Shown here: positions 1 to 64,000 of the stretch, one piece after another
Position numbering within the stretch: position 1 is the stretch's first letter
Layout: each line of letters begins with the position of its first letter
DNA from: Escherichia phage vB_EcoM_C2-3
DNA: 64,000 nt
Sequence record: OK076929.1
Reading direction: 5' to 3' (one strand)
The notes under the pieces: generated by a model
What the model was told of the DNA's origin: nothing
The model's database searches: none
What the model saw: only the letters and a program-made list of their open reading frames with translations
Made by a program: the position numbers and the translations under genes

Positions 1-147
1 GTTAAATTAGTGAAGGAAGAACGTAAATTTAATACAGTAAATTTTGATTTCTTTATTGAAACAGAAAAAGGTCCTCTTGAATATGATATTTTCAAGAATC
101 CTTTGGGTCTTGAATGCATCGTAAATATGTATTATTATAAATGGTAA
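1..147 (+). CDS. hypothetical protein, 3' end (partial, runs off window start)
   Basis: Open frame 1 from window edge to TAA at 145-147; no recognisable motif. Confidence 0.3.
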   Translation, partial: VKLVKEERKFNTVNFDFFIETEKGPLEYDIFKNPLGLECIVNMYYYKW

Positions 148-244
148 ATATGCTTTAAGAATTATTTGTTATTATTAACTCATATCGCACTGATTAATAC
201 CCTCTATCATCAAGGGTTCTTGCTTAAGAGCCTTTGTTAATAAT

Positions 245-317
245 TGGGAATTAGCCAAGTTGGTAAGGCACTGGATTTTGATTCCAGGATGCAAAGGTTC
301 GAGTCCTTTATTCCCAG
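245..317 (+). tRNA. tRNA-Gln (anticodon UUG)
   Basis: Cloverleaf by eye: acceptor tgggaat/attccca, anticodon loop ttTTGat, T-arm ggttcgagtcc. Confidence 0.8.
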
Positions 318-318
318 C

Positions 319-405
319 GCGAGAATGGCCAAATTGGTAAAGGCACAGCACTTAAAATGCTGCGGAATGATTTCCTTGTGGGTTCGAGTCCCACTTCTCG
401 CACCA
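319..405 (+). tRNA. tRNA-Leu (anticodon UAA), type II with long variable arm
   Basis: Acceptor gcgagaa/ttctcgc, anticodon loop ctTAAaa, long variable arm, T-arm ggttcgagtcc, encoded CCA. Confidence 0.8.
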
Positions 406-410
406 AATTT

Positions 411-484
<74 letters not shown>

Positions 485-494
485 ATTTAATTTA

Positions 495-568
495 CTCCGT
501 GTAGCTCAGTTTGGTAGAGCGTCTGCTTTGGGAGCAGAATGTCGTAGGTTCAAATCCTGCCACGGAGA
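495..568 (+). tRNA. tRNA-Pro (anticodon UGG)
   Basis: Acceptor ctccgtg/cacggag, anticodon loop ttTGGga, T-arm ggttcaaatcc. Confidence 0.8.
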
Positions 569-570
569 CT

Positions 571-660
571 GGAGGCGTGGCAGAGTGGTTTAATGCACCG
601 GTCTTGAAAACCGGCAGTCGCTCCGGCGACTCATAGGTTCAAATCCTATCGCCTCCGCCA
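571..660 (+). tRNA. tRNA-Ser (anticodon UGA), type II
   Basis: Acceptor ggaggcg/cgcctcc, anticodon loop ctTGAaa, long variable arm, encoded CCA. Confidence 0.8.
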
Positions 661-665
661 GTTTT

Positions 666-741
666 GCTGATTTAGCTCAGTAGGTAGAGCAACTCACTTG
701 TAATGAGAAGGTCGGCGGTTCGATTCCGTCAATCAGCACCA
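666..741 (+). tRNA. tRNA-Thr (anticodon UGU)
   Basis: Acceptor gctgatt/aatcagc, anticodon loop ctTGTaa, T-arm ggttcgattcc, encoded CCA. Confidence 0.75.
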
Positions 742-742
742 A

Positions 743-817
743 GGCCCTGTAGCTGGAAGGTTCAAGCAAGCGACTCATAATCGCCAGATGGTGGTTCAAT
801 TCCACCCAGGGCCACCA
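743..817 (+). tRNA. tRNA with CAU anticodon (Ile-lysidine type as in T4, or Met)
   Basis: Acceptor ggccctg/cagggcc, anticodon loop ctCATaa, T-arm ggttcaattcc; identity Ile vs Met not decidable by eye. Confidence 0.7.
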
Positions 818-826
818 AATTAATTT

Positions 827-913
827 GGGGAGTTATCCCGTAGAGGTAGCGGTGTGGACTGTAAATTCATTGTCATTGCGACTCGGGTGGTTCGACTCCA
901 CCACTCCCCACCA
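827..913 (+). tRNA. tRNA-Tyr candidate (anticodon GUA), type II
   Basis: Acceptor ggggagt/actcccc, putative anticodon loop ctGTAaa with G-U containing stem, long variable region, T-arm ggttcgactcc. Confidence 0.5.
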
Positions 914-917
914 ATTT

Positions 918-992
918 GGATGTGTAGCTCAATGGCAGAGCGATCGCCTGTTAAGCGATTGGTTATAGGTTCGAATCCTATCACGTCCGCCA
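918..992 (+). tRNA. tRNA-Asn (anticodon GUU)
   Basis: Acceptor ggatgtg/cacgtcc, anticodon stem atcgc/gcgat with loop ctGTTaa, T-arm ggttcgaatcc. Confidence 0.7.
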
Positions 993-1106
993 AATTTGTG
1001 ACAACTGTCACATTAATATCTACTTGACGCGATTATAGGGGTTGAACTGATCACTCTTCTCTTAATTTCGTGTGAAGACATCTTGATTGTTGGAGTAGGT
1101 ATTAAT

Positions 1107-1182
1107 GTGGCCGTAGTTCAGTTGGTAGAACTCGAGATTGTGATTCTCGTAGTCATGGGTTCGACTCCCATCGGTCACCCCA
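1107..1182 (+). tRNA. tRNA-His (anticodon GUG)
   Basis: Acceptor gtggccg/cggtcac, anticodon stem cgaga/tctcg with loop ttGTGat, T-arm ggttcgactcc. Confidence 0.7.
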
Positions 1183-1186
1183 ATTA

Positions 1187-1262
1187 CGGGGCATAGCTCA
1201 GAAGGAAGAGCAAGGACCTTCTAAGTCCTAGGTCGTAGGTTCGATCCCTACTGCCTCGACCA
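1187..1262 (+). tRNA. tRNA-Arg (anticodon UCU)
   Basis: Acceptor cggggca/tgcctcg, anticodon stem aggac/gtcct with loop ctTCTaa, T-arm ggttcgatccc. Confidence 0.75.
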
Positions 1263-1280
1263 ATTATAAGTGAGGAAAAT

Positions 1281-1631
1281 ATGAAAGGTAATGTTTATTT
1301 AGTAGTTCATGATTTAACATTCTATTTTAATCATAATGATACTGTTATTTCTGAACGTGTAATTAATTTGCTTTATCAGCATGCAGATTATGTTTATGTC
1401 GAAAACGAATATGGTCATTGGCAATTTCTCAAAAATCGTTCATTTGGTTTAGATGGTTACGAATATTTTGATCGTAAAGACCTTTTAGATACAATTCCGT
1501 TATCTACACAATATCAAAATCATAAGTCTTTACATAAATGCCGGCTAATTCGAAATGCTGAATCCGCGTATGAAGCAATTGATTTGTGGCGTAAACGCCG
1601 TGAATATATTGATTCTTTAAAAGAATATTAA
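1281..1631 (+). CDS. hypothetical protein (116 aa) immediately downstream of tRNA-Arg
   Basis: ORF track; GAGG Shine-Dalgarno 8 nt upstream of ATG. Confidence 0.55.
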   Translation: MKGNVYLVVHDLTFYFNHNDTVISERVINLLYQHADYVYVENEYGHWQFLKNRSFGLDGYEYFDRKDLLDTIPLSTQYQNHKSLHKCRLIRNAESAYEAIDLWRKRREYIDSLKEY

Positions 1632-1639
1632 GAAACCGG

Positions 1640-1937
1640 GTCGCTACCGGTAAGTCGTCGGACTGATGTTCCCTGGAGTATAGTTTCCTCCCACAGTTTT
1701 ACTGTGTTCTGGCTCTTTACTATCACAGCAGAAACGGCGCACCGAATTATCGATTCGAGGAAATATCTTTGCCGTAAGCCGAGTAGCGTTTTTGACGGAA
1801 CGTTCGGATATGGTCGAGATATGGCCTTTTAAAAATATTGAGTAGCGTCAACTACTTAATAACCGGGTTCGAATCCCGGCGTTTCGTACAAACACTTGCC
1901 TTAGCAGGTGGAACCCCGACAAGGTTGCCGCAAGGCT
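1640..1937 (+). ncRNA. candidate small stable RNA region (tRNA-like T-arm element, no credible ORF)
   Basis: About 300 nt GC-richer segment without ORF, contains ccgggttcgaatcccgg T-arm-like hairpin, ends at intrinsic terminator; T4 encodes small stable RNAs next to its tRNAs. Confidence 0.35.
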
Positions 1938-1966
1938 TAGCCCCGACCGAAAGGTTGGGGCTTTTT
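1938..1966 (+). terminator. intrinsic terminator hairpin (ccccgacc-gaaa-ggttgggg + T-run)
   Basis: 8-bp stem with GNRA loop followed by cttttt. Confidence 0.6.
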
Positions 1967-1968
1967 GG

Positions 1969-1976
1969 TATAAATA
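1969..1976 (+). promoter_or_regulatory. late promoter (TATAAATA)
   Basis: Exact TATAAATA about 40 nt upstream of ATG at 2015. Confidence 0.5.
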
Positions 1977-2014
1977 TTAGTATATTAAATCTACAAATTA
2001 AAACAGGAAATAAG

Positions 2015-2488
2015 ATGAAATCATATACTCAATTTTTAAATGAAGCGGTGTTAAATGAAGCATCTAGCACCGAAATTCAAGCTGTTGCAAAAGCTGCCAT
2101 TGCCGCGGGTAAATATTCCTATAAAGATGCTTCTGATGAATCACGATTCCAGTTTGCACGCGACATGAAAGCGGAAGGATTTACGGGAAATGCAGTTAGT
2201 ATGGCCTGGAAAAGTTTAGTTGCTACTGGCGCTGCTTTTGCAAAGGCTTCGGGTAAACCTGCTCCTAAAGCAGATCCTAAAGCGGCACAAGAAAAAAATA
2301 TCGTTAAAGGAATTATCGCTAAATATGAAGCTATCCTTAAAGAGCTTTTAGTAATCAAAACCGAAGGCCAAAAGTTAGCCCGTGCTTATAGTTTCAAAGA
2401 TAATCCACATGCTCATGACCTAGAGTATGTTGAAGACATCCAAAAAATTATTAAAGACCGCATTTGGTCTGCTAAACAAATCAAATAA
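2015..2488 (+). CDS. internal-protein-like polypeptide with capsid-targeting-sequence-like N-terminus (MKSYTQFLNEA)
   Basis: N-terminus matches T4 internal protein CTS pattern MK-S/T-Y-x-x-F-L/I-x-E; Ala/Lys-rich body; ORF track start 1838 rejected as extension. Confidence 0.55.
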   Translation: MKSYTQFLNEAVLNEASSTEIQAVAKAAIAAGKYSYKDASDESRFQFARDMKAEGFTGNAVSMAWKSLVATGAAFAKASGKPAPKADPKAAQEKNIVKGIIAKYEAILKELLVIKTEGQKLARAYSFKDNPHAHDLEYVEDIQKIIKDRIWSAKQIK

Positions 2489-2495
2489 CATTCTT

Positions 2496-2523
2496 AGCCC
2501 CGACCAAAAGGTTGGGGCTTTTT
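2496..2523 (+). terminator. intrinsic terminator hairpin (second copy of the 1938-1966 hairpin)
   Basis: ccccgacc-aaaa-ggttgggg followed by cttttt; near-identical to 1938-1966. Confidence 0.6.
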
Positions 2524-2656
2524 GGTATCTAGGCCTTTCCGGGCCTCTCTAGGCATCATTTAGTTTCTATCCTTTATAATATATTATCCTATCCTTTGAT
2601 TTCCACTCCCTGCCCTAGAATTCCCCAAAACTTTTTAAAAATTTTTTCACAAAACT

Positions 2657-2690
2657 GTTTACAAGACTGTTCTTCTATGGTACTATACAA
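2657..2690 (+). promoter_or_regulatory. T4-type early promoter (GTTTAC -35, TACTAT -10)
   Basis: gtttacaagactgttcttctatggtactatacaactatc; repeated cassette also at 19201 and 45896. Confidence 0.55.
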
Positions 2691-2717
2691 CTATCAACTA
2701 CTGATATAGAAAACAAC

Positions 2718-2993
2718 TTGGAGAATGAAATGGATAATTACGGTGAACTGTTCAACTTCTTTATGAAATGTGTTTCAGAAGATTTTGGTCGTACGGTGAA
2801 TGATATTAAAGTTATCGGTCCTGACCATCCGATGTTTGAAACTTATGCAGTAATGGGTAATGAAGACGGTCAGTGGTATACTGTAAAGGTTGTGATTAAC
2901 ATGTTCACTGCTGAAGGTTATGTTAAACTGTCTTCTAAAGTTTACTATGATAACGACGAAATCGCAGAAGAATATTTCAATAATATGAAATAA
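2718..2993 (+). CDS. hypothetical protein (91 aa)
   Basis: ORF track; GGAG SD upstream. Confidence 0.55.
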   Translation: MENEMDNYGELFNFFMKCVSEDFGRTVNDIKVIGPDHPMFETYAVMGNEDGQWYTVKVVINMFTAEGYVKLSSKVYYDNDEIAEEYFNNMK

Positions 2994-3023
2994 GTTTACA
3001 CAGGCTCATGATTGAGATATTAT
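2994..3023 (+). promoter_or_regulatory. early promoter (GTTTAC, 18 bp, TATTAT) with -10 inside inverted repeat
   Basis: gtttac 2994-2999, tattat 3018-3023; ggctcat/atgagcc inverted repeat flanks -10. Confidence 0.5.
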
Positions 3024-3049
3024 GAGCCTATAACTTTGAGGAGAACATT

Positions 3050-3382
3050 ATGAAACGTAACTTTAGTAAAGATTTTTGTAATAGAAATTATTATCCTGAA
3101 GAGCTTTTTGAATCTAAGGACTTTAAAGAGTTTAACGAACGTTCTCAAAACATGCCTGTACAATGGGTGTTAGATTATGCCAAACGTATCTTTGAAGGTG
3201 TACGTTGGTTCAGTCCTGATGATGAAGCCCCATATTTTCAAAGGGCATGGTCTATAGTCAATCAAGCTTATATTGATGCTTTAGAAAATATTAATATTAT
3301 GGATGATGATGCTTTGTTAATCATCGATGAGTCTATTAATAATAGTATCGATAAATTTATTGATGAATTGGACGAAGAATAA
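3050..3382 (+). CDS. hypothetical protein (110 aa)
   Basis: ORF track; GAGGAG SD. Confidence 0.55.
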   Translation: MKRNFSKDFCNRNYYPEELFESKDFKEFNERSQNMPVQWVLDYAKRIFEGVRWFSPDDEAPYFQRAWSIVNQAYIDALENINIMDDDALLIIDESINNSIDKFIDELDEE

Positions 3383-3412
3383 GTTTACAAACTCTTGGGA
3401 GTAGAGTATAAT
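3383..3412 (+). promoter_or_regulatory. early promoter (GTTTAC, 18 bp, TATAAT) with inverted repeat around -10
   Basis: gtttac 3383-3388, tataat 3407-3412, gggagta/tactccc repeat. Confidence 0.5.
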
Positions 3413-3456
3413 ACTCCCACGGATTATAAAACCCTTAATTAACTAAAGGAAATGTT

Positions 3457-4050
3457 ATGAACACACTGAAGAAAATTGTTGAGTTTATTCGCACTAAACT
3501 TGGTTCTGCTATGGCTAAAAATCTATCTGTTGAAGAACAGTATACTGCTGCGGCAGCAAAACTACTTGATAAGATTAAAGATCTAAAAACTGCTTCTGTT
3601 AAATCTATTAATGAAGAAAAGCGTATTCGTGAACTTATTGTCGAAAAGAATAAGCAGGCCGAATCAAAAGAGCGTGAAATTCGCAAGCTTCTTTCGGAAG
3701 GTCAAGATGTAACAATGCATGCTAAACTTGGTTTACTATATCGTCGAACAGCTGAGCAGTTGACTACTAAAGCTGATGGTTATGCTGAAATGCGAATTGA
3801 AATCGCCAAGAAAGTAGTTGAGTTAGATGATGCTCGCCAAGAACTTGCAGTTAAATTGGAATATATCCGTGAAACTCGTGCTGCGAATGCCCTTGGAATT
3901 AGTACTGCTGATGATGTAGTTGAAATTGCAGCACTGACTAAAGTTGATATTGAAGATACTCTTGCTCGAGTTGAAACCTTTAATGGCAATATTTCTGGGG
4001 TTGAAACTACCTCTGCTGATGTTCAGGAATACATTAATTCTCTGAAATAA
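3457..4050 (+). CDS. hypothetical coiled-coil protein (197 aa)
   Basis: ORF track; highly charged, heptad-like composition. Confidence 0.55.
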
Positions 4051-4056
4051 TGATAA

Positions 4057-4076
4057 AGGGGCTTCGGCCCCTATTA
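4057..4076 (+). terminator. hairpin (ggggc-ttcg-gcccc), weak T-tract
   Basis: UUCG tetraloop stem directly after stop codon; short U-tract. Confidence 0.4.
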
Positions 4077-4092
4077 CTTGGAGTAAATAGGA

Positions 4093-4701
4093 ATGAAAAT
4101 GCAAAGTGATTTCAATTCAATGTTTGAAGAATTCCAAAGACAAGTTGATGTTCCAGACCAATTATTAAATGCTCTTAAACGTATGGCAGAAGGACGTAAT
4201 TATTATTGGGGTTCTTCATATGAAACTGATGAAAGTCTTTCTGGAAGATTTTCTAGAGGTAAAAAGTCTTTAATACGTCCTGGAATACTTATTAACAGTA
4301 TTGAATCAATTCATTTATTAACATGCGATTTTGATGTTGAATTTACTGATTTTGTTTCTCCTGAATGGACAGTATGTTATTTAAACGACGATTATGATTA
4401 TCTTGGCGTTTATAGTTTAAGTGACGCATGGTTTAAACGTAATTTACAAAAGTCAAATTTATTCTATATTGATACTACGGTAAAATTTCAGGGCAAGAAA
4501 TATTTCTTTACTCTTATAGTTGATTCTGAAACGAAGCATGAAAATAAACGTATTCTTAGTAAAAAGAATATCTTAACTATTGTTGATGATCTTTTTGATA
4601 AATTCGTAGAAAATCCCAATTTTGAAAGCGATTTATTACTAGAAAAATTTGTTAAGGAATGTAGAGAATATGTCAAAACCATCACTATACCTTCCAAGTA
4701 A
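4093..4701 (+). CDS. hypothetical protein (202 aa), first member of tandem family ending in FVKECR motif
   Basis: ORF track; C-terminal KFVKECREY motif shared with next three ORFs. Confidence 0.55.
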   Translation: MKMQSDFNSMFEEFQRQVDVPDQLLNALKRMAEGRNYYWGSSYETDESLSGRFSRGKKSLIRPGILINSIESIHLLTCDFDVEFTDFVSPEWTVCYLNDDYDYLGVYSLSDAWFKRNLQKSNLFYIDTTVKFQGKKYFFTLIVDSETKHENKRILSKKNILTIVDDLFDKFVENPNFESDLLLEKFVKECREYVKTITIPSK

Positions 4702-5062
4702 ACCGTTGAAGTATGAATTAAAGCGCCAGCTAATTCCTACTGATGTATTAGTAGGTCCTGTGACAGCTGTATCATTTATAATCCTAATGATTATTGGAAT
4801 AGTTATAGATGTTACTACTGATATTGAATCAGACGCAGTATTTCTGTTAGTATTAATTCTTCCATTAGTAGTTCCATTTTTATTAGTACCTGTAAATTGG
4901 GTAGGATACTGGTATCAAGGAAGACATTATCGTAAACGCGTACGCGAATGGAAAGCTCAGTGTAAAAAGATTAAAAAGGAACATCAGCTTAAACTTGCTG
5001 CGTATGAATTTAATGAAATTATGAAATTTGTTAAGGAATCACGATGCAAAAGCCAAAACTAA
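4670..5062 (+). CDS. hypothetical membrane protein (about 130 aa), tandem family
   Basis: Start moved to ATG 4670 after AAGGA SD; hydrophobic core; C-terminal FVKESRCK. Confidence 0.5.
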   Translation: MSKPSLYLPSKPLKYELKRQLIPTDVLVGPVTAVSFIILMIIGIVIDVTTDIESDAVFLLVLILPLVVPFLLVPVNWVGYWYQGRHYRKRVREWKAQCKKIKKEHQLKLAAYEFNEIMKFVKESRCKSQN

Positions 5063-5406
5063 ATAAAGTCAAATATTCGTTTCCAGAGGCACTATTAATT
5101 CTTGCCATATCAGCATTTGCAGCTCTTGCAGGTAGTCTTATTGGATTAATGATTGACTGTCTTATTTTAAACATCGACGGCACAGTAAATATAACAGAAG
5201 TTTGGAGTGAGCTTTGTTATACTAAAATTATTTCATTGTTTTCATTCTTTGGTATCATTTTATATTTTCATTATGATAATTTTAAAATAAATTGGCAAAG
5301 AAAAAAGGATTACAAAATACAATTAAAAGAATATAATAACTACATGTCTTATATTGAAAAAGAATCAATGGAAGAGTTTGTGAGTGATTGCAGGAAAATT
5401 AAATGA
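5044..5406 (+). CDS. hypothetical membrane protein (120 aa), tandem family
   Basis: Hydrophobic segments; C-terminal EFVSDCRKIK overlapping next start. Confidence 0.5.
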   Translation: MQKPKLNKVKYSFPEALLILAISAFAALAGSLIGLMIDCLILNIDGTVNITEVWSELCYTKIISLFSFFGIILYFHYDNFKINWQRKKDYKIQLKEYNNYMSYIEKESMEEFVSDCRKIK

Positions 5407-5891
5407 TTTTAAAAACTCGCTGGTATGATTTAGATGATGGAGATGATGGCATTCCAGTTGATAGAGTTGATTGGAATGGCTGTTCCGAAGATATGAAAAA
5501 TTTGTTGATTAGGGAGTTTAGAATGGGATATCAAGCAGTTAAGCCATCTACTGTAACAGACGATAAATTCGTTTGTATTCAAAACGGTCGTGCTAAGTTA
5601 ACGAACGCTGAATGGTTTACGGATAAGAATATGCTTCTGTGGTATATCATTAGTCTTCCTGCGTCATCATTCGTATTTTACTTCTTTGGAAAAAATCCAA
5701 TGGACAGAATAGGAGATTGGGCTCTTTGTACTATATTTGTTAATATTTTTACTGCAGCAATATTATCCGGAATATGGTGTGTGTTCATTGAAATGCCATG
5801 GCGGTTACGCAGACAACAAAAGATTTTTGATGAAAAGAAATATGCTCAAAATTTAAATAACTTTATCACTGAATGCAGGAAATTAAAATGA
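5403..5891 (+). CDS. hypothetical membrane protein (162 aa), tandem family
   Basis: Hydrophobic segments; C-terminal NFITECRKLK; ATGA overlap with upstream stop. Confidence 0.5.
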   Translation: MILKTRWYDLDDGDDGIPVDRVDWNGCSEDMKNLLIREFRMGYQAVKPSTVTDDKFVCIQNGRAKLTNAEWFTDKNMLLWYIISLPASSFVFYFFGKNPMDRIGDWALCTIFVNIFTAAILSGIWCVFIEMPWRLRRQQKIFDEKKYAQNLNNFITECRKLK

Positions 5892-6328
5892 AAACACTAT
5901 CAGCTGGTATTATCTTTATGACAGAAGATAGAGATTTATTTATGGGTCGGGTTACTGGTTCTCGTAAGCCTGGAATGATGGCACATCGCTGGGATATTCC
6001 AAAGGGCCGCGTAGAAAATTCTGATTTAAGCGCACTAGATGCAGCACGAAGAGAATGCTTAGAAGAGACTGGTTTTAGCAATTATAATCCAGACCTTCTA
6101 GAAGACCTAGGTGTATTTAAATATTCTAGTAATAAAGACTTACAGTTATTTTATTATACGATTCCAGTAGAGCATGAGATGTTCAGAAATTGCTATTGTG
6201 AGTCTTATTTTGAAAATAAAGATGGCGTTATGATTCCAGAGATGGATGCTTTTGCTCTTATTCCTCGTACTCAGTGGCAATATGTGATGGGTCCTTCACT
6301 TTACCGAATAATGAACAACCTCTTTTAA
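5888..6328 (+). CDS. nudE: Nudix hydrolase NudE
   Basis: Nudix box RRECLEETG; position immediately upstream of e as in T4; start moved to MKTLSAG. Confidence 0.8.
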   Translation: MKTLSAGIIFMTEDRDLFMGRVTGSRKPGMMAHRWDIPKGRVENSDLSALDAARRECLEETGFSNYNPDLLEDLGVFKYSSNKDLQLFYYTIPVEHEMFRNCYCESYFENKDGVMIPEMDAFALIPRTQWQYVMGPSLYRIMNNLF

Positions 6329-6859
<531 letters not shown>

Positions 6860-6863
6860 AGTT

Positions 6864-6894
6864 GTTTACTTTCTCCTAGAATTGTGATAGTATA
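6864..6894 (+). promoter_or_regulatory. early promoter upstream of denV
   Basis: gtttac 6864-6869, tagtat -10 about 18 bp downstream. Confidence 0.45.
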
Positions 6895-6918
6895 TTCACA
6901 GTTACTTGGAGGGATAAA

Positions 6919-7335
6919 ATGACTCGTATTAATTTGACTTTAGTATCTGAACTTGCTGATCAACATTTAATCGCAGAATACCGTGAATTGCCGCGTGTTT
7001 TTGGTATAGTTCGTAAGCATGTGGCAAACGGTAAGCGCGTTAAAGATTTTAAAATATCTTCTAAATTTATTTTAGGTTCTGGTCATGTTACTTTCTTTTA
7101 CGATAAGTTAGAATTTTTGCGAAAGCGTCAATCGGACATTATAACGGAATGCTTAAAACGCGGGTTCAGTATAAAAGATACTGAAGTTCCTGACATCAGC
7201 GATATTCCAGTAGAATGGAAAAATGATTATAATCCATGCAAATCAGCTATTAAGTTGAGTCAACAACGACTCGATGAAAAAATTTTAATGAAGCCACACT
7301 GGTATAAGTATTACGGCAAAAATATTTACATTTAA
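6919..7335 (+). CDS. denV: endonuclease V (pyrimidine dimer DNA glycosylase)
   Basis: 138 aa, recognised as T4 endo V ([29 protein letters not shown]...). Confidence 0.9.
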
Positions 7336-7481
7336 ATAACATGGGAATAACCTGGACCTCATGATTCTGTGAGGGATTCCCGCCAACCTGTAATAAGGTC
7401 GAGCCCAAGTGCGGTAATGGGTAAATACAGAAATGGACAATTCATGCGCCATGGAATGGCCCAAACCTAGAGAGAACAAAA

Positions 7482-8021
7482 ATGAGAACATTTTTAACTG
7501 GTCCTTATCTATCCCTGATGAATGCTTTTACACACCATTCTGATGCTAGAGTAGAAGAAATTTGTAAAAACGAATATATCCCGCCATTTGAAGACTTACT
7601 TAAACAGTATTGTACACTTCGACTAGATGGTGGGCGTCAATCTGGTAAATCAACTGCAGTAACTAATTTTGCCGCTAATTGGTTGTATGACGGTGGAACA
7701 GTTATTGTTCTTTCTAATACTTCAGCTTACGCTAAAATTTCCGCAGATAATATTAAAAAGGAATTTTCGCGTTATTCTAATGATGATATACGTTTTCGTT
7801 TATTTACTGATTCTGTGCGCAGTTTTATTGGTAATAAAGGAAGCAAGTTCAGAGGTTTATCACTTTCGCGAATTTTGTATATAATTGATGAGCCTGTCAA
7901 ATCTCCTGATATGGATAAGATTTATAGTGTCCATATTGACACTGTACACTGCTGCTGTAATATTAAATGTTGCATTGGTGGTATTACTCGTCCACAGTTT
8001 TTCGTAATCGGAATGCAATGA
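7482..8021 (+). CDS. hypothetical P-loop protein (179 aa)
   Basis: Walker A-like GGRQSGKST; Cys-rich C-terminus. Confidence 0.5.
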   Translation: MRTFLTGPYLSLMNAFTHHSDARVEEICKNEYIPPFEDLLKQYCTLRLDGGRQSGKSTAVTNFAANWLYDGGTVIVLSNTSAYAKISADNIKKEFSRYSNDDIRFRLFTDSVRSFIGNKGSKFRGLSLSRILYIIDEPVKSPDMDKIYSVHIDTVHCCCNIKCCIGGITRPQFFVIGMQ

Positions 8022-8347
8022 TGACAGACACTCAGCTTTTCGAATATCTTTATTTTTCGCCAAAAACTATTAAAAATAAATTGGTGAATCATTTTGAAAT
8101 TTTGGCAAAAAATAACATTTTGAGCGAATTTTATCCCAAGCAATACAAATTACAAAAAGGCGTATTCAAAGGATGCAGAGTTTTGTGCACGGCTCCTAAT
8201 GCACGGCTAATGAATAAAATTCCATATTTTACCATGGAATTTATTGATGGGCCTTTTAAAGGACTAATCACACAGAGTTTAATGGCATATGATTCTGAGC
8301 CATTTTTAATTAAAGAACAATCTTGGATAAATTTATTTTCTAATTGA
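8018..8347 (+). CDS. hypothetical protein (about 109 aa)
   Basis: ORF track frame; start moved to ATGATG overlapping upstream stop. Confidence 0.45.
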   Translation: MMTDTQLFEYLYFSPKTIKNKLVNHFEILAKNNILSEFYPKQYKLQKGVFKGCRVLCTAPNARLMNKIPYFTMEFIDGPFKGLITQSLMAYDSEPFLIKEQSWINLFSN

Positions 8348-8353
8348 GGTTAT

Positions 8354-8716
8354 ATGAAAGCATATCAAATTCTTGAAGGCACACATAAAGGTACTATTTA
8401 TTTTGAAGATGGTATTCAAGCACGAATTATTGTCTCTAAAACCTTTAAAGAGGACTCTTTTGTAGACCCAGAAATTTTCTATGGTTTGCATGCCCGTGAA
8501 ATTGAAATTGAGCAACAGCCTACAGTTAAAATTGAAGGTGGTCAACACCTGAACGTTAACGTTCTGCGTCGTGAAACTCTGGAAGATGCAGTTAAGCATC
8601 CGGAAAAATATCCGCAGCTGACCATCCGTGTATCCGGTTATGCAGTTCGCTTTAACTCTCTGACTCCGGAACAGCAGCGCGACGTTATCGCTCGTACCTT
8701 CACCGAGAGTTTGTAA
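8354..8716 (+). CDS. autonomous glycyl-radical cofactor (GrcA/YfiD-like spare-part protein)
   Basis: C-terminal 60 aa carry glycyl-radical motif [13 protein letters not shown] and match enterobacterial GrcA/PFL C-terminus; 3' half has host-like codon usage. Confidence 0.75.
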
Positions 8717-8937
8717 TGGCAAAGATAATTATTGAAGGTTCTGAAGATGTGCTAAATGCTTTCGCCGAGTGGTTTAGTAATTCAGGCGAACAGCAATTTA
8801 ATGAAGCGTGGAATATGGGTGATATTAGTGGAATTTATCCTATGACAGAAATTTCTGTTCAGGGATATGGCATTCATGAACCTATTCGTTTAGTTGAATA
8901 CGATTTATGTACTGGTGAGGAAGTCAAATATGATTGA
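8716..8937 (+). CDS. hypothetical protein (73 aa)
   Basis: ORF track; ATG overlaps upstream stop. Confidence 0.5.
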   Translation: MAKIIIEGSEDVLNAFAEWFSNSGEQQFNEAWNMGDISGIYPMTEISVQGYGIHEPIRLVEYDLCTGEEVKYD

Positions 8938-9196
8938 AGATATTAAAGGTTATAAGCCACATACCGACGAAAAAATCGGTAAAGTAAATGCTATTAAAGA
9001 CGCTGAAGTTCGTTTAGGACTTATCTTTGATGCTTTATATGATGAATTCTGGGAAGCACTAGATAATTGCGAAGACTTTGAACTCGCGAAGAATTATGCT
9101 GAAAGCCTCGATCAGTTAGCTATTGCTAAAACGAAACTCAAAGAAGCCAGTATGTGGGCTTGTCGTGCTGTGTTCCAACCAGAGGAAAAATACTAA
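8930..9196 (+). CDS. hypothetical protein (about 88 aa)
   Basis: Start moved to ATG after GAGGAAG SD. Confidence 0.5.
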
Positions 9197-9474
9197 TGGC
9201 TCAATTAAGCGCAGGGTTTGGTTATGAGTATTATACTGCCCCTCGTCGTGTGTCTGCTGCTCCTAAGAAAATTCAAAGTCTTGATGACTTCCAGGAAGTA
9301 GTCCGTAACGCTTTCCAGGACTATGCACGGTATCTTAAAGAAGATTCACAGGACTGTCTCGAAGAAGATGAAATTGCTTACTATACGCAGCGTCTTGAAC
9401 AGCTCAAAAATCTACATGAGGTTCGTGCAGAAGTTTCAAAGTCTATGAATAAATTGATTAGATTTAAAGAATAA
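9196..9474 (+). CDS. hypothetical protein (about 92 aa)
   Basis: Start moved to ATG after GAGGAA SD. Confidence 0.5.
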
Positions 9475-9476
9475 CT

Positions 9477-9506
9477 GTTTACTTTTCCTCTTGACTGTGG
9501 TATAAT
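9477..9506 (+). promoter_or_regulatory. early promoter upstream of regB
   Basis: gtttac 9477-9482, 18 bp, tataat 9501-9506. Confidence 0.55.
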
Positions 9507-9533
9507 TTTTCTATCAGTTAAGAGGAGAACAAC

Positions 9534-9995
9534 ATGACTATCAATACAGAAGTTTTTATCCGTCGAAATAAGCTTCGTCGTCATTTTGAGTCGGAGTTTC
9601 GTCAAATTAACAATGAGATTCGTGAGGCATCAAAAGCAGCAGGAGTCTCATCGTTTCATCTAAAATATTCTCAACATCTTCTTGATCGTGCAATTCAACG
9701 GGAGATTGATGAGACATATGTTTTTGAATTATTCCATAAAATAAAAGACCATGTTTTAGAAGTTAATGAATTCCTGAGTATGCCTCCGCGTCCTGACATT
9801 GACGAGGATTTTATTGATGGGGTTGAATATCGTCCTGGACGTTTAGAAATCACAGATGGAAATCTTTGGCTTGGATTTACGGTTTGTAAGCCTAATGAGA
9901 AGTTCAAAAACCCGTCACTTCAATGCAGGATGGCAATTATCAACAGTCGTCGTTTACCAGGAAAGGCTTCTAAAGCAGTAATTAAAACTCAATGA
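9534..9995 (+). CDS. regB: RegB site-specific endoribonuclease
   Basis: 153 aa, recognised as T4 RegB; strong AGGAG SD. Confidence 0.9.
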   Translation: MTINTEVFIRRNKLRRHFESEFRQINNEIREASKAAGVSSFHLKYSQHLLDRAIQREIDETYVFELFHKIKDHVLEVNEFLSMPPRPDIDEDFIDGVEYRPGRLEITDGNLWLGFTVCKPNEKFKNPSLQCRMAIINSRRLPGKASKAVIKTQ

Positions 9996-10002
9996 GGTAA
10001 GC

Positions 10003-10548
10003 ATGAGAAAAGCACTACTCGCTGGTCTATTGGCCATTTCAATGATGGCACATAGCTCCGAGCATACTTTCAGTAATGTCCAACTCGATAACATGCGTTA
10101 CGCGTATCAATTCGGGGAACAATTTTCTAAGGATGGAAAATATAAAACACACAAAAATATCCACAAGAGCGGATTAGGTCATATAATGGCTGCTATTTTA
10201 TGGCAAGAAAGCTCTGGCGGAGTTAATTTAAAATCTAAACCAAAGCATCACGCTTATGGAATGTTCCAAAATTATTTGCCTACTATGCGAGCAAGAGTTA
10301 AGGAACTTGGTTATAATATGACCGATGCTGAAATAAAAAGAATGTTGAATAAACGATCCAATTCAGCTTCCTGGGCGTACATTGAACTTTCTTATTGGTT
10401 AAATATACATAAGGGCGATATAAGAAAAGCAATATCATCTTATAATTCGGGATGGAATGTTAAAGCAGGTTCTAAATATGCTTCTGAAGTCCTAGAAAAG
10501 GCTAATTACCTTAAAAATAATAAACTTTTGGAAATAGTAAATGACTAA
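10003..10548 (+). CDS. periplasmic lytic-transglycosylase-like protein (signal peptide)
   Basis: N-terminal signal peptide; ILWQESSGG ... GMFQ resembles SLT-domain catalytic region. Confidence 0.5.
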   Translation: MRKALLAGLLAISMMAHSSEHTFSNVQLDNMRYAYQFGEQFSKDGKYKTHKNIHKSGLGHIMAAILWQESSGGVNLKSKPKHHAYGMFQNYLPTMRARVKELGYNMTDAEIKRMLNKRSNSASWAYIELSYWLNIHKGDIRKAISSYNSGWNVKAGSKYASEVLEKANYLKNNKLLEIVND

Positions 10549-10888
10549 AATTTTGGTTTTATGTATAGGATTAATTTCATTTTCTGCTTCTGCGTCAGCA
10601 GATACATCATATACTGAAATTAGAGAATATGTAAATCGCACTGCGGCAGATTATTGTGGGAAAAATAAAGCATGCCAAGCTGAATTTGCGCAGAAATTAA
10701 TATATGCATATAAAGACGGAGAAAGAGATAAATCAAGCAGATACAAAAATGATACATTGTTAAAACGATATGCTAAAAAGTGGAATACCTTAGAATGTTC
10801 AGTTGCGGAGGAGAAAGATAAAGCCGCTTGTCATTCAATGGTTGACCGTTTGGTAGATTCTTATAATCGAGGATTGAGTACTAGATGA
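10541..10888 (+). CDS. vs: valyl-tRNA synthetase modifier Vs (secreted, 115 aa)
   Basis: 115 aa with signal peptide, position between regB and tk as in T4. Confidence 0.6.
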   Translation: MTKILVLCIGLISFSASASADTSYTEIREYVNRTAADYCGKNKACQAEFAQKLIYAYKDGERDKSSRYKNDTLLKRYAKKWNTLECSVAEEKDKAACHSMVDRLVDSYNRGLSTR

Positions 10889-11352
10889 TTGTAAAATATA
10901 TCAAGGGCGATATTGTCGCCCTTTTCGCTGAAGGTAAAAATATTGCGCATGGATGCAATTGTTTTCATACTATGGGTTCAGGCGTAGCGGGTCAATTAAC
11001 CAAAGCTTTCCCTAAAATTTTGGAAGCTGATAAATTACAGACTGAATGGGGTGATGTAACTAAACTCGGTTCTTACTCAGTCTATGAAAAATACTTTAGG
11101 ACTCATAAAGCGTATTGCTTCAACCTTTATACTCAATTTCAACCAGGGCCAAATTTTGAGTATTCCGCTTTAATGAATTGTATGTTAGAATTAAATGAGT
11201 TTGGTGAAAATAAACTGATTAAACCTACAATCTATATGCCTAGGATTGGTGCAGGCATAGGTAAAGGGAACTGGGATATTATTGAGGGGATTTTAGATAC
11301 ATATTCCTCTAAATTAGAAATTGTGATTGTTGATTGGGAACCGTTATTATGA
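10885..11352 (+). CDS. macrodomain-like protein (ADP-ribose binding/processing fold)
   Basis: N-terminal GDI...AHGCNCFHTMGSGVAG resembles macrodomain nucleotide-binding motif. Confidence 0.5.
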   Translation: MIVKYIKGDIVALFAEGKNIAHGCNCFHTMGSGVAGQLTKAFPKILEADKLQTEWGDVTKLGSYSVYEKYFRTHKAYCFNLYTQFQPGPNFEYSALMNCMLELNEFGENKLIKPTIYMPRIGAGIGKGNWDIIEGILDTYSSKLEIVIVDWEPLL

Positions 11353-11561
11353 ATATACATTATCCACATCCATATGACCCAAAGAATAAGGCAGTAATTA
11401 TTCGTCAATGGGAACGCATTTGCCGTACTAAATGTCCAATTAATAGTCCGCATGATGTAGATAAAGACTACATTGGAACATTCGTTGAATATACCTTTAT
11501 TGATAAGAAAGGTCGTAAACAGCATGTAGAAGAATACTGCTTAAAGGTTACATGGTTATGA
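11349..11561 (+). CDS. hypothetical protein (about 70 aa)
   Basis: ORF track frame; start moved to MNIHY. Confidence 0.45.
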   Translation: MNIHYPHPYDPKNKAVIIRQWERICRTKCPINSPHDVDKDYIGTFVEYTFIDKKGRKQHVEEYCLKVTWL

Positions 11562-11764
11562 GCCAAACTAGTATTCTTAAAAATGCCCATTGTGAAAAGT
11601 GTAAATGGCCAGTTGTTTTTGCTTTATGCAACGATGAAATGGCTTGTGATTTCGATTATTGGTGCTATTGTTCTAATAAAGGATGCATCAATCATAAAGG
11701 TGAAGGATTTTATTCGGGATTTTATCCTTATCCAGATTTCGTTAAAGAAGGTAAACCGAAATGA
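11552..11764 (+). CDS. hypothetical Cys-rich (zinc-binding?) protein (70 aa)
   Basis: CEKCKWP ... CDFDYWCYCSNKGC cysteine clusters. Confidence 0.5.
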   Translation: MVMSQTSILKNAHCEKCKWPVVFALCNDEMACDFDYWCYCSNKGCINHKGEGFYSGFYPYPDFVKEGKPK

Positions 11765-11934
11765 ATAGTTTTGAGTTACAGTATGAAGTGTTACGTGAGC
11801 TTGATAATTTAATTGAACTCGCTGTCAATAAAGGTTTTGCCATTGGAATCGGTCAAAAAGATACTGGTCATTTAACTATGGAAATATTTAAGCAAAAGCG
11901 AATTATTTTAAAACTCCTGGAAATTAATATATGA
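11761..11934 (+). CDS. hypothetical small protein (57 aa)
   Basis: ATGA-coupled small ORF, below ORF-track size cutoff. Confidence 0.35.
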   Translation: MNSFELQYEVLRELDNLIELAVNKGFAIGIGQKDTGHLTMEIFKQKRIILKLLEINI

Positions 11935-12116
11935 GTCTGAGTAAAGAACAAAAAGATAAATTGTTTGAGCTTATCCATGAACTTCTAGATGAGCATACAG
12001 AAGCAAACACCTTTTATGATGAATACGGCCCGCTATCTCCCGAACAGCAAGAAGAATTTGCTGATCGGTTTGATAAGAAAGAAAACGAATTAATAGCTTA
12101 TGTGAATATGCTTTAA
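11931..12116 (+). CDS. hypothetical protein (61 aa)
   Basis: ORF track; acidic small protein. Confidence 0.45.
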   Translation: MSLSKEQKDKLFELIHELLDEHTEANTFYDEYGPLSPEQQEEFADRFDKKENELIAYVNML

Positions 12117-12125
12117 GAAGGTGAT

Positions 12126-12707
12126 ATGGCGAGTTTAATTTTTACTTACGCAGCAATGAATGCTGGAAAATCTGCTTCTCTTTTGACTGCTGCACATAAT
12201 TATAAAGAACGCGGAATGGGTGTATTAGTTCTTAAGCCTGCTATTGATACTCGCGATTCTGTCTGTGAAGTCGTTTCTCGCATTGGAATTAAGCAGGAAG
12301 CGAATATTATTACGGATGATATGGATATTTTTGAGTTCTATAAATGGGCTGAAGCACAAAAAGATATTCATTGTGTATTTGTAGATGAAGCTCAGTTTTT
12401 AAAAACTGAACAGGTGCATCAATTAAGTCGAATTGTTGATACATATAATGTTCCTGTTATGGCTTATGGGCTAAGGACTGATTTCGCTGGAAAATTATTT
12501 GAAGGTTCTAAAGAACTTTTGGCGATTGCAGATAAACTTATTGAACTAAAGGCAGTTTGTCATTGTGGTAAAAAAGCTATTATGACAGCTCGATTAATGG
12601 AAGATGGAACACCAGTTAAAGAAGGTAATCAAATCTGTATTGGTGATGAAATTTATGTTTCTTTGTGTAGAAAACATTGGAATGAATTAACTAAAAAGCT
12701 CGGTTAG
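12126..12707 (+). CDS. tk: thymidine kinase
   Basis: 193 aa, P-loop MNAGKSAS, recognised as T4 Tk. Confidence 0.9.
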   Translation: MASLIFTYAAMNAGKSASLLTAAHNYKERGMGVLVLKPAIDTRDSVCEVVSRIGIKQEANIITDDMDIFEFYKWAEAQKDIHCVFVDEAQFLKTEQVHQLSRIVDTYNVPVMAYGLRTDFAGKLFEGSKELLAIADKLIELKAVCHCGKKAIMTARLMEDGTPVKEGNQICIGDEIYVSLCRKHWNELTKKLG

Positions 12708-12716
12708 TGCAAAAGT

Positions 12717-12724
12717 TATAAATA
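12717..12724 (+). promoter_or_regulatory. late promoter (TATAAATA)
   Basis: Exact TATAAATA upstream of 12750 ORF and rI. Confidence 0.45.
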
Positions 12725-12749
12725 GGTTTATCTAACTAAAGGGGTATAT

Positions 12750-12962
12750 ATGCTACAATTAACTGAAAAGCAACTTCGCAATCTTACTGTGCTTCAATTA
12801 GATGAAATTCGTAGGGAAGTTGGAAATATCATTTCAGCTTTGCGTCGAGAAGTATCACTCAACCAATCTCCGGCAGACTATACTAGATTGCGAAATTTTG
12901 AAAAATACCTTGATAAAGTTAAGGCCGTGCATCGGCATAAAGTAAATACAGGACAAAAATGA
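12750..12962 (+). CDS. hypothetical protein (70 aa)
   Basis: ORF track; GGGG SD. Confidence 0.5.
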
Positions 12963-12974
12963 TAGGAGGCCTTT

Positions 12975-13268
12975 ATGGCCTTAAAAGCAACGGCACTATT
13001 TGCCATGCTAGGATTAGCGTTTGCTTTATCTCCACCAATTGAAGCGAATGTCGATCCTCATTTTGATAAATTTATGGAATCTGGTATTAGACACGTTTAT
13101 ATGCTTTTTGAAAATAAAAGCGTAGAATCATCTGAACAGTTCTATAGTTTTATGCGAACGACTTATAAAAATGACCCGTGCTCTTCCGATTTTGAATGTA
13201 TAGAGCGAGGCGCGGAGATGGCACAATCATACGCTAGAATTATGAACATTAAATTGGAGACTGAATGA
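12975..13268 (+). CDS. rI: lysis inhibition regulator RI (antiholin)
   Basis: 97 aa with N-terminal signal-anchor, recognised as T4 RI. Confidence 0.85.
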   Translation: MALKATALFAMLGLAFALSPPIEANVDPHFDKFMESGIRHVYMLFENKSVESSEQFYSFMRTTYKNDPCSSDFECIERGAEMAQSYARIMNIKLETE

Positions 13269-13651
13269 AATTCAGCGACTTTTCACAAAGTGGAAAACCT
13301 TCAAAGGCAGATGAATACTTAGGTTTATTAATGGCTGCACAAGCTTATTTTCATTCTGCACATTTTGAAACTAAAAGTTATGCTAGACACAAAGCATACG
13401 ATTTTATTTTCTCCGAGTTGCCAGATTTGATTGATAAATTTGGTGAGCAATATTTGGGGTATTCTGGTAGAAAATACACGCCTTCAATTCCAGATGCCAG
13501 TAAACTTCCTACCGACACAATTAAAATGATTGATCGCATACTAGATCAATCTAACAGCATTTATAAAGAAATGCCTCCAGCCATTCAAAGCACGATAGAT
13601 GATATTACTGGAATGTTTTACCAGAGTAAGTATCTTCTTTCCCTCGAATAA
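13265..13651 (+). CDS. hypothetical protein (128 aa)
   Basis: ORF track; ATGA overlap with rI stop. Confidence 0.55.
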
Positions 13652-13654
13652 CAT

Positions 13655-13679
13655 TAGTCTCCTTCGGGAGACTTTTTTC
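13655..13679 (+). terminator. intrinsic terminator (agtctcc-ttcg-ggagact + TTTTTT)
   Basis: 7-bp stem, UUCG loop, T6 run. Confidence 0.65.
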
Positions 13680-13688
13680 ATTTTACCG

Positions 13689-13718
13689 GTTTACTTTCCG
13701 TTTGAGCTGTGGTACTAT
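13689..13718 (+). promoter_or_regulatory. early promoter
   Basis: gtttac 13689-13694, tggtactatacaactatc cassette. Confidence 0.5.
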
Positions 13719-13746
13719 ACAACTATCGGATAAAGAGGAGAACATC

Positions 13747-13935
13747 ATGAAAATTGAAGCACTTAATCAAGAAGGAAATATCTACGTCATCATTAATGGT
13801 GATTTTTTCGTCGACATGGATGAAGTTACTAGTGAAGAACTTGTAGAACTTCTTAAGAAACGTTATGATATGTGTGATGAAGCTGCAACTCATATGGCGT
13901 GTGCAATATTCTCTCTTTCATATGTGGTGGAATAA
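13747..13935 (+). CDS. hypothetical protein (about 63 aa)
   Basis: Start moved to ATG after AGAGGAG SD. Confidence 0.5.
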
Positions 13936-14138
13936 TGACTAGAATTGAACAAGCAGATAAAATTAAAGAATTGGTAGCTTTAATTCGCAAAGCAGATGAG
14001 GAACTTAGTGACTTTGCTTGGTTTTCGGCAGGCATTGCAAATAAAGGTATTGAAAAATTTGAAGCTAAAGTTGATAATGCTGTAGAAGCTTTAGATATGT
14101 TTCTTGATGAAATTATCGATCATAATACGAGAGTTTAA
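13935..14138 (+). CDS. hypothetical protein (about 67 aa)
   Basis: Start moved to ATG overlapping upstream stop. Confidence 0.45.
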   Translation: MTRIEQADKIKELVALIRKADEELSDFAWFSAGIANKGIEKFEAKVDNAVEALDMFLDEIIDHNTRV

Positions 14139-14140
14139 TT

Positions 14141-14335
14141 ATGCTAACACGTGAACAGTTTGAAAAAATCATTAAATTAGCACGTGATATTGAAATAGAT
14201 TCATACCAATTAGCAGTTGAGCATTGTGAAGGATATTCATACGACGGTATAGAAGCAGCTAAAAAGGATTTGGATAAATCCAAAGCTAAGTTAGTTCAAT
14301 ATCTTGAAATGATTAGGTGGAATAATGAAAACTGA
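14141..14335 (+). CDS. hypothetical protein (64 aa)
   Basis: ORF track. Confidence 0.45.
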   Translation: MLTREQFEKIIKLARDIEIDSYQLAVEHCEGYSYDGIEAAKKDLDKSKAKLVQYLEMIRWNNEN

Positions 14336-14498
14336 AAAGCAGATGTTTTTAATGAAACTAATTGAAGAATATGCTAATGCAGTTTCTGACTATGAGTATT
14401 CTGCTCGGGAAAGAGGTACAGCTTTCGCAAAGGAAGAAATGAAAATCATGGTTGATGCTCACACAAAGCTTCAGAATTTTATTGAAAACGCCATTTAA
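14325..14498 (+). CDS. hypothetical small protein (57 aa)
   Basis: Overlap-coupled small ORF below size cutoff. Confidence 0.35.
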   Translation: MKTEKQMFLMKLIEEYANAVSDYEYSARERGTAFAKEEMKIMVDAHTKLQNFIENAI

Positions 14499-14500
14499 TG

Positions 14501-14537
14501 GTTTACAAGTTGGCAAGATTATGATATAGTAATCTTG
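14501..14537 (+). promoter_or_regulatory. early promoter with -10 inside perfect 8-bp inverted repeat
   Basis: gtttac 14501-14506; caagatta (14514-14521) / taatcttg (14530-14537) flank tgatatag. Confidence 0.5.
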
Positions 14538-14665
14538 TCAACTGCCAAGGAGAAGAGAATGAAAGTTTTGTTTGTTGTGTATGTGATGATTCAATATAAT
14601 TATCCAATGTTTACTTATAATCTGGTGAACAACATTATTGATATTATTCAAAGGAGTATGTAATT

Positions 14666-15223
14666 GTGGGTGAGTCGAAGAGAATCAATATGAAACGATT
14701 AGTATTAGAAGTTAGTCCGCTTTTTGGTGAATTAGCTATAGAAAAAGTAAATAATATGTATCGTTTGACACAAGAAGACGATATGCTATATTTTACGCCT
14801 AGTGAAATCATTCATTTAACCCAAATTGAATATCCTTATACTGATAAAATAGTAAGCATCAATGATGAGCACAAAATTCATTTTTATTCTTCATGCCCAG
14901 GATTTAATATTAAAAGTGAGTCAATGTGTTTATCAGTTATCCATTGGGATAGTTTTATAGATAAGATTAAATATTTTTATTATTCTAATGAAAGAAAACA
15001 TAGTTTAAAATGGCTCAAAAATTGCAATGCTATTATTACTAACGCTTGCAATCAGAATGATGAAACTGTTTTAAACGTATCAAAATGCTATGAAGATGGT
15101 GATGTCTTAACTATTCGTCAAATTGATGATTTTCGATCGTATATTGTCACATTTACCAAAGACGAAGCTATTGCGCTAAAGACTTATCTCGATTCTGTCA
15201 TTCCAACTATGATTTCAAAGTGA
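14666..15223 (+). CDS. hypothetical protein (185 aa), paralog of next ORF
   Basis: GTG 14666 after AAGGAG, or ATG 14690; C-terminal DEAIALKTYLDSVIPTM shared with 15230 ORF. Confidence 0.5.
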   Translation: MGESKRINMKRLVLEVSPLFGELAIEKVNNMYRLTQEDDMLYFTPSEIIHLTQIEYPYTDKIVSINDEHKIHFYSSCPGFNIKSESMCLSVIHWDSFIDKIKYFYYSNERKHSLKWLKNCNAIITNACNQNDETVLNVSKCYEDGDVLTIRQIDDFRSYIVTFTKDEAIALKTYLDSVIPTMISK

Positions 15224-15229
15224 GGAAAT

Positions 15230-15751
15230 ATGTTTATTTCAAGTGGAAGTGGTTTAATTCGTGTTGAATTTAAAAATGACATCTTTCTTATTCAAGGAGA
15301 TGATATTATTAAAATGAGTTATGACGAAATCAAGAAAATTTGTCATGCTCTTGAAAGTCATGGAAAAGTGAACGCTGTTATTGATATTGGCGATTTATGG
15401 GTGACACTTTATGAAGTATCCGAAGGATTTAACATTGAAGATGAAAATAACATTTTAGCTATTGATAAAAGAAGTGATTTGTTTGATGTATTAAAAGTTT
15501 ATGAACAGTCAAATGGCGGAAGAAAAGCTGTATTGATTTATCAAAAACCGCATTCATGTGGAACTGCTTCAATCATTTCAAATATTGAAGATGAAACTGA
15601 TACTTATATGTGTGTTTTAAAAGCCGGTGGTGACCGTCATCCGGATTTTATTTCTATTCGTCAAAACAATGAAGAAATTTCATTATCAAAATCAGAAGCT
15701 GAAGCTATGATTAAGTATTTAACAACTGTTACACCTTCAATGAAAGGATAA
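15230..15751 (+). CDS. hypothetical protein (173 aa), paralog of previous ORF
   Basis: C-terminal SEAEAMIKYLTTVTPSM matches upstream ORF motif. Confidence 0.5.
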   Translation: MFISSGSGLIRVEFKNDIFLIQGDDIIKMSYDEIKKICHALESHGKVNAVIDIGDLWVTLYEVSEGFNIEDENNILAIDKRSDLFDVLKVYEQSNGGRKAVLIYQKPHSCGTASIISNIEDETDTYMCVLKAGGDRHPDFISIRQNNEEISLSKSEAEAMIKYLTTVTPSMKG

Positions 15752-15753
15752 TT

Positions 15754-16215
15754 ATGATTATTAATGAAAACTCTTGGCACTATAAATTATTCAAACTGTT
15801 TAACGACGAATGGAAACGACCTAAGACACTGTGTGCATACTTTTGGTCTATTGTTATCCCTACATTTTTCGTTTCTTTTTTCGGATGTACTATACTCGCA
15901 GGTCTAACTATTATCTGTGCAGAAATCATACAGAAATGGCTTATTTTTGGTAGTTTATGGACTCTTATTCCATCAGCATTTATACTTGCCATTTTGCTTA
16001 TTTTACTTATTATTGGTTCATTTGTTATTCCTGCACAACTGCATGAAAAATATAAAGATTATAAATGGAAAAAGGATTATGCTTTACATGTAGAAAATAT
16101 TGATAGGGCGTATAAAGGTTTACCTCCTATTCAACCCAAGAAATCTATTATCGTCGAATTTTTAAAAGCGCGTAAAGCTAAAGTATGTCCTGTTATTGAA
16201 TATAAGGCTGAATGA
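15754..16215 (+). CDS. hypothetical membrane protein (153 aa)
   Basis: Two long hydrophobic segments; ATGA overlap with downstream gene. Confidence 0.5.
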   Translation: MIINENSWHYKLFKLFNDEWKRPKTLCAYFWSIVIPTFFVSFFGCTILAGLTIICAEIIQKWLIFGSLWTLIPSAFILAILLILLIIGSFVIPAQLHEKYKDYKWKKDYALHVENIDRAYKGLPPIQPKKSIIVEFLKARKAKVCPVIEYKAE

Positions 16216-17225
16216 TGAAAACAGTAATGAAAAGCTATTTTGGTAGTCATCTTTATGGAACTTCTACCCCAGAATCTGATGTAGATTTTAAAGAAATCTT
16301 TGTTCCTCCTGCTCGTGATATTCTTATTGGAAATGTTAAAGAGCACATGAGTAAAAACACTAACAACACATCATCTAAAAACACTAAAGATGATATTGAC
16401 CATGAACTATACAGTCTTAAATATTTCTTTAAATTAGCAGCAGATGGTGAAACTGTAGCGTTAGATATGCTTCACACTCCACCTGAACTAGTGGTTAAAT
16501 CTGATTTGCCTGATGTGTGGAAGTTTATTCAAGACAACCGTTCTCGTTTTTATACGACTAACATGAAATCATATTTAGGATATGTCCGCAAGCAAGCTTC
16601 TAAATACGGCGTCAAGGGTTCTCGTTTGGCTGCATTACGTGATGTATTGAAAGTAGTTAATCAAATCCCTGAGCAATGGGTTGATTACCAAGAAGACGGT
16701 TCCATTAAGCAGCGTCGTACTAAAGTTGAAGATATTAAGCATCGTCTTCCAGAAAACGAATTCTGTGAATGGGTGTTCCATAATCATGAGAAAACAGGCC
16801 CACAAACGTTCTACACTGTGTTGGGTCGTAAATATCAGACAACGCTTTCTCTTATTGAGCTTAAGCAGTCACTGAACAAATTAGATGCTGAATACGGTGA
16901 ACGTGCTCGTAAGGCCGAAGCCAATGAAGGTATTGACTGGAAAGCTCTGAGTCATGCTTGCCGTGGTGGACTCCAACTATTGGAAATTTACAAAACTGGT
17001 GACTTAGTCTATCCACTCAAAGATGCTCCATTTATTCTCGACGTGAAGTTGGGTAAGCATCCATTTAAAACAGTTCAAGAGTTTTTGGAAGATGTGGTCG
17101 ATCAAGTAGAAGCAGCATCTACTGAAGCTTCTAAGAACGGTATGCAGCAAAAAGTGGACATGGGTTTTTGGGATGACTTCCTTGAGAAGGTCTATCTTGA
17201 AAACCACCGAAGTTATTATAAATGA
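16212..17225 (+). CDS. nucleotidyltransferase-fold protein (Pol-beta-like NTase motif)
   Basis: hG[GS]x(9-13)DhD pattern: FGSHLYGTSTPESDVDF near N-terminus; 337 aa. Confidence 0.5.
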   Translation: MMKTVMKSYFGSHLYGTSTPESDVDFKEIFVPPARDILIGNVKEHMSKNTNNTSSKNTKDDIDHELYSLKYFFKLAADGETVALDMLHTPPELVVKSDLPDVWKFIQDNRSRFYTTNMKSYLGYVRKQASKYGVKGSRLAALRDVLKVVNQIPEQWVDYQEDGSIKQRRTKVEDIKHRLPENEFCEWVFHNHEKTGPQTFYTVLGRKYQTTLSLIELKQSLNKLDAEYGERARKAEANEGIDWKALSHACRGGLQLLEIYKTGDLVYPLKDAPFILDVKLGKHPFKTVQEFLEDVVDQVEAASTEASKNGMQQKVDMGFWDDFLEKVYLENHRSYYK

Positions 17226-17226
17226 T

Positions 17227-17257
17227 AGGGAGCCTTCGGGCTCCATTTTTTTTTTTA
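17227..17257 (+). terminator. intrinsic terminator (gggagcc-ttcg-ggctcc + T10)
   Basis: UUCG-loop hairpin followed by ten T. Confidence 0.7.
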
Positions 17258-17280
17258 TTTCAAAAATTTTTCACAAAACT

Positions 17281-17310
17281 GTTTACAAACATAAAGCTTT
17301 ATGGTACTAT
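17281..17310 (+). promoter_or_regulatory. early promoter
   Basis: gtttac 17281-17286, tggtactatacaactatc cassette. Confidence 0.5.
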
Positions 17311-17346
17311 ACAACTATCAAAACAAACACTTAAACGGAAAACAAA

Positions 17347-17496
17347 ATGAAAATTACACCAATTGAAGTAAAAAAGTTGATTGATACAGAAGAAATTTCA
17401 GAGTGTTTTGAAAGTTTCTTAGAAGACGCAACTGAAGATAACGCGGTTTATCTCGCCCAGAAAATTATCGAAACTTATTTGGAGAAGAATCAATGA
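17347..17496 (+). CDS. hypothetical small acidic protein (49 aa)
   Basis: Small ORF, ATGA-coupled to downstream ORF. Confidence 0.35.
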   Translation: MKITPIEVKKLIDTEEISECFESFLEDATEDNAVYLAQKIIETYLEKNQ

Positions 17497-17756
17497 CAGT
17501 TTACGTAGATGTTTTAATGAATCATGGATGGAAACTTCGCGGTCATCCAACTAAAAATTGTCATATGTTCACTGATGGAGATATTGAAGAGCTTCACGAA
17601 ATGGCAGAAGCAATAGGAATGAAACGTTCTTGGTTTCAAGATAAACGCATTAAACATTATGACTTACACGCTCGGCGACGCCAAAAAGCTGTAGAACTTG
17701 GAGCTGTAGAAGTATCTCGTCGCGAAGCAGTAAAAATTTGGCAAACATTAAAATAA
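17493..17756 (+). CDS. hypothetical protein (87 aa)
   Basis: ORF track. Confidence 0.5.
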   Translation: MTVYVDVLMNHGWKLRGHPTKNCHMFTDGDIEELHEMAEAIGMKRSWFQDKRIKHYDLHARRRQKAVELGAVEVSRREAVKIWQTLK

Positions 17757-17759
17757 ATT

Positions 17760-17789
17760 GTTTACAGAAGGGTAGTAGTGTGATACTAT
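17760..17789 (+). promoter_or_regulatory. early promoter
   Basis: gtttac 17760-17765, tactat -10. Confidence 0.45.
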
Positions 17790-17825
17790 TACCCTATCAA
17801 AACAAATGTGAAATTGGAGAATAAA

Positions 17826-18794
17826 ATGAAAACTGTAACTATCAATAAGGGTATCTACTTCGGTAAAGAAATCTCTGGAACTTTTGAGCTCTTAGGCGAA
17901 TGGTTCCCAGATAATGCTCCGGTAGATGCACAAGGAGATGGTAAAGTTTTTGTTGAAATTGACGGTAAACGTCGCGGTGTTTGGGTTTACAAATCAGACA
18001 TTTCATATGATGGTGTAAAAGTTGAAGAAGTTAAAGAATCATATGAAGATATGAAAACCCGCATTAATAAAAGATTTAATGTTATGGGAATGATGACGAA
18101 TGGTATTATTAACGGAAACATTCGTTCATTAATTATCTCGGGAGCAGCAGGTATTGGTAAAACGTATTCTTTAGATAAAGCTTTAAATAAAGCAAATGAT
18201 ATTGGATACATTGAATATAAAAGCATTAACGGTAAAATCTCTGGTATCGGTCTTTATGAACAGCTCTGGAATAATCGTGAAGAGAATTCTGTCCTTTTGA
18301 TTGATGATGTGGATGTTTTCTCTGATATGGACATTCTTAATCTTCTGAAAGCTGCTCTGGACACTGGAGAGACCCGTAAAGTCTGCTGGAGCACTGCATC
18401 TTCTTACTTAGAAGAAAAAGGCATTGAGCGTGAGTTTGAATTTAAAGGAACGATTGTTTTTATCACAAACGTTGACATTGACCGCGAATTAGACCGTGGT
18501 ACTAAACTTGCTCCACATTTACAAGCATTAGTGTCCCGCTCGGTTTATTTGGATTTGGGTGTTCACACTAATGAAGAAATTATGGTCAGGGTTGAAGATG
18601 TTATTCTTTCAACTGACATGATGCAAAAGCGCGGTCTTTCTGATGAAGAAACTTATAAAGCATTATCATGGATGAAAGTCAATGTTAACCGTTTACGCAA
18701 TGTTTCACTGCGTACTGCACTTTATCTTGCTGACTTTATTATGACCGACAAAAACGGTTGGCAAGAAATCGCTGAGGTTACTCTTCTGAAATAA
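17826..18794 (+). CDS. P-loop ATPase (Walker A SGAAGIGKT, Walker B LLIDDVD)
   Basis: Start moved to ATG 17826 after GGAG; Walker A and B motifs in central domain. Confidence 0.55.
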   Translation: MKTVTINKGIYFGKEISGTFELLGEWFPDNAPVDAQGDGKVFVEIDGKRRGVWVYKSDISYDGVKVEEVKESYEDMKTRINKRFNVMGMMTNGIINGNIRSLIISGAAGIGKTYSLDKALNKANDIGYIEYKSINGKISGIGLYEQLWNNREENSVLLIDDVDVFSDMDILNLLKAALDTGETRKVCWSTASSYLEEKGIEREFEFKGTIVFITNVDIDRELDRGTKLAPHLQALVSRSVYLDLGVHTNEEIMVRVEDVILSTDMMQKRGLSDEETYKALSWMKVNVNRLRNVSLRTALYLADFIMTDKNGWQEIAEVTLLK

Positions 18795-18892
18795 TTCATA
18801 AGAGGACTTCTATGACAAAAAGGCAGTTCAGAAATAGATTATATGGACTGCCATTAAAAAGATGACTAGAATTAAACTGGTAAATGGAGGTA

Positions 18893-19198
18893 ATGATGTT
18901 ATACTCAAAGGCTCGTGAAATTTACGAAACTAAGATTAAAGAAGCTGTACTTCAATTCGCAACAACGATGCGATGGACAAATGATTGGGAGTATTCAAAA
19001 AATCATAAGAAGCCCATGGTGACAAGAAAGGCTCATATGTTAGTGTTAATAGACCGTGAGCAGATTAAAGCCCGAGAAGCCCTCCAGAATCATAAAAAGG
19101 CTGCCTTTGAATGGTTTATGGATAACACTGCTCCTGAAACTAAGAAAGCAGTGAGCGCATGGTTCAGTGGAAAAAATTGTGAAAGAAGTTTCTTTTAG
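18893..19198 (+). CDS. hypothetical protein (about 101 aa)
   Basis: Start moved to ATG after GGAGG SD. Confidence 0.5.
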   Translation: MMLYSKAREIYETKIKEAVLQFATTMRWTNDWEYSKNHKKPMVTRKAHMLVLIDREQIKAREALQNHKKAAFEWFMDNTAPETKKAVSAWFSGKNCERSFF

Positions 19199-19200
19199 TG

Positions 19201-19230
19201 GTTTACAAGACTGTTCCTCTGTGGTACTAT
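19201..19230 (+). promoter_or_regulatory. early promoter (repeat cassette)
   Basis: gtttacaagactgttcctctgtggtactatacaactatcaact identical to the 45896 copy. Confidence 0.55.
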
Positions 19231-19258
19231 ACAACTATCAACTACGGAGGAACACAAA

Positions 19259-19786
19259 ATGAACGCTAAAGATATTTTCAACCTGGTAAATTACAACGAT
19301 GGTAAATTTAAATCTGAAGCACAAAGCAAGTTCTTTAATGACATCTCAATCGGAGGTGAAATCACGGTTGATGGAGGACAAATTTACAAATCCCGTTGGA
19401 ATTGGATTGTTATTATCGATGAGATTGGTATTGTAGAAATTTACAAGAATACGAATAAAAATCGTACATTACACTGGTCTCGTGATACTAACGAACAGTA
19501 CAAAAAGGATAAAGCATCTAAGTTATCTCGTGTAACTCAAGAAGATATTGAGTTCATCAAGAAAGATATTTTGATGTATGATAACTTAATTGCTGAAGAG
19601 CAAGCTGTTATTGATAAATTTGATGAGATTAAAGCTTCTCGTGAAATTCCTGATTTTATGAAAGAATCAGTAAATGAACGATACTCTCTCATTTCAGAGC
19701 GTATTGAAACTTACAAAAAGCAAAGAGCTGAACGCCAGAATACTCTTCGGAAGTTTGAAGAACGGTTAAAGACGGTACTCGCATAA
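19259..19786 (+). CDS. hypothetical protein (175 aa)
   Basis: ORF track; GGAGG SD. Confidence 0.55.
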   Translation: MNAKDIFNLVNYNDGKFKSEAQSKFFNDISIGGEITVDGGQIYKSRWNWIVIIDEIGIVEIYKNTNKNRTLHWSRDTNEQYKKDKASKLSRVTQEDIEFIKKDILMYDNLIAEEQAVIDKFDEIKASREIPDFMKESVNERYSLISERIETYKKQRAERQNTLRKFEERLKTVLA

Positions 19787-19841
19787 CCGCTTTATACCAA
19801 GGATGGTATAATGGTTCTAAGCCCTTTTAATTGAGATTATT

Positions 19842-20249
19842 ATGAAACAGTTGATAATTAAAAGATTGAATTTATTGATATGTTGTTTATGTATAGCAAT
19901 TGCATATGGTTATTACGCAATTAATGATTATATGCATTATAAAGATTATGATGTTACTGTAGTTAATACCCTTACAGGAACTCAAGGAAAGGGGTCTAGT
20001 TTATCGTTTATTGCCGTATATGAACTCAAAGACGGTTATAGATTTAGTGAATATATTTCACCAGAGATGTATTCATCAATAGAAAAAGGCGATAATATTA
20101 CTGTAAGTTTACGTCCTTTCGACGTAAAACAGACATTGTTTGATAATATTGTTTGGTTCTTTGGAATGGTATTAGTTCAATCTGTGTGTGGTGCTTATAT
20201 AGTCTGTTCCATCTTATTCTGTATATTTAGTAAAATTGAAATTGAGTGA
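19842..20249 (+). CDS. hypothetical membrane protein (135 aa)
   Basis: N- and C-terminal hydrophobic helices. Confidence 0.5.
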   Translation: MKQLIIKRLNLLICCLCIAIAYGYYAINDYMHYKDYDVTVVNTLTGTQGKGSSLSFIAVYELKDGYRFSEYISPEMYSSIEKGDNITVSLRPFDVKQTLFDNIVWFFGMVLVQSVCGAYIVCSILFCIFSKIEIE

Positions 20250-20256
20250 GGAAAAT

Positions 20257-21144
20257 ATGTCAGTAGTAATTAATAATGTCAATGCAGTAATTAAATCTTT
20301 AGTTAATAAAAAATTAAATGAATGGACTGTACTTCGTCGTGGAGAGCCAGATAAATTTTTTCATAGATTTAACCCAACTTTGGATTTGAATGTTATTGAC
20401 AGAGATGTTCATGCTGAAATTTTAGATAAATTTAAAGTTGATATTGGGTTTGGGTTAGATAAACATTTGCAACGAACAAACGGATCTGGAATGGGTTTAT
20501 CTAATCGCATCATGAAAGCCCTTAATAAAATTGGAGCGTTGTCTCGTATTAATGCGAGTGAAATCCTTCGCAATTATAATAAAGGATATGACCTTTATGG
20601 TCGACTAATGCCGAAATTATCATTTGACCAAATGATTGCGGATTTGTGGGAAAATCAACGACGATTATTAGCATTAGGCGCTCGATTAGCTAAAGGTCTA
20701 GATAAACAAATGATTTTTAAGACCAATAATACAGAAGACCTTAAATGCTTTAAATTTAGTACTCGTGGAGATGATTATTACATCAGAGCTCGCTCTACAG
20801 ATTATGTTAATATGGGGCATCATCTCTGTTTAGCTTTTGAAGTTTTAAAAGAAGCCGGAACATTAGAATATGTGTCTGGTGCTAAATGTCCGATTGGTTC
20901 AAATTGCATTTTAATTTATCGCCCAGATGAATCCAGTTCAACTAAATTACCTACAAAACCTGTACCAGTTCGCAGTAATGAAAAACATTCTGAACAAATT
21001 GCTTATTTTAATAAGCAGATTGAAGAGCTAAATATTTCTATTCAGCAATATGATGATGAAATTTTCAGACTATCTGGATTGAGTAGTAAAGCTAAATCTG
21101 AGCGTGAAAAATTAATTAAAATTGTCGATTTACTTAAATCTTAA
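20257..21144 (+). CDS. hypothetical protein with C-terminal coiled coil (about 295 aa)
   Basis: Start moved to ATG after GAGGAAAA; first of four consecutive coiled-coil-tailed ORFs. Confidence 0.5.
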   Translation: MSVVINNVNAVIKSLVNKKLNEWTVLRRGEPDKFFHRFNPTLDLNVIDRDVHAEILDKFKVDIGFGLDKHLQRTNGSGMGLSNRIMKALNKIGALSRINASEILRNYNKGYDLYGRLMPKLSFDQMIADLWENQRRLLALGARLAKGLDKQMIFKTNNTEDLKCFKFSTRGDDYYIRARSTDYVNMGHHLCLAFEVLKEAGTLEYVSGAKCPIGSNCILIYRPDESSSTKLPTKPVPVRSNEKHSEQIAYFNKQIEELNISIQQYDDEIFRLSGLSSKAKSEREKLIKIVDLLKS

Positions 21145-21152
21145 GGAACACC

Positions 21153-22175
21153 ATGAAAACTCGTTCTCAAATTGAAGATATGGTTCGTAATGCCAGCTAT
21201 ACTCGTGATGTTATGACATTTTTGTGTGAAAATAATTTAGACCCTGATAAAGTTAATCGTGTTATTCATCACTTTAAGTATACGAATAGCAGCGAATGGG
21301 TGCGTAATTTTAGTAAAGCAGGGTATATTACACAAATGACTGCTCGTGAACAGCTCACCGATTTCTGTAAAACTATTGATTATAAAAATCCTTTGATTGT
21401 TCAAGGCGTTGGTCAAAGTAAGGTTGATTTATCATCTGGATTTTTCAATCCAAATCATTATCGTATTGAATGGAGATTTATTGCTCTGTTCCGTAGACAA
21501 TTAAAGCAAATTTTGTCTACTGCTAGTCGATTAAAAGGCTCTGATATTAACTTAAAGAATCTGAAATTTGATGGTTATACTCTTCAGATGGAAGTAAGAC
21601 CGTTAAAAGAAAATAATAGAACTGCACGAATTAGCTTTAAGCCTAATACTAAAAATTCTCTTTCAATTTGTGAATGTCTTAAATCACAGCTGACAGAAGC
21701 ATTTAAGTATATGGATGTTGTTGCTGCTGTTCAATCTAAGATTTTACCTCGTTTTGAGCGAAATTGGGAACATACAACAACATATGAACTTGATATGATC
21801 GTTTCATTTAAATACGATTTTTTGAGAAAGGACGAAGTCCCGCAAGAGAAAAAGCAGGAAGTGCAAGATATCTTAAATTTATCCAATTACTCATCAAACG
21901 ATCCTAAATTTTGGATGTATAGCTCAAGCAATATAGATGCATGTAAACTTAATAAAGTGAGTTTTCTTCCTACTGAAAATTCAAATTTTAAACCTGTAGA
22001 AAAATGGCACGCTGACGCGATTGAGAAGTCTCTTAAGGCAGTAGATGATGAACTCGTTAAAGCGACCAATGAAGTGCTAGAAGCTGAAAAGGCGTTAGAA
22101 CAAGCTCAGTCAAGGGTTCAAAATCTGACAAAGCAACGTTCTAAACTGAACAATGCACTAAATGCACTGAACTAG
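21153..22175 (+). CDS. hypothetical protein with C-terminal coiled coil (340 aa)
   Basis: ORF track; C-terminal heptad-rich tail. Confidence 0.55.
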   Translation: MKTRSQIEDMVRNASYTRDVMTFLCENNLDPDKVNRVIHHFKYTNSSEWVRNFSKAGYITQMTAREQLTDFCKTIDYKNPLIVQGVGQSKVDLSSGFFNPNHYRIEWRFIALFRRQLKQILSTASRLKGSDINLKNLKFDGYTLQMEVRPLKENNRTARISFKPNTKNSLSICECLKSQLTEAFKYMDVVAAVQSKILPRFERNWEHTTTYELDMIVSFKYDFLRKDEVPQEKKQEVQDILNLSNYSSNDPKFWMYSSSNIDACKLNKVSFLPTENSNFKPVEKWHADAIEKSLKAVDDELVKATNEVLEAEKALEQAQSRVQNLTKQRSKLNNALNALN

Positions 22176-22204
22176 TTTACTTTGCCACAAGGATGTGGTA
22201 TAAT
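22175..22204 (+). promoter_or_regulatory. early promoter
   Basis: gtttac 22175-22180, 18 bp, tataat 22199-22204. Confidence 0.5.
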
Positions 22205-22232
22205 GTTTTTACTTTCTACTGAGGAGATTATT

Positions 22233-23234
22233 ATGACTCGTAACGAATATATCAAATCATTCAATAGCGTTATTGATGATAAAGCTATACCGATGTTTGG
22301 CCAAAATAGCGTTCTTTCTATTATCAATCAATGGCTCAATAGTGTTGATGCAAGTATTGTTTCTTCTACTAAATTTATTCATGAAATTCGTAAAATTTCT
22401 AGCCGTGTAGATAAAGATGTTATCAAGAAAACCTTTAAAGAGTCTCGTCTTCTTTCATATTTGGTTAATCGGGATATTCTTGGTAATTTTGGGAAAGAAA
22501 TTAAACGAACCAAAGATGTAGTAGGATATAATTGGTTCGGTGATGTTAATTCTTATCATCTTAATAATAAAGAAGACCCTGAGAATATTTTTACTCGTCG
22601 TTGGATTAGTAATTTTAGACTTTTCAAAGGACAGATTCTAAAATCAGCTTCTAAATTATGTTATGGCGATTATCGTCAAATTCATCCTTTGGCTTCTGAT
22701 ATGATTATCATAAAAGAATATGAACTTGATAAAAATAAAGTATCTATTTTTGTGAATTATGGATTTTTTACACCAGAAACTAACCAAAAGAATATTAATA
22801 AATTTTTCTCAATTGCTAGCACTATAACTCGTCAATTAGAGACCGCATTACTTTGTATGGAAACAGTAGAAAATATTCATACATATCCTTTTAAGAATAT
22901 ATGCGGTTGGGAAGGATATAAACTCGTAATTAGCCTTCGTGAAGTGAAATGTGCTTATTCACCTACTGATAAAGAAATTTACCAACAAAAATGTGATGAA
23001 ATTGTGAATACTCCTAAAGAAGAAACTACCCTTGAGGAACTAATGGAATGTCTTGATGATTCACCTGAACCGATAGAAATTCGTCCAGAAGTTATTGCAC
23101 TAGAAAAAGCTTATAAAGAAGTTCTAGAAATTTCTAATAAAGCGCAGAAAGAATATGAGCAGGCTAAAAGGATTTGGGAAGAATCTGTTAATCGTCTTGA
23201 TCGTCTGGAACAAGCTTTACAGTTAATTAAGTAA
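22233..23234 (+). CDS. hypothetical protein with C-terminal coiled coil (about 333 aa)
   Basis: Start moved to ATG 22233 after GAGGAG and downstream of promoter. Confidence 0.5.
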   Translation: MTRNEYIKSFNSVIDDKAIPMFGQNSVLSIINQWLNSVDASIVSSTKFIHEIRKISSRVDKDVIKKTFKESRLLSYLVNRDILGNFGKEIKRTKDVVGYNWFGDVNSYHLNNKEDPENIFTRRWISNFRLFKGQILKSASKLCYGDYRQIHPLASDMIIIKEYELDKNKVSIFVNYGFFTPETNQKNINKFFSIASTITRQLETALLCMETVENIHTYPFKNICGWEGYKLVISLREVKCAYSPTDKEIYQQKCDEIVNTPKEETTLEELMECLDDSPEPIEIRPEVIALEKAYKEVLEISNKAQKEYEQAKRIWEESVNRLDRLEQALQLIK

Positions 23235-23286
23235 TTTAAAGCCAAGGATGGCTCGGAGTATAAATCATTAACCAAGTGAGAAGAAC

Positions 23287-24213
23287 ATGAAAACTCGTAA
23301 ACATTATATTGATTATTTTGACAGTCTTATTACTAAACATCGTAATTATCAAATCGGACACAGAGCAGTAATCAATAATATTCTTCGTGATTTTTTAGAC
23401 TATATTGGATGGGAAAACCATATTTGTAAAGATACACAAAATGCGTATTCACATTCTCTTGGTTCTTTGCTCGAGTGGTTCAAACGTTCCCGATTACTAT
23501 CTTCTGTGATAGCTGTTAATAATGTTAAAAAATTTATGTATCCAAGCTACATTAAGACTAATGTATCAAATGCTAGTGTTGTTACATTTAATATTATTAA
23601 CGACGTGAAAAGAACTTATTTAGAAGAATGGTTTTCTAAAGATAGTAAAGAAAAATTTGCTAGTGAATTTTCACACGAATTCAATAATAACGTGAATATG
23701 CTTTTTAAGCATTCTCGTAGACTGTTTTGTCATGGTGATAACCGTACTATTAATGTGAATGTAAAAGACTGGGTTACGGCTAAATTCACTCCATCGTCCC
23801 AGAATGGACAATTTGAATTGTCAATTATCGTTTGCGCTCCGCATGAGATATATAAAAATCTTCCGTATATGAAACCACGCGAAGCTAATAAACACAATGA
23901 AACTATTAGTTCTTTGGCTTATAATTTGCGCGTGTTATTATCTGATATGGATGTAGTCAAATCCTTTGATGATAATACGAATTATGGTCTTTCACTGTTT
24001 GAAACTAAATTTGTTATTAAATTAAAGGACCCTAGTGAATTTAAACCTACACCAAAATCCAATCATGGAAATGATACTATGAAAGAAGAACGCGAATATC
24101 TCAGTGCCCGTTTGATTGAAGTTGAAAAACAGATTGAAGAGCATACTAAAGTTCTTAAGGCTTTAACCGCCAAAGCAAATGGTTTACGTAATGCTATTGA
24201 GGTATTGAAATGA
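23287..24213 (+). CDS. hypothetical protein with C-terminal coiled coil (308 aa)
   Basis: ORF track; N-terminus MKTR as in 21153 ORF. Confidence 0.55.
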   Translation: MKTRKHYIDYFDSLITKHRNYQIGHRAVINNILRDFLDYIGWENHICKDTQNAYSHSLGSLLEWFKRSRLLSSVIAVNNVKKFMYPSYIKTNVSNASVVTFNIINDVKRTYLEEWFSKDSKEKFASEFSHEFNNNVNMLFKHSRRLFCHGDNRTINVNVKDWVTAKFTPSSQNGQFELSIIVCAPHEIYKNLPYMKPREANKHNETISSLAYNLRVLLSDMDVVKSFDDNTNYGLSLFETKFVIKLKDPSEFKPTPKSNHGNDTMKEEREYLSARLIEVEKQIEEHTKVLKALTAKANGLRNAIEVLK

Positions 24214-24599
24214 AAAAGCGTTTATTAGAAGACATTGCAGCTTCAAGTAATTCCAGTTTAATTAAAATTATTATGGCTGGTGAGGAAGATGATATGGAAA
24301 TGCGTGGAAAGATTCACGGCTGCGACGATTTAGATTTTAAACCTCCAGCATGGGATGCTATTATGGCTATGGTTGAACGACGTGAAAGAGCTTCTAAAAA
24401 CGTTCCTAATTGCCCTGAATGCGGTACTGAACAAGTTCAATTGATTAACTGGCGTAAACCAGAGCTTGAATATAAATGCCGTCAATGTAAACATAAATTC
24501 AGTAAGCATGCTCCGGAAATGGTTAAATTGCCTGACTCTACTGAGTTCTTTAAAGAACTTGTGAGTGTTCAACCAATGCCTAATAATATTTTGGATTAA
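24210..24599 (+). CDS. hypothetical zinc-ribbon protein (129 aa)
   Basis: CPECG ... CRQCKHKF four-cysteine motif. Confidence 0.5.
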
Positions 24600-24601
24600 A
24601 A

Positions 24602-24844
24602 ATGACCAAGCGTAAAGAATATATGGAGGCTGCTGAAAAGGCAGTCCGTGAATTAGCAATAGCTTATTATAATGAACACGGTAAATTTCCTGATAGATAC
24701 AGCGTGCTTAAATCTGCTTTAACTCGTTCATATAAAAATATGCTATCAGAAGTAAGTGATATTATATACAAACATAAAGAACAAACGGGCCAAAGTCTTG
24801 ATTACGACGAGACTTTTAAACAAGTACTAGGAATTAAGGAATAA
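24602..24844 (+). CDS. hypothetical protein (80 aa)
   Basis: ORF track. Confidence 0.5.
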
Positions 24845-24845
24845 T

Positions 24846-25109
24846 ATGTTTAAAGTATATGGTTATGATAGCAACATCCACAAATGCGTGTATTGCGATA
24901 ATGCAAAACGTCTTTTGACCGTGAAGAAACAGCCGTTTGAATTTATCAACATTATGCCGGAAAAAGGTGTTTTTGATGATGAGAAAATCGCTGAGCTTCT
25001 GACTAAACTAGGTCGTGATACTCAAATCGGCTTAACAATGCCTCAGGTATTTGCTCCTGATGGAAGTCATATTGGTGGATTTGACCAACTGCGAGAATAT
25101 TTTAAATGA
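24846..25109 (+). CDS. nrdC: thioredoxin/glutaredoxin NrdC
   Basis: 87 aa, CVYC redox motif, recognised as T4 NrdC. Confidence 0.85.
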   Translation: MFKVYGYDSNIHKCVYCDNAKRLLTVKKQPFEFINIMPEKGVFDDEKIAELLTKLGRDTQIGLTMPQVFAPDGSHIGGFDQLREYFK

Positions 25110-25321
25110 TGCTCGAAGGAACTGACTATATTCATGATTACCGCGGAAGCGCGGTATATGTAGGTGATGAAGTTGCAGTTTATTATGGGTATGGAACTTT
25201 GATGACAGCCAAGGTTATTCAAATTAAAAATAATCGTGCTAAACTCGAAGTTTATTATTCTAATGGTGAAAAGTCTATTTCTAAGTGGAAATACGGCGAT
25301 TGCATGGTCAAACTGGGGTAA
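25106..25321 (+). CDS. hypothetical protein (71 aa)
   Basis: ORF track; ATGA overlap. Confidence 0.5.
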   Translation: MMLEGTDYIHDYRGSAVYVGDEVAVYYGYGTLMTAKVIQIKNNRAKLEVYYSNGEKSISKWKYGDCMVKLG

Positions 25322-25323
25322 AT

Positions 25324-25494
25324 ATGATATACGATATTAGTGCAGCAAGAGCTCCATCAATGGTTACTATTCCTGTTGAAGAATTAGATCGTCTTCATAA
25401 AATTGAAGAACTTCTTTGGGAAATTGAATGTGACCTGCCATCAGGATTAGAATCCTGGATTGATTATGAAGAACTTAATAAGCTTCGGGGTTAA
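25324..25494 (+). CDS. hypothetical protein (about 56 aa)
   Basis: Start moved to ATG 25324. Confidence 0.4.
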   Translation: MIYDISAARAPSMVTIPVEELDRLHKIEELLWEIECDLPSGLESWIDYEELNKLRG

Positions 25495-25546
25495 ACCTTG
25501 GTGGGCGGCTAGATGGGAAACTGTAGAGCCAGAGCCGGAAGAACCG

Positions 25547-25576
25547 GTTTACACTGATGAAGAAACAGTATATAAT
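25547..25576 (+). promoter_or_regulatory. early promoter
   Basis: gtttac 25547-25552, 18 bp, tataat 25571-25576. Confidence 0.5.
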
Positions 25577-25616
25577 GAACCTACAATAAATGACTTAATT
25601 GATATGGAGATGGGAC

Positions 25617-26102
25617 ATGATTACAGTAGATAAGTGGTTTAGAATTAATCGTGTTGATACAGGGCTATGTAATTACTGGCCGGAACTTAGTGCAGGTACT
25701 GTCTTTAAAGTTCGTGAACTTGCAAAAGAATGCGAAGATGATATAGAACCTGATACTGGAATTATTGAAATTGAACTTTCCGACGGAAAGATTATTAACA
25801 TCTATGATAAGCCAATTACATACTGGTGTTTGTGGAATACTGAATCCGTTGAAAATGGCGAAATTGAAGAAGTTGTAGAGCGAACTAATCAAGTTGTTCA
25901 GAAGCCTAAAGCCGATTTTCAAGGTGAACGTATTTCATACGCATTAGCTAAATTAGCTGCACAAGAAAATAACGATGGCTATGAAGGTAACCTGATGCAA
26001 GCTGCCGCAGAGTACATTGAATGGCTTGAAACTCAAATTTCTTTTTCTGACCAAAAGATTCGGCAATATAAGCGATTGCATCAAATGTTTTATAATACTT
26101 GA
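25617..26102 (+). CDS. pin: protease inhibitor Pin-like protein (161 aa)
   Basis: 161 aa and position between nrdC and gene 49 match T4 pin; assignment by position and length only. Confidence 0.45.
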   Translation: MITVDKWFRINRVDTGLCNYWPELSAGTVFKVRELAKECEDDIEPDTGIIEIELSDGKIINIYDKPITYWCLWNTESVENGEIEEVVERTNQVVQKPKADFQGERISYALAKLAAQENNDGYEGNLMQAAAEYIEWLETQISFSDQKIRQYKRLHQMFYNT

Positions 26103-26138
26103 AAAAACTCAAAATTCTTTTTCTGACAGGACATTTTA

Positions 26139-26315
26139 ATGAAAACCGAATTGGTTTATACTGAAAAGTTAAATGGCGGTAAGGTTTGGAAACTTTTTAT
26201 TAAAGGACATTCTACGGACCCTCATATGACCACTTGCGTAGGAACCTATTCTCGTCCTACTAAAAAGATGATTCGACAGTATAAACGATTGCATCGAATG
26301 TTTTACAATACTTAA
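26139..26315 (+). CDS. hypothetical small protein (58 aa) sharing C-terminal 14 aa with upstream ORF
   Basis: C-terminus IRQYKRLHRMFYNT duplicates IRQYKRLHQMFYNT of 25617 ORF; about 44-bp direct repeat. Confidence 0.4.
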   Translation: MKTELVYTEKLNGGKVWKLFIKGHSTDPHMTTCVGTYSRPTKKMIRQYKRLHRMFYNT

Positions 26316-26326
26316 AAATAATAAAT

Positions 26327-26351
26327 ACCCTTATCTATTTAAGGTAAGGGT
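26327..26351 (+). promoter_or_regulatory. RBS-sequestering hairpin upstream of gene 49
   Basis: accctta / taagggt inverted repeat with AAGG SD in loop/arm, 7 nt before ATG 26358. Confidence 0.4.
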
Positions 26352-26357
26352 TTTATT

Positions 26358-26831
26358 ATGTTATTGACTGGCAAATTATACAAAGAAGAAAAACAAAAAT
26401 TTTATAATGCACAAAACGGTAAATGCTTAATTTGCCAACGAGAACTAAATCCTGATGTTCAAGCTAATCACCTCGACCATGACCATGAATTAAATGGACC
26501 AAAAGCAGGAAAGGTACGTGGATTGCTTTGTAATCTATGCAATGCCGCAGAAGGTCAAATGAAGCATAAATTTAATCGTTCTGGCTTAAAGGGACAAGGT
26601 GTTGATTATCTTGAATGGTTAGAAAATTTACTTACTTATTTAAAATCCGATTACACCCAAAATAATATTCACCCTAACTTTGTTGGAGATAAATCAAAGG
26701 AATTTTCTCGTTTAGGAAAAGAGGAAATGATGGCCGAGATGCTTCAAAGAGGATTTGAATATAATGAATCTGACACTAAAACACAATTAATAGCTTCATT
26801 TAAGAAGCAGCTTAGAAAGAGTTTAAAATGA
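26358..26831 (+). CDS. 49: endonuclease VII (Holliday junction resolvase)
   Basis: 157 aa, recognised as T4 gp49; Cys-rich zinc site CLICQ ... HDHE. Confidence 0.9.
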   Translation: MLLTGKLYKEEKQKFYNAQNGKCLICQRELNPDVQANHLDHDHELNGPKAGKVRGLLCNLCNAAEGQMKHKFNRSGLKGQGVDYLEWLENLLTYLKSDYTQNNIHPNFVGDKSKEFSRLGKEEMMAEMLQRGFEYNESDTKTQLIASFKKQLRKSLK

Positions 26832-28645
26832 CAATTGAAAAAGAAATTGAAGGATTGATTCATAAAACTAATAAAGACCTTTTAAACGAGAATGCTAATA
26901 AAGATTCTCGTGTTTTTCCAACTCAACGGGACCTTATGGCTGGTATTGTGTCTAAACACATTGCCAAAAATATGGTCCCGTCTTTTATTATGAAAGCGCA
27001 TGAAAGCGGAATTATTCATTTCCATGATATTGATTATTCCCCTGCTCTTCCATTTACTAATTGTTGTTTAGTAGATTTAAAAGGAATGCTTGAAAACGGA
27101 TTTAAGCTTGGTAATGCGCAGATTGAAACTCCTAAATCAATTGGCGTTGCTACTGCAATTATGGCACAAATTACTGCACAGGTTGCTTCTCACCAATACG
27201 GCGGAACGACTTTTGCTAATGTAGATAAAGTACTTTCTCCTTATGTTAAACGCACCTATGCAAAACATATTGAGGATGCAGAAAAATGGCAAATCGCCGA
27301 TGCACTGAATTATGCCCAATCTAAAACAGAAAAAGACGTATACGATGCATTCCAAGCTTATGAATATGAAGTAAATACTCTCTTTAGTTCAAACGGACAG
27401 ACTCCTTTTGTAACAATTACATTTGGTACAGGAACTGACTGGACTGAACGAATGATTCAGAAAGCAATTTTGAAAAATCGTATTAAAGGTCTTGGTCGTG
27501 ATGGGATAACTCCTATTTTCCCTAAACTTGTTATGTTCGTTGAAGAAGGTGTTAACCTTTATAAAGACGACCCGAACTATGATATTAAGCAGCTTGCTCT
27601 AGAGTGTGCAAGCAAAAGGATGTATCCTGATATTATTTCAGTTAAGAACAATAAAGCTATCACCGGTTCATCTATTCCTGTTTCTCCAATGGGTTGTCGT
27701 AGTTTCTTGAGTGTATGGAAAGATTCGACTGGTAATGAAATTCTTGATGGACGTAATAATCTTGGTGTTGTAACACTGAATCTTCCTCGTATTGCGTTGG
27801 ATTCTTATATTGGAACACAGTTCAATGAACAGAAATTTACTGAATTGTTCAATGAGCGAATGGATTTATGTTTTGAAGCTTTGATGTGTAGAATTAGTTC
27901 CTTAAAAGGAGTTAAAGCGACTGTTGCTCCTATTCTTTACCAAGAAGGTGCATTCGGGGTTCGTCTTAAACCTGATGACGATATAATTGAGTTATTTAAA
28001 AATGGTAGAAGTTCAGTGTCTTTAGGATACATTGGTATTCACGAATTGAATATTCTTGTCGGTCGTGATATTGGACGAGAAATTTTAACTAAAATGAATG
28101 CTCATCTTAAACAGTGGACTGAAAGAACTGGATTTGCTTTTAGTTTATATTCGACTCCTGCTGAAAACCTTTGTTATCGCTTCTGTAAACTTGATACAGA
28201 AAAATATGGAAGTGTAAAGGATGTTACTGATAAAGGCTGGTACACTAATAGTTTCCATGTTTCAGTAGAAGAAAATATTACTCCGTTTGAAAAGATTTCT
28301 CGTGAAGCCCCATATCATTTCATTGCGACAGGTGGTCACATTTCTTATGTTGAACTTCCTGATATGAAAAATAACCTAAAAGGTCTTGAGGCTGTCTGGG
28401 ATTATGCTGCACAACATTTAGATTATTTTGGTGTTAACATGCCAGTAGATAAATGTTTTACGTGTGGAAGTACCCATGAAATGACTCCTACTGAAAACGG
28501 ATTTGTTTGTTCTATTTGTGGAGAAACTGACCCTAAAAAGATGAACACAATAAGAAGAACATGCGGATATCTTGGAACTCCTAGCGCTGTCCCATGGAAT
28601 TTAGGTAAAATGAAAGAAATGGTAAAACGAGTAAAACATGCATAG
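26828..28645 (+). CDS. nrdD: anaerobic ribonucleoside-triphosphate reductase NrdD (uninterrupted)
   Basis: 605 aa continuous ORF; C-terminal zinc ribbon CFTCG...CSICG and glycyl radical motif RTCGYLG. Confidence 0.95.
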   Translation: MTIEKEIEGLIHKTNKDLLNENANKDSRVFPTQRDLMAGIVSKHIAKNMVPSFIMKAHESGIIHFHDIDYSPALPFTNCCLVDLKGMLENGFKLGNAQIETPKSIGVATAIMAQITAQVASHQYGGTTFANVDKVLSPYVKRTYAKHIEDAEKWQIADALNYAQSKTEKDVYDAFQAYEYEVNTLFSSNGQTPFVTITFGTGTDWTERMIQKAILKNRIKGLGRDGITPIFPKLVMFVEEGVNLYKDDPNYDIKQLALECASKRMYPDIISVKNNKAITGSSIPVSPMGCRSFLSVWKDSTGNEILDGRNNLGVVTLNLPRIALDSYIGTQFNEQKFTELFNERMDLCFEALMCRISSLKGVKATVAPILYQEGAFGVRLKPDDDIIELFKNGRSSVSLGYIGIHELNILVGRDIGREILTKMNAHLKQWTERTGFAFSLYSTPAENLCYRFCKLDTEKYGSVKDVTDKGWYTNSFHVSVEENITPFEKISREAPYHFIATGGHISYVELPDMKNNLKGLEAVWDYAAQHLDYFGVNMPVDKCFTCGSTHEMTPTENGFVCSICGETDPKKMNTIRRTCGYLGTPSAVPWNLGKMKEMVKRVKHA

Positions 28646-29468
28646 GTATTATATAATTTATAAAATAACAAATATAATTAATTCAAAGGAATATATCGGT
28701 GCGCATAGCACCGATAACATAAATGACGGTTATATGGGGTCAGGAACATTGATTCGTGCCGCTTTATTAAAATATGGTAGAAAAAATTTTAATAAAGAAA
28801 TTTTACATGTTTTTGATAATGAAAAACAAATGTATGATAAAGAAGCTGAACTCGTAACCGAAGAGTATTGTCTAAAAGAAAATACATATAATATTAAACC
28901 TGGTGGAAAAGGTGGAACTGCCTATGAACAGACACTTGAACATCGCCGCAAAAATAGTTTAGCAAATAAAGGTAAAAAGAGAACAGAAGAAACTAAAATA
29001 GCTATTTCACGTGCTTTAAAGAAATATAAACGTACGCCAGAGCATCAAGCAAATTTAAATAAAGCCGTAAGCATAGCTATGAAGCGAAAAGATGTTAGAA
29101 GTAAATTAGCTGGAGAGCGGTCTGAGAAAGATAAATTATCTATATCAAACGGTGTTAAAAAATATTACAATTCTTTGAGTGAAGAAGAACGCGAACTTCA
29201 TCGCAAGCGAATTATTGAAGGTAAAAAGAATTCTCCCATGTCATTGGAATCTAGACAAAAGCTTTCAAAAGCTTTAAAAGGACTTCAAGTTGGTTCAAAA
29301 AATCCAATGTATGGAAAAATTTCTCCAACTAGCAAAACCGTTTCAGTTGACGGTATTAAATATGATTCAATTAAAAAGTGCTCAAATGCCATAAAAGTTT
29401 CTAGACATCTTATACTAAAACGCTGTAATTCTACTGATGAAGCTTGGAAAAATTGGATATTATTATGA
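28638..29468 (+). CDS. free-standing GIY-YIG homing endonuclease (Seg-like)
   Basis: N-terminal YYIIYKITN...KEYIGAHS GIY-YIG motif, Lys/Arg-rich DNA-binding tail; overlaps nrdD stop and nrdG start. Confidence 0.7.
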   Translation: MHRYYIIYKITNIINSKEYIGAHSTDNINDGYMGSGTLIRAALLKYGRKNFNKEILHVFDNEKQMYDKEAELVTEEYCLKENTYNIKPGGKGGTAYEQTLEHRRKNSLANKGKKRTEETKIAISRALKKYKRTPEHQANLNKAVSIAMKRKDVRSKLAGERSEKDKLSISNGVKKYYNSLSEEERELHRKRIIEGKKNSPMSLESRQKLSKALKGLQVGSKNPMYGKISPTSKTVSVDGIKYDSIKKCSNAIKVSRHLILKRCNSTDEAWKNWILL

Positions 29469-29935
29469 ATTATGATAGATTTTATCCTTGCGATTTTGTG
29501 AATGGCCCTGGTTGCAGGGTCGTTCTTTTCGTTACAGGTTGTTTGCATAAATGTGAAGGGTGTTATAATAAATCAACATGGAATGCTAGAAATGGTATTC
29601 CATTCACTGGTGAAACACTAGAACAATTAATTGAATGTTTGAATAATGATTATATAGAAGGATTAACTATAACTGGAGGAGACCCTCTCTATCCTGATAA
29701 TCGAGATGTTATTCATTGCATTGTTCAAACAGTAAAAAATCTTTATCCAAATAAAAGCATTTGGTTGTGGACAGGATATAAGTTTGAAGATATTAAACAA
29801 CTAGAAATGCTTAAATATGTTGATGTTATTATTGATGGGAAGTATGAGAAAAATCTTCCGACCAAAAAGCTGTGGAGAGGATCAGATAATCAGCGGCTTT
29901 GGTCAAATACCGATGGGGTGTGGAAACATGATTAA
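29465..29935 (+). CDS. nrdG: anaerobic RNR activating enzyme NrdG (radical SAM)
   Basis: 156 aa from MNYDRFYP; CxxxCxxC radical SAM motif CLHKCEGC. Confidence 0.9.
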   Translation: MNYDRFYPCDFVNGPGCRVVLFVTGCLHKCEGCYNKSTWNARNGIPFTGETLEQLIECLNNDYIEGLTITGGDPLYPDNRDVIHCIVQTVKNLYPNKSIWLWTGYKFEDIKQLEMLKYVDVIIDGKYEKNLPTKKLWRGSDNQRLWSNTDGVWKHD

Positions 29936-30050
29936 ATTGAATTACATTATGGATACTATAAATGATATGATTTTTCATTTTGGTCCAGAATTTTATTCGC
30001 AGTATAGTTTAGTGCTTATCAATGCTTGGTTAATCAATTAAGGGTAAAAT

Positions 30051-30266
30051 ATGTATAAATTTCGTAAAGGTTTAGCTGATTTTCTTACAACTGTAACATT
30101 CTTTCTGTTTATGGCAGTTGGAGCTATTTTCCTTATTCCTTTTATTGCTATATTTTTCGTGATTAGTTTGATTTCTCCAGAAAAGGGTTTATCTTCTAGC
30201 GAGTTCAATGAGCGTCTGGATAAAATTACTAACAAGCTGAATTCTGTTCTTGATAAAAAGGCTTAA
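30051..30266 (+). CDS. hypothetical membrane protein (71 aa)
   Basis: Long hydrophobic helix. Confidence 0.5.
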   Translation: MYKFRKGLADFLTTVTFFLFMAVGAIFLIPFIAIFFVISLISPEKGLSSSEFNERLDKITNKLNSVLDKKA

Positions 30267-30268
30267 TT

Positions 30269-30580
30269 ATGATTAGTTTTGAGCGGTACGTGGTAGAGAG
30301 TTGGAAGGGTTTTGATATGTTCGGTAATGACTATTATTTTTACGAATGTAATCTAAATCCTAGTTTTTGGGCTGGACGTGAACGAGATCTCGAAGAAATT
30401 AATGCTCGTGCCGAATTGTTAGGTGAATTGCCTACGGTTTATTTTACCTTTGATGCGTCTGGATTTGTTATCCAGGTTTATTTTCCTGAAGAAAACTCTG
30501 GTGAGGATTCTGTTAATCCTCCTTATTGGGCTTACCAAGGAATTATTTCTCGTGGAACAAAACTCGAACTTAAAGAATAA
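30269..30580 (+). CDS. hypothetical protein (103 aa)
   Basis: ORF track. Confidence 0.5.
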   Translation: MISFERYVVESWKGFDMFGNDYYFYECNLNPSFWAGRERDLEEINARAELLGELPTVYFTFDASGFVIQVYFPEENSGEDSVNPPYWAYQGIISRGTKLELKE

Positions 30581-30581
30581 G

Positions 30582-30875
30582 ATTGAAGTCTATGGAATTC
30601 CAGATGAAGTAGGTCGTTGTCCTGGATGTCAATCAGTTACAAAACTTCTAAAGGAGCTCAATGCTCCTTTTACTTTCTATAAAGTTCTTACAAATAACGG
30701 TAAGATTGAGTATGATCGTCCTCTGATTGTATCTCTTGCTAAACGCGCTGGATTCACATCTCTTAACATTCGTTATCCAGTCATTTTCATTAATGATTCT
30801 AGACAAAAGAACATTAAACACTTCAAAGAAACTCTCATTTCACTTGGATATGATAGAGATATCATAGAAGATTAA
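30582..30875 (+). CDS. nrdH: glutaredoxin-like NrdH (start codon uncertain, no in-frame ATG)
   Basis: CPGC redox motif and thioredoxin-fold-like sequence; frame opens with ATT after upstream TAA; ORF-track extension 30423 rejected. Confidence 0.5.
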   Translation: MEVYGIPDEVGRCPGCQSVTKLLKELNAPFTFYKVLTNNGKIEYDRPLIVSLAKRAGFTSLNIRYPVIFINDSRQKNIKHFKETLISLGYDRDIIED

Positions 30876-30878
30876 GAC

Positions 30879-30899
30879 GGGCCCTCTGGGCCTTTCTTT
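30879..30899 (+). terminator. intrinsic terminator hairpin (gggcc-ctctg-ggcct + T-rich)
   Basis: GC stem followed by tttctttct. Confidence 0.5.
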
Positions 30900-30973
30900 C
30901 TCACATTCTGTATATTACCATTCTAAGCTATCGTTCCTTTCTTATCATTCCCTAAAATATTTTTCACAAAGTT

Positions 30974-31003
30974 GTTTACAACAAGTTCAAACCGTGGTAT
31001 TAT
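30974..31003 (+). promoter_or_regulatory. early promoter
   Basis: gtttac 30974-30979, 18 bp, tattat 30998-31003. Confidence 0.5.
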
Positions 31004-31033
31004 TAACATATGAATTACCTTTGAGGAATTGAT

Positions 31034-31216
31034 ATGGTTGTGGTTGATAAAGAAATTAAAAAGGGACAATATTATTTTATTAATGGTAATATTGTTCGTG
31101 TTACTTATGTAAACGGTTTTGAAGTTTATTATCTTATACTCAAGTTACATAAACAGATGATTTGTGACCGCGCTGTATTTAGTTCAGTTGCTAAGGAAAT
31201 TAAACTCCATGGGTAA
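31034..31216 (+). CDS. hypothetical protein (60 aa)
   Basis: ORF track. Confidence 0.45.
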   Translation: MVVVDKEIKKGQYYFINGNIVRVTYVNGFEVYYLILKLHKQMICDRAVFSSVAKEIKLHG

Positions 31217-31502
31217 AACGTATCGTCGTAAAGACTTGAAAGTTCGTGATTATGACTATTTTGGAAAGCGTAAAGCTCCAGACGGTGTAAGTCATAAAGA
31301 TATGGTTGAAAACATTTTTCGCTCAGATAAATGGCGTAGAATGAAAGGCATTGATTCAGAAGTTAAAGATGAGTTAAATCGTCAATTACGCGGTGAAGTA
31401 AGAAAGTTGAAAAAATCAGTTTACATTGACGATGATTTTGATTATAATACTTCTCAACGAGTTGCTAAACGTAAATCAAACGAGTGTTATCGTTACAGCT
31501 GA
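31209..31502 (+). CDS. hypothetical basic protein (about 97 aa)
   Basis: Start moved to ATG 31209; Lys/Arg-rich. Confidence 0.45.
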   Translation: MGKTYRRKDLKVRDYDYFGKRKAPDGVSHKDMVENIFRSDKWRRMKGIDSEVKDELNRQLRGEVRKLKKSVYIDDDFDYNTSQRVAKRKSNECYRYS

Positions 31503-31509
31503 GGAAATT

Positions 31510-31641
31510 ATGAATATCAAACGAATGCTTTTTAAGCAGGGGTTATACACTTTAAATGTTACTCCAAAAGGTGATACAACTAAGTGGTCAGTAAATGACT
31601 GGATTAAATTTATTGATGAAAATGGTAACTGGAAAATTTAA
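31510..31641 (+). CDS. hypothetical small protein (43 aa)
   Basis: ATG after GAGGAAA SD. Confidence 0.35.
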   Translation: MNIKRMLFKQGLYTLNVTPKGDTTKWSVNDWIKFIDENGNWKI

Positions 31642-31842
31642 ATGAATCCTGAATCTAAATTATCGCAGCGAATTGCCGAAGCTCGTCGTCAGTTCTTTGA
31701 AAATATGATAGCCCAAGGTATTGATGATGAAGTTTTTCTAAACTGGTTTTGGAATCACAAATATTCAAGTTGCTCAGGAGCAATATTAATATCAGCCGCA
31801 ATGATGTATGAAGGCTGGAAGGGTGCCAAAAAGTTTAGCTAA
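31642..31842 (+). CDS. hypothetical protein (66 aa)
   Basis: ORF track; ATGA overlap. Confidence 0.5.
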   Translation: MNPESKLSQRIAEARRQFFENMIAQGIDDEVFLNWFWNHKYSSCSGAILISAAMMYEGWKGAKKFS

Positions 31843-31860
31843 GGGCTTCGGCCCTTTTTG
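31842..31860 (+). terminator. intrinsic terminator (agggc-ttcg-gccct + TTTTT)
   Basis: UUCG-loop hairpin with T-run. Confidence 0.6.
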
Positions 31861-31894
31861 GATAATAAAATTTTAACGTAATTGAGGATAATGT

Positions 31895-32221
31895 ATGACT
31901 ATTCAAATTAAAAACGTCATTAATTCTTACGCATATGATAAAGTAGTTTCTTTGCTAGAAAAAGGCGATATTGTAACTCCTCAAATTTTGGATAAATGGG
32001 AAAAAGAGCTTCATCAGACGATGAAACAGAATGATCAGAAGATTGGACGCAATACTGTCCGTGAATTGTTGGTTCAATATATCTTGTCAGAATTTGATGT
32101 TAAAGCTTTTGGTGTAGAATCTAAAGCTTATCAAAAGCATGAAATTTCCGATAAAACTATTCGTCGCATGAAAAATCAACGCAAGAAAAAATTTGCAGAC
32201 CTGAAAATTACTAAGGTATAA
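31895..32221 (+). CDS. hypothetical protein (108 aa)
   Basis: ORF track; GAGG SD. Confidence 0.55.
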   Translation: MTIQIKNVINSYAYDKVVSLLEKGDIVTPQILDKWEKELHQTMKQNDQKIGRNTVRELLVQYILSEFDVKAFGVESKAYQKHEISDKTIRRMKNQRKKKFADLKITKV

Positions 32222-32223
32222 TT

Positions 32224-32439
32224 ATGAACGAAGCTCTTATTAACGATTTACGTCTTGCTGGGTATGAAGTAAATACAAATGGCATTGGTTTAACTCAAAT
32301 TGAAGGAAACGGATTCATCCTTGAGTATGAATTTAGCCAATGGTGGTTATATGCCAATTACGGCGAATTGATTGAATATGTTGATCAATTTGATTCACTA
32401 GATGCAGCTCTTGAAGCGGCTAAGTTGATGAATGTATGA
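32224..32439 (+). CDS. hypothetical protein (71 aa)
   Basis: ORF track. Confidence 0.5.
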   Translation: MNEALINDLRLAGYEVNTNGIGLTQIEGNGFILEYEFSQWWLYANYGELIEYVDQFDSLDAALEAAKLMNV

Positions 32440-32705
32440 AATTTATTAATATTTCTATTACTATTGAAAATTATGGCATTTTCTATGTTGACCAATACAT
32501 GAAAATTTCATTTTTCCCAAATAAGACTGGTGTTGGATATTGGGAAAGCCATGTTTCTGAATTAAATGAAAGTGAATATGTTAGTACACATGAAAAGTTT
32601 TTAGACTTTTTATATCATGCTGATCTAACTAGTCATTATATAGATATTCATGAATTTAAAAAGATGATGGAGAAAGTATTCCAAGCATACTGTTTACTTA
32701 GATAA
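32436..32705 (+). CDS. hypothetical protein (89 aa)
   Basis: ORF track. Confidence 0.5.
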   Translation: MKFINISITIENYGIFYVDQYMKISFFPNKTGVGYWESHVSELNESEYVSTHEKFLDFLYHADLTSHYIDIHEFKKMMEKVFQAYCLLR

Positions 32706-32716
32706 CTGATATCCTC

Positions 32717-32755
32717 TATGCTTTAAGATAGATCTTCAAATATTATGATATAATA
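32717..32755 (+). promoter_or_regulatory. candidate MotA-dependent middle promoter upstream of gene 55
   Basis: MotA-box-like taTGCTTTA at 32717-32725; downstream TATTAT/TATAAT; spacing not canonical. Confidence 0.3.
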
Positions 32756-32783
32756 GATCTATGAATTGAGCTAAGAGGTGAAA

Positions 32784-33341
32784 ATGTCAGAAACTAAGCC
32801 TAAATATAATTACGTAAACAATAAAGAGCTTTTACAAGCTATTATTGATTGGAAAACAGAATTAGCAAATAATAAAGACCCAAATAAAGTAGTTCGTCAG
32901 AATGATACTATCGGATTAGCCATTATGCTTATTGCAGAAGGCTTATCTAAACGTTTCAACTTTTCAGGATACACCCAGTCTTGGAAACAAGAAATGATTG
33001 CAGATGGTATAGAAGCTTCTATTAAGGGGCTTCATAATTTTGATGAAACGAAATATAAAAACCCACATGCATATATAACTCAAGCTTGTTTTAATGCATT
33101 CGTCCAGCGTATTAAAAAAGAACGTAAGGAAGTTGCAAAGAAATATAGTTACTTCGTTCACAATGTCTATGACAGTCGTGACGACGATATGGTTGCGTTA
33201 GTAGATGAAACTTTTATTCAAGACATCTACGATAAAATGACGCATTACGAAGAATCAACCTATAGAACACCGGGGGCTGAAAAGAAAAGTGTTGTAGACG
33301 ATTCTCCTAGTTTGGATTTTTTATATGAGGCTAACGATTAA
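32784..33341 (+). CDS. 55: late-transcription sigma factor gp55
   Basis: 185 aa from [10 protein letters not shown], recognised as T4 gp55. Confidence 0.9.
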
Positions 33342-33543
33342 CCTCTCCGGATTCTTGGAAGAAATACCTGAAGTTGAAGCTATTCCCTATTTACTTAAAA
33401 TGTATCTCAGGGAAGTTTTAGCTCTTGACATTGATATTGATCCAGAAAATCCGTATGATACCGCTTTTAAATCTAATGGTGTAGAATTAAATTACAGGTA
33501 TCATTTAACAGATGATGATTTTTATTTTATATTAGAGAAATAA
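33325..33543 (+). CDS. hypothetical protein (72 aa)
   Basis: ORF track. Confidence 0.45.
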
Positions 33544-33544
33544 T

Positions 33545-33862
33545 ATGACTGATAAACCCGAAATTAATGATGAAGTGGAAAAGCTTATTTCTTCTATTGA
33601 AGAAAAGAACCGTCTTGAAGCAGAAAGAAAAGCAAATAAGTTATTGTCTAAAAACAAACGCGAACTGAATCGTCTTTATAAGCACGCTCAGATTGCAGCT
33701 GAAAACAATAATTTTGCTCAATACGAATATGCTATCAAGAAAAGTCGGGATATTCTAAAACAGCCATATAACGATGAACTCATCAGTATTCTTTGGAAGA
33801 CTACTAGATCGCAAATTGAGGATATGATTGATGCTTACACACGTAAAATTCAAGCGTCTTAA
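33545..33862 (+). CDS. hypothetical protein (105 aa)
   Basis: ORF track. Confidence 0.5.
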   Translation: MTDKPEINDEVEKLISSIEEKNRLEAERKANKLLSKNKRELNRLYKHAQIAAENNNFAQYEYAIKKSRDILKQPYNDELISILWKTTRSQIEDMIDAYTRKIQAS

Positions 33863-34034
33863 AATTAATGCAGGATTTACTGAATCTTTGAATGGTCATC
33901 TTTGTGTGAAAATTTCTGAAAAAGAATACCATGATAGTTCAATTAAAGAAGTTAATCCTCCTATTGTAAGAGCAGACCCTAATATGAAAGTGTGGGTTGA
34001 TTCTTATCAAGTCAAAAAATGGTGGCAGTTATGA
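33828..34034 (+). CDS. hypothetical protein (68 aa)
   Basis: ORF track. Confidence 0.45.
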   Translation: MMLTHVKFKRLKINAGFTESLNGHLCVKISEKEYHDSSIKEVNPPIVRADPNMKVWVDSYQVKKWWQL

Positions 34035-34037
34035 AAG

Positions 34038-34211
34038 ATGAACATCCAGACTTCTGAAATAGATTATAATAAAATTCGTTCCTCTAAAGTAGAAATGATG
34101 AGACGCTTTAAAGAGTCTCATGATAAAGCTAAAGCAGAAGGAACTATAAAATATAAGCGCATAAAATTTAAAAGTTCTAACGAGCCTCTGTATGGCGTAT
34201 TATGTGGATAG
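34038..34211 (+). CDS. hypothetical small protein (57 aa)
   Basis: Small ORF below size cutoff ending at hairpin. Confidence 0.35.
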   Translation: MNIQTSEIDYNKIRSSKVEMMRRFKESHDKAKAEGTIKYKRIKFKSSNEPLYGVLCG

Positions 34212-34225
34212 GAGCTTCGGCTCCT
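34211..34225 (+). terminator. hairpin (ggagc-ttcg-gctcc), weak terminator
   Basis: UUCG-loop stem; poor T-run. Confidence 0.35.
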
Positions 34226-34277
34226 ATATTGCTTTATAAATTTTTGGTAAAATAAACCAAAACAAAGAGGATATTAA

Positions 34278-35480
34278 ATGAAAGTATGTATTTTTATGGC
34301 TCGAGGTCTTGAAGGTTGCGGTGTAACTAAATTTTCTCTTGAGCAGCGTGATTGGTTTATTAAAAATGGTCATGAAGTAACTTTGGTTTATGCTAAAGAT
34401 AAATCATTTACTCGTAATTGTGCGCATGATTATAAATCATTTTCAATTCCGGTTTTATTGGCAAAAGAATACGATAAAACACTTAAGCTGGTAAATGATT
34501 GTGATATTCTAATTATCAATTCAGTTCCTGCTACTTCAGTTGAAGAAGACACTATTAATAACTATAAAAAAATTATTGATAACATTAAACCTTCGGTTCG
34601 TGTTGTAGTTTATCAACATGACCATTCTTCTCTTTCTTTGCGCCGAAATTTGGGATTAGAAGAAACTGTTCGTCGAGCTGATGTTATTTTTAGTCATTCT
34701 GATAATGGCGATTTTAATAAAGTTCTGATGAAAGAATGGTATCCTGAAACAGTTTCTCTGTTTGATGATATTGAAGAAGCACCGACAGTATATAACTTTC
34801 AGCCTCCTATGGATATTGCGAAGGTTCGGTCAACCTACTGGAAAGATGTTTCTGAAATTAACATGAATATCAACCGTTGGATTGGTCGTACGACTACATG
34901 GAAAGGTTTTTATCAGATGTTTGATTTTCATGAAAAACATCTTAAACCTGCAGGACTAAGTACTATTATGGAAGGTCTGGAACGTTCTCCAGCGTTCATT
35001 CCTATTAAAGAAAAAGGAATTCCATACGAGTATTATCGTCTTCATCAAGTAGACCAAATTAAAATTGCTCCTAATTTGCCAACGCAAATTCTTGACCGTT
35101 ATGTAAATAGCGAAATGCTTGAACGCATGAGTAAATCCGGATTTGGTTATCAGCTGAGTAAGTTGGACAAAAAATATCTACAACGTTCTTTAGAATATAC
35201 TCATCTCGAGCTTGGTGCATGTGGAACAATTCCGGTATTTTGGAAATCTACTGGCGAAAATTTAAAATTCCGTGTTGATAATACTCCTTTGACCTCGCAT
35301 GATAGCGGTATCATTTGGTTTGATGAAAATGACATGGAATCAACATTTGAACGTATTAAAGAACTGTCATCTGACCGAACTCTTTATGACCGTGAACGCG
35401 AAAAAGCTTATGAATTTTTGTATCAGCATCAAGATTCAAGCTTCTGCTTTAAAGAACAGTTTGACATTATTACAAAATAA
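34278..35480 (+). CDS. a-gt: DNA alpha-glucosyltransferase
   Basis: 400 aa, recognised as T4 alpha-gt. Confidence 0.9.
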   Translation: MKVCIFMARGLEGCGVTKFSLEQRDWFIKNGHEVTLVYAKDKSFTRNCAHDYKSFSIPVLLAKEYDKTLKLVNDCDILIINSVPATSVEEDTINNYKKIIDNIKPSVRVVVYQHDHSSLSLRRNLGLEETVRRADVIFSHSDNGDFNKVLMKEWYPETVSLFDDIEEAPTVYNFQPPMDIAKVRSTYWKDVSEINMNINRWIGRTTTWKGFYQMFDFHEKHLKPAGLSTIMEGLERSPAFIPIKEKGIPYEYYRLHQVDQIKIAPNLPTQILDRYVNSEMLERMSKSGFGYQLSKLDKKYLQRSLEYTHLELGACGTIPVFWKSTGENLKFRVDNTPLTSHDSGIIWFDENDMESTFERIKELSSDRTLYDREREKAYEFLYQHQDSSFCFKEQFDIITK

Positions 35481-35497
35481 AGGGCTTCGGCCCTTTA
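35481..35497 (+). terminator. hairpin (agggc-ttcg-gccct)
   Basis: UUCG-loop stem directly after a-gt stop. Confidence 0.5.
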
Positions 35498-35519
35498 GCT
35501 TTATACGGAGTTTGATATA

Positions 35520-35660
35520 ATGATATTTCTTGGATATGTGATACTTTTTCTTGCATTTTATCTATTCACTAGAGCATGTTGGATTGGGTTCTTTAGCACA
35601 CCAGATGGGTTTATTTCAATAATTTTATTTTGCATTTCAATGACGGTTCTTGATATATGA
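35520..35660 (+). CDS. hypothetical small membrane peptide (46 aa)
   Basis: Hydrophobic small ORF, ATGA-coupled to gene 47. Confidence 0.35.
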   Translation: MIFLGYVILFLAFYLFTRACWIGFFSTPDGFISIILFCISMTVLDI

Positions 35661-36676
35661 AAATTTTAAATTTAGGTGATTGGCATTTAGGCGTTAAAGC
35701 CGATGATGAGTGGGTTCAATCCATTCAGTTGGATGGAATTAAACAAGCAATAGAATATTCTAAGAAAAATGGAATTACTACATGGATTCAATACGGCGAT
35801 ATTTTTGATGTGCGAAAAGCAATCACGCATAAAACTATGGAGTTCGCTCGTGAAATAGTTCAAATGCTTGATGATGCTGGTATTACCCTACATACTGTTG
35901 TAGGAAACCATGATATGCACTTTAAAAATACTTTAACTCCAAATGCCTCTACTGAGCTTTTGGCTAAATATCCTAATGTTAAAGTGTATGATAAGCCTAC
36001 TACAGTAGATTTTGACGGATGTTTAATTGATTTAATTCCTTGGATGTGTGAAGAAAATACTGGTGAAATTCTTGAGCACATCAAAACTTCATCTGCTTCT
36101 TTTTGCGTCGGTCACTGGGAACTGAATGGATTTTATTTTTATAAAGGAATGAAATCTCACGGTCTTGAACCTGATTTCCTTAAGACTTATAAAGAGGTGT
36201 GGTCTGGTCACTTCCATACTATCTCTGAGGCTGCTAACGTCAGATATATTGGGACACCATGGACACTAACTGCAGGTGACGAGAATGACCCTCGTGGGTT
36301 CTGGATGTTTGATACAGAAACAGAACGAATGGAATTTATTCCAAACAACACTACCTGGCATCGTAGAATTCATTATCCATTTAAAGGAAAAATTGACTAT
36401 AAAGATTTTACAAATCTATCAGTACGTGTTATAGTAACTGAAGTAGACAAAAATCTAACGAAGTTCGAATCTGAACTAGAAAAAGTTGTGCATTCATTAC
36501 GAGTTGTGTCAAAGATTGATAACTCTGTCGAGTCAGATGACAGTGAAGAAGTTGAAGTTCAATCTCTTCAGACGTTGATGGAAGAATACATTAATGCAAT
36601 TCCAGACATCACTGATTCTGACCGTGAAGCACTTATTCAATATGCAAACCAGCTATATGTAGAGGCAACACAATGA
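35657..36676 (+). CDS. 47: recombination nuclease subunit gp47 (Mre11-like)
   Basis: 339 aa; phosphoesterase motifs LGDWHLG, GNHD. Confidence 0.9.
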   Translation: MKILNLGDWHLGVKADDEWVQSIQLDGIKQAIEYSKKNGITTWIQYGDIFDVRKAITHKTMEFAREIVQMLDDAGITLHTVVGNHDMHFKNTLTPNASTELLAKYPNVKVYDKPTTVDFDGCLIDLIPWMCEENTGEILEHIKTSSASFCVGHWELNGFYFYKGMKSHGLEPDFLKTYKEVWSGHFHTISEAANVRYIGTPWTLTAGDENDPRGFWMFDTETERMEFIPNNTTWHRRIHYPFKGKIDYKDFTNLSVRVIVTEVDKNLTKFESELEKVVHSLRVVSKIDNSVESDDSEEVEVQSLQTLMEEYINAIPDITDSDREALIQYANQLYVEATQ

Positions 36677-36936
36677 CTTTTGATGAATTTAAAAATGTTA
36701 TGATGAGTCAGCATTTTGAATGCGAAGTAAAAGATGATATTGGGCATAAAGAAATTATTGAATATTGGTTTGAACCGTTAGAGGTTGAAGATAATTGTAT
36801 TAAAAAGGTTACAGTCTGCACTGACTGGGCTGTATCTTTTAACTTCAACATTTTAGATAATGACACACCTAAATCATTACAAGATATGGCTGTATCTTGT
36901 ATTAAGGATGCATACTGTGAAGTTTTCGACATTTGA
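36673..36936 (+). CDS. hypothetical protein (87 aa)
   Basis: ORF track; ATGA overlap with gene 47. Confidence 0.5.
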   Translation: MTFDEFKNVMMSQHFECEVKDDIGHKEIIEYWFEPLEVEDNCIKKVTVCTDWAVSFNFNILDNDTPKSLQDMAVSCIKDAYCEVFDI

Positions 36937-37123
36937 CATTAATGATGAATTCATAGCAAATATTGATTATACCGAAGAAGATTCTAGATATGTTGGAATA
37001 ATTTATATCACATCAAAAGCAGCACAAGGTGTTGTTTGCATGGCTGAATTTGATGAATACTTTTTAGATTATGATGATATGATAGAATGGTCTAAAAGAT
37101 ACATTAAAAGGAATCTTTTGTGA
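36908..37123 (+). CDS. hypothetical protein (about 71 aa) whose N-terminus is duplicated in downstream HNH gene
   Basis: N-terminus FSTFDINDEFI; 19-bp ttgacattaatgatgaatt repeated at 36933 and 37136. Confidence 0.4.
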   Translation: MHTVKFSTFDINDEFIANIDYTEEDSRYVGIIYITSKAAQGVVCMAEFDEYFLDYDDMIEWSKRYIKRNLL

Positions 37124-37974
37124 AGAATTTTAAACTTGACATTAATGATGAATTTTTAATAAAGGAATTAGTTGAAAAATTAGCGTTGAGTGAAGAAGAC
37201 GCCAAGTCTTACATTAATTTTATTTCTATGAATTCAACTGTTAAAACTCCAGGTAAAACGGAAGCACATCACGTGCTTCCTAAATCAATATTTCCTGAAT
37301 ATTTAAAATCTACATGGAATTTAGTTAATTTAAGTCATTTTAATCATTTTAAAGCACATTTCTTATTAGCAAAAGGTAAAAATGGAAAAATGCTAAATGC
37401 TTTAAATAGAATGATGTCAGGAAAAACATATAAAAATTTATCTTTAGCCGAAGTTGATTTAATAGCTGCTGAATATAGTTTTATAAAACAAGATGTAAGT
37501 GACACAATATCAAAAAGGCTTCAACAATATTATTCAAATCCGCAAAATAGAAATGCTGCTAGAGAAAGGGCATTAAAATATTTTTCAGTAGCAAAAAATA
37601 GGAAAGATAACAAAGAAAGATTAAATAGTTTTAAAACAAAACAAAAAATTTCAATGGCTTCAAGGGAATGGTTTAATAACGAAGAAAATAAAATTAAACA
37701 CCAAAAGGCTGTTCGTGCTGCTTTATCAAAACCTGAATATAAAATAGCTATATCAAATTCAGTAGCTGCTAGTTGGAAAAATCCGGAGATTAGAAAAGCT
37801 CATATAGCATCTCGACGAAAAGGCTATCATTGGGATAATAAAGATAAATTGTATGAATTGTGGATATCATATAATCGTCCTAAACATGTGATGTTTAGGA
37901 AAATGTTAGTTAAGAACGGATATCCAATAGAGGCTTCATTACAGGCTTTAGTTAAAGAATTTTCTTCATTGTGA
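37120..37974 (+). CDS. free-standing HNH homing endonuclease
   Basis: HNH-like motif HHVLPKS...NLVNLSHFNHFKAH; GTG start overlapping upstream stop; between 47 and 46. Confidence 0.65.
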   Translation: MKNFKLDINDEFLIKELVEKLALSEEDAKSYINFISMNSTVKTPGKTEAHHVLPKSIFPEYLKSTWNLVNLSHFNHFKAHFLLAKGKNGKMLNALNRMMSGKTYKNLSLAEVDLIAAEYSFIKQDVSDTISKRLQQYYSNPQNRNAARERALKYFSVAKNRKDNKERLNSFKTKQKISMASREWFNNEENKIKHQKAVRAALSKPEYKIAISNSVAASWKNPEIRKAHIASRRKGYHWDNKDKLYELWISYNRPKHVMFRKMLVKNGYPIEASLQALVKEFSSL

Positions 37975-37989
37975 ACAATTGGATACAAA

Positions 37990-39672
37990 ATGAAATCATT
38001 TAAACTTAATAGAGTAAAATATAAAAATATAATGTCAGTTGGTCAAAATGGAGTTGACATTCAATTAGATAAGGTTCAAAAAACTCTTATTACTGGCCGA
38101 AATGGCGGTGGTAAGTCTACTATGTTAGAAGCCATCACATTTGGGCTTTTTGGCAAACCATTTCGTGATGTAAAGAAAGGTCAATTAATAAACAGCACAA
38201 ATAAGAAAGAACTTTTAGTTGAACTGTGGATGGAATATGATGAGAAAAAGTACTATATCAAAAGAGGACAAAAACCAAACGTTTTCGAAATCACCGTTAA
38301 CGGTACACGTCTTAATGAATCTGCCAGCAGTAAAGATTTCCAAGCAGAATTTGAACAGCTTATCGGAATGTCATATGCCAGTTTCAAGCAGATTGTTGTC
38401 CTTGGTACAGCAGGGTATACCCCTTTCATGGGTTTGTCGACCCCTGCGCGAAGAAAGCTTGTGGAAGACCTGCTTGAGGTAGGAACATTAGCTGAAATGG
38501 ATAAGCTTAATAAAGCACTAATACGTGAATTAAATTCACAAAACCAAGTGCTTGATGTTAAAAAAGATAGTATTATCCAACAAATTAAAATATATAATGA
38601 TAACGTTGAACGCCAGAAAAAATTAACGGGTGACAACCTTACTCGTCTACAAAATATGTATGATGATTTGGCAAAAGAAGCTAGAACGCTAAAATCGGAA
38701 ATAGAAGAAGCTAATGAAAGATTAGTTAATATTGTTTTAGATGAAGACCCGACTGATGCATTTAATAAAATCGGTCAAGAAGCAGTTTTAATTAAATCAA
38801 AAATTGACTCGTATAATAAAGTCATTAATATGTATCACGAAGGTGGATTATGTCCAACCTGCTTGTCACAATTAAGTTCCGGTGATAAAGTTGTTTCTAA
38901 AATTAAAGATAAAGTTTCTGAATGTACACATTCGTTTGAACAGCTTTCAACACACCGTGATAATTTAAAAGTTCTTGTTGATGAATACCGAGATAATATT
39001 AAAACCCAACAGTCGTTGGCAAATGATATTCGCAATAAAAAGCAATCTCTAATCACGACGGTAGATAAAGCTAAAAAAGTTAAAGCGGCTATAGAAAAAG
39101 CATCTTCTGAGTTTATTGACCATGCTGATGAAATAGCACTGCTTCAAGAAGAACTTGATAAAATTGTTAAGACAAAAACTAATTTAGTAATGGAAAAATA
39201 CCACCGAGGAATTTTGACTGATATGCTCAAAGATTCTGGTATTAAAGGTGCTATTATTAAAAAGTACATTCCATTATTTAATAAGCAGATTAACCATTAT
39301 CTTAAAATAATGGAAGCGGATTATGTGTTTACATTAGATGAAGAATTTAATGAGACAATTAAATCCCGTGGTCGTGAAGATTTTAGTTATGCTTCATTTA
39401 GTGAAGGTGAAAAGGCACGAATTGATATTGCTCTTTTATTTACTTGGCGTGATATTGCTTCTATCGTATCTGGTGTTAGTATTAGTACATTAATTCTTGA
39501 TGAAGTGTTTGATGGGTCATTTGATGCCGAAGGTATTAAAGGTGTAGCTAATATTATAAATTCAATGAAAAACACTAATGTTTTTATAATTTCGCATAAA
39601 GACCATGACCCGCAAGAATATGGTCAGCATCTTCAAATGAAGAAAGTTGGTCGATTTACTGTAATGGTTTAA
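37990..39672 (+). CDS. 46: recombination ATPase gp46 (Rad50-like)
   Basis: 560 aa; Walker A GRNGGGKST, coiled-coil middle, zinc hook CPTC. Confidence 0.9.
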   Translation: MKSFKLNRVKYKNIMSVGQNGVDIQLDKVQKTLITGRNGGGKSTMLEAITFGLFGKPFRDVKKGQLINSTNKKELLVELWMEYDEKKYYIKRGQKPNVFEITVNGTRLNESASSKDFQAEFEQLIGMSYASFKQIVVLGTAGYTPFMGLSTPARRKLVEDLLEVGTLAEMDKLNKALIRELNSQNQVLDVKKDSIIQQIKIYNDNVERQKKLTGDNLTRLQNMYDDLAKEARTLKSEIEEANERLVNIVLDEDPTDAFNKIGQEAVLIKSKIDSYNKVINMYHEGGLCPTCLSQLSSGDKVVSKIKDKVSECTHSFEQLSTHRDNLKVLVDEYRDNIKTQQSLANDIRNKKQSLITTVDKAKKVKAAIEKASSEFIDHADEIALLQEELDKIVKTKTNLVMEKYHRGILTDMLKDSGIKGAIIKKYIPLFNKQINHYLKIMEADYVFTLDEEFNETIKSRGREDFSYASFSEGEKARIDIALLFTWRDIASIVSGVSISTLILDEVFDGSFDAEGIKGVANIINSMKNTNVFIISHKDHDPQEYGQHLQMKKVGRFTVMV

Positions 39673-39684
39673 TTTATAAGAGAT

Positions 39685-39710
39685 TATGCTTTAATTTATT
39701 AGAGTATAAT
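39685..39710 (+). promoter_or_regulatory. MotA-dependent middle promoter candidate
   Basis: MotA box TGCTTTA at 39687-39693, 11 bp, TATAAT at 39705-39710. Confidence 0.5.
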
Positions 39711-39727
39711 CTCTATGGAGGAAAAAC

Positions 39728-39916
39728 ATGGAATATTCAACTGGACAGCATTTATTAACTTTTCCTGAAATAAAACGATATATTCTGAGAAATAATTTTT
39801 CTAATGAAGAGCATATAGTTACTGAATCTATGCTTAGGAATGCATTTAAAGCAGAATATACAAAAATAATGTCCAATAGAAATGAAGCTTGGACTGTTAC
39901 TGATTATTATGACTAA
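39728..39916 (+). CDS. hypothetical protein (62 aa; T4 45.2 position)
   Basis: ORF track; GGAGG SD. Confidence 0.55.
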   Translation: MEYSTGQHLLTFPEIKRYILRNNFSNEEHIVTESMLRNAFKAEYTKIMSNRNEAWTVTDYYD

Positions 39917-39925
39917 AGGTGTATT

Positions 39926-40315
39926 ATGACTAAAATTACTGTGAATTATACTGTTGATGTAAAAGATATTCAGCCAAAACACGTGCGTTCTGAATCAAAT
40001 CCACAAAACCAAAATAAAATTCGTCGAGCATGGGTTTTGTCTCTTTCTGATAACGCAATGGAAGTTATTCAGAGCAAAATTAAATCTGCACCTGCTCGCC
40101 ATGCGTATTATGAAGCCATCGATCGTGAAGTAAGTAATAAATGGATTGAACTAATGCGCAAACATACTACAGAATCTCTAAACGCCGGTGCTAAATTTAT
40201 TATGACTTCATGTGGTGAACGCCTTGAAGATGAATATTGTGGCAATGCAGATGAACGTCTGATTGTTGCCGCTCAAATTGTTGCGGAAACAATTGCGGCT
40301 GATTTTAATCGTTAA
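39926..40315 (+). CDS. rpbA: RNA polymerase binding protein RpbA
   Basis: 129 aa immediately upstream of gene 45 as in T4. Confidence 0.7.
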
Positions 40316-40370
40316 TTGCTTTATTAAATTAGTTATAAAATTAAATCTCATTTGAATTGAAGGAAATTAT

Positions 40371-41057
40371 ATGAAACTGTCTAAAGATACTACTGCTCTG
40401 CTTAAAAATTTCGCTACTATTAACTCTGGCATTATGCTTAAATCCGGTCAATTTATTATGACTCGCGCAGTTAATGGTACAACTTACGCGGAAGCAAATA
40501 TTTCTGACGTTATTGATTTTGATGTAGCAATTTACGATTTGAACGGTTTTCTCGGTATTCTGTCGCTAGTTAATGATGATGCAGAAATTTCCCAGTCAGA
40601 AGATGGAAATATTAAAATTGCTGATGCTCGTTCAACAATTTTTTGGCCAGCAGCCGATCCGAGTACAGTAGTTGCTCCTAATAAACCAATTCCATTTCCG
40701 GTAGCATCTGTTGTTACTGAAATTAAAGCTGAAGACCTTCAACAACTGTTGCGTGTATCTCGTGGTCTGCAAATTGATACAATTGCTATCACGGTAAAAG
40801 AAGGTAAAATCGTAATTAACGGTTTTAATAAAGTAGAAGATTCTGCTTTGACACGTGTTAAATATTCTTTGACTCTTGGTGATTATGATGGTGAAAATAC
40901 ATTTAATTTCATTATAAATATGGCAAATATGAAAATGCAACCAGGAAATTATAAACTTCTGCTCTGGGCAAAAGGTAAACAAGGCGCTGCTAAATTTGAA
41001 GGTGAACACGCGAATTATGTAGTAGCTCTTGAAGCTGATTCTACCCACGATTTTTAA
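40371..41057 (+). CDS. 45: sliding clamp gp45
   Basis: 228 aa, recognised as T4 gp45. Confidence 0.95.
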   Translation: MKLSKDTTALLKNFATINSGIMLKSGQFIMTRAVNGTTYAEANISDVIDFDVAIYDLNGFLGILSLVNDDAEISQSEDGNIKIADARSTIFWPAADPSTVVAPNKPIPFPVASVVTEIKAEDLQQLLRVSRGLQIDTIAITVKEGKIVINGFNKVEDSALTRVKYSLTLGDYDGENTFNFIINMANMKMQPGNYKLLLWAKGKQGAAKFEGEHANYVVALEADSTHDF

Positions 41058-41060
41058 TAG

Positions 41061-41077
41061 AGGGCTTCGGCCCTTTA
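41061..41077 (+). terminator. hairpin (agggc-ttcg-gccct)
   Basis: UUCG-loop stem after gene 45 stop; modest T-run. Confidence 0.45.
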
Positions 41078-41108
41078 TAATTTACACTAAAACTTGAATG
41101 AGGAAATT

Positions 41109-42068
41109 ATGATTACTGTAAATGAAAAAGAACACATTCTTGAACAGAAATATCGTCCATCTACTATCGATGAATGTATTCTTCCCGCCTTTGATAAAGA
41201 AACCTTTAAATCTATTACAAGTAAAGGTAAGATTCCACATATTATTCTTCATTCTCCTTCTCCGGGAACAGGTAAAACAACCGTAGCAAAAGCATTGTGC
41301 CATGATGTAAATGCTGATATGATGTTTGTGAATGGATCAGATTGTAAAATTGATTTCGTTCGCGGTCCTTTGACTAATTTTGCCAGCGCCGCTTCATTTG
41401 ATGGTCGTCAAAAAGTAATCGTTATTGATGAATTTGACCGCTCAGGATTAGCAGAGTCTCAGCGACATCTTCGTTCCTTTATGGAAGCTTATAGTTCAAA
41501 CTGTAGTATTATTATTACTGCTAATAATATTGATGGTATTATTAAACCACTTCAGTCACGCTGCCGAGTTATTACGTTCGGTCAACCGACCGATGAAGAT
41601 AAAATTGAAATGATGAAGCAGATGATTCGTCGATTGACTGAAATCTGCAAGCATGAAGGAATTGCTATAGCTGATATGAAAGTTGTAGCAGCTTTGGTTA
41701 AAAAGAATTTTCCTGATTTTCGTAAAACTATTGGTGAGCTCGATAGTTATTCATCTAAAGGTGTTTTGGATGCTGGTATTTTATCACTGGTTACTAACGA
41801 TCGTGGTGCTATTGATGATGTTCTTGAGTCTCTCAAAAATAAAGATGTTAAACAGCTCAGAGCTTTAGCACCAAAATATGCAGCTGATTATTCGTGGTTC
41901 GTAGGTAAACTTGCTGAAGAAATCTATACACGCGTAACTCCGCAAAGTATTATTCGTATGTATGAAATTGTTGGTGAAAATAACCAGTATCATGGAATTG
42001 CGGCTAATACTGAATTACATTTAGCATATCTTTTCATTCAATTGGCATGCGAAATGCAGTGGAAGTGA
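41109..42068 (+). CDS. 44: clamp loader large subunit gp44
   Basis: 319 aa from MITVNEKEH; Walker [10 protein letters not shown]; ORF-track start 41094 trimmed. Confidence 0.95.
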
Positions 42069-42069
42069 T

Positions 42070-42633
42070 ATGAGCTTATTTGAAGATGATATTCAATTAA
42101 ACGAGCATCAAGTTGCTTGGTATTCAAAAGATTGGACAGCTGTCCAATCTGCTGCTGATTCTTTCAAGGAAAAAGCTGAAAATGAATTTTTTGAAATAAT
42201 TGGAGCTATTAATAATAAAACTAAATGCTCTATTGCTCAAAAAGATTATTCAAAATACATGGTTGAGAACGCATTATCACAATTTCCTGAATGCATGCCA
42301 GCTGTATATGCTATGAATTTAATTGGATCAGGTTTAAGCGATGAAGCCCATTTTAATTATCTAATGGCTGCTGTTCCTCGGGGTAAAAGATATGGTAAAT
42401 GGGCAAAACTGGTCGAAGATTCTACTGAAGTATTGATTATTAAGTTACTTGCTAAGCGGTATCAAGTTAATACAAATGATGCAATTAACTATAAATCAAT
42501 TCTTACTAAAAACGGAAAACTACCTTTAGTATTAAAAGAACTAAAAGGTTTAGTCACGGATGATTTTTTGAAAGAAGTGACTAAGAACGTAAAAGAACAG
42601 AAACAACTCAAAAAACTAGCATTGGAATGGTAA
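42070..42633 (+). CDS. 62: clamp loader small subunit gp62
   Basis: 187 aa, position and sequence as T4 gp62. Confidence 0.9.
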
Positions 42634-42634
42634 A

Positions 42635-43003
42635 ATGATTGAAATTACTCTTAAAAAACCTGAAGATTTTCTGAAAGTAAAAGAAACTTTGACTCGTATG
42701 GGAATTGCTAATAATAAAGATAAAGTTCTGTATCAGTCCTGTCATATTCTTCAGAAAAAAGGACTATACTATATCGTTCATTTTAAAGAAATGCTTCGTA
42801 TGGATGGTCGCCAAGTTGAAATGACAGAAGAAGATGAAGTTCGTCGTGATTCGATTGCATGGCTGTTAGAAGATTGGGGACTGATTGAAATCGTTCCTGG
42901 TCAAAGAACTTTTATGAAAGATTTAACTAATAACTTCCGAGTTATTTCTTTTAAACAAAAACATGAATGGAAACTCGTTCCTAAATATACGATTGGTAAT
43001 TAA
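42635..43003 (+). CDS. regA: translational repressor RegA
   Basis: 122 aa, recognised as T4 RegA. Confidence 0.95.
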   Translation: MIEITLKKPEDFLKVKETLTRMGIANNKDKVLYQSCHILQKKGLYYIVHFKEMLRMDGRQVEMTEEDEVRRDSIAWLLEDWGLIEIVPGQRTFMKDLTNNFRVISFKQKHEWKLVPKYTIGN

Positions 43004-43005
43004 GC

Positions 43006-43023
43006 AAGGGGCTTCGGCCCCTT
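43006..43023 (+). terminator. hairpin (aagggg-cttcg-gcccctt)
   Basis: UUCG-loop stem after regA. Confidence 0.45.
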
Positions 43024-43081
43024 AATTGGAGTATAATATATCAAGAGCCTAATAACTCGGGCTATAAACTAAGGAATATCT

Positions 43082-45778
43082 ATGAAAGAATTTTATATCT
43101 CTATCGAAACAGTCGGAAATAACATTGTTGAACGTTATATTGATGAAAATGGAAAGGAACGTACTCGCGAAGTAGAATATCTTCCGACTATGTTTAGGCA
43201 TTGTAAGGAAGAGTCAAAGTACAAAGACATCTATGGTAAAAATTGCGCTCCTCAAAAATTTCCATCAATGAAAGATGCTCGAGATTGGATGAAGCGAATG
43301 GAAGACATCGGTCTCGAAGCTCTTGGTATGAACGATTTTAAACTCGCTTATATCAGTGATACGTATGGTTCAGAAATTGTTTATGACCGAAAATTTGTTC
43401 GTGTAGCTAACTGTGACATTGAGGTTACTGGTGATAAATTTCCTGATCCAATGAAAGCTGAATATGAAATTGATGCTATCACTCATTATGATTCAATTGA
43501 TGATCGTTTTTATGTTTTCGACCTTTTGAATTCAATGTACGGTTCAGTATCAAAATGGGATGCAAAGTTAGCTGCTAAGCTTGACTGTGAAGGTGGTGAT
43601 GAAGTTCCTCAAGAAATTCTTGACCGAGTAATTTATATGCCATTTGATAATGAGCGTGATATGCTCATGGAATATATTAATCTCTGGGAACAGAAACGAC
43701 CTGCTATTTTTACCGGTTGGAATATTGAGGGATTTGACGTTCCGTATATCATGAATCGTGTTAAAATGGTTCTCGGTGAACGTAGTATGAAACGCTTCTC
43801 TCCAATCGGTCGAGTAAAATCTAAACTAATTCAAAATGTGTACGGTAGCAAAGAAATTTATTCTATTGATGGCGTATCTATTCTTGATTATTTAGATTTG
43901 TATAAGAAATTCGCATTTACTAATTTGCCGTCATTCTCTTTGGAATCAGTTGCTCAGCATGAAACCAAAAAAGGTAAATTACCGTACGATGGTCCTATTA
44001 ATAAACTTCGTGAGACTAATCATCAGCGATACATTAGTTATAACATCATTGACGTAGAATCAGTTCAAGCAATTGATAAAATTCGCGGGTTTATCGATCT
44101 AGTTTTAAGTATGTCTTATTACGCTAAAATGCCTTTTTCTGGTGTAATGAGTCCTATTAAAACTTGGGATGCTATTATTTTTAACTCATTGAAAGGTGAA
44201 CATAAGGTTATTCCTCAACAAGGTTCGCATGTTAAACAGAGTTTTCCGGGTGCATTTGTGTTTGAACCTAAACCAATTGCTCGTCGATATATTATGAGTT
44301 TTGACTTGACGTCTCTGTATCCGAGCATTATTCGTCAGGTTAACATTAGTCCTGAGACTATTCGTGGACAATTTAAAGTTCATCCAATTCATGAATATAT
44401 CGCAGGAACAGCTCCTAAGCCAAGTGAAGAATATTCTTGTTCTCCGAATGGATGGATGTATGATAAGCATCAAGAAGGTATCATTCCAAAGGAAATCGCT
44501 AAAGTATTTTTCCAGCGTAAAGACTGGAAAAAGAAAATGTTCGCTGAAGAAATGAATGCCGAAGCTATTAAAAAGATTATTATGAAAGGCGCAGGGTCTT
44601 GTTCAACTAAACCTGAAGTTGAACGATATGTTAAGTTCAGTGATGATTTCTTAAATGAACTATCGAATTATACTGAATCTGTTCTCAATAGTCTGATTGA
44701 AGAATGTGAAAAAGCTGCTACACTTGCTAATACAAATCAGCTGAACCGTAAAATTCTCATTAACAGTCTTTATGGCGCTCTTGGTAATATTCATTTCCGT
44801 TACTATGATTTGCGAAATGCTACTGCTATCACAATTTTCGGCCAAGTTGGTATTCAGTGGATTGCTCGTAAAATTAATGAATATCTGAATAAAGTATGCG
44901 GAACTAATGGTGAAGATTTCATCGCAGCAGGTGATACTGATTCGGTATATGTTTGTGTAGATAAAGTTATTGAAAAAGTTGGTCTTGACCGATTCAAAGA
45001 GCAGAACGATTTAGTTGAATTCATGAATCAGTTCGGTAAGAAAAAGATGGAACCTATGATTGATGTTGCATATCGTGAGTTATGTGATTATATGAATAAC
45101 CGCGAGCATCTGATGCATATGGACCGTGAAGCTATTTCTTGCCCTCCACTTGGTTCAAAGGGTGTTGGTGGATTTTGGAAAGCGAAAAAGCGTTATGCTC
45201 TGAACGTTTATGATATGGAAGATAAACGATTTGCTGAACCGCATCTAAAAATCATGGGTATGGAAACTCAGCAGAGTTCAACACCAAAAGCAGTGCAAGA
45301 AGCTCTCGAAGAAAGTATTCGTCGTATTCTTCAAGAAGGTGAAGAGTCTGTCCAAGAATACTACAAGAACTTCGAGAAAGAATATCGTCAACTTGACTAT
45401 AAAGTTATTGCTGAAGTAAAAACCGCGAACGATATAGCGAAATATGATGATAAAGGTTGGCCAGGGTTTAAATGCCCGTTCCATATTCGCGGTGTGCTAA
45501 CTTATCGTCGAGCTGTTAGTGGTCTGGGTGTAGCTCCAATTTTGGATGGAAATAAGGTAATGGTTCTTCCATTACGTGAAGGAAATCCATTTGGTGACAA
45601 GTGTATTGCTTGGCCGTCGGGCACAGAACTTCCAAAAGAAATTCGTTCTGACGTACTGTCTTGGATTGACTACTCAACTTTGTTCCAAAAATCGTTTGTT
45701 AAACCGCTTGCGGGTATGTGTGAATCGGCTGGTATGGACTATGAAGAAAAAGCTTCGTTAGACTTCCTGTTTGGCTGA
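43082..45778 (+). CDS. 43: DNA polymerase gp43 (family B)
   Basis: 898 aa; exonuclease and polymerase motifs (DTDS), recognised as T4 gp43. Confidence 0.97.
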   Translation: MKEFYISIETVGNNIVERYIDENGKERTREVEYLPTMFRHCKEESKYKDIYGKNCAPQKFPSMKDARDWMKRMEDIGLEALGMNDFKLAYISDTYGSEIVYDRKFVRVANCDIEVTGDKFPDPMKAEYEIDAITHYDSIDDRFYVFDLLNSMYGSVSKWDAKLAAKLDCEGGDEVPQEILDRVIYMPFDNERDMLMEYINLWEQKRPAIFTGWNIEGFDVPYIMNRVKMVLGERSMKRFSPIGRVKSKLIQNVYGSKEIYSIDGVSILDYLDLYKKFAFTNLPSFSLESVAQHETKKGKLPYDGPINKLRETNHQRYISYNIIDVESVQAIDKIRGFIDLVLSMSYYAKMPFSGVMSPIKTWDAIIFNSLKGEHKVIPQQGSHVKQSFPGAFVFEPKPIARRYIMSFDLTSLYPSIIRQVNISPETIRGQFKVHPIHEYIAGTAPKPSEEYSCSPNGWMYDKHQEGIIPKEIAKVFFQRKDWKKKMFAEEMNAEAIKKIIMKGAGSCSTKPEVERYVKFSDDFLNELSNYTESVLNSLIEECEKAATLANTNQLNRKILINSLYGALGNIHFRYYDLRNATAITIFGQVGIQWIARKINEYLNKVCGTNGEDFIAAGDTDSVYVCVDKVIEKVGLDRFKEQNDLVEFMNQFGKKKMEPMIDVAYRELCDYMNNREHLMHMDREAISCPPLGSKGVGGFWKAKKRYALNVYDMEDKRFAEPHLKIMGMETQQSSTPKAVQEALEESIRRILQEGEESVQEYYKNFEKEYRQLDYKVIAEVKTANDIAKYDDKGWPGFKCPFHIRGVLTYRRAVSGLGVAPILDGNKVMVLPLREGNPFGDKCIAWPSGTELPKEIRSDVLSWIDYSTLFQKSFVKPLAGMCESAGMDYEEKASLDFLFG

Positions 45779-45790
45779 TAGAATAAATCT

Positions 45791-45812
45791 AGGGACCTCC
45801 GGGTCCCTTTTT
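45791..45812 (+). terminator. intrinsic terminator (agggacc-tccg-ggtccct + TTTTT)
   Basis: 7-bp stem, T-run. Confidence 0.65.
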
Positions 45813-45895
45813 CATACAAGTAATATAAATCTATACTTATGAAAAACAGATGATTCTGGACCTTTAGAATTCCCTAAAAAATTTTTCACAAAACT

Positions 45896-45925
45896 GTTTA
45901 CAAGACTGTTCCTCTGTGGTACTAT
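45896..45925 (+). promoter_or_regulatory. early promoter (repeat cassette)
   Basis: ttttcacaaaactgtttacaagactgttcctctgtggtactatacaactatcaacta; near-identical to 2644-2700 and 19201-19245. Confidence 0.55.
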
Positions 45926-45959
45926 ACAACTATCAACTAATACGGATTTGGAGAATAAA

Positions 45960-46196
45960 ATGAAAATTGTTATGGGATGCTTAGCAGTTTGTTTAGTTGC
46001 ATTAGTAGCAGTTCCATTTGTTAGTGTTGAAAATGATACTCAACCTGTGATTAAATCTAGCACCGTTATTCACACTAATGGTAAAATATCAGTTAAAATT
46101 GATGATAATCTTCATGTGAATACAAATGGATCTTTAGGTGTGCAAATGGGTAATACCTGCATAAGCACTACTGGAGTAATTACTACTTGCATTTGA
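45960..46196 (+). CDS. hypothetical secreted/membrane protein (about 78 aa)
   Basis: Start moved to MKIVMG after GGAG; N-terminal hydrophobic signal-like segment. Confidence 0.5.
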   Translation: MKIVMGCLAVCLVALVAVPFVSVENDTQPVIKSSTVIHTNGKISVKIDDNLHVNTNGSLGVQMGNTCISTTGVITTCI

Positions 46197-46206
46197 GGAA
46201 ATTATT

Positions 46207-46587
46207 ATGAAAATCGCTATTTTGGTTATTGCATTAGGTCTTACTGGTTGTGTAGCTCAAGGACCGGTAGTAAATCAGTCTGATGTAGGAAAAATTGTAA
46301 ACTGTTCAAGCAAGTTTTATAATCCTAATGTCAAGTGTTATAAAGAAGCTCCAAAACAGACAGTAGAACAAATGCAGGCGAATTTTGACGAGGCTATTCG
46401 TCCAGATGAATCTGCTCAAGCATATCGTAATTCTGATGTAATTACACGCGAAGAAAAAATTGAAAACTACTGCGCCGAGCTTTGGGCAAATTGGGCTAAT
46501 AATTACCAATGGCGTACCGGTAAAAATGCTCCGATGGAGTATGTAGTGAATTCTTATAATTCATGTGTAAAAAATTTGACTAAGTGA
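46207..46587 (+). CDS. putative lipoprotein (126 aa)
   Basis: Signal peptide with lipobox LTGC; several Cys in mature part. Confidence 0.55.
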   Translation: MKIAILVIALGLTGCVAQGPVVNQSDVGKIVNCSSKFYNPNVKCYKEAPKQTVEQMQANFDEAIRPDESAQAYRNSDVITREEKIENYCAELWANWANNYQWRTGKNAPMEYVVNSYNSCVKNLTK

Positions 46588-46594
46588 GGAAAAC

Positions 46595-46846
46595 ATGGAA
46601 ACTTTAGTAGCAGGTTCAATTTTTATGGTTTTAGTTTCAGGTGTGTTGGCTATTATTATATACATGCTTCCATGGTTTATCGCCTTGATGCGTGGGTCAA
46701 AATCGACAGTAGGAATCTTTTTCACATCTTTACTGTTTAACTGGTCAATTATTGGTTGGTTTATTACATTTATTTGGTCAATTGCGGGTGAAACTAAAAA
46801 GTCTGCACAACCAAACCAGGTAATTATCATCAGAGAGAAGGAATGA
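46595..46846 (+). CDS. imm: superinfection immunity protein Imm
   Basis: 83 aa two-helix membrane protein, recognised as T4 Imm. Confidence 0.85.
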   Translation: METLVAGSIFMVLVSGVLAIIIYMLPWFIALMRGSKSTVGIFFTSLLFNWSIIGWFITFIWSIAGETKKSAQPNQVIIIREKE

Positions 46847-46992
46847 AAAGCAAAATTATAACAGTGTTGCTTTTAATCTTGATGATTATAATAAGTATAT
46901 ACTATAGTGTAACGGTTCCTCTTATGATTCCAACTATTATTTTAGGTTGGGGTTTATTACTGTTACAAGTTAAATATGAATGTATCAATTGA
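46843..46992 (+). CDS. hypothetical small membrane protein (49 aa)
   Basis: Hydrophobic small ORF, ATGA-coupled to imm. Confidence 0.35.
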   Translation: MKSKIITVLLLILMIIISIYYSVTVPLMIPTIILGWGLLLLQVKYECIN

Positions 46993-46999
46993 GGTTTAA

Positions 47000-47740
47000 A
47001 TGATTAGTGACTCTATGACAGTTGAAGAAATCCGTCTTCATTTGGGGCTTGCATTAAAAGAAAAAGATTTCGTAGTTGATAAAACTGGTGTTAAAACTAT
47101 TGAAATTATTGGCGCATCATTTGTAGCAGATGAACCGTTTATTTTTGGCGCTCTTAATGATGAATACATTCAGCGTGAACTTGAATGGTATAAATCTAAG
47201 AGCTTGTTTGTTAAAGATATTCCAGGTGAAACACCAAAGATTTGGCAGCAGGTAGCATCTTCTAAAGGCGAAATTAACTCGAATTATGGTTGGGCTATTT
47301 GGTCAGAAGATAACTATGCCCAGTATGATATGTGTTTAGCTGAACTTAGTCAAAATCCTGATTCTCGACGTGGTATCATGATTTATACTCGTCCATCCAT
47401 GCAATTTGACTACAATAAAGATGGTATGTCAGATTTCATGTGTACTAATACAGTACAGTACCTGATTCGTGATAAGAAAGTCAATGCGGTTGTTAGCATG
47501 AGAAGCAATGATTGCTGGGCAGGCTATCGTAATGATTATGCTTGGCAAAAATACGTACTAGATAAATTAGTATCTGATTTGAATGCAGGCGACCCATCGC
47601 GGCAATATAAAGCAGGTTCTATTATATGGAACGTTGGAAGTCTTCATGTGTACGAAAATCAGTTTTATTTAGTTGACCATTGGTGGAACACCGGTGAGAC
47701 TCATATTGCTAAAAAGGATTATACTGGAAAATGGAAGTAA
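47000..47740 (+). CDS. 42: dCMP hydroxymethylase gp42
   Basis: 246 aa, recognised as T4 gp42. Confidence 0.95.
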   Translation: MISDSMTVEEIRLHLGLALKEKDFVVDKTGVKTIEIIGASFVADEPFIFGALNDEYIQRELEWYKSKSLFVKDIPGETPKIWQQVASSKGEINSNYGWAIWSEDNYAQYDMCLAELSQNPDSRRGIMIYTRPSMQFDYNKDGMSDFMCTNTVQYLIRDKKVNAVVSMRSNDCWAGYRNDYAWQKYVLDKLVSDLNAGDPSRQYKAGSIIWNVGSLHVYENQFYLVDHWWNTGETHIAKKDYTGKWK

Positions 47741-48372
47741 ATGTGCCACATGTTTATAAGTATAAACATCCTAAAACTAAAAAGTGGTATATAGGAAGTC
47801 ATGATGGTCACAACCCGAATTATGATGGTTCGGGTGTAGTTTGGCAACATGCTAAAAAGAAATATGGAATAAAATCCTTTAATAAAGAAATATTATATGA
47901 AGGACCAATGTTTAGACAGGTTGAAGAAATTATTTTAACTTGTTTAGATGCTGCTAATTGTCCGGATTCATATAATTTAAAGAATGAAGCATGGGGAGGA
48001 AGTTTTCCAGGCAAATTAAATGGAATGTACGGTAAAAAACTATCTCCAGAAGAAAGATATAAGTGCGGAAATGCCTTTCGTGGAATCAAGCGTCCTGATC
48101 ATTCTAAAAGAATGAAAGGCGAAGGTAATCCAATGTATGGTAAAAATGAGCAGGCATATGGAATTATAAATCGAGCCAAGGAAAATTCTGGTAAAACTTA
48201 TGAAGAAATTTTTGGCGTAGAAAAAGCTAAAATAATTAAAGAAACGATGTCTAAAAATCGTAAAGGAAAACCTCATAATTTGATAGAAAAAATATGTCCG
48301 CATTGCGGACTAAAAGGACGTGGGCCAAATATGACAAGATACCATTTTGACAAATGTAAGGCACTTAAATGA
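47731..48372 (+). CDS. free-standing GIY-YIG homing endonuclease (Seg-like)
   Basis: HVYKYKH...KKWYIGSHDG GIY-YIG-like motif, Lys-rich tail, C-terminal CPHCG zinc motif; overlaps gene 42 stop. Confidence 0.6.
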   Translation: MEVNVPHVYKYKHPKTKKWYIGSHDGHNPNYDGSGVVWQHAKKKYGIKSFNKEILYEGPMFRQVEEIILTCLDAANCPDSYNLKNEAWGGSFPGKLNGMYGKKLSPEERYKCGNAFRGIKRPDHSKRMKGEGNPMYGKNEQAYGIINRAKENSGKTYEEIFGVEKAKIIKETMSKNRKGKPHNLIEKICPHCGLKGRGPNMTRYHFDKCKALK

Positions 48373-49211
48373 TTCAATTCGTAATTCCAAGTTATCAGCG
48401 TGTAGGGGCAGTTTCTGCCCTTAATATGTTTCCGACTGATTATGAACCCCATATTGTAGTGCGTGAACACGAAGAAAAAGCTTATTATGATGCTTATGGG
48501 TCTAGAGCTAAAATTGTAACTATTCCTGATGATGTTAATGGAATTGCCGGTACTCGTAAAGCAATTACTGATATGTATGCAGGTCAACGAATCTGGATGA
48601 TTGATGATGATACTACTATTCGTATGAGTTCAATACGAAAGAGAGACGATAAACGGCGTGTAGATAAAATTAATCAATTAACTCGTGAACAGTTCTATGA
48701 ATTGATTCAATATGTTGAAGATGCCATGGATTGCGGGTATTATCACGGTCATGCTCGTCTACCAATTTTTAAAATTACTTCATCTTGGGGTAATTATCGT
48801 GAAAATTCATATGGATTCACGAATACATGGTATGACCTCGGAAAACTTACGACAGAACAAATTGGGTATGGAAAAATTGATTTATGCGAAGATATGTATG
48901 CATTTCTCAATTTAATTAATCAAGGTTATCCGCATTTGGCCTTGTTCAAATATCTAGTTGTATCTGGAAAATCACACGCTCCCGGTGGGTGTAGTTCAAT
49001 TCGTAGTAATTCTAAACATAATAGAGCGCTTGAGCAAATCAATAGAGAGTTTCCAGAGCAAGCTCGTTGGAAAACATCGAATATTGAAAAACGAAAATCG
49101 TTGGGTGAAGAAGACGAGCCATTAAAGGTTCTTCGCATGTGTGTTTCGCGTAAAGAAAAATCAGAAGCATTTCATAAGTTTAATGCTATTCATCCAATAG
49201 CAGTTGATTAA
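48369..49211 (+). CDS. glycosyltransferase, GT-A-like, at the locus occupied by beta-gt in T4
   Basis: VIPSYQR and DDD (DxD-like) motifs suggest GT-A fold; not recognisable as T4 beta-gt. Confidence 0.5.
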   Translation: MIQFVIPSYQRVGAVSALNMFPTDYEPHIVVREHEEKAYYDAYGSRAKIVTIPDDVNGIAGTRKAITDMYAGQRIWMIDDDTTIRMSSIRKRDDKRRVDKINQLTREQFYELIQYVEDAMDCGYYHGHARLPIFKITSSWGNYRENSYGFTNTWYDLGKLTTEQIGYGKIDLCEDMYAFLNLINQGYPHLALFKYLVVSGKSHAPGGCSSIRSNSKHNRALEQINREFPEQARWKTSNIEKRKSLGEEDEPLKVLRMCVSRKEKSEAFHKFNAIHPIAVD

Positions 49212-49288
49212 TGCCTAAATTTATTGTGTTATAATTACTCTATCTTTAACCAGTGAGGAAAATATAATGATGCCTATGGAAAAAATGA

Positions 49289-50470
49289 ATGTCTATTGCA
49301 GATTTAAAATCCCGTTTGATTAAAGCTTCCACTTCTAAAATGACTGCTGAACTGACTACATCTAAATTCTTTAATGAAAAGGATGTAATCCGTACAAAAA
49401 TTCCAATGCTGAATATTGCTATTTCTGGTGCGATTGATGGCGGTATGCAGTCTGGTTTAACTATTTTCGCAGGGCCTTCTAAACACTTTAAATCAAATAT
49501 GTCTTTGACTATGGTTGCGGCATATTTGAACAAATATCCTGACGCGGTTTGTCTATTCTATGATAGCGAATTTGGTATTACTCCAGCTTATTTGCGATCC
49601 ATGGGAGTTGACCCGGAACGTGTAATTCATACGCCAATTCAATCAGTTGAACAGCTGAAAATTGATATGGTGAATCAGCTTGAAGCTATTGAGCGTGGTG
49701 AAAAGGTTATTGTATTCATCGACTCAATCGGTAATATGGCTTCTAAGAAAGAAACGGAAGATGCCTTGAATGAAAAATCTGTGGCAGATATGACTCGTGC
49801 TAAATCACTGAAGTCATTATTCCGTATTGTTACTCCTTACTTTAGCATTAAAAATATTCCGTGTGTTGCGGTTAACCATACAATTGAAACAATTGAAATG
49901 TTTAGTAAAACCGTGATGACAGGTGGTACAGGCGTAATGTATTCGGCTGATACCGTATTCATTATCGGTAAGCGTCAGATTAAAGATGGTTCTGATCTTC
50001 AGGGGTATCAATTTGTTCTAAATGTAGAAAAATCTCGTACCGTTAAAGAAAAAAGTAAATTCTTTATTGATGTTAAATTTGACGGTGGTATCGATCCTTA
50101 TTCTGGATTGTTAGATATGGCTCTAGAATTAGGATTTGTAGTAAAACCTAAGAATGGTTGGTATGCTCGTGAATTTCTTGACGAAGAAACCGGCGAGATG
50201 ATTCGCGAAGAAAAATCTTGGCGTGCAAAAGATACTAACTGCACTACATTCTGGGGTCCTTTATTTAAGCATCAACCATTCCGAGATGCTATTAAACGTG
50301 CTTATCAGTTAGGTGCTATTGATAGTAATGAAATTGTTGAAGCTGAAGTTGATGAATTGATTAACTCAAAGGTTGAAAAATTTAAATCTCCAGAAAGTAA
50401 AAGTAAATCAGCTGCTGATTTAGAAACTGACCTCGAACAGTTAAGTGATATGGAAGAATTTAATGAATAA
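49289..50470 (+). CDS. uvsX: recombinase UvsX (RecA-like)
   Basis: 393 aa, recognised as T4 UvsX. Confidence 0.95.
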   Translation: MSIADLKSRLIKASTSKMTAELTTSKFFNEKDVIRTKIPMLNIAISGAIDGGMQSGLTIFAGPSKHFKSNMSLTMVAAYLNKYPDAVCLFYDSEFGITPAYLRSMGVDPERVIHTPIQSVEQLKIDMVNQLEAIERGEKVIVFIDSIGNMASKKETEDALNEKSVADMTRAKSLKSLFRIVTPYFSIKNIPCVAVNHTIETIEMFSKTVMTGGTGVMYSADTVFIIGKRQIKDGSDLQGYQFVLNVEKSRTVKEKSKFFIDVKFDGGIDPYSGLLDMALELGFVVKPKNGWYAREFLDEETGEMIREEKSWRAKDTNCTTFWGPLFKHQPFRDAIKRAYQLGAIDSNEIVEAEVDELINSKVEKFKSPESKSKSAADLETDLEQLSDMEEFNE

Positions 50471-50807
50471 AGATGATTTAGATTTAGATCTAGAAATTAT
50501 CGATGAATCCCCCTCTTCGGAGGGGGAAGAAGAAAGAAAAGAACGTCTTTTTAACGAGTCTCTTAAGATAATTAAATCTGCCATGGAAAATGTTATCCAG
50601 GAGATTGTCATTAAACTAGAAGATGGTTCTACACACATTGTGTATGTGACAAAATTAGATTGGGTTGATGGAAAGGTTGTAATGGACTTTGCTGTTCTTG
50701 ACCAAGAAAGAAAAGCTGAGTTAGCTCCTCATGTAGAAAAATGTATTACAATGCAACTGCAAGATGCATTTAATAAAAGGTCAAAGAAAAAATTTAAATT
50801 CTTTTAA
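50463..50807 (+). CDS. 40: head vertex assembly chaperone gp40
   Basis: Position between uvsX and 41; start moved to ATG 50463. Confidence 0.7.
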   Translation: MNKDDLDLDLEIIDESPSSEGEEERKERLFNESLKIIKSAMENVIQEIVIKLEDGSTHIVYVTKLDWVDGKVVMDFAVLDQERKAELAPHVEKCITMQLQDAFNKRSKKKFKFF

Positions 50808-50816
50808 GGAGTAAGT

Positions 50817-52244
50817 GTGGTAGAAATTATTCTTTCTCATCTCATATTTGATCAAGCTTATTTTTCAAAAGTTTGGCCATATATGGATTCAGAATATTTT
50901 GAAAGTGGTCCAGCTAAAAATACATTCAAATTAATTAAATCCCATGTTAATGAGTATCATAGCGTTCCATCTATTAATGCGTTAAATGTTGCATTAGAAA
51001 ATAGTTCATTTACTGAAACAGAATATTCTGGTGTAAAAACACTTATTTCAAAACTGGCTGATTCTCCAGAAGACCACAGCTGGTTAGTAAAAGAAACAGA
51101 AAAATATGTTCAGCAAAGGGCGATGTTTAATGCTACGTCTAAAATAATCGAAATTCAAACTAATGCTGAGCTTCCTCCGGAAAAACGAAATAAGAAAATG
51201 CCAGATGTAGGTGCTATTCCTGACATCATGCGCCAAGCATTATCAATTTCATTTGATAGCTACGTTGGTCATGATTGGATGGATGACTATGAAGCGCGTT
51301 GGCTATCTTATATGAATAAAGCTCGTAAGGTTCCATTTAAACTCAGAATTCTAAACAAAATTACTAAAGGCGGAGCTGAGACTGGAACACTGAACGTTTT
51401 AATGGCTGGCGTTAACGTTGGTAAATCATTAGGATTGTGTTCATTAGCGGCAGATTATTTACAGCTCGGACATAATGTTCTTTACATTTCCATGGAAATG
51501 GCAGAAGAAGTCTGTGCTAAACGTATTGACGCTAATATGCTTGATGTTTCTCTTGATGACATTGATGATGGGCATATTTCTTACGCTGAATATAAAGGAA
51601 AAATGGAAAAATGGCGTGAGAAATCTACCCTTGGTCGTTTAATCGTTAAACAGTATCCTACTGGTGGAGCAGACGCTAACACATTCAGGTCTCTCTTGAA
51701 TGAATTGAAGCTCAAGAAGAATTTTGTTCCAACAATCATTATTGTCGACTATCTAGGTATTTGTAAATCTTGCCGCATTAGAGTTTATTCAGAAAATAGT
51801 TACACAACTGTTAAAGCTATCGCAGAGGAATTGCGTGCTCTGGCTGTTGAAACCGAAACTGTTCTTTGGACTGCAGCTCAGGTTGGTAAACAGGCTTGGG
51901 ATTCTTCCGATGTTAACATGAGCGATATTGCAGAATCTGCTGGTCTTCCAGCAACAGCTGATTTTATGCTTGCGGTCATTGAAACCGAGGAGCTAGCAGC
52001 TGCTGAACAACAACTTATTAAGCAAATCAAATCACGATATGGTGATAAGAATAAGTGGAATAAGTTTTTGATGGGTGTTCAAAAAGGAAATCAAAAATGG
52101 GTAGAAATTGAACAAGATTCTACTCCAACTGAAGTGAGTGAAGTAGCAGGTTCACAACAGATTCAGGCTGAGCAGAATCGCTATCAAAGAAATGAATCCA
52201 CTCGAGCTCAGTTAGATGCTTTGGCAAATGAATTAAAATTTTAG
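50817..52244 (+). CDS. 41: replicative DNA helicase gp41
   Basis: 475 aa, Walker A GVNVGKS, recognised as T4 gp41; GTG start. Confidence 0.95.
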   Translation: MVEIILSHLIFDQAYFSKVWPYMDSEYFESGPAKNTFKLIKSHVNEYHSVPSINALNVALENSSFTETEYSGVKTLISKLADSPEDHSWLVKETEKYVQQRAMFNATSKIIEIQTNAELPPEKRNKKMPDVGAIPDIMRQALSISFDSYVGHDWMDDYEARWLSYMNKARKVPFKLRILNKITKGGAETGTLNVLMAGVNVGKSLGLCSLAADYLQLGHNVLYISMEMAEEVCAKRIDANMLDVSLDDIDDGHISYAEYKGKMEKWREKSTLGRLIVKQYPTGGADANTFRSLLNELKLKKNFVPTIIIVDYLGICKSCRIRVYSENSYTTVKAIAEELRALAVETETVLWTAAQVGKQAWDSSDVNMSDIAESAGLPATADFMLAVIETEELAAAEQQLIKQIKSRYGDKNKWNKFLMGVQKGNQKWVEIEQDSTPTEVSEVAGSQQIQAEQNRYQRNESTRAQLDALANELKF

Positions 52245-52280
52245 TTTACAAGCTGACAAGACTATGGTATAGTAGTCTTG
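52244..52280 (+). promoter_or_regulatory. early promoter with -10 inside perfect 8-bp inverted repeat
   Basis: gtttac 52244-52249; caagacta (52257-52264) / tagtcttg (52273-52280) flank tggtatag. Confidence 0.5.
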
Positions 52281-52302
52281 TTGGTTAAATGAGGAGATTG
52301 TT

Positions 52303-52485
52303 ATGGAATTAGTAAAGGTAGTTTTTATGGGGTGGTTTAAGAATGAAAGCATGTTTACTAAAGAAACCACAATGATGAAAGATGACGTTCAATGGGCTAC
52401 TACTCAATATGCTGAAGTTAATAAAGCATTAGTTAAAGCTTTCATTGATGACAAGAAAGTATGTGAAGTAGATTGCCGAGGATAA
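52303..52485 (+). CDS. dmd: Dmd (discriminator of mRNA degradation; antitoxin against RnlA/LsoA)
   Basis: 60 aa, recognised as T4 Dmd. Confidence 0.85.
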   Translation: MELVKVVFMGWFKNESMFTKETTMMKDDVQWATTQYAEVNKALVKAFIDDKKVCEVDCRG

Positions 52486-52486
52486 T

Positions 52487-52744
52487 ATGCATATTGTTTT
52501 ATTTAAACCTACTCCGTATAACGTCAGGAAAAATACTCAATTCAAAGCACTTATTGCCGATACGTGGGAATTGGTGCTAGATATTCCAGCAGAAGAAAGT
52601 CCTCCATTTGGTCGAGTGGAATTTATTAAGTTTGCTGTGCGCCCTACTAAGCGACAGATTCGTCAATGTAAAAGATACTTTCGTAAAATCGTCAAGCTAG
52701 AGAAACAGTTTGTAACATGTGATTACGCAGAAGTTTTAAAATAA
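52487..52744 (+). CDS. hypothetical protein (85 aa; T4 61.4 position)
   Basis: ORF track. Confidence 0.55.
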   Translation: MHIVLFKPTPYNVRKNTQFKALIADTWELVLDIPAEESPPFGRVEFIKFAVRPTKRQIRQCKRYFRKIVKLEKQFVTCDYAEVLK

Positions 52745-52746
52745 CT

Positions 52747-52776
52747 GTTTACTTTTGTTGAAAATTGAGATACTAT
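52747..52776 (+). promoter_or_regulatory. early promoter
   Basis: gtttac 52747-52752, 18 bp, tactat. Confidence 0.45.
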
Positions 52777-52804
52777 ATAAACATAAACTACTGAGGAGAT
52801 TATC

Positions 52805-53098
52805 ATGAAAAAATTTATCTTTGCTACAATTTTTGCTTTAGCTTCTTGTGCTGCTCAGCCTGCTATGGCAGGTTATGATAAAGATTTGTGTGAATGGTCT
52901 ATGACTGCGGATCAGACTGAAGTTGAAACTCAAATTGAAGCAGATATTATGAATATCGTTGAGCGCGATCGTCCTGAAATGAAAGCTGAAGTGCAAAAAC
53001 AGCTTAAGTCTGGTGGTGTAATGCAGTATAATTATGTTCTGTATTGCGATAAAAACTTTAATAACAAAAATATCATCGCTGAAGTGGTAGGTGAGTAA
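52805..53098 (+). CDS. sp: Spackle periplasmic protein Sp
   Basis: 97 aa with signal peptide, recognised as T4 Sp. Confidence 0.8.
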   Translation: MKKFIFATIFALASCAAQPAMAGYDKDLCEWSMTADQTEVETQIEADIMNIVERDRPEMKAEVQKQLKSGGVMQYNYVLYCDKNFNNKNIIAEVVGE

Positions 53099-53110
53099 TT
53101 AGAGGTTAGT

Positions 53111-53467
53111 ATGCATAGTTCTGAATTTTCATATTTAAAAATGGAAAAAATTTCATACGATTTTATAGATGAAAAGGTTTATTACAGTTTCCATGAACCA
53201 CGTTTTAATAGTGAGGTTGGGTTTATTGTAGTAAAAGACAATTTCATTTTAAAGATATATTCGGCATTAAAGGATTTTCACTACGAAAATATTAACCTAA
53301 AATTTGATAAAGAAAACGTTCGTAATTGTGCAGTAACAATTACAGGAAATAAAGGCACATGTGTTATGCTATCTGATGAAATTAATGATTTGCTAAATGA
53401 TGCCGAAAAGGTTGCTATTCCATCTATTGATGACCAAATTTTTAATGCTTTTATGAATAGAGGTTAA
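53111..53467 (+). CDS. hypothetical protein (118 aa; T4 61.2 position)
   Basis: ORF track. Confidence 0.55.
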   Translation: MHSSEFSYLKMEKISYDFIDEKVYYSFHEPRFNSEVGFIVVKDNFILKIYSALKDFHYENINLKFDKENVRNCAVTITGNKGTCVMLSDEINDLLNDAEKVAIPSIDDQIFNAFMNRG

Positions 53468-53468
53468 T

Positions 53469-53633
53469 ATGAAAACATATAAAGAATTTATCAAAGAAGA
53501 TATGGTTGCTGGAGATTCAGGTGGTAATCCTGAAAATATCTCTACTGGAACAACATCAGGTGCTGTAGTAAATAAAGGTCCTGAACAGATTCCTAAAAAG
53601 AAAAAAGAGGAATCTAAAGAAAAAGAAGAGTAA
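53469..53633 (+). CDS. hypothetical small protein (54 aa) with CTS-like N-terminus MKTYKEFIKE
   Basis: Below ORF-track cutoff; N-terminus matches internal-protein capsid targeting pattern. Confidence 0.4.
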   Translation: MKTYKEFIKEDMVAGDSGGNPENISTGTTSGAVVNKGPEQIPKKKKEESKEKEE

Positions 53634-53636
53634 AGA

Positions 53637-54665
53637 ATGTCATCAATACCTTGGATTGATAATGAGTTTGCATATCGTGCATTAGCTCATTTACCTAAAT
53701 TCACACAAGTAAATAATAGTTCAACTTTTAAATTACGGTTTAGATGCCCAGTTTGTGGAGATTCAAAAACCGACCAAAATAAAGCCCGTGGATGGTATTA
53801 TGGTGATAATAATGAAGGAAATATTCATTGTTATAACTGTAACTATCATGCGCCAATCGGAATATATTTAAAGGAGTTTGAACCTGATTTATATCGTGAG
53901 TATATCTTTGAAATAAGAAAAGAAAAAGGTAAAAGTCGTCCAGTAGAAAAACCTAAAGAACTTCCTAAACATCCTGAGAAGAAAATAATTAAATCTCTTC
54001 CGTCATGTGTTAGATTAGATAAACTGACGGAAGACCATCCAATTATAAAATATGTAAAAGCTCGTTGTATTCCAAAGGATAAATGGAAATATCTTTGGTT
54101 TACAACCGAATGGCCTAAATTGGTTAATAGCATAGCACCGGGAACATATAAAAAGGAAATACCTGAGCCTCGTCTTGTTATTCCAATTTATAATGCTAAT
54201 GGAAAAGCTGAGTCTTTTCAAGGACGTGCATTAAAGAAAGATGCTCCTCAAAAATATATCACCATCAAAGCTTATCCTGAGGCAACAAAAATATATGGAG
54301 TCGAACGAGTTAAAGATGGTGATGTATATGTTCTAGAAGGACCTATAGATTCACTTTTTATTGAAAATGGTATAGCTATTACGGGTGGTCAATTAGACCT
54401 AGAAGTTGTTCCATTTAAAGATAGACGTGTGTGGGTTTTAGATAATGAACCTCGTCATCCTGACACTATTAAGCGAATGACTAAATTAGTTGATGCAGGA
54501 GAAAGGGTTATGTTTTGGGATAAATCTCCCTGGAAATCAAAAGATGTTAATGATATGATTAGAAAGGAAGGTGCAACCACTGAACAAATTATGGAATATA
54601 TGAAAAATAATATTGCCCAGGGGTTGATGGCTAAAATGCGGCTATCTAAATATGCTAAGATTTAA
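53637..54665 (+). CDS. 61: DNA primase gp61
   Basis: 342 aa; zinc finger CPVCGDSK...CYNC; recognised as T4 gp61. Confidence 0.95.
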   Translation: MSSIPWIDNEFAYRALAHLPKFTQVNNSSTFKLRFRCPVCGDSKTDQNKARGWYYGDNNEGNIHCYNCNYHAPIGIYLKEFEPDLYREYIFEIRKEKGKSRPVEKPKELPKHPEKKIIKSLPSCVRLDKLTEDHPIIKYVKARCIPKDKWKYLWFTTEWPKLVNSIAPGTYKKEIPEPRLVIPIYNANGKAESFQGRALKKDAPQKYITIKAYPEATKIYGVERVKDGDVYVLEGPIDSLFIENGIAITGGQLDLEVVPFKDRRVWVLDNEPRHPDTIKRMTKLVDAGERVMFWDKSPWKSKDVNDMIRKEGATTEQIMEYMKNNIAQGLMAKMRLSKYAKI

Positions 54666-54862
54666 ATTAACCCAACTAAAGCAAATGCTAAATCTACGAA
54701 TGTATCAAGAGTAATTACTGGAATATTAACACCATGAGCAATAGCAATTGGTGATAAAACAAAATTCCAGAGTAAAATTCCTACCGTAGCAGAAATAGTA
54801 AAAGCTATACGTTTTTTATTACCTTTTATGGCATTAACAAGTGCCATTAATTTTTGTACCAT
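54662..54862 (-). CDS. hypothetical small membrane protein (66 aa), antisense to the early-gene cluster
   Basis: Only credible minus-strand ORF outside + genes; fills 61-56 gap; GGAGGA SD 4 nt before ATG; two hydrophobic segments. Confidence 0.45.
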   Translation of the reverse strand: MVQKLMALVNAIKGNKKRIAFTISATVGILLWNFVLSPIAIAHGVNIPVITLDTFVDLAFALVGLI

Positions 54863-54933
54863 ATGTCCTCCTTATTGCTTTATATATTTATTGTATAATT
54901 AATCTACTAACCCATGAATTGAAAGGAAAAATA

Positions 54934-55452
54934 ATGGCATACTTTAATGAATGTTCACAACTGATTGAAGGCGCTGATAAAGCTCAAAATGAATACTGGG
55001 ATATTCTCGGTGATGAAAAAGACCCGCTGCAAGTTATGCTTGATATGCAGAAATCTCTTCAGGTTCGTTTAGCTAAAGATAAACCTGAATATAACCGTCA
55101 TCCTGATGATTTGGCTACCGCAGGCGAAGTTGTTGATTGGTTGCGTAATCAGAAAGATTATATTGATGATGAATTCCGCGAACTATTGACTTCTCTTGGT
55201 GGTATGAGCAATGGTGAAAAAGATGCATCTGCTGTATGGAAGCCTTGGAAAGCTCAACATGGTGAACGACGTGAAACTCTGATTACTGATTTGTCTCCAC
55301 AAGACCAGTTGGAAATTAAATTCGAAATGATTGATATTCTTCATTTCGTTCTGAACATGTTCCAAGGTCTCGGTCTTACGGCTGAAGAAATCTTTAAACT
55401 TTATTATTTGAAAAATGCTGAAAACTTCGCTCGTCAAGACCGAGGTTATTAA
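54934..55452 (+). CDS. 56: dCTPase/dUTPase gp56
   Basis: Start moved to MAYFNE; recognised as T4 gp56. Confidence 0.9.
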   Translation: MAYFNECSQLIEGADKAQNEYWDILGDEKDPLQVMLDMQKSLQVRLAKDKPEYNRHPDDLATAGEVVDWLRNQKDYIDDEFRELLTSLGGMSNGEKDASAVWKPWKAQHGERRETLITDLSPQDQLEIKFEMIDILHFVLNMFQGLGLTAEEIFKLYYLKNAENFARQDRGY

Positions 55453-55676
55453 TGGCTCGTTTAAATAAACGCCAGCTTAAGAAAGCCCGCAAGAAACGTA
55501 TTGACCAGCTATTTAAAAATTATGACAAAGAGCTCACATACGAGCTCTTATCTAATCAGCTTCGTGCAGTTGATTGGGGTTTAGAAGAAGGTCTTGATGA
55601 AATTTTTGTCAGTAAAGAAGCCTTAAAATTAATTATAGAGCATTCAAATGAAAATATCCAAAGAAGAATTTATTAG
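55452..55676 (+). CDS. hypothetical protein (74 aa)
   Basis: ORF track; ATGA-type overlap with gene 56 stop. Confidence 0.5.
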   Translation: MARLNKRQLKKARKKRIDQLFKNYDKELTYELLSNQLRAVDWGLEEGLDEIFVSKEALKLIIEHSNENIQRRIY

Positions 55677-55821
55677 ACGACAAAAAGCTTTAATTAATTT
55701 ACACGAGTGGTATGCCTATCAACTTAAAGTAGATAGCTCTAATATAAATGCTGTAATGGCTTTATATAAACAAATTCAAGATGAACACGAATTCCTGGCA
55801 CAAGTTTTCATTGAAGACTGA
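55648..55821 (+). CDS. hypothetical small protein (57 aa)
   Basis: Small ORF overlapping upstream gene in another frame. Confidence 0.3.
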   Translation: MKISKEEFIRRQKALINLHEWYAYQLKVDSSNINAVMALYKQIQDEHEFLAQVFIED

Positions 55822-55829
55822 TATAAATA
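55822..55829 (+). promoter_or_regulatory. late promoter (TATAAATA) upstream of soc
   Basis: Exact TATAAATA about 30 nt before soc ATG. Confidence 0.55.
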
Positions 55830-55860
55830 CACCTGTAATTAAACAATAAAGGAGTTTATT

Positions 55861-56097
55861 ATGGGTGGTTTCGTTAACATCAAGACCTTTACTCATCCAG
55901 CAGGTGAAGGCAAAGAAGTTAAAGGTATGGAAGTTTCTGTAGCATTTGATGTATATTCAAATGAACACCGTATTGCAGATTCTCATTATCAAATCTTTCC
56001 GTCAGAAAAAGCAGCTTATTCTGATGTAGTTTCCGATGCAGCAACTTGGAAAACTAAGAATGCTGCAATGTTTACACCTACAGAAATAGGTGGTTAA
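55861..56097 (+). CDS. soc: small outer capsid protein Soc
   Basis: 78 aa, clear similarity to T4 Soc (GYVNIKTF...SVAF...HYQ.FPSEKAAYS). Confidence 0.85.
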   Translation: MGGFVNIKTFTHPAGEGKEVKGMEVSVAFDVYSNEHRIADSHYQIFPSEKAAYSDVVSDAATWKTKNAAMFTPTEIGG

Positions 56098-56105
56098 TAA
56101 TTCAA

Positions 56106-56129
56106 GGACTCCTTCGGGAGTCCTTTTTT
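56106..56129 (+). terminator. intrinsic terminator (ggactcc-ttcg-ggagtcc + TTTTTT)
   Basis: 7-bp stem, UUCG loop, T6. Confidence 0.7.
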
Positions 56130-56138
56130 CATTTTACC

Positions 56139-56169
56139 GGTTTACTTTCCAAAATGAGTATGGTATAAT
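56139..56169 (+). promoter_or_regulatory. early promoter
   Basis: gtttac 56139-56144, tataat 56164-56169. Confidence 0.5.
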
Positions 56170-56195
56170 AAAATTATCTTATAGAGGAGAGCACT

Positions 56196-56402
56196 ATGTT
56201 AAATCGTTGGATTAAACCAAATGAAGATTTAGATATTATCATTTCACGGCATGTAATGAAGAAATATGAATTGCAACCATGGTCTACAGAAGTTGTTGTG
56301 CATTCATTTATGATGTACGCAGATGGTTCTGTTGAATTTAACGCAGAGATTCGATATGATTATGGCGATAAGCAAGTCGAATTCAAAAGAGGCTTTTTGT
56401 AA
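56196..56402 (+). CDS. hypothetical protein (68 aa)
   Basis: ORF track; GAGGAG SD. Confidence 0.5.
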   Translation: MLNRWIKPNEDLDIIISRHVMKKYELQPWSTEVVVHSFMMYADGSVEFNAEIRYDYGDKQVEFKRGFL

Positions 56403-56743
56403 TGTTTATCTTTAATTGGTTTAAAAGTTTCTTTAAAGATTTTTTCTCTACGACTCCTGGAGAAGGTGTAGTTCCTATTTCAAATGACTATCTTCCTTTA
56501 ACTGTAGTTGAATATGTTTATATGGGAGATGGAACAGTAGAAGCAGTTACTATGACTTATGAAGAAGCCCAAGAATATTATAAAAATCCTTGGCGCTGGT
56601 CAACACCTACTACATCATCTAATACGCAGAATACACAGTCTAGTTCTGATTCATATGACACTAATGTTCCTGTTCATGTATGGACGGGCGATTCATGTGG
56701 AAATTCTTGTGATTCTAGTTGTTCATCTACATCTTGTGATTGA
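56402..56743 (+). CDS. hypothetical protein (113 aa), Ser/Cys-rich C-terminus
   Basis: ORF track. Confidence 0.5.
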
Positions 56744-56751
56744 GGAAAATT

Positions 56752-57237
56752 ATGGAAGCGATTTTGTTTGAAATGTATATTAGCAGTAATAGTATGTCGT
56801 TTGCTAAAGACGTTCCAATTACCGTAGCAGTAATGATTGATAAGGGTTATTGTGACCCAATGTATCTCGTAGAAAATTTTGTTTCAATGCCAGTTCCAGA
56901 AGATGCTGAAATAAAACTTAAAAAGATCGGAATTATTGAAACTGTACCAAATATTCCGTTTAGAGCAATTGAAGCATTTACTAAATCCGAATACATCAAT
57001 GTTAGCGCAGAACAATATAATGATAAACCTTTATCTTTCTATTCGTATGATTCAGTATATAGCTGGAAAATAGATAAAGGAAATAAATTTATAATTGTGA
57101 GTGAAGATGCTTTATCATACTTTATTTCTTCTGTATGGAATAGTTTACATCCAAATTTGCTAAAAATTCATGAATTTGATGATGCTCCTACTGTTGTTTT
57201 AGGTAAAACAAATGAAAGTTCTGAAAAAAATGCTTGA
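56752..57237 (+). CDS. mrh: hypothetical protein (161 aa; Mrh-like by position and length)
   Basis: Start moved to MEAILF after GAGG; 161 aa equals T4 Mrh length; positional assignment only. Confidence 0.35.
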
Positions 57238-57415
57238 ATGGTTCAGTAGACCAAACTCAATGTACATTGATGATGGTTGGGTTGAACAAGCAAATAAAGA
57301 AATGCAGAACGAATCAGAAGAATGGATGAAATCAATGATTAGTGCTGAGAAAGAAAAGAAATTAGAACGCTCAGCGCTTAAATTGATGAGAGACATCTAT
57401 GGGGATAAATCGTGA
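57212..57415 (+). CDS. hypothetical protein (67 aa)
   Basis: ORF track. Confidence 0.45.
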
Positions 57416-57568
57416 ACAGAGATATGACGCTAGAAGAGGCCAAGGCTAAAGCAAATGAAGCATTGGATTTGCTTCTTAAAATTGGCAGTAAAATGATGGA
57501 AGAAAATGAGAAATATATCCAGGAAAACAAAATTCCTGACGGCCCATTAGTAGGCAAGAGGAAATCAC

Positions 57569-58039
57569 ATGATTGAAGTAGCAAAACATTATTCAATAGA
57601 ATTTATGTCTAAAGAAGGTAAATCAGTAAATACACTTGACAAAAAGTGCTCATTAATTATTCCTTTAGCAGAAAATCCGGATATTTTAATTAAAGATATA
57701 AAAGAAAGAAAATACCCAGAAAATGTTATTCTAATTATAAAGCATACTGAAGATATTTTGCAGAATACTGATTCACCGTTTTCTTCTTCTGAAGCTTTAA
57801 CTATTAAAGGCTATAAAAGAGCTCATGAATATGGTCTTTTTGACCTGTTTGAAGACGATAAAGTTAAATTAGCGAGTCAACCTTCTAAAAGTAAAACATT
57901 CATTATTGAAGATATTAAAGATATAAATGCATTCGTTAAGATGGTCTGGGCTCATTTTGATGTTGGACTACGCTGGAGAATGTCCGAAGAAGAAAGAAAG
58001 ATTATTGAAGCTAATCGTCAATTTGGTTTTTATCGCTAG
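57569..58039 (+). CDS. hypothetical protein (156 aa)
   Basis: ORF track. Confidence 0.5.
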
Positions 58040-58047
58040 GAATTAAT

Positions 58048-58230
58048 ATGGATTTATTTGAGATGTTAGAAGATAATCATTCTACGAATATCCAGAATGA
58101 TTCTAGTGATTATAAGAAAGAGTACCGTATAGTATTACAGAATTATGGAATTGAAGCCCCAGATGCTCTTCTAGAAGAACTAGCTTCATACCATCTTGAC
58201 CCTCCGCCCTGGGCTCCCTGGGCAAAATAA
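58048..58230 (+). CDS. hypothetical protein (60 aa)
   Basis: ORF track. Confidence 0.45.
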   Translation: MDLFEMLEDNHSTNIQNDSSDYKKEYRIVLQNYGIEAPDALLEELASYHLDPPPWAPWAK

Positions 58231-58241
58231 TTCAAAAAGTT

Positions 58242-58271
58242 GTTTACTTTCCTTTCTAACGATGATATGAT
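58242..58271 (+). promoter_or_regulatory. early promoter
   Basis: gtttac 58242-58247, tatgat -10. Confidence 0.45.
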
Positions 58272-58297
58272 AGCTTCTGAAGTATACGGAGGCTATC

Positions 58298-58921
58298 ATG
58301 ATTATTAATCTTGCAGATGTTGAACAGTTATCTATAAAAGCTGAAAGCGTCGATTTTCAATATGATATGTATAAAAAGGTCTGTGAAAAATTTACTGACT
58401 TTGAGCAGTCTGTTCTTTGGCAATGTATGGAAGCTAAAAAGAATGAAGAGCTTCATCGGCAATTGAATAAAATCATTAAAAAGCATTTAACTAAATCACC
58501 TTATCAATTATATCGTGGTATATCAAAATCGACAAAAGAACTCATTAAAGATTTACAAGTTGGAGAAGTGTTTTCAACGAACAGGGTAGATTCATTTACT
58601 ACTAGTTTGCACACAGCATGTGGGTTTTCTTATGTTGAGTATTTCACTGAAATAATATTTCGCTTAAAAACTGATAAAGCTTTTAATTATTCTGACCATA
58701 TCAGCGATATTATACTTTCTTCTCCTAATACTGAATTTAAGTATACATATGAAGATACTGATGGATTAGATTCAGAGCGTACTGATAACTTAATGATGAT
58801 TGTGCGTGAACAAGAATGGATGATTCCAATTGGAAAGTATAGAATAACTTCTATTTCAAAAGAAAAATTACACGATTCATTTGGAACATTTAAAGTTTAT
58901 GATATTGAGGTAGTTGAATGA
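58298..58921 (+). CDS. modB: ADP-ribosyltransferase ModB
   Basis: 207 aa; R-S-E ADP-ribosyltransferase signature (YRG, STxS region, EQEWMIP). Confidence 0.75.
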   Translation: MIINLADVEQLSIKAESVDFQYDMYKKVCEKFTDFEQSVLWQCMEAKKNEELHRQLNKIIKKHLTKSPYQLYRGISKSTKELIKDLQVGEVFSTNRVDSFTTSLHTACGFSYVEYFTEIIFRLKTDKAFNYSDHISDIILSSPNTEFKYTYEDTDGLDSERTDNLMMIVREQEWMIPIGKYRITSISKEKLHDSFGTFKVYDIEVVE

Positions 58922-59520
58922 AATACTCAGTAATGCAACTAAAAGATTTTAAAATAAAATCAATGGATGCATCGGTGCGTGCTTCTATTCGTGAAGAATT
59001 ACTTTCTGAAGGATTTAATTTATCTGAAATTGAACTTTTAATTCATTGTATTACTAATAAACCAGACGATCATTCTTGGTTAAATGAAATAGTCAAATCT
59101 CGTTTGGTTCCAAACGATAAACCTCTTTGGAGAGGTGTTCCAGTTGAGACTAAACAGATGTTAAATCAAGGAATTGATATTATTACATTTGATAAAGTAG
59201 TATCAGCTTCATGTGATAAAAATATAGCTCTACATTTTGCTTCTGGATTAGAATACAACACACAAGTTATTTTTGAATTCAAAGCTCCTATGGTGTTTAA
59301 TTTCCAGGAGTATGCTATAAAAGCTTTACGTTGTAAAGAATATAGTCCGAGTTTTAAGTTTCCGGATAGCCATCGCTATCGTAATATGGAATTAGTTTCA
59401 GATGAACAAGAAGTAATGATACCAGCTGGAAGTGTATTTAGAATTGCAGATAGATATGAGTACAAAAAGTATTCAACATATACTATCTATACTCTTGATT
59501 TTGAAGGATTTAATCTATAA
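58918..59520 (+). CDS. modA: ADP-ribosyltransferase ModA
   Basis: 200 aa paralog of ModB (WRG, SAS, EQEVMIP). Confidence 0.75.
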   Translation: MKYSVMQLKDFKIKSMDASVRASIREELLSEGFNLSEIELLIHCITNKPDDHSWLNEIVKSRLVPNDKPLWRGVPVETKQMLNQGIDIITFDKVVSASCDKNIALHFASGLEYNTQVIFEFKAPMVFNFQEYAIKALRCKEYSPSFKFPDSHRYRNMELVSDEQEVMIPAGSVFRIADRYEYKKYSTYTIYTLDFEGFNL

Positions 59521-59576
59521 TGGAAGGACTTAGATTCATTATACCATGAAAGTTTTAAAGCATTTTTCATAAAGTT

Positions 59577-59606
59577 GTTTACAAGCTGAAGTAAAAATGT
59601 TATAGT
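59577..59606 (+). promoter_or_regulatory. early promoter
   Basis: gtttac 59577-59582, 18 bp, tatagt. Confidence 0.45.
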
Positions 59607-59636
59607 ATAAGTAGTTAACCCGTCCGTGAGAAAAAT

Positions 59637-60383
59637 ATGAAACTGTCTAAAAATCAAATTCGTAAAATTACACGTCGTCTAGAGCATACCCAGGCATCTG
59701 CTAAAAGACGTTCTAAAGATTTTAACTTAGACTTCAATTACATTAAGAACATTTTAGATCAGAAAGTTTGCGCTTACTCAGGAGAACCTTTTGATAATCG
59801 TATTGAAGGAGAGAAATTATCATTAGAACGTTTTGATAATAACGTTGGATACATTAAAGGGAATGTTATTGCAGTAAAGAAAAAGTACAATACATTTCGT
59901 TCTGATTATACTTTAGAAGAGCTGATTGAAAAGCGTGATTTATTTGCTTTGCGAATTGGTCGTTCATCTGCGAAAAAAGTTCATAAACTAAATTTAGATG
60001 AAAAGAAATGGGCTAAAATCAAAAAGACTTATAATCAAATTAAAGCTATACAGAAAAAACGCGAAAACCGAATTGAACACATTTCTCGGCTTTCTAAATC
60101 AAAACAAACCTCTGACGTTAAGCTAACGATTGTAGCACTCAAAGCTCGTATTGATGGTTCTCGTATAGCAGAAGGCGCTGAAGCTGTTAAATTGAACGTT
60201 CTTCTTAAAGGCTCGGATTGGAAAATTGTGAAAAAGCTGTCAGAAGCAGAAATGCAATATGATATGTGTGATAAAATTATTCAAGGTGTAGAGCGGTATC
60301 AAAATTTGTCTTTTATTGATAAACTTAAACTGAAAAGAGGATACCCGCTAAATTGTTCAATTTTTAAACTTATCCGAGGATAA
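59637..60383 (+). CDS. hypothetical basic protein (248 aa; occupies T4 srd position)
   Basis: ORF track; between modA and dda; identity not verifiable by eye. Confidence 0.5.
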   Translation: MKLSKNQIRKITRRLEHTQASAKRRSKDFNLDFNYIKNILDQKVCAYSGEPFDNRIEGEKLSLERFDNNVGYIKGNVIAVKKKYNTFRSDYTLEELIEKRDLFALRIGRSSAKKVHKLNLDEKKWAKIKKTYNQIKAIQKKRENRIEHISRLSKSKQTSDVKLTIVALKARIDGSRIAEGAEAVKLNVLLKGSDWKIVKKLSEAEMQYDMCDKIIQGVERYQNLSFIDKLKLKRGYPLNCSIFKLIRG

Positions 60384-60384
60384 T

Positions 60385-60696
60385 ATGGTTTATGTATATG
60401 CGATAGTTTACCGAGACAAAGACGGATTTACGGCGCCAGTTCCACTTGATGAACATCGTCCTGCTGTATTTTTTGAAAGGGAGATTGCTGATAAAGTATT
60501 TACTACTCTTAAAGAGCAGTATCGACTAGCTTTAGGTAAAGGAATTCCAAGATTAGTTGAGACTCCACGTAAATTTTGGTTTAATAAAATAGAAGTTAAA
60601 CATGTTAAGCCTGATGTAGATACACAAAGATTATATCAACGAATTCTAGATACTGGGCGTATTGTTAGTATTCCAATTGCAGGGACTTTCCGATGA
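60385..60696 (+). CDS. hypothetical protein (103 aa)
   Basis: ORF track. Confidence 0.5.
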   Translation: MVYVYAIVYRDKDGFTAPVPLDEHRPAVFFEREIADKVFTTLKEQYRLALGKGIPRLVETPRKFWFNKIEVKHVKPDVDTQRLYQRILDTGRIVSIPIAGTFR

Positions 60697-62012
60697 CATT
60701 TGATGATTTGACAGAAGGCCAGAAAAATGCCTTTAACATCGTTATGAGGGCTATTAAAGAAAAGAAACATCATGTAACTATTAATGGACCTGCTGGTACC
60801 GGTAAGACTACTCTTACTAAGTTCATCATTGAAGCTTTAATATCTACGGGTGAAACTGGTATTATTTTAGCAGCTCCTACTCATGCAGCTAAAAAGATTC
60901 TTTCAAAACTATCAGGGAAAGAAGCAAGTACTATTCATAGCATTCTTAAAATTAACCCAGTAACATATGAAGAAAACGTTCTTTTTGAACAAAAAGAAGT
61001 ACCGGATTTAGCTAAATGCAGAGTATTAATCTGCGACGAAGTGTCAATGTATGATAGAAAGCTATTTAAAATTCTGCTTTCAACTATCCCGCCGTGGTGT
61101 ACTATAATTGGAATAGGTGATAATAAGCAGATTAGACCTGTTGACCCAGGAGAAAACACTGCTTATATCAGTCCATTCTTTACACACAAAGATTTTTATC
61201 AGTGTGAACTCACTGAAGTTAAACGCAGTAATGCTCCTATTATTGATGTAGCTACTGACGTTCGTAACGGTAAGTGGATTTATGATAAAATTGTTGACGG
61301 GCATGGAGTACGTGGATTTACAGGTGATACCGCTTTACGCGATTTTATGGTAAATTATTTTTCAATCGTCAAATCTTTAGATGATTTGTTTGAAAATCGC
61401 GTAATGGCATTTACGAATAAATCTGTTGACAAGTTAAATAGCATTATTCGTAAAAAGATTTTTGAAACTGATAAAGATTTTATTGTCGGTGAAATTATTG
61501 TAATGCAGGAACCATTAATTAAAACATATAAAATTGATGGAAAGCCTGTGTCAGAAATTATTTTTAATAACGGACAATTAGTTCGTATTATAGAAGCAGA
61601 GTATACATCGACGTTTGTTAAAGCTCGTGGTGTTCCTGGAGAATACTTAATTCGTCATTGGGATTTAACAGTAGAAACTTACGGCGATGATGAATATTAT
61701 CGTGAAAAGATTAAAATAATTTCATCTGATGAAGAGTTATATAAGTTTAACCTATTTTTAGGTAAAACGGCAGAAACTTATAAAAATTGGAACAAAGGCG
61801 GAAAAGCTCCATGGAGTGATTTTTGGGATGCTAAATCACAGTTTAGTAAAGTGAAAGCACTTCCTGCATCAACATTCCATAAAGCTCAGGGTATGTCTGT
61901 AGACCGTGCTTTCATTTATACGCCTTGTATTCATTATGCAGATGCTGAATTGGCCCAACAACTTCTTTATGTTGGTGTTACCCGTGGTCGTTATGATGTG
62001 TTTTATGTGTGA
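60693..62012 (+). CDS. dda: DNA helicase Dda (SF1)
   Basis: 439 aa; Walker A GPAGTGKT; recognised as T4 Dda. Confidence 0.95.
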   Translation: MTFDDLTEGQKNAFNIVMRAIKEKKHHVTINGPAGTGKTTLTKFIIEALISTGETGIILAAPTHAAKKILSKLSGKEASTIHSILKINPVTYEENVLFEQKEVPDLAKCRVLICDEVSMYDRKLFKILLSTIPPWCTIIGIGDNKQIRPVDPGENTAYISPFFTHKDFYQCELTEVKRSNAPIIDVATDVRNGKWIYDKIVDGHGVRGFTGDTALRDFMVNYFSIVKSLDDLFENRVMAFTNKSVDKLNSIIRKKIFETDKDFIVGEIIVMQEPLIKTYKIDGKPVSEIIFNNGQLVRIIEAEYTSTFVKARGVPGEYLIRHWDLTVETYGDDEYYREKIKIISSDEELYKFNLFLGKTAETYKNWNKGGKAPWSDFWDAKSQFSKVKALPASTFHKAQGMSVDRAFIYTPCIHYADAELAQQLLYVGVTRGRYDVFYV

Positions 62013-62018
62013 GGCTAT

Positions 62019-62279
62019 ATGATTAACATCAATTCAAAATATTTAAATCGTCTAATAGATGGTATAAGGAAGCATACTAATAAGCAAGATAATCTTAATG
62101 TTATGGTAACAGGAGCTGAGCTCCTTCATAAGCTTTATCTTATAAGTGATACTATATTAGCAATTAAACGAATTGAAAAACAATCATATCACAGTAATAC
62201 AGATACGGTAATTACACTAGATGAAAGTGTCTGTAAATTACTAATTAAATTTGAGGAAGCTATTCGTGGAAATAACTAA
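62019..62279 (+). CDS. hypothetical protein (86 aa)
   Basis: ORF track. Confidence 0.5.
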   Translation: MININSKYLNRLIDGIRKHTNKQDNLNVMVTGAELLHKLYLISDTILAIKRIEKQSYHSNTDTVITLDESVCKLLIKFEEAIRGNN

Positions 62280-62511
62280 AGATCAGTTTTATCTTCTTCA
62301 GGATAAAGTTAGCGAAATTTATGAAATAGCTTATAGTAAAAATCGCAAAAACGTGAAAATTGAATCAGGCAAGTTAATGCTTCAATTGGAAGAAATTGAA
62401 CGAGATTTGATTGCGTTAGAATTCTTTTGTGGTGAAGTAAAAACTGTTACAATCAGTGATTACATTTTAGGTGAAATTAGCCATCTTTATAAGGCGGTTA
62501 TTAATGATTGA
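62266..62511 (+). CDS. hypothetical protein (about 81 aa; GTG start)
   Basis: Frame of ORF 62251; GTG 62266 after GAGGA. Confidence 0.4.
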   Translation: MEITKDQFYLLQDKVSEIYEIAYSKNRKNVKIESGKLMLQLEEIERDLIALEFFCGEVKTVTISDYILGEISHLYKAVIND

Positions 62512-62746
62512 ATTAAGTTGGTGTCAGTTTAAATCTCTTATGACAAATGTTAAAGCTGTCATTGAGAAAAATTCTGGTCCTGAAAATATTACTATTCGCG
62601 AAAAAGCTTTAAAGATAATATACAGTCTTGAAGAGATGCAAAAAGATATTGAATCTATGGCAAAATTTATTGATGAACCTATTAATAAAGTTTATATTCA
62701 AGATTATACTGTAGGTCAAATTCGCGATTTAGCAAGGAAAATTTAA
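62504..62746 (+). CDS. hypothetical protein (about 80 aa)
   Basis: Frame of ORF 62471; ATG 62504. Confidence 0.45.
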   Translation: MIELSWCQFKSLMTNVKAVIEKNSGPENITIREKALKIIYSLEEMQKDIESMAKFIDEPINKVYIQDYTVGQIRDLARKI

Positions 62747-63429
62747 TGTTTGATTTTATTATAGATTTTGAAACAATGGGAAGTGGTGAAAAAGCAGCTG
62801 TTATTGATTTAGCTGTAATTGCTTTTGACCCTAACCCAGAAGTAGTTGAAACATTTGATGAATTAGTTTCACGCGGCATTAAAATCAAATTTGATTTAAA
62901 AAGCCAAAAAGGACATCGTCTTTTTACTAAAAGCACTATCGAATGGTGGAAAAATCAGTCTCCTGAAGCTCGAAAAAATATTGCACCATCAGATGAAGAT
63001 GTAAGCACCATCGATGGTATTGCAAAATTTAATGATTACATCAATGCACATAATATCGATCCTTGGAAATCTCAAGGCTGGTGCCGTGGAATGTCGTTTG
63101 ATTTTCCAATTTTAGTCGATCTCATTCGTGATATTCAACGTCTTAATGGTGTTTCTGAGAATGAGCTTGACACATTTAAGTTAGAACCATGTAAATTCTG
63201 GAATCAGCGTGATATTCGTACCAGAATTGAAGCACTTCTGCTTGTTCGTGATATGACCACGTGTCCTCTTCCAAAAGGAACTTTAGATGGATTCGTTGCG
63301 CATGATTCTATTCATGACTGTGCGAAAGATATTCTGATGATGAAGTATGCTTTGCGATATGCTATGGGTCTTGAAGATGCTCCGTCAGAGGAAGATTGCG
63401 ATCCTCTATCTCTTCCAACAAAACGATAA
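62746..63429 (+). CDS. dexA: exonuclease A DexA
   Basis: 227 aa, DEDD-type exonuclease motif FDFETMG, recognised as T4 DexA. Confidence 0.9.
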   Translation: MFDFIIDFETMGSGEKAAVIDLAVIAFDPNPEVVETFDELVSRGIKIKFDLKSQKGHRLFTKSTIEWWKNQSPEARKNIAPSDEDVSTIDGIAKFNDYINAHNIDPWKSQGWCRGMSFDFPILVDLIRDIQRLNGVSENELDTFKLEPCKFWNQRDIRTRIEALLLVRDMTTCPLPKGTLDGFVAHDSIHDCAKDILMMKYALRYAMGLEDAPSEEDCDPLSLPTKR

Positions 63430-63434
63430 AAAGT

Positions 63435-63465
63435 TGTTTACTTCCTCGGTTAGTTGTGGTATTAT
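63435..63465 (+). promoter_or_regulatory. early promoter
   Basis: gtttac 63435-63440, tattat 63460-63465. Confidence 0.45.
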
Positions 63466-63492
63466 AACACCATAGCTACTGAGGATAATAAA

Positions 63493-63993
63493 ATGAAAAT
63501 TTATCGTGTTGAATCATCGTTTAGTATTCTTGATTATGAAGATGCTATAACAATACGTCGAAATCTTTGTGTTCAAATAACGCCGTACAGGAGTATAATA
63601 GATTCATGGAGCGAAGAGTGGCTATTACACGTAGGTTATGACAGACCTAATTTTATGCATCATAGCGATAATAATAAAAGAATTCCTTTACCACACGAAG
63701 ATAAACTATTAGTTAAAAACGCTAATATAGTAATTAATACTAAGTTCAAGAAAGATTATGTTGGAGTAGAATATCATATTCCAGGATGGTTTATAGGTCT
63801 TTATCATTTTGCTTTCGCTAGTGAATATGATATGATGAGATGGTTCACACGAGAAGAGCGGGAAGAATTATCTTCTAAAGGATTTTATCTCGCTGTATAC
63901 GAAGTTCCTGAAGATGAAGTTATCATTGGTGGGCACCAAGTAATGTTCCGCAAATCGCATGCTGAACTCGTAGATTTTATTGAAATGAGATAA
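63493..63993 (+). CDS. hypothetical protein (about 166 aa)
   Basis: Start moved to ATG after GAGGA downstream of promoter. Confidence 0.5.
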   Translation: MKIYRVESSFSILDYEDAITIRRNLCVQITPYRSIIDSWSEEWLLHVGYDRPNFMHHSDNNKRIPLPHEDKLLVKNANIVINTKFKKDYVGVEYHIPGWFIGLYHFAFASEYDMMRWFTREEREELSSKGFYLAVYEVPEDEVIIGGHQVMFRKSHAELVDFIEMR

Positions 63994-64000
63994 TTATGAA

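What the first reader, a model, noticed from the sequence alone, without database searches (positions are those of the whole stretch)
1632..1966. ORF-free structured region after the tRNAs with a tRNA-like T-arm: candidate small stable RNAs
About 330 nt of relatively GC-rich sequence without a credible ORF (track ORF 1838 is an artefactual extension) contains ccgggttcgaatcccgg, a canonical T-arm, plus other paired segments, and ends in a strong terminator. T4 encodes two small stable RNAs of unknown function beside its tRNA genes; this may be their counterpart or a degenerate tRNA.
Basis: partly seen in the sequence, partly recalled or inferred. Interest (0 to 1): 0.5.

Follow-up and report, generated by a model that had tools for sequence, protein, structure and literature searches.

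The report
Phage T4 stable RNAs C and D
This ORF-free stretch encodes this T4-like phage's copies of two small stable RNAs (T4 "species 1" and "species 2", genes rnaC and rnaD) that have been known since the 1970s; their function is still unknown, so the finding is correct but not new.

Summary
The window comes from a Tequatrovirus. Positions about 1631-1743 are the orthologue of T4 rnaD (species 2 RNA). Positions 1750-1888 are the orthologue of T4 rnaC (species 1 RNA), identical at 138 of 139 bases. A conserved trailer (1889-1938) and an intrinsic terminator (1939-1967) follow.

Twenty-six distinct rnaC homologues were collected, from at least eight named genera of T4-like phages. Their covariation supports a four-way junction. 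The 5' and 3' ends form a 7-position acceptor-like stem with two invariant U.U mismatches. This stem runs straight into the canonical T arm (1863-1879). There are two further arms.

The alternative reading, a degenerate cloverleaf tRNA, is not conserved. rnaC is therefore tRNA-like but not a tRNA.

The two extra arms end in invariant 6-nt loops, UUGACG and CGUCAA. These are exact complements and change together in Marfavirus, which suggests a kissing interaction.

rnaD has invariant ends and an interchangeable middle that always folds into a long hairpin.

The papers I could search still call the function unknown. My best guess, held at low confidence, is a tRNA mimic with an accessory, host-dependent role. 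Novelty: already known.

The parts
1631..1743 (+). rnaD orthologue (T4 species 2 RNA). It has a 5' hairpin at 1635-1651 (5 bp, 7-nt loop GUCGCUA). A closing stem pairs 1654-1660 with 1735-1742. The middle (about 1668-1720) is variable and forms a long imperfect hairpin.
   Evidence: It aligns to T4 rnaD with identical ends and a replaced middle. In 14 distinct homologues the ends are invariant. The middle comes in 3-4 unrelated sequence types, and all of them fold into a long hairpin. One pair covaries (alignment columns 39/109, U-A 6 times and A-U 6 times).
1744..1749 (+). Spacer between rnaD and rnaC (GAATTA). It matches the AAUUA/AAUAA spacers that follow the CCA end of the upstream tRNA in other genera.
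1750..1888 (+). rnaC orthologue (T4 species 1 RNA), a four-way junction. Acceptor-like stem: 1751-1757 with 1880-1886. Basal 3 bp: 1758-1760 with 1825-1827. Long hairpin: 1763-1822. Second hairpin: 1836-1861. T arm: 1863-1879. U1887 occupies the discriminator position.
   Evidence: It is 138/139 identical to T4 rnaC. The consensus fold on 20 homologues is 97.2% paired, 26 of 44 pairs have changes on both sides, and 0 of 500 shuffles reach these values. Covariance model R1 scores 155.5 bits here and finds no other copy in the window.
1792..1797 (+). Apical loop 1 of rnaC, UUGACG. It is kept even where the stem below it is replaced by unrelated sequence.
   Evidence: It is the exact complement of loop 2 in 26 of 26 sequences. 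Four Marfavirus sequences have UUGGCG here.
1846..1851 (+). Apical loop 2 of rnaC, CGUCAA, the candidate kissing partner of loop 1.
   Evidence: The same four Marfavirus sequences have CGCCAA, which keeps all 6 pairs.
1863..1879 (+). Canonical T arm (CCGGG UUCGAAU CCCGG). It runs directly into the 3' strand of the acceptor-like stem.
   Evidence: The stem is conserved with one covarying pair (G-C in 11 sequences, U-A in 13). The loop motif is lost in the CIP9-type sequences (UGCAUGC).
1889..1938 (+). Conserved 3' trailer. It has a hairpin pairing 1893-1899 with 1904-1910, then AACCCCGACAAGGUU and a small GCC/GGC hairpin.
   Evidence: The trailer is conserved even in phages that lack rnaC (JS10, L100-L104).
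1939..1967 (+). Intrinsic terminator of the tRNA / stable-RNA transcription unit.
   Evidence: It is identical in T4. The SegB paper states that T4 transcription terminates after the species I RNA gene (PMC2330249).

Best explanation
Window 1631-1888 encodes the orthologues of phage T4 species 2 RNA (rnaD) and species 1 RNA (rnaC). These are the last two products of the long tRNA-operon transcript, which stops at the terminator at 1939-1967.

Shown here: rnaC folds into a conserved four-way junction. Its 5' and 3' ends pair into a 7-position acceptor-like stem made of five Watson-Crick pairs and two invariant U.U mismatches. This stem is directly continuous with a canonical T arm, giving the 12-bp acceptor/T minihelix of a tRNA. 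The anticodon and D arms are replaced by a ~60-nt hairpin and a 10-bp hairpin, and their 6-nt loops are perfectly complementary to each other.

Inferred: because of this shape the host tRNA-maturation enzymes excise it. RNase P would cut just 5' of C1751, which is where the older T4 record X03016 places the 5' end of species 1 RNA. The 3' end would be trimmed back to U1887, as in tRNA genes that lack an encoded CCA. The result would be a compact, nuclease-resistant, non-decoding tRNA look-alike.

Shown here: rnaD is a 5' hairpin plus a long rod with invariant ends.

The function of both RNAs is unestablished. My preferred mechanism, at about 25% confidence, is that rnaC acts as a tRNA mimic. 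It would occupy or titrate a factor that recognises the acceptor/T-arm half of tRNAs, and it would be dispensable in laboratory hosts but useful in some natural hosts. The confidence figure given for this explanation (0.9) applies to identity and architecture, not to function.
For: Identity. T4's annotation and the alignments agree. The same sequence occurs in 808 phage records, a few of which annotate rnaC or rnaD.

Architecture. RNAalifold and pair counts on 20-26 distinct homologues show 26-27 pairs with changes on both sides, against 3-10 pairs for structures slid by 1-3 columns, and 0 of 500 shuffles reach the observed values. The homologues come from Tequatrovirus, Gaprivervirus, Karamvirus, Kanagawavirus, Moonvirus, Gelderlandvirus, Marfavirus and others.

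Wholesale replacement. The whole long arm has unrelated sequence in the PEi20, Kosakonia, Citrobacter, Melville and Marfa types. Length (138-142 nt), shape and apical loop are nevertheless kept.

Acceptor-like stem. The A-U pair at the third position switches to G-C in 16 of 26 sequences.

5' end. X03016 starts species 1 RNA at C2, exactly at the base of the 7-position stem.

3' end. Marfavirus copies encode GU-CCA where the others have GU-ACA.

Genomic position. rnaC always sits in a tRNA cluster, about 5-6 nt after the CCA of a tRNA or of rnaD.

Kissing loops. All 6 pairs are complementary in 26 of 26 sequences, with one compensatory change.

Expression and function in T4. RNAC and RNAD were classified as late RNAs, with northern-blot validation using an RNAC probe (PMC9697503). 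The primary transcript covers the tRNAs plus species I and II RNAs (PMC2330249). The function is called unknown (PMC3014915). A convergent SNP arose in rnaD when a T4-like phage adapted to a semi-permissive host (PMC12685909).
Against: No transcript data exist for this particular phage.

RNase P cleavage, 3' trimming and T-loop modification are inferred from shape and from annotated ends. They were not tested here, and the papers I could search do not document them.

The two T4 records disagree by one nucleotide at each end of rnaC.

The kissing-loop idea rests on one lineage-level covariation event. The very unequal arm lengths (about 26 bp against 10 bp) make an intramolecular contact geometrically uncertain.

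The CIP9 lineage has lost the T-loop motif, so T-loop recognition cannot be universally essential.

Some relatives lack rnaC entirely (JS10 type), and the genera outside the T-even group that were examined lack rnaD. Neither RNA is therefore essential.

Nothing in these data identifies a binding partner.
Confidence: 0.9

Rival explanations
1. The RNAs have no function of their own in trans. They are cis-acting structured modules of the tRNA operon. They would serve as entry points or punctuation for processing nucleases, or as a 3' cap that protects upstream tRNAs from exonucleases, and they would accumulate only because they are stable.
For: In T-even phages they lie at the 3' end of the transcript, just before the terminator. 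A conserved trailer persists even where rnaC is absent. From memory, not verified in the papers I could search, laboratory T4 deletions of this region are viable.
Against: In Karamvirus, Gelderlandvirus and the Erwinia phage, rnaC sits in the middle of the cluster, between tRNA-Trp and tRNA-Gly. It cannot be a 3' cap there. Invariant loop sequences, invariant U.U mismatches and a tightly constrained length go beyond what a simple stabiliser needs.
Confidence: 0.15
2. rnaC and/or rnaD are base-pairing regulatory RNAs. Their invariant single-stranded loops (UUGACG, CGUCAA, and GUCGCUA in rnaD) would pair with phage or host transcripts.
For: The loop sequences are invariant over otherwise diverged stems. 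One paper refers to them as 'small regulatory RNAs' (PMC9697503), without data.
Against: Six- to seven-nt seeds are too short to assign targets. A scan of the 64-kb window for complements of 11 nt or longer gave only a handful of A/U-rich hits, about the number expected by chance. The two rnaC loops complement each other, which points inward rather than to a target.
Confidence: 0.1
3. The region holds decaying tRNA pseudogenes with no current function.
For: There is a canonical T arm. ARAGORN calls the homologous 95 nt of phage PG7 a 'tRNA-Met', and the PG7 record annotates it that way. Rfam tRNA-Sec gives a weak match of 17 bits at 1795-1887.
Against: That match is far below the family threshold of 47 bits. 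The internal acceptor pairing it relies on is broken in half of the homologues and never compensated. The non-tRNA arms are maintained by many compensatory changes across genera. A pseudogene would not keep them.
Confidence: 0.04
4. The region encodes small proteins, as many GenBank records imply by placing 'hypothetical protein' CDS features over it.
For: CDS features overlap the homologous region in many phage records.
Against: No frame is conserved. ORFs here are at most 42 aa on either strand. Substitutions are paired across helices rather than placed at synonymous sites. T4 itself annotates RNAs here.
Confidence: 0.01

Closest known systems
Phage T4 rnaC (species 1 RNA; NC_000866 70908-71046, X03016 4741-4877)
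   Same: It is 138/139 identical. It has the same neighbours (rnaD upstream, trailer and terminator downstream) and the same fold.
   Different: There is one substitution (C1815 here, U in T4). Otherwise it is the same gene.
Phage T4 rnaD (species 2 RNA; NC_000866 71053-71171)
   Same: The first ~40 nt and last ~22 nt are identical, the position relative to rnaC is the same, and the overall hairpin-plus-rod fold is the same.
   Different: The central ~50 nt are replaced by unrelated sequence, one of 3-4 interchangeable types. Here rnaD follows a protein gene (1281-1631). In T4 it abuts tRNA-Arg, so its 5' end cannot be made here by tRNA-Arg 3' processing.
Transfer RNA (Rfam RF00005)
   Same: It has a canonical T arm, a 7-position acceptor stem directly continuous with that arm, a position inside tRNA gene clusters with tRNA-like spacers, and a 3' flank resembling N-CCA (encoded in Marfavirus).
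   Different: It has no D arm and no anticodon arm. Two other arms take their place, the acceptor stem carries a tandem U.U mismatch, and no tRNA finder or model accepts it in this window.
tRNA-like domain of tmRNA
   Same: An acceptor stem plus T arm is formed by the two ends of a larger RNA, with the rest of the molecule inserted where the anticodon and D arms would be. (The list of RNase P substrates in PMC11143913, includes pre-tmRNA.)
   Different: There is no mRNA-like tag reading frame and no G3:U70 alanine identity pair (the third pair here is A-U or G-C). ARAGORN finds no tmRNA. The molecule is much smaller.
Bacterial Y-RNA-like YrlA and other tRNA-mimicking small RNAs (recalled from memory)
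   Same: These are small stable RNAs that carry a T-arm-containing tRNA-like module, some of them phage-encoded.
   Different: In YrlA the tRNA-like module is internal and the two ends form a protein-binding stem. Here the ends themselves form the acceptor. No Rfam family matched.

Membership tests
T4 rnaC / species 1 RNA | Sequence orthology to the annotated T4 gene | tested here: met
   138/139 identical over the full 139 nt. R1 scores 155.5 bits here, and T4 scores 155.2.
T4 rnaC / species 1 RNA | Position at the distal end of the tRNA cluster, upstream of the operon terminator | tested here: met
   Order: tRNAs 245-1262, rnaD, rnaC, terminator 1939-1962.
T4 rnaC / species 1 RNA | Accumulates as a stable ~140-nt RNA in infected cells | not testable with these tools
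   Reported for T4 by northern blot (PMC9697503). There are no data for this phage.
T4 rnaD / species 2 RNA | Sequence orthology to the annotated T4 gene | tested here: met
   The ends are identical (about 40 nt and 22 nt) and the middle is replaced. The same end-conserved, middle-variable pattern holds in 14 homologues.
T4 rnaD / species 2 RNA | Directly follows tRNA-Arg, as in T4 | tested here: not met
   ORF 1281-1631 (phrog_3355) intervenes. The same arrangement is seen in loci L018 and L060. This is a difference in context, not in the RNA itself.
tRNA | Cloverleaf with an anticodon arm, recognised by tRNA models | tested here: not met
   ARAGORN and Rfam RF00005 find nothing in 1263-2100. 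The tRNA-Sec match is 17 bits against a threshold of 47.
tRNA | T arm stacked on a 7-bp acceptor stem formed by the 5' and 3' ends | tested here: met
   Pairing of 1751-1757 with 1880-1886 runs directly into the T arm at 1863-1879. One pair covaries, and two positions are invariant U.U.
tRNA | 3'-terminal CCA, aminoacylation | not testable with these tools
   CCA is not encoded here (GU-ACAAAC) but is encoded in Marfavirus copies (GU-CCAA).
tmRNA | Tag-peptide reading frame and alanine identity pair G3:U70 | tested here: not met
   ARAGORN reports no tmRNA. The third acceptor pair is A-U or G-C.
Any Rfam family | Match at the gathering score | tested here: not met
   Only the tRNA genes pass. 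Nothing in 1263-2100 passes even at E <= 10, apart from noise.

The most novel reading that the evidence does not exclude
rnaC is a dedicated tRNA mimic whose two non-tRNA arms are locked together, or pair two molecules, through a conserved and covarying 6-bp kissing-loop interaction. It would serve the phage as a decoy or sponge for a host factor that recognises the acceptor/T-arm half of tRNAs, for example a tRNA-targeting immune nuclease or toxin, or a maturation enzyme. This would explain why it is dispensable in laboratory strains yet conserved across at least eight genera of T4-like phages. It would also fit the finding that the neighbouring rnaD acquired a convergent mutation during adaptation to a semi-permissive host.
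Probability: 0.15. Interest if true: 0.7.

Novelty: already known. Interest (0 to 1): 0.27.

Why it matters
As submitted, the finding rediscovers two RNAs that were sequenced from T4 in the 1970s and are annotated in the T4 reference genome. It adds no new kind of element.

Its residual value has three parts.

First, their function is a roughly 50-year-old open question. No Rfam family exists for them, and most of the 808 matching phage records leave them unannotated or cover them with spurious CDS or tRNA features.

Second, the comparative model built here gives concrete, mutable targets for experiments. It consists of the four-way junction, the acceptor/T minihelix, the invariant tandem U.U and the complementary loops.

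Third, rnaC turns out to be spread well beyond the T-even phages and always embedded in tRNA clusters. That argues for a selected role tied to tRNA biology.

Tried and rejected
(1) Cloverleaf reading of rnaC (acceptor 1795-1802 with 1880-1887, prompted by the Rfam tRNA-Sec alignment and by ARAGORN's 'tRNA-Met' call in PG7). Rejected: that helix is 89% paired, has no compensatory change, and one position is broken in 10 of 20 sequences.

(2) Metagenome scan with TTCGAGGA N{100,130} GGCGTTYCGT. 

(3) IMG/VR scans. These returned only the same lineages, plus chance hits in unrelated viruses. No homologue was found outside phages of enterobacteria, but only exact patterns could be searched.

(4) Search for antisense targets of 11 nt or longer in the window. 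The result was at chance level.

(5) Sigma-70-type promoters using the TTGACG motifs. None was found inside the region on the + strand.

(6) Rfam at permissive thresholds, on the window and on the conserved non-coding stretch after rnaC in phage CIP9. No family matched.

(7) Older literature on processing. Miller 2003, Mazzara 1981 and the Paddock/Abelson papers are not available through the paper tools. Statements about RNase III or RNase P action on species 1 RNA, and about T and pseudouridine in its T loop, rest on memory only and are not used as evidence.

(8) A search for recent functional work on RNAC and RNAD found nothing beyond 'unknown function'.

Full report
**What the window is.** A 901-base query around the finding is 100% identical to several Escherichia and Shigella T4-like phages (YUEEL01, MLP2 and others). 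It matches 769 phage records, almost all of them Tequatrovirus and close relatives. ARAGORN finds eleven tRNA genes at 245-1262. Their order resembles the T2L/RB1/RB3-type tRNA region described in PMC2330249. The finding (1632-1966) lies 370 bases further on, after a protein gene at 1281-1631.

**Checking the observation.** The region has no credible ORF. It contains only frames of 24-42 aa, plus a TTG frame at 1838-2488. That frame is an artefactual extension of a gene starting at ATG 2015, whose 157-aa product matches phrog_2280 over its whole length. G+C is 49% against 34% for the window, the same as the tRNA cluster. CCGGGTTCGAATCCCGG is at 1863-1879. A terminator with a 10-bp stem and a T run is at 1939-1967. 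The whole stretch folds far better than shuffled versions (z = -5.2).

**What it is.** The T4 reference genome annotates two misc_RNA features directly after tRNA-Arg. They are rnaD ("small, stable RNA; species 2 RNA", 119 nt) and rnaC ("species 1 RNA", 139 nt). Alignment puts rnaC at window 1750-1888 with 138/139 identity. It puts rnaD at about 1631-1743, with identical ends and a replaced middle. The trailer and terminator after rnaC are also nearly identical to T4. The older record X03016 (a 5-kb record of the T4 tRNA region) labels the same sequences species 2 RNA (120 nt, ending ...GCGCACCA) and species 1 RNA (137 nt, from CGAUUCG... to ...CGUUUCGU).

**State of knowledge.** A 2010 review says the biological roles of RNAC and RNAD are unknown (PMC3014915). 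A 2022 transcriptome study classifies them as late RNAs "of yet unknown functions", with northern-blot validation using an RNAC probe (PMC9697503). A 2025 evolution study found one convergent SNP in all lines of a T4-like phage adapted to host ECOR34. The SNP lies in rnaD, whose function is again described as unknown (PMC12685909). The SegB paper states that the primary transcript runs through the whole tRNA cluster, terminates after the species I gene, and is the precursor of the tRNAs and of both RNAs (PMC2330249). Rfam 15 has no family for either RNA.

**Structure of rnaC.** I collected 26 distinct homologues from the phage collection and IMG/VR. They come from Tequatrovirus, Gaprivervirus (VR7), Karamvirus (PG7), Kanagawavirus (CIP9, Kosakonia 305), Moonvirus (NM4.3), Gelderlandvirus (Melville, a Proteus phage), Marfavirus (F48, Marfa), an Erwinia phage and others.

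RNAalifold and explicit pair counts support one fold. On 20 sequences, 97.2% of cells are paired and 26 of 44 pairs have changes on both sides. Structures slid by 1-3 columns give 3-9 such pairs, and 0 of 500 shuffles reach the observed values. In window coordinates the fold is:
- an acceptor-like stem, 1751-1757 with 1880-1886, whose third pair switches between A-U and G-C and whose fourth and fifth positions are invariant U.U;
- a 3-bp helix, 1758-1760 with 1825-1827;
- a ~60-nt hairpin, 1763-1822;
- an A-rich linker;
- a 10-bp hairpin, 1836-1861;
- one unpaired A;
- the T arm, 1863-1879, running without a break into the 3' strand of the acceptor stem.

In nine of the 26 sequences (the PEi20, Kosakonia 305, two Citrobacter phage, Melville and four Marfavirus types) the long hairpin has entirely different sequence. 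Its length, its bulge pattern and its apical loop are nevertheless kept, and total length stays at 138-142 nt. This is strong evidence of selection on shape.

**Not a tRNA.** The weak Rfam tRNA-Sec alignment (17 bits) and ARAGORN's call of a 95-nt "tRNA-Met" in the PG7 homologue (also annotated in that record) rest on the same pairing. They pair an internal ACGGAACG (1795-1802) with the 3' end. Across homologues this helix has no compensatory change. Its fourth pair is broken in 10 of 20 sequences, precisely where the supported fold gains a better pair. rnaC is tRNA-like only in its acceptor/T half.

**Ends and biogenesis (partly inferred).** X03016 begins species 1 RNA at C2, the first base of the 7-position acceptor stem. 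That is where RNase P would cut a 12-bp acceptor/T minihelix. After the stem comes U1887 in the discriminator position, followed by ACAAAC. Marfavirus copies read U-CCAA here, and the real tRNA genes of this window mostly read N-CCAAAUU. In every genus rnaC follows, by 5-6 nt, the CCA of a tRNA (Trp or Met) or the ...CACC(A) end of rnaD. I therefore infer maturation by the tRNA-processing machinery. I could not test this, and I could not read the 1970s-80s processing papers.

**Complementary loops.** The apical loop of the long hairpin is UUGACG (1792-1797) and the loop of the second hairpin is CGUCAA (1846-1851). They are exact Watson-Crick complements in 26 of 26 sequences. In the four Marfavirus sequences they read UUGGCG and CGCCAA, a compensatory change. 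By my own estimate, the chance that some pair among the three apical loops is perfectly complementary over 6 nt is about 5/4096.

I read this as a kissing interaction. The arm lengths are very unequal, about 26 bp against 10 bp, so I cannot say whether the contact is within one molecule or between two. It rests on a single evolutionary event and should be treated as a hypothesis. I do not know whether older literature already noted it.

**rnaD.** Fourteen distinct homologues, all from Tequatrovirus and its closest relatives such as Gaprivervirus and Dhakavirus, have invariant first ~38 and last ~22 nt. These ends form a 5-bp hairpin with a 7-nt loop (1635-1651) and a closing stem (1654-1660 with 1735-1742). 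One further pair covaries (U-A six times, A-U six times). The middle exists in three or four unrelated sequence types, and each folds into a long hairpin. By energy alone the window's rnaD is unremarkable (z = -0.24), so the case for structure rests on this pattern. rnaD is absent from the other genera, where a true tRNA precedes rnaC.

**Modularity.** JS10 (Dhakavirus) and five IMG/VR contigs join rnaD directly to the trailer, with rnaC precisely missing, and model R1 finds no rnaC in those loci. Both RNAs are therefore accessory. I also recall that T4 deletions of this region are viable, but I did not verify that.

**Function.** Nothing here establishes a function. The invariant loops, the invariant U.U pair, the constrained length and the mid-cluster position in several genera argue against a pseudogene and against a mere 3' stabiliser. 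I found no antisense targets beyond chance in the window.

The explanation I favour is a non-decoding tRNA mimic that engages some factor recognising the acceptor/T-arm half of tRNAs. I put it at roughly one in four. The presence/absence polymorphism and the host-adaptation SNP in the neighbouring rnaD fit an accessory, host-dependent role.

**Verdict.** The finding is real and correctly interpreted, but it is already known. The added value is a covariation-supported architecture and a testable loop-loop hypothesis for an RNA family whose function remains unknown.

Noticed in passing
window 1936-1972 and 2494-2527: The rnaC terminator and its flanks (TTAGCCCCGACC.AAAGGTTGGGGCTTTTTGGTAT) occur twice, bracketing ORF 2015-2488 (phrog_2280, unknown function). 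T4 has a single copy and no ORF at this site. This looks like a gene cassette inserted by recombination at the terminator.
   Followed up: partly
window 1281-1631: A 116-aa ORF (phrog_3355, unknown function) lies between tRNA-Arg and rnaD, and its stop codon (1629-1631) abuts the first conserved base of rnaD. In T4 and JS10, tRNA-Arg directly precedes rnaD. The 5' end of rnaD must therefore be generated differently here.
   Followed up: partly
L004 (phage JS10) 2500-2700; L100-L104: rnaC is precisely absent. rnaD (...GCGCAC[C/A]GAA) is joined straight to the trailer (CACTTGCC...). rnaC therefore behaves as a present-or-absent module among close relatives.
   Followed up: partly
window 1889-1938: The trailer between rnaC and the terminator is conserved even in phages without rnaC. 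It contains the hairpin 1893-1910 and AACCCCGACAAGGTT, which resembles a truncated copy of the terminator stem. It may be a processing signal.
   Followed up: no
L002 (phage PG7, KJ101592) 2554-2648; L065 (F48) 1516-1653; L069 (Marfa) 417-554: Public records mis-annotate rnaC. PG7 calls its 3' 95 nt 'tRNA-Met'. F48, Marfa and many others place a 'hypothetical protein' CDS on it. Of the records listed, only a few T4, RB10, RB33 and ATK47 records name rnaC or rnaD.
   Followed up: yes
L003 (phage CIP9) about 2655-2760; also L035 and L064: In Kanagawavirus a second conserved non-coding stretch follows rnaC (TTTATGATTTGTGTGGTGAAATTTGGTAGACACGACTGGAATAGC...). It has no Rfam match and may be another structured RNA.
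   Followed up: partly
window 993-1106: A 114-nt gap interrupts the otherwise tightly packed tRNA cluster between tRNA-Asn and tRNA-His. [quoted passage not shown]
   Followed up: no
window 1781-1789 and 1840-1848: rnaC contains a direct internal repeat, GAGUAGCGU, at the base of both apical loops. In addition, 1786-1794 (GCGUUUUUG) resembles the 3' end at 1879-1887 (GCGUUUCGU). This explains the spurious alternative acceptor pairing and hints at an origin by internal duplication.
   Followed up: no

Follow-up and report, generated by a model that had tools for sequence, protein, structure and literature searches.

A candidate internal head protein gene in a repeat-bounded cassette between rnaC and e.8 of a Tequatrovirus

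Injected internal proteins (Ips) are the first products of T4-like phages to meet the defenses of the host. Ip1, Ip2, and Ip3 of T4 each inhibit a distinct GmrSD type IV restriction enzyme, as was shown in 2025, and their mature domains are mutually unrelated (PMC12373910). The first-pass annotation of the locus that we describe here had said that at least one Ip, T4 IPI, counters a host restriction system; this stands for IPI, and it can be widened to all three of the T4 Ips, which inhibit enzymes of the GmrSD kind (PMC12373910). Two Ip loci are recognized, at 57B-tRNA.4 and in the neighborhood of e and denV (PMC12373910). The Ips carry a leader, the capsid targeting sequence (CTS). By suppressor analysis in T4, residues 4 and 7 of the CTS are determinants of targeting and residues 8 and 10 are determinants of processing, and the prohead protease gp21 cleaves by the rule L/I-x-E (PMC9026906).

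We analyzed a 64,000-nt stretch of Escherichia phage vB_EcoM_C2-3 (OK076929.1), which is a Tequatrovirus; we refer to this whole stretch as the window. Between rnaC and e.8, which is outside both of the recognized Ip loci, it contains an ORF with an ATG start that encodes a protein of 157 amino acids (17.2 kDa, pI 9.4, rich in Ala and Lys) and whose N-terminus is MKSYTQFLNEAVLNEASS (Table 1). We propose that this ORF represents a family of T4-type internal head proteins that has so far gone unannotated and whose members would be expressed late, packaged, processed, and injected, and we put the probability of this at about two in three. The first-pass annotation had drawn attention to the ORF and to its start, MKSYTQFLNE-A, and every sequence element that it listed around the gene turned out to lie where it had been placed or 1-3 nt away.

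Table 1. Features of the rnaC-e.8 locus and of the e-denV gap in the window.
Feature	Position	Strand	Basis
rnaD/rnaC-like stable RNA region, closes the tRNA cluster, left anchor	1632-1888	+	matches T4 rnaD/rnaC in NC_000866
Direct repeat copy 1, terminator of the tRNA/rnaC unit: stem-loop 1939-1962, T-run 1963-1967, GGTAT	1936-1971	+	fold, repeat search
T4-type late promoter TATAAATA	1969-1976	+	motif scan, conserved in homologs
Shine-Dalgarno sequence AGGAAA, 4 nt 5' of the ATG	2005-2010	+	sequence; unstructured leader
Candidate internal (injected) head protein, phrog_2280	2015-2488	+	ORF, dN/dS, MS of fD1 g140
CTS-like leader, codons 1-10 (MKSYTQFLNE), with gp21 site LNE/A at its end	2015-2044	+	comparison with T4 IPII/IPIII (MKTYQEFIAE)
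Tandem repeat of 15 nt, in frame (two copies of TTAAATGAAGC at a spacing of 15 nt), which creates the second LNE/A	2036-2061	+	repeat search
Direct repeat copy 2, cassette terminator: stem-loop 2496-2519	2493-2528	+	fold, repeat search
Early sigma-70-type promoter of e.8: TTTACA-17-TACTAT, TG extension	2658-2686	+	promoter scan
e.8 homolog, right-hand neighbor	2727-2993	+	ORF, annotation comparison
e-denV intergenic gap, Ip-free, with GTTTAC...TAGTAT early promoter and stem-loop	6860-6918	+	comparison with the region upstream of T4 ipIII

The ORF is under strong purifying selection (dN/dS of 0.07 in comparison to the homolog from WG01). Its mRNA leader has little structure: positions 1975-2060 fold with −3.4 kcal/mol, and 196 of 200 shuffled sequences fold more strongly. 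The ribosome binding site of both ipII and ipIII of T4 is AAAGGAAACAT-ATG. We rejected a longer frame with a TTG start (1838-2488), which crosses the 3' flank of rnaC and the terminator; all of the GenBank records that we examined use the ATG.

The N-terminus has all four of the mapped CTS determinants. T4 IPII and IPIII both begin with MKTYQEFIAE/A (the slash marks the cleavage site), and the 157-aa protein keeps Y4, F7, E10, and, at position 8, L instead of the I of IPII and IPIII. LNE/A also obeys the gp21 rule, with a small residue next, so the claim that the ORF begins with the CTS pattern of a T4 internal protein is borne out. The match is not due to chance, as the motif MK[ST][YF]..F[ILVT].E fits just 2 of the 613 ATG frames of at least 40 amino acids in the window. 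By itself, the motif is not fully specific, because the homolog of 61.1 (53469-53633), which lies in an early gene cluster and has a 54-aa product, has a CTS-like N-terminus as well. To our knowledge, the 61.1 product has not been described as a virion protein.

The 157-aa protein begins with MKSYTQFLNE/AVLNE/AS, so that LNE/A occurs at residues 8-11 and again at residues 13-16. Homologs without the extra five residues have one cleavage site, which is directly ahead of the conserved [AQ]SS[ST][DE]. More broadly, the leaders of the homologs differ in length (for example, MKTYNEFLTE/Q, MKTYNEFLMTE/A, and MKFKEFLAE/A), but L-x-E is always found immediately ahead of [AQ]SS[ST][DE], and all of the full-length homologs retain it. 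The leader is also kept at the amino-acid level although the codons differ. From these alignments we predict that the mature N-terminus is A16 (ASSTE...).

A close homolog has been detected by mass spectrometry. The protein g140 of phage fD1, which is 98% identical to the 157-aa protein (tblastn), passed a strict LC-MS/MS threshold in ultracentrifuge-purified virions, from a preparation that was not clean (PMC8309999 Table S3; dataset PXD026812). Of the 277 phage proteins, 137 were found in the preparation, with DenV, lysozyme e, NudE, and thymidine kinase among them, and so were 672 host proteins (PMC8309999). Because of these nonstructural and host proteins, being "particle-associated" mostly proves that the protein is expressed; a literature search for a cleaner virion proteome from a Tequatrovirus found none. 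If gp21 cuts the protein, then the processed form would give the semi-tryptic peptide AVLNEASSTEIQAVAK or ASSTEIQAVAK, while an uncut N-terminus would give SYTQFLNEAVLNEASSTEIQAVAK.

These data bear on one alternative to our proposal, which is that the gene encodes a late protein that is not part of the virion. Its N-terminus would then resemble those of the Ips because it is an efficient start region or because of common descent, and the detection in fD1 would be carry-over from the lysate. The many nonstructural proteins in the fD1 proteome and the similar N-terminus of the 61.1 homolog fit this explanation, but we consider it very improbable. First, the leader has been kept despite the different codons, and the changes in its length always preserve the L-x-E ahead of the mature start. 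Second, the first 10 residues of IPIII are enough to package foreign proteins (PMC9026906), and the 157-aa protein has all four of the key residues. Third, the promoter of the gene is a strictly conserved late promoter, which fits a head component.

The promoter and its surroundings are as follows. As the first-pass annotation had noticed, two near-identical terminator hairpins bracket the ORF. Both have 10 bp, of which 7 are G-C pairs, and a T-run, and they are far more stable than expected: the minimum free energy is −21.6 kcal/mol for copy 1 (z = −3.4) and −19.7 kcal/mol for copy 2 (z = −4.6), and in each case none of 200 shuffles was as stable. Each hairpin is part of one copy of a 36-nt direct repeat; the two copies are identical at 35 of 36 positions, the sole difference being a loop base. 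A search for further copies of the repeat found none elsewhere in the 64-kb window, where 0 are expected by chance. Also, no Rfam family matches the hairpins or the rnaC-like RNA.

The late promoter that had been proposed for the gene is present and is fused to the T-run of the first terminator, so that its first three bases are the end of repeat copy 1; it lies 38 nt 5' of the ATG. In the window, TATAAATA is depleted (6 copies seen versus 11.3 expected), and all of the copies are on the + strand. Five of these six are intergenic and lie 8-38 nt 5' of a start codon. Two copies precede e and one precedes an ORF that resembles Soc of T4. Because TATAAATA is rare, on the + strand, and mostly 5' of starts, the late promoter call is credible. 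Furthermore, TATAAATA lies 34-48 nt 5' of the ATG in seven other phages (including WG01, KP1, fD1, CAM-21, G29, and ES12) from three genera, Tequatrovirus, Dhakavirus, and Jiaodavirus, and it is directly behind the T-run of the terminator in G29, WG01, and KP1, as it is in the window. The known ip genes of T4 are preceded by early-type promoter/stem-loop elements, and TATAAATA is absent for at least 70 nt from them, so the regulation of this gene differs from theirs. On the other side of the ORF, the early promoter that was said to follow it is found 5' of the e.8 homolog, downstream of an AT-rich stretch that begins at about 2621; T4 has the same element 5' of e.8.

Given this arrangement, we propose that the first terminator halts transcription that comes from the tRNA/rnaC unit in the early and middle phases, and that gp55-dependent initiation at TATAAATA would give a short monocistronic mRNA, made late only, that ends at the second terminator and whose leader is unstructured and carries a ribosome binding site of the T4 style. 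The 17-kDa precursor would be drawn into the core of the assembling prohead via its CTS. There, gp21 would remove the leader after Glu10 and/or Glu15, leaving a basic protein of about 15.5-16 kDa that is kept with the DNA. The mature protein would then be injected, along with the genome, into the next host.

From the rnaC-like RNA to e.8, the window is longer than T2, T4, and T6 by exactly 557 bases. At the left anchor (1860-1935), the identity to T2, T4, T6, fD1, G29, ES12, and WG01 is 97-100%. Between the conserved anchors there are 591-595 nt in the window, ES12, CAM-21, and fD1, versus 36 nt, or exactly one copy of the repeat, in T2, T4, and T6. This supports the earlier description of the gene as a self-contained cassette: the order is repeat-promoter-ORF-repeat in the window versus a single repeat in T2, T4, and T6. 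Homologous recombination between the 36-nt repeats would excise the 557-bp unit precisely and give the T2/T4/T6 state, and the reverse recombination could insert it. The ORF family is present in 511 phage records, and as it is absent precisely from T2, T4, and T6, the gene is dispensable.

One explanation for this pattern is that a mobile promoter-gene-terminator unit (a moron or a PeSL-like mini-circle) entered this phage lineage recently by horizontal transfer, and that T2, T4, and T6 have not lost an ancestral gene. The indel is bounded exactly by the repeats, and the PeSL-flanked ORFans of RB49 and phi1 excise as mini-circles that could, in principle, reinsert (PMC2839356). Also, other cassettes have been accepted at the same site in G29 and WG01. 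However, the homologs from Dhakavirus and Jiaodavirus, which have 75% and 58% protein identity and dS near saturation, have the same position and the same layout of terminator and TATAAATA, which implies long residence at the site. The order tRNA/rnaC - ORF - e.8 is kept in all three of the genera that we sampled (WG01, KP1, and the Tequatroviruses), and the more parsimonious account is that some Tequatrovirus lineages lost the gene by recombination between the repeats. So, recent insertion seems unlikely. Because the gene is at the same site in other genera, we think that the cassette is probably old and was lost from T2, T4, and T6. This question concerns the history of the cassette alone, and a recent insertion would be compatible with the functional explanation.

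The e-denV interval, which carries ipIII and ipII in T4, is nearly empty in the window. The end of e (6859) and the start of denV (6919) are separated by a 59-nt gap that has no ORF, which agrees with the earlier statement that there are no Ip genes there. The GTTTAC...TAGTAT/stem-loop element of the gap is the one that precedes ipIII in T4. Close relatives (ES12, fD1, and T2) have a different CTS protein 3' of denV, and the window is without that one too. As for the 157-aa protein, the position of its gene off the recognized loci counts against an Ip; it is a feature of its location and not of its mechanism. In favor of an Ip, the same site in G29 has a second CTS-bearing ORF directly 3' of the gene, and other records show the same match of about 2.08 kb in three pieces.

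It is possible, and we suggest it tentatively, that the rnaC-e.8 site is a third, unrecognized hotspot for injected proteins and that the 157-aa protein inhibits a defense beyond those that Ip1-3 act on (a further GmrSD subtype or another system). CTS genes would be swapped by recombination between terminator repeats, and the shared junction GCTTTTTGGTAT plus AAATA would produce the late promoter. If this is true, then the gene was missed by sixty years of T-even genetics because T2, T4, and T6 do not have it.

What the mature protein does is harder to read from comparisons. A homology search had been suggested as a check; the leader does agree with IPII and IPIII, but the mature part does not resemble IPIII (BLASTP E > 1), and BLASTP against the Ip g129 of fD1 also found no similarity past the leader. 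In this the protein is like the known Ips, which resemble one another in the leader and not beyond it. Among Pfam, NCBIfam, and PHROGs, the sole match is phrog_2280 ("unknown function"), with Pfam and NCBIfam scores that are far under the cut-offs. The database records of the family are all "hypothetical", full-text literature searches with the name RB32ORF133c and with the leader peptide did not turn up a description of the protein, and it is absent from the supplements of Silas et al. An exhaustive HMMER search of 1.8 billion representatives gave 11 matches, of which 8 are homologs, or fragments of them, from T4-like phages. Three long repeat proteins from HMMER (P0017-19) were set aside as compositional noise, as they have no consistent Pfam family. 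The AlphaFold2 model (pLDDT 73.6) is all-alpha, with a predicted long helical hairpin, and Foldseek searches with this model against BFVD and PDB returned only its own family at E < 1. A profile search of PDB sequences hit a designer PPR protein (E = 1e-11), which we rejected: no single stretch passed, and the score is a sum of weak matches to consensus repeats. A single-sequence search of PDB sequences gave nothing below E = 0.38. On our best reading, this is a new member of the Ips, with a mature part for which these searches gave neither a known family nor a known fold.

The helical prediction raises another alternative, in which the protein is packaged and processed but is architectural: it could be a basic core or DNA-associated protein for prohead core assembly or DNA condensation, a role that has been proposed for IPIII, or it could be scaffold-like, and be cut and expelled, instead of being an injected effector. 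A basic, Ala/Lys-rich protein with a long helical hairpin would suit such a role. It also has a third L-x-E (LKE, residues 108-110), within the predicted long helix, and if this were cut then the protein would be fragmented in the fashion of a core protein. There is precedent for a role in assembly, as polyheads accumulate in T4 mutants that are defective in IPIII or in all three Ips (PMC9026906), and synteny across genera suggests more of a "housekeeping" gene than the fast-swapping genes of the ipI locus. Nevertheless, we judge an architectural role to be quite improbable. The gene is dispensable, since T2, T4, and T6 lack it precisely; Ip3 was once thought to be architectural but has a specific GmrSD target (PMC12373910); and in the homologs from Jiaodavirus and from Yersinia phages, the C-terminal half has been swapped for unrelated sequence, which is more typical of proteins in an arms race.

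As an injected internal protein, the 157-aa protein would most likely neutralize a defense against incoming glucosyl-hmC DNA, such as a variant of the GmrSD-type type IV enzymes. By analogy with Ip1-3, it is probably an anti-defense factor too, encoded at a third Ip locus. The mature part has no detectable similarity to Ip1-3 (the BLASTP comparison was with IPIII) and no fold match, so an anti-GmrSD role is proposed by analogy; but as Ip1-3 are themselves mutually unrelated, the missing similarity is compatible with inhibition of GmrSD.

Members of the family are encoded by about 500 sequenced T4-like phages, and many of these phages were isolated on E. coli, Shigella, Yersinia, or Klebsiella hosts. 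Recognizing it as a probable Ip provides a concrete candidate for an anti-defense factor and a host-range determinant, which could be tested directly on GmrSD/ECOR panels that are already available. It also adds the rnaC-e.8 site to the map of Ip loci, and it gives a version with terminators and a late promoter of the repeat-mediated cassette shuffling that has been described for early promoters.

Among known proteins, IPII and IPIII are similar to the 157-aa protein in having a ten-residue leader pattern that ends in the L/I-x-E of gp21 (MKTYQEFIAE/A versus MKSYTQFLNE/A), in having a small, basic, Ala/Lys-rich mature part, and in having an AAGGAAA-type ribosome binding site. Like the T4 Ips in general, it is non-essential and variably present among the T-even phages. 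Unlike IPII and IPIII, it is encoded between rnaC and e.8 instead of between e and denV, its cleavage site is duplicated, and its gene is preceded by a terminator and then a canonical late promoter, where theirs have an early-type promoter/stem-loop. IPI (or Ip1, the inhibitor of the GmrSD of E. coli CT596) has a related leader, MKTFKEF, and IPI is a packaged, processed, and injected inhibitor (PMC3012670, PMC12373910), which is the logic that we propose, by analogy, for the 157-aa protein. However, the leader of IPI has 19 residues and its fold is a compact alpha/beta fold (PMC3012670), whereas the model of the 157-aa protein is all-alpha and unrelated. Ip7 and Ip9, from the ipI locus, and the 157-aa post-denV protein of fD1, T2, and ES12 belong to the same leader family and size class (and g129 of fD1, whose annotation is that of a head protein, was likewise found by MS). 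But the mature sequences of these CTS proteins are unrelated to ours, and their genes are in the two recognized Ip loci and have no upstream TATAAATA.

The arrangement of the cassette is closest to the PeSL cassettes of RB49 and phi1 (Arbiol et al. 2010, PMC2839356). In both cases, a non-essential ORF lies, transcriptionally insulated, between repeated regulatory stem-loops, and where one relative has the ORF and another does not, the empty site keeps a single repeat. In contrast to PeSL, the repeats here are just a terminator hairpin and a T-run, without a composite early-promoter motif on either side; the upstream copy abuts a late promoter instead of a sigma-70 early promoter; and the nearest early promoter is about 130 nt past the downstream copy and is not duplicated. 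Finally, the unit is like the morons of lambdoid phages in that it is a single gene with its own promoter and terminator between two transcription units. Lambdoid morons do not have homologous repeats at their borders and are typically expressed from the prophage (PMC2839356), whereas this unit is bounded by repeats, is found in a virulent phage, and, judging from its promoter, is expressed late.

Our analysis confirms the first-pass observation of a gene with an internal-protein-like start in a cassette of its own and, at the sequence and comparative level, supports its reading as a T4-type internal head protein (Ip) gene: an unannotated Ip family, at a third locus, on a repeat-bounded late-promoter cassette. 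We put the probability that the product is a packaged and processed internal protein at roughly two in three.

Features of the cassette, its neighbourhood and other sites discussed (a slash marks a predicted cleavage site or a junction)
Feature	Position	Strand	Description
tRNA genes, eleven	245-1262		start of local gene order
116-aa ORF	1281-1631	+	phrog_3355, unknown function; between tRNA-Arg and rnaD-like RNA
rnaD/rnaC-like stable-RNA region			after 116-aa ORF, before candidate Ip ORF
Repeat copy 1	1936-1971		36 nt
Hairpin 1	1939-1962		10 bp, 7 G-C pairs, then TTTTT; MFE -21.6 kcal/mol
Late promoter motif	1969-1976	+	TATAAATA; opening three bases are the closing three of repeat copy 1
Candidate Ip ORF	2015-2488	+	157 aa starting MKSYTQFLNEAVLNEASS; AGGAAA 4 nt before ATG
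Repeat copy 2	2493-2528		36 nt
Hairpin 2	2496-2519		10 bp, 7 G-C pairs, then TTTTT; MFE -19.7 kcal/mol
Early promoter, T4-type	2658-2686		TTTACA, 17 nt, TACTAT, TG extension; before e.8
T4 e.8 to e.1/nudE homologues			after candidate Ip ORF
Lysozyme e	6365-6859		
e-denV gap	6860-6918		GTTTAC...TAGTAT, stem-loop across -10 region (GAATTGTGATAGTATATTCACAGTT)
denV	6919-7335		
Junction after denV	7330-7345		clean: TTTAAA/TAACATGGG
Gene 61.1 homologue	53469-53633	+	54 aa, start MKTYKEFIKE/D

The leader peptide fits what is known of capsid targeting sequences (CTS). T4 IPII and IPIII begin MKTYQEFIAE/A and IPI begins MKTFKEF. Residues 1-10 of IPIII are enough for packaging; residues 4 and 7 are the main targeting determinants, 8 and 10 are the processing determinants, and the prohead protease gp21 cleaves after the Glu of L/I-x-E (PMC9026906, a review of Black's work). 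At these positions, our protein has Y4, F7, L8, and E10, with Ala next. Of the window's 613 ATG-initiated frames of 40 aa or more, only 2 start with the motif MK[ST][YF]..F[ILVT].E. A 15-nt in-frame tandem duplication (TTAAATGAAGC twice) creates a second LNE/A, and the predicted final mature N-terminus is A16. Homologues without the duplication begin MKTYNEFLTE/QSSSD, MKTYNEFLMTE/ASSSD, or MKFKEFLAE/ASSDV. Thus leader length drifts among homologues while L-x-E always adjoins the conserved first residues of the mature protein, which is how a targeting peptide that is cut off should behave.

As a caveat, the motif also begins the homologue of T4 gene 61.1, which sits just before primase gene 61 within the early 41-61 cluster and is kept in 1396 T4-superfamily records. 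The 61.1 protein is not known to be packaged, so the motif is imperfectly specific for packaged proteins. Residues 7-38 of the 61.1 homologue can be aligned to Acinetobacter phage 133 gp23 at the propeptide cleavage junction (FLAE/AEIAGDHGYNPTNIASGQASGAITNIGP) and the first mature residues. This similarity suggests that the Ip leader imitates the gp23 propeptide's end and, from the alignment, that 61.1 may be a small mimic of the gp23 junction.

The precursor (17.2 kDa, pI 9.4) would be 16.0 or 15.5 kDa (pI 9.4-9.5) after loss of 10 or 15 residues, and its composition (28 Ala, 25 Lys+Arg) is close to that of IPII and IPIII. The family is phrog_2280 ("unknown function"), with no significant match in Pfam or NCBIfam; homologues came only from T4-like phages when 5.8 and 1.8 billion proteins were searched, and 511 phage records carry it, annotated as hypothetical in all those sampled. 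The ORF is under constraint (dN/dS = 0.07). In an AlphaFold2 model (pLDDT 73.6), a Pro/Lys linker joins a small helical N-terminal domain (~17-75) to a long helical hairpin (88-154); the model matched no known fold in a fold search. All genera keep the N-terminal domain, but in the homologues from Jiaodavirus and Yersinia phages unrelated sequence takes the place of the C-terminal half.

A protein with 98% identity (tblastn), g140 of Yersinia phage fD1, passed the strict threshold (PPAP) in LC-MS/MS of ultracentrifuge-purified virions, and the authors' table records no similar T4-expressed protein for it (PMC8309999 Table S3). That preparation also held 137 of the 277 phage proteins (including DenV, e, NudE, and thymidine kinase) and 672 host proteins (PMC8309999). 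In so mixed a preparation, the detection shows that the gene is expressed and would also fit a packaged protein.

The cassette has the anatomy first described for it: an ORF with a CTS-like start, flanking terminator hairpins, its own late promoter, and an early promoter downstream. Both hairpins (0/200 shuffles as stable) lie within a direct repeat, 35/36 identical between copies and found nowhere else in the 64-kb window. (In phage ES12, whose second copy lies at ~6506-6541, the inner part of that copy's hairpin is inverted, AGCCCCAACCTTTTGGTCGGGGCT vs AGCCCCGACCAAAAGGTTGGGGCT in the window, and the stem-loop is kept.) By itself, the late promoter motif could be a chance match because the DNA is AT-rich (11.3 +/- 3.7 expected per shuffled window). 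Only 6 copies are observed, a depletion, and all are on the + strand (1969, 6331, 6344, 12717, 40913, 55822). Five are intergenic with a start codon 8-38 nt downstream, two of them ahead of e; the copy at 40913 is inside a 233-codon open frame. The copy at 12717 precedes an unnamed 70-aa ORF starting at 12750, and one copy precedes an ORF that we take to be Soc-like from its resemblance to T4 Soc. Given the depletion and the placement before start codons, the copy at 1969 behaves like functional ones.

We found matches to region 1600-3000 in 768 phage records, almost all from T4-like phages of enterobacteria, the closest being Escherichia phages ES12 and ES26 (98.9% identity). In T4, the homing endonuclease gene segB is just upstream of tRNA-Arg and nothing separates tRNA-Arg from rnaD, whereas the window has the 116-aa ORF there; its Met, Tyr, Asn, and His tRNA genes have no T4 counterpart. 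(Some GenBank records label the rnaC-like RNA, at ~1795-1888 in the window and 2696-2789 in phage G29, as tRNA-Lys(ttt); neither ARAGORN nor Rfam calls a tRNA in the window's copy.)

We located the conserved flanks (1860-1935 and 2529-2620) in other phages and compared the bases between them. T2, T4, and T6 have 36 bases, a single repeat copy; the window, ES12, CAM-21, and fD1 have 591-595 (repeat, promoter, ORF, repeat); and G29 has 1279, with a second cassette after the same arrangement. The window exceeds T4 by exactly 557 bp, made up of one copy of the repeat and the promoter-ORF unit, which is the pattern that homologous recombination between the repeats leaves behind. The second G29 cassette (MK327940, 3397-4103) comes right after the first; it would fall between 2528 and 2529 of the window, which lacks it. 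It encodes a CTS-bearing 54-aa ORF (MKTYAEFLTE/AA) with an ATGA overlap with a 133-aa ORF, and ends in a different hairpin and then the same CTTTTTGGTAT junction. Other Tequatrovirus records with the same ~2.08-kb three-piece match apparently carry it too. The rnaC-e.8 site thus acts like a hotspot for genes with a CTS. In Dhakavirus WG01, a homologue and a second ORF are flanked by a repeated hairpin (GGCCCTTCCGAAAGGTTGGGC plus T-run).

The cassette could have been inserted recently. This is less parsimonious because the homologues in WG01 (75% identity) and Jiaodavirus KP1 (58% over the N-terminal half) lie at the same place, between the tRNA/rnaC region and e.8, each preceded by a terminator and the late promoter motif, and because dS against WG01 is about 2, near saturation. 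We infer instead that the cassette has long resided at the site and that some Tequatrovirus lineages, T2, T4, and T6 among them, have lost it.

No Ip gene lies between e and denV, as had been noted: the 59-nt gap has no ORF, and ipIII and ipII, which T4 has there, are absent from the window. The gap's promoter/stem-loop resembles the promoter-early stem-loop cassettes (PeSL; Arbiol et al. 2010) and also precedes T4 ipIII, which fits the idea that the ipIII-ipII pair was gained or lost through this element. A 157-aa CTS protein (MKTYQEFITE/AA) that follows denV in fD1 (g129), T2, and ES12 is also missing, consistent with a microhomology-bounded indel. With these genes absent, the candidate is the only Ip-like late gene within the window. 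(The ipI locus is just upstream of the window; ES12 has a T6-type 77-aa Ip there.)

We propose that early and middle transcripts of the tRNA/rnaC unit stop at the first terminator. At late times in infection, the promoter motif at 1969-1976 would drive a short mRNA, with a leader predicted to be unstructured, that ends at the second repeat. The precursor would be drawn into the prohead core by its CTS and trimmed by gp21, and the basic mature protein would stay with the DNA and be injected. The earlier statement that IPI counters host restriction is borne out: Ip1, Ip2, and Ip3 each inhibit a distinct GmrSD enzyme (type IV restriction), and that study's authors expect the same of the remaining Ip-locus proteins (PMC12373910). 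By analogy, anti-defence is the most likely function; the further step, to an injected anti-defence effector, is tentative, at somewhat less than even odds. The gene is of moderate interest: it offers an anti-defence candidate that is open to direct testing and that is missing, as it happens, from the classical T-even phages.

The candidate differs from known Ips in several ways. It is at neither the ipI site nor e/denV, the "two Ip loci" (PMC12373910). All family members examined have the late promoter motif upstream, whereas T4 ipI, ipII, and ipIII, Ip7, Ip9, and the 157-aa Ip of fD1 and T2 have an early-type promoter/stem-loop and no such motif within 70 nt. Its cleavage site is doubled. 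The cassette resembles PeSL-mediated modular shuffling (PMC2839356), but the repeated unit here is a terminator with a late promoter formed at its 3' edge, rather than an early promoter/stem-loop. Finally, the resemblance to Ip families holds for the leader, which agrees with IPII and IPIII, and not for the mature part, which is unrelated to IPIII and to fD1 g129; in this it is like the known Ips, which are mutually unrelated in mature sequence.

Follow-up and report, generated by a model that had tools for sequence, protein, structure and literature searches.

Near-identical copies of a 57-nt sequence lying 43 kb apart raise the question of what kind of element is repeated across the early region of Escherichia phage vB_EcoM_C2-3 (OK076929.1), and of whether it serves as a preferred site at which genes are gained, lost and exchanged. 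We refer to the whole stretch of DNA that was analysed, 64,000 nucleotides in length, as the window. A first-pass annotation had described the repeats as cassettes of a terminator and an early promoter, and had proposed that they bracket most of the gene blocks that are not T4-like. We find that the repeats are very probably sigma-70-dependent T4-like early promoters, six of them paired with a terminator, whose copies exchange patches of sequence and occasionally serve as crossover points.

By its collinearity with the reverse complement of T4 from 72,774 to 7,673, at ~95% identity, the 64-kb window is the early/middle region of a Tequatrovirus. When its first 20 kb were searched with megablast, more than 1,200 phage records matched, the top ones being Tequatrovirus genomes such as vB_EcoM_G29, U115 and YUEEL01 (96-98% identity). 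Every gene of the window lies on the + strand, as do all the features described below, in the order tRNA cluster, e, denV, regB, tk, rI, nrdC, nrdD, 55, 47, 46, 45, 44 and 62, followed by regA, 43, 42, uvsX, 41, 61, 56, modA/B and dda, and then dexA and motB.2. An Rfam search of the window returned 10 tRNAs as its sole matches and no family at the cassettes, and promoter features are missing from the RefSeq record of T4.

We observed 21 matches to the pattern GTTTAC-N18-TANNNT on the + strand of the window and none on the - strand. Loosening the spacer to N15-19 raises the count to 24, of which 23 lie on the + strand; shuffles of the window give an expectation of 4.55. Upon scanning both strands with a position weight matrix derived from these sites, which is overfitted and may overlook weak promoter variants, we found no further promoters and no - strand site above threshold. 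Alignment of the 21 sites revealed an extended consensus consisting of an A/T-rich upstream tract, GTTTAC, TgTGgTAttATA and then cTAt near the start; the A/T enrichment spans -25 to -1 relative to GTTTAC, resembling an UP tract, and TGn (extended -10) is found in 16 of the 21 sites. Nineteen sites are intergenic and co-oriented with a gene whose Shine-Dalgarno (SD) sequence and ATG follow 20 to 50 nt downstream, and two pattern matches, of doubtful function, lie inside genes (25547-25576 and 31419-31448).

This arrangement is that of T4 early promoters, which carry GTTTAC at -36 to -31 together with an A-rich UP-like tract (PMC1524935), have been described as 'uber' promoters with UP, -35, TGn and -10 elements, further conserved regions and an unusually long consensus (PMC2988021), and follow the pattern TTTACW-N17-TAYWAT in T4 and PST (PMC4122927). 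The -35/-10 geometry in the window fits, with a 17-bp spacer from TTTACx to TAnnnT, and the likeness extends to the GTTTAC -35 element, the spacing, TGn, TAnnnT, the A/T-rich tract, the start-region positions and the location at early genes; nothing essential differs, and individual spacers and leaders vary. Seven promoter sites that were compared are kept at collinear, orthologous positions in T4, RB32, G29, PST and RB14. Consensus, strand bias and T4-orthologous positions thus agree with the earlier reading of the elements as early promoters.

When examining terminators, we found nine convincing intergenic ones on the + strand of the window, each consisting of a G+C-rich stem-loop with a T-run after a stop codon; those at 34208 and 30879 are weaker. 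Stem length ranges from 6 to 10 bp among the five hairpins cited in the first-pass annotation, and each is followed by at least 5 T in 8. All five had been called UUCG-loop terminators; hairpin and T-run are present at every one of them, and the UUCG loop at three (13656, 17229 and 56104), the others having UCCG (45791) and AAAA (2496). The loop type does not define intrinsic terminators. In the G29 annotation, predicted terminators stand at the homologous hairpin sites. A terminator-like intergenic hairpin at 26327-26359 has no promoter behind it, and the UUCG-loop hairpin at 34208-34235, after a-gt.2, has a weak T-run and lies 35 nt upstream of the T4 mobB site.

Six terminators are followed by an early promoter, 14 to 138 nt on from hairpin to -35 box. 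The hairpin at 2496-2519 (terminator 2496-2527), with a 10-bp stem and a T-run, precedes P2657 (2636-2700), the early promoter upstream of e.8, with GTTTAC at 2657, TACTAT at 2681, an UP-like A/T tract and the first copy of the 57-mer. The UUCG-loop terminator at 13656-13673 is directly followed by P13689 (together 13656-13718), that at 17229-17244 by P17281 (17229-17310), and that at 56104-56125 directly by P56140 (56104-56169). The UCCG-loop terminator at 45791-45808, after gene 43, precedes P45896 and with it the second copy of the 57-mer (45791-45939). A sixth pair, which the first-pass annotation had missed, consists of the terminator-like hairpin at 30879-30893 and P30974 (30879-31003). 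That terminators stand upstream of repeat copies accordingly describes several of the cited cases and fails at 56104, where P56140 is no copy of the 57-mer. The elements are thus early promoters and intrinsic terminators, whose activity we infer from their sequence and from T4. Each promoter would open an early transcription unit, from UP-like tract, GTTTAC, usually TGn, and TAnnnT through the start region to SD and ATG, and an upstream terminator (G+C-rich stem, mostly UNCG loop, T-run) would end the preceding unit, giving a terminator-promoter punctuation.

Next, we investigated the repeats themselves. The 57-nt pattern has two matches in the whole window and none in shuffles of it. These are exact, at 2644-2700 and 45883-45939 (one base short of the end given earlier), and they differ from each other at the two degenerate positions Y and R only. 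The core reported at 19201 extends over 44 nt, 19201-19244, identical to the P45896 copy, and both reported variants are real (13668-13732, 62%; 17260-17324, 78%); a further copy at 30953-31017 (68%) had gone unnoticed. Repeat finding, which had been suggested as a check, recovered one family of six copies at 2636, 13668, 17260, 19180, 30953 and 45875, as well as an exact 28-nt repeat shared by 13672-13699 and 56123-56150. Most of the 57-mer falls in positions conserved over all 21 promoter sites.

Upon comparing the site behind gene 43 across 11 genomes, we observed three spacer types, each matching the type found at a paralogous site. The first, aagactgttcttccatgg or a close variant, occurs in T4, RB32, G29 and three IMG/VR contigs; the second, the e.8-type atccctgttcttccatgg or a close variant, in PST, RB14 and two IMG/VR contigs, with RB14 having an e.8-type leader at this site too; the third, aagactgttcctctgtgg, is that of the window and is identical to the spacer of the nrdC.8 promoter at 19201. 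The P45896 spacer therefore matches its paralog at 19201 and not its own orthologs. Similarly, the spacer of the window's e.8 promoter (P2657) is a chimera of the gene-43-site type and the RB14 e.8 type. Such mosaic spacers, in conflict with orthology, indicate that promoter copies serve as substrates of homologous exchange, and from the mosaic spacer and leader types we infer that short patches have been exchanged among paralogous copies by homologous recombination. This exchange of spacers and leaders would account for the near-identity, beyond the promoter consensus, of 57-mers 43 kb apart and for three window copies being more alike than their T4 counterparts. In principle, the mosaic could also stem from different phages recombining at the orthologous site, but this leaves the first arrival of the e.8-type sequence at the gene-43 site unexplained.

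Several indels are bounded by the cassettes. An ORF of 157 aa (phrog_2280, 2015-2488) is flanked by a 36-39-nt direct repeat that consists of the terminator hairpin, with the first copy (1936-1974, GAAA loop) downstream of the region homologous to T4 rnaC/rnaD and the second (2493-2531) containing the terminator in front of P2657. In T4 and PST the slot has one hairpin and the ORF is absent, in RB14 a different ORF lies between the same hairpins, and G29 has an additional module with a third hairpin; the RB32 annotation at this slot reads 'flanked by 34 bp imperfect direct repeat'. T4, RB32, PST and RB14 lack the two ORFs of 49 aa (phrog_6888) and 87 aa (DUF4031) that lie at 17347-17756, between P17281 and P17760; the motif CTATCAAAACAAA is common to both flanks of the corresponding block, 17353-17814, just past the -10 boxes of the two promoters. 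At the P17281 locus G29 carries an extra ORF flanked by a 47-nt repeat of 17251-17297; overall, the extra modules of G29 are flanked by cassette repeats of 28 nt and 47 nt. The same four genomes lack the 78-aa ORF (phrog_4189) at 45960-46196, between P45896 and imm.1. Each of these three cassette-flanked modules is present in some phages and missing from others: among the 513 to 592 phage records that match, the full module is found in 452 of 592 for 2015-2488, 136 of 541 for 17347-17756 and 316 of 513 for 45960-46196.

Promoters without a terminator also coincide with breakpoints. When e.7 is replaced, the breakpoints at P2994 and P3383 precede the respective GTTTAC by one base in PST and RB14, in RB32 they lie ~52 nt after each GTTTAC, and in other contigs a deletion between the two leaders is found. 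T4 has ipIII/ipII between two promoters, and a deletion in the window joins those promoters, with its breakpoint at P6864. The repeats that flank cassette indels are 36-39, 28, 47, 14-19 and 11-14 nt long. Short cassette homologies would thus occasionally act as crossovers that add, delete or swap small ORFs between two cassettes, mainly in the variable region from e to nrdC, as in the published model of promoter/stem-loop cassettes (PeSLs).

In its strong form, the first-pass reading makes the cassettes the principal means by which genes are shuffled, with most gene-content breakpoints falling at them, an idea that the published PeSL model supports (PMC2839356, PMC4122927). The window was set against the 70 to 80 kb homologous to it in T4, RB32, G29, PST and RB14; chaining collinear blocks and listing gaps of at least 40 nt gave 85 gap events, 48 of them unique. 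A cassette lies at one boundary or more of 10 of the 48 unique events, and at both boundaries of seven, with flanking repeats of 14 to 47 nt; scanning DNA found only in the comparators for edge cassettes yields one or two more events, and more contigs supply extra cases. Against T4 alone, cassettes touch 4 of the 21 events and 3 of the 17 blocks specific to the window, so they do not bracket most of the blocks that are not T4-like. Because whole-gene indels break between genes, where promoters also sit, the null model was the other gene junctions. By the refuting check set beforehand, whether breakpoints coincide with the cassettes, the general claim fails, and there is no overall enrichment: among 128 junctions, breakpoints occur at 9 of 22 with a cassette versus 37 of 106 others (odds ratio 1.29, one-sided p=0.38). 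After adding 13 loci from five IMG/VR Tequatrovirus contigs, the counts are 10 of 22 versus 39 of 106 (odds ratio 1.43, p=0.30), and the odds ratio is 0.62 once junctions with less than 40 nt of intergenic DNA are left out.

When partitioning the window, a trend is seen at 1.9-20 kb, where breakpoints occur at 6 of 10 cassette junctions versus 9 of 33 others (odds ratio 4.0, p=0.066), which makes a local recombination role in the first 20 kb plausible; there is no such trend at 20-46.5 kb, and none of the six cassette junctions at 46.5-64 kb carries a breakpoint. The three largest window-specific insertions (28638-29468, 37120-37974 and 47731-48372) are homing endonuclease genes whose edges have no cassette, and other repeat-flanked indels have homology outside the cassettes, namely the duplication of the pin C-terminus, the tRNA genes and an event at 5406/5862. 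Cassettes thus explain roughly one in five to one in four gene-content differences here, and the remainder fall at ordinary tight gene junctions or homing endonuclease genes. The recombination role of the cassettes is occasional and not dominant, and we consider it improbable that they are the main vehicles of shuffling.

The absence of breakpoint enrichment would agree with an opposite explanation, in which the copies are alike through selection for an optimal promoter, never recombine, and lie near indels by coincidence. The unusually long consensus of T4 early promoters (PMC2988021) and the conservation at all 21 sites of most positions of the 57-mer also speak for it. It is at odds with the 18-nt spacer, which lies outside the consensus and is nevertheless shared between sites as a mosaic conflicting with orthology, with the exact cassette repeats of 28 to 47 nt that flank indels, and with the hairpin-flanked slot that holds different ORFs in different phages; we regard it as rather less probable still. 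A small autonomous mobile element, inserting by transposition or site-specific recombination, would explain copies that are scattered and nearly identical, and a dedicated recombinase was speculated upon in the 2010 PeSL paper (PMC2839356). All copies have one orientation, however, and occupy orthologous positions in T4 and four other genomes; a repeat search found no terminal inverted repeats or target duplications, there is no transposase nearby, and the repeats at indel edges are the cassettes themselves. A transposon-like origin was therefore rejected on orientation, position and the lack of terminal repeats, and we give it hardly any credence. Early promoters that exchange patches and now and then recombine remain our preferred reading.

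Furthermore, we examined the promoters for RNA structure, folding each one from GTTTAC to the start codon and comparing it with dinucleotide shuffles. In 10 of the 19 intergenic promoters, a hairpin that spans the -10 box is much stabler than in shuffles (z of -2.1 or below), with its 5' arm in the spacer between -35 and -10, the -10 box in the loop and its 3' arm in the leader. These promoters are P2994 of e.7 (2994-3023; z -3.6; left edge of the e.7 replacement), P3383 of e.6 (3383-3412; its right edge), P6864 of denV (6864-6893), P9477 of regB (9477-9506), P14501 (14501-14530; 15-bp hairpin across the -10 box, z -4.7), P17760 of nrdC.10 (17760-17789; right flank of the block 17353-17814), P19201 of nrdC.8 (19201-19244; the 44-nt core copy, z -5.7), P52244 of dmd (52244-52273; 15-bp hairpin across the -10 box), P58242 of modB (58242-58300) and P63436 of motB.2 (63436-63465; z -5.5). 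The 3' arm holds the SD sequence at five of them: the spacer pairs with the SD of denV at P6864, with leader and SD in an 18-bp hairpin at P9477, with the SD of nrdC.8 at P19201 and with the SD at P63436, while at P58242 a 14-bp hairpin extends from the -10 box over both SD and AUG. In the other five hairpins the SD is free. The predicted pairing probability of the SD is ~1.0 in RNA that begins at GTTTAC versus 0.07 to 0.22 in RNA that begins at the expected +1.

The hairpin is found in 10 of 13 promoters without an upstream terminator versus none of the six that have one (Fisher p=0.003); the three that have neither are P22175 of nrdC.4 (22175-22204), P52747 of sp (52747-52776) and P59577 of srd (59577-59606). 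Across the 19 promoters, pairing of the 5' part with its own leader gives a mean folding-energy difference of -9.15 kcal/mol versus -4.73 kcal/mol for chimeras, with none of 20,000 permutations reaching the observed cognate mean, and its own leader is the best partner for 10 of the 19. Diverged T4-like contigs, with 73 non-redundant promoter clusters, gave similar results (-7.65 versus -3.90 kcal/mol, none of 20,000 permutations), and pairing is strong in 32 of the 73 cognate pairs versus 7% of chimeras. An arm specific to each gene and directed against its SD was considered and rejected, as chimeras occlude the SD as well as cognates do (0.61 versus 0.56); SD pairing is hence something that pyrimidine-rich spacers do generically, and gene specificity is confined to the extended stem.

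The hairpins are also conserved. Of 21 regB orthologs, reaching down to 56% protein identity, 20 retain the hairpin with different stem sequences; that of denV is kept in 16 of 17, that of motB.2 in 7 of 7, and those of mobD.2a, dmd and modB in all; their stems covary across lineages, and sites whose promoter is hairpin-free lack the hairpin in every ortholog examined. RNAalifold predicted no structure on a MAFFT alignment of the regB leaders, as the lineages are shifted against one another by indels of a single base in both arms, and the leaders of regB and the other orthologs were therefore folded one by one. With symmetric selection, folding favours the sense over the antisense strand by ~2 kcal/mol (29 of 42, p=0.002), which points to a role in RNA. 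The hairpins that span the -10 box have no T-runs.

Tentatively, and with somewhat more doubt than confidence, we suggest that about half of T4-type early promoters lie in a conserved RNA hairpin that insulates the gene from transcripts reading through from upstream. Read-through RNA would contain the whole hairpin, while the promoter's own RNA would lack the 5' arm. Insulation would act by a block of translation, possibly followed by Rho-dependent polarity, or by attenuation or RNA processing, and the hairpin would take over the job that an upstream intrinsic terminator does at other promoters. A comparable arrangement is known from T4 e, soc, 49 and I-TevI, where the hairpin that sequesters the ribosome-binding site encloses a late promoter (PMC3014915). 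Like these, P6864, P9477, P19201, P58242 and P63436 are predicted to have their SD paired in read-through RNA and free in their own RNA. They differ in being early promoters with the -10 box itself as the hairpin loop. We found no description of hairpins that sequester ribosome-binding sites at early promoters in the literature searched, and older T4 literature may cover them.

T4 early promoters and terminators are textbook elements. The finding as a whole is already known, as a possible cassette role in recombination has been in print since 2010, and since 2014 for T4/PST. As the first-pass annotation had noted, promoter/stem-loop cassettes were proposed as mediators of modular shuffling in T4-type phages by Arbiol et al. 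2010 for RB49/phi1 (PMC2839356), and PeSLs were described for T4/PST and KVP40/nt-1 by Comeau et al. 2014 (PMC4122927). In the 2010 model, recombination between neighbouring cassettes gives rise to mini-circles during infection, with inverse PCR performed on infected cells; the term 'gene conversion' is absent from that paper (PMC2839356). The cassettes of the window resemble PeSLs in combining an early promoter with a stem-loop, in being repeated in variable regions where they flank small ORFs that differ between relatives, in placing crossovers either in the A/T tract upstream or in the stretch from -10 box to ATG, and in the position of the stem-loop, upstream of the promoter (six) or overlapping the -10 box (ten). 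Unlike in the PeSL model, the association of the window's cassettes with breakpoints is statistically not above that of other gene junctions. In addition, its promoter-overlapping stem-loops, unlike PeSLs, are without T-runs, covary and often include the ribosome-binding site, and therefore fit an RNA role other than simple termination.

For the internal-protein (IP) loci of T-even phages, repeated early-promoter/stem-loop elements go back to Repoila et al. 1994 (cited by both PMC2839356 and PMC4122927). The interval from e to denV at 6864-7482 is such an IP locus, with P6864 as its left breakpoint and a content that is different in every genome compared: no IP gene in the window, ipIII and ipII in T4, Ip4 in RB32 and RB14, and ipIII and ipIV in PST. 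Each IP-locus gene of T4 has its own promoter, and the window has the emptiest version of the locus.

Overall, these results call for quantitative caution, as breakpoints in this 64-kb region show no preference for cassettes under the null model of gene junctions, and homing endonuclease genes together with ordinary tight junctions explain more of the gene-content differences than cassettes do. At the same time, the spacer types provide evidence, at the level of sequence, of apparent patch exchange between promoter copies up to 43 kb apart, as the recombination model requires. The covarying hairpins that span the -10 box may be the sole part that is new, and they could matter for how T4 separates immediate-early expression from expression by read-through.

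When the window is compared with other Tequatrovirus genomes, the three largest insertions are homing endonuclease genes, found at 28638-29468, 37120-37974 and 47731-48372 (GIY-YIG/NUMOD3, phrog_314 and phrog_655). Their junctions are tight, and no promoter or terminator cassette was found at the edges of these three insertions. At the right edge of another inserted gene, a DUF7200 ORF (32436-32705), we observe a GTTTAC-N19-TATGCT match at 32692-32722, immediately 5' of gene 55, which may be a degenerate promoter on an indel boundary and was left out of the cassette counts. Present in T4 but missing from the window are two genes for internal proteins, ipII and ipIII (6908), the nrdD intron with I-TevII (27363) and the dam methylase gene (54873).

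Other indels are flanked by repeats that are unrelated to the promoter and terminator cassettes. The tRNA cluster (245-1259), in which Rfam detects 10 tRNA genes compared with the 8 annotated in T4, is a rearrangement hotspot among the compared genomes, where one of the indels, at 995/1152, has a 34-nt repeat on its flanks. Additionally, the small ORF at 26139-26315 imperfectly duplicates, at its end, the sequence coding for the C-terminus of pin, with the repeat copies positioned at 26067-26095 and 26280-26308. An indel that distinguishes the window from T4, PST and RB14 is bordered by this repeat of approximately 50 nt and therefore represents a repeat-mediated event without promoter or terminator involvement.

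Among the terminator-promoter cassettes, a further repeat pair was observed, with 28 nt being identical between 13672-13699 and 56123-56150. The repeat comprises the terminator tail, a UP-like tract, GTTTAC and TTTCC, connects two cassettes separated by 42 kb and is distinct from the 57-mer family.

The early promoters were also examined for secondary structure. Hairpins with the -10 box in the loop are predicted at ten of them (2994-3053, 3383-3442, 6864-6923, 9477-9536, 14501-14560, 17760-17819, 19201-19260, 52244-52303, 58242-58301 and 63436-63495), and these display covariation and conservation among T4-like lineages. In half of the ten, the 3' arm is the Shine-Dalgarno (SD) sequence of the next gene, and none of the window promoters with a terminator upstream carries such a hairpin. 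In more distant T4-like lineages, a promoter-leader family, GTTTACATCTCCTGTAG...TACTATAGACCTATCAACTACAGGAGA, is common to several different genes, being positioned 5' of regB, denV and nrdC.8 (loci L042, L047-L051 and L034, from RB69-like and related contigs). An anti-SD/SD hairpin is built into this shared family, and therefore the repeated cassette of RB69-like and related phages contains both the hairpin and the ribosome-binding site.
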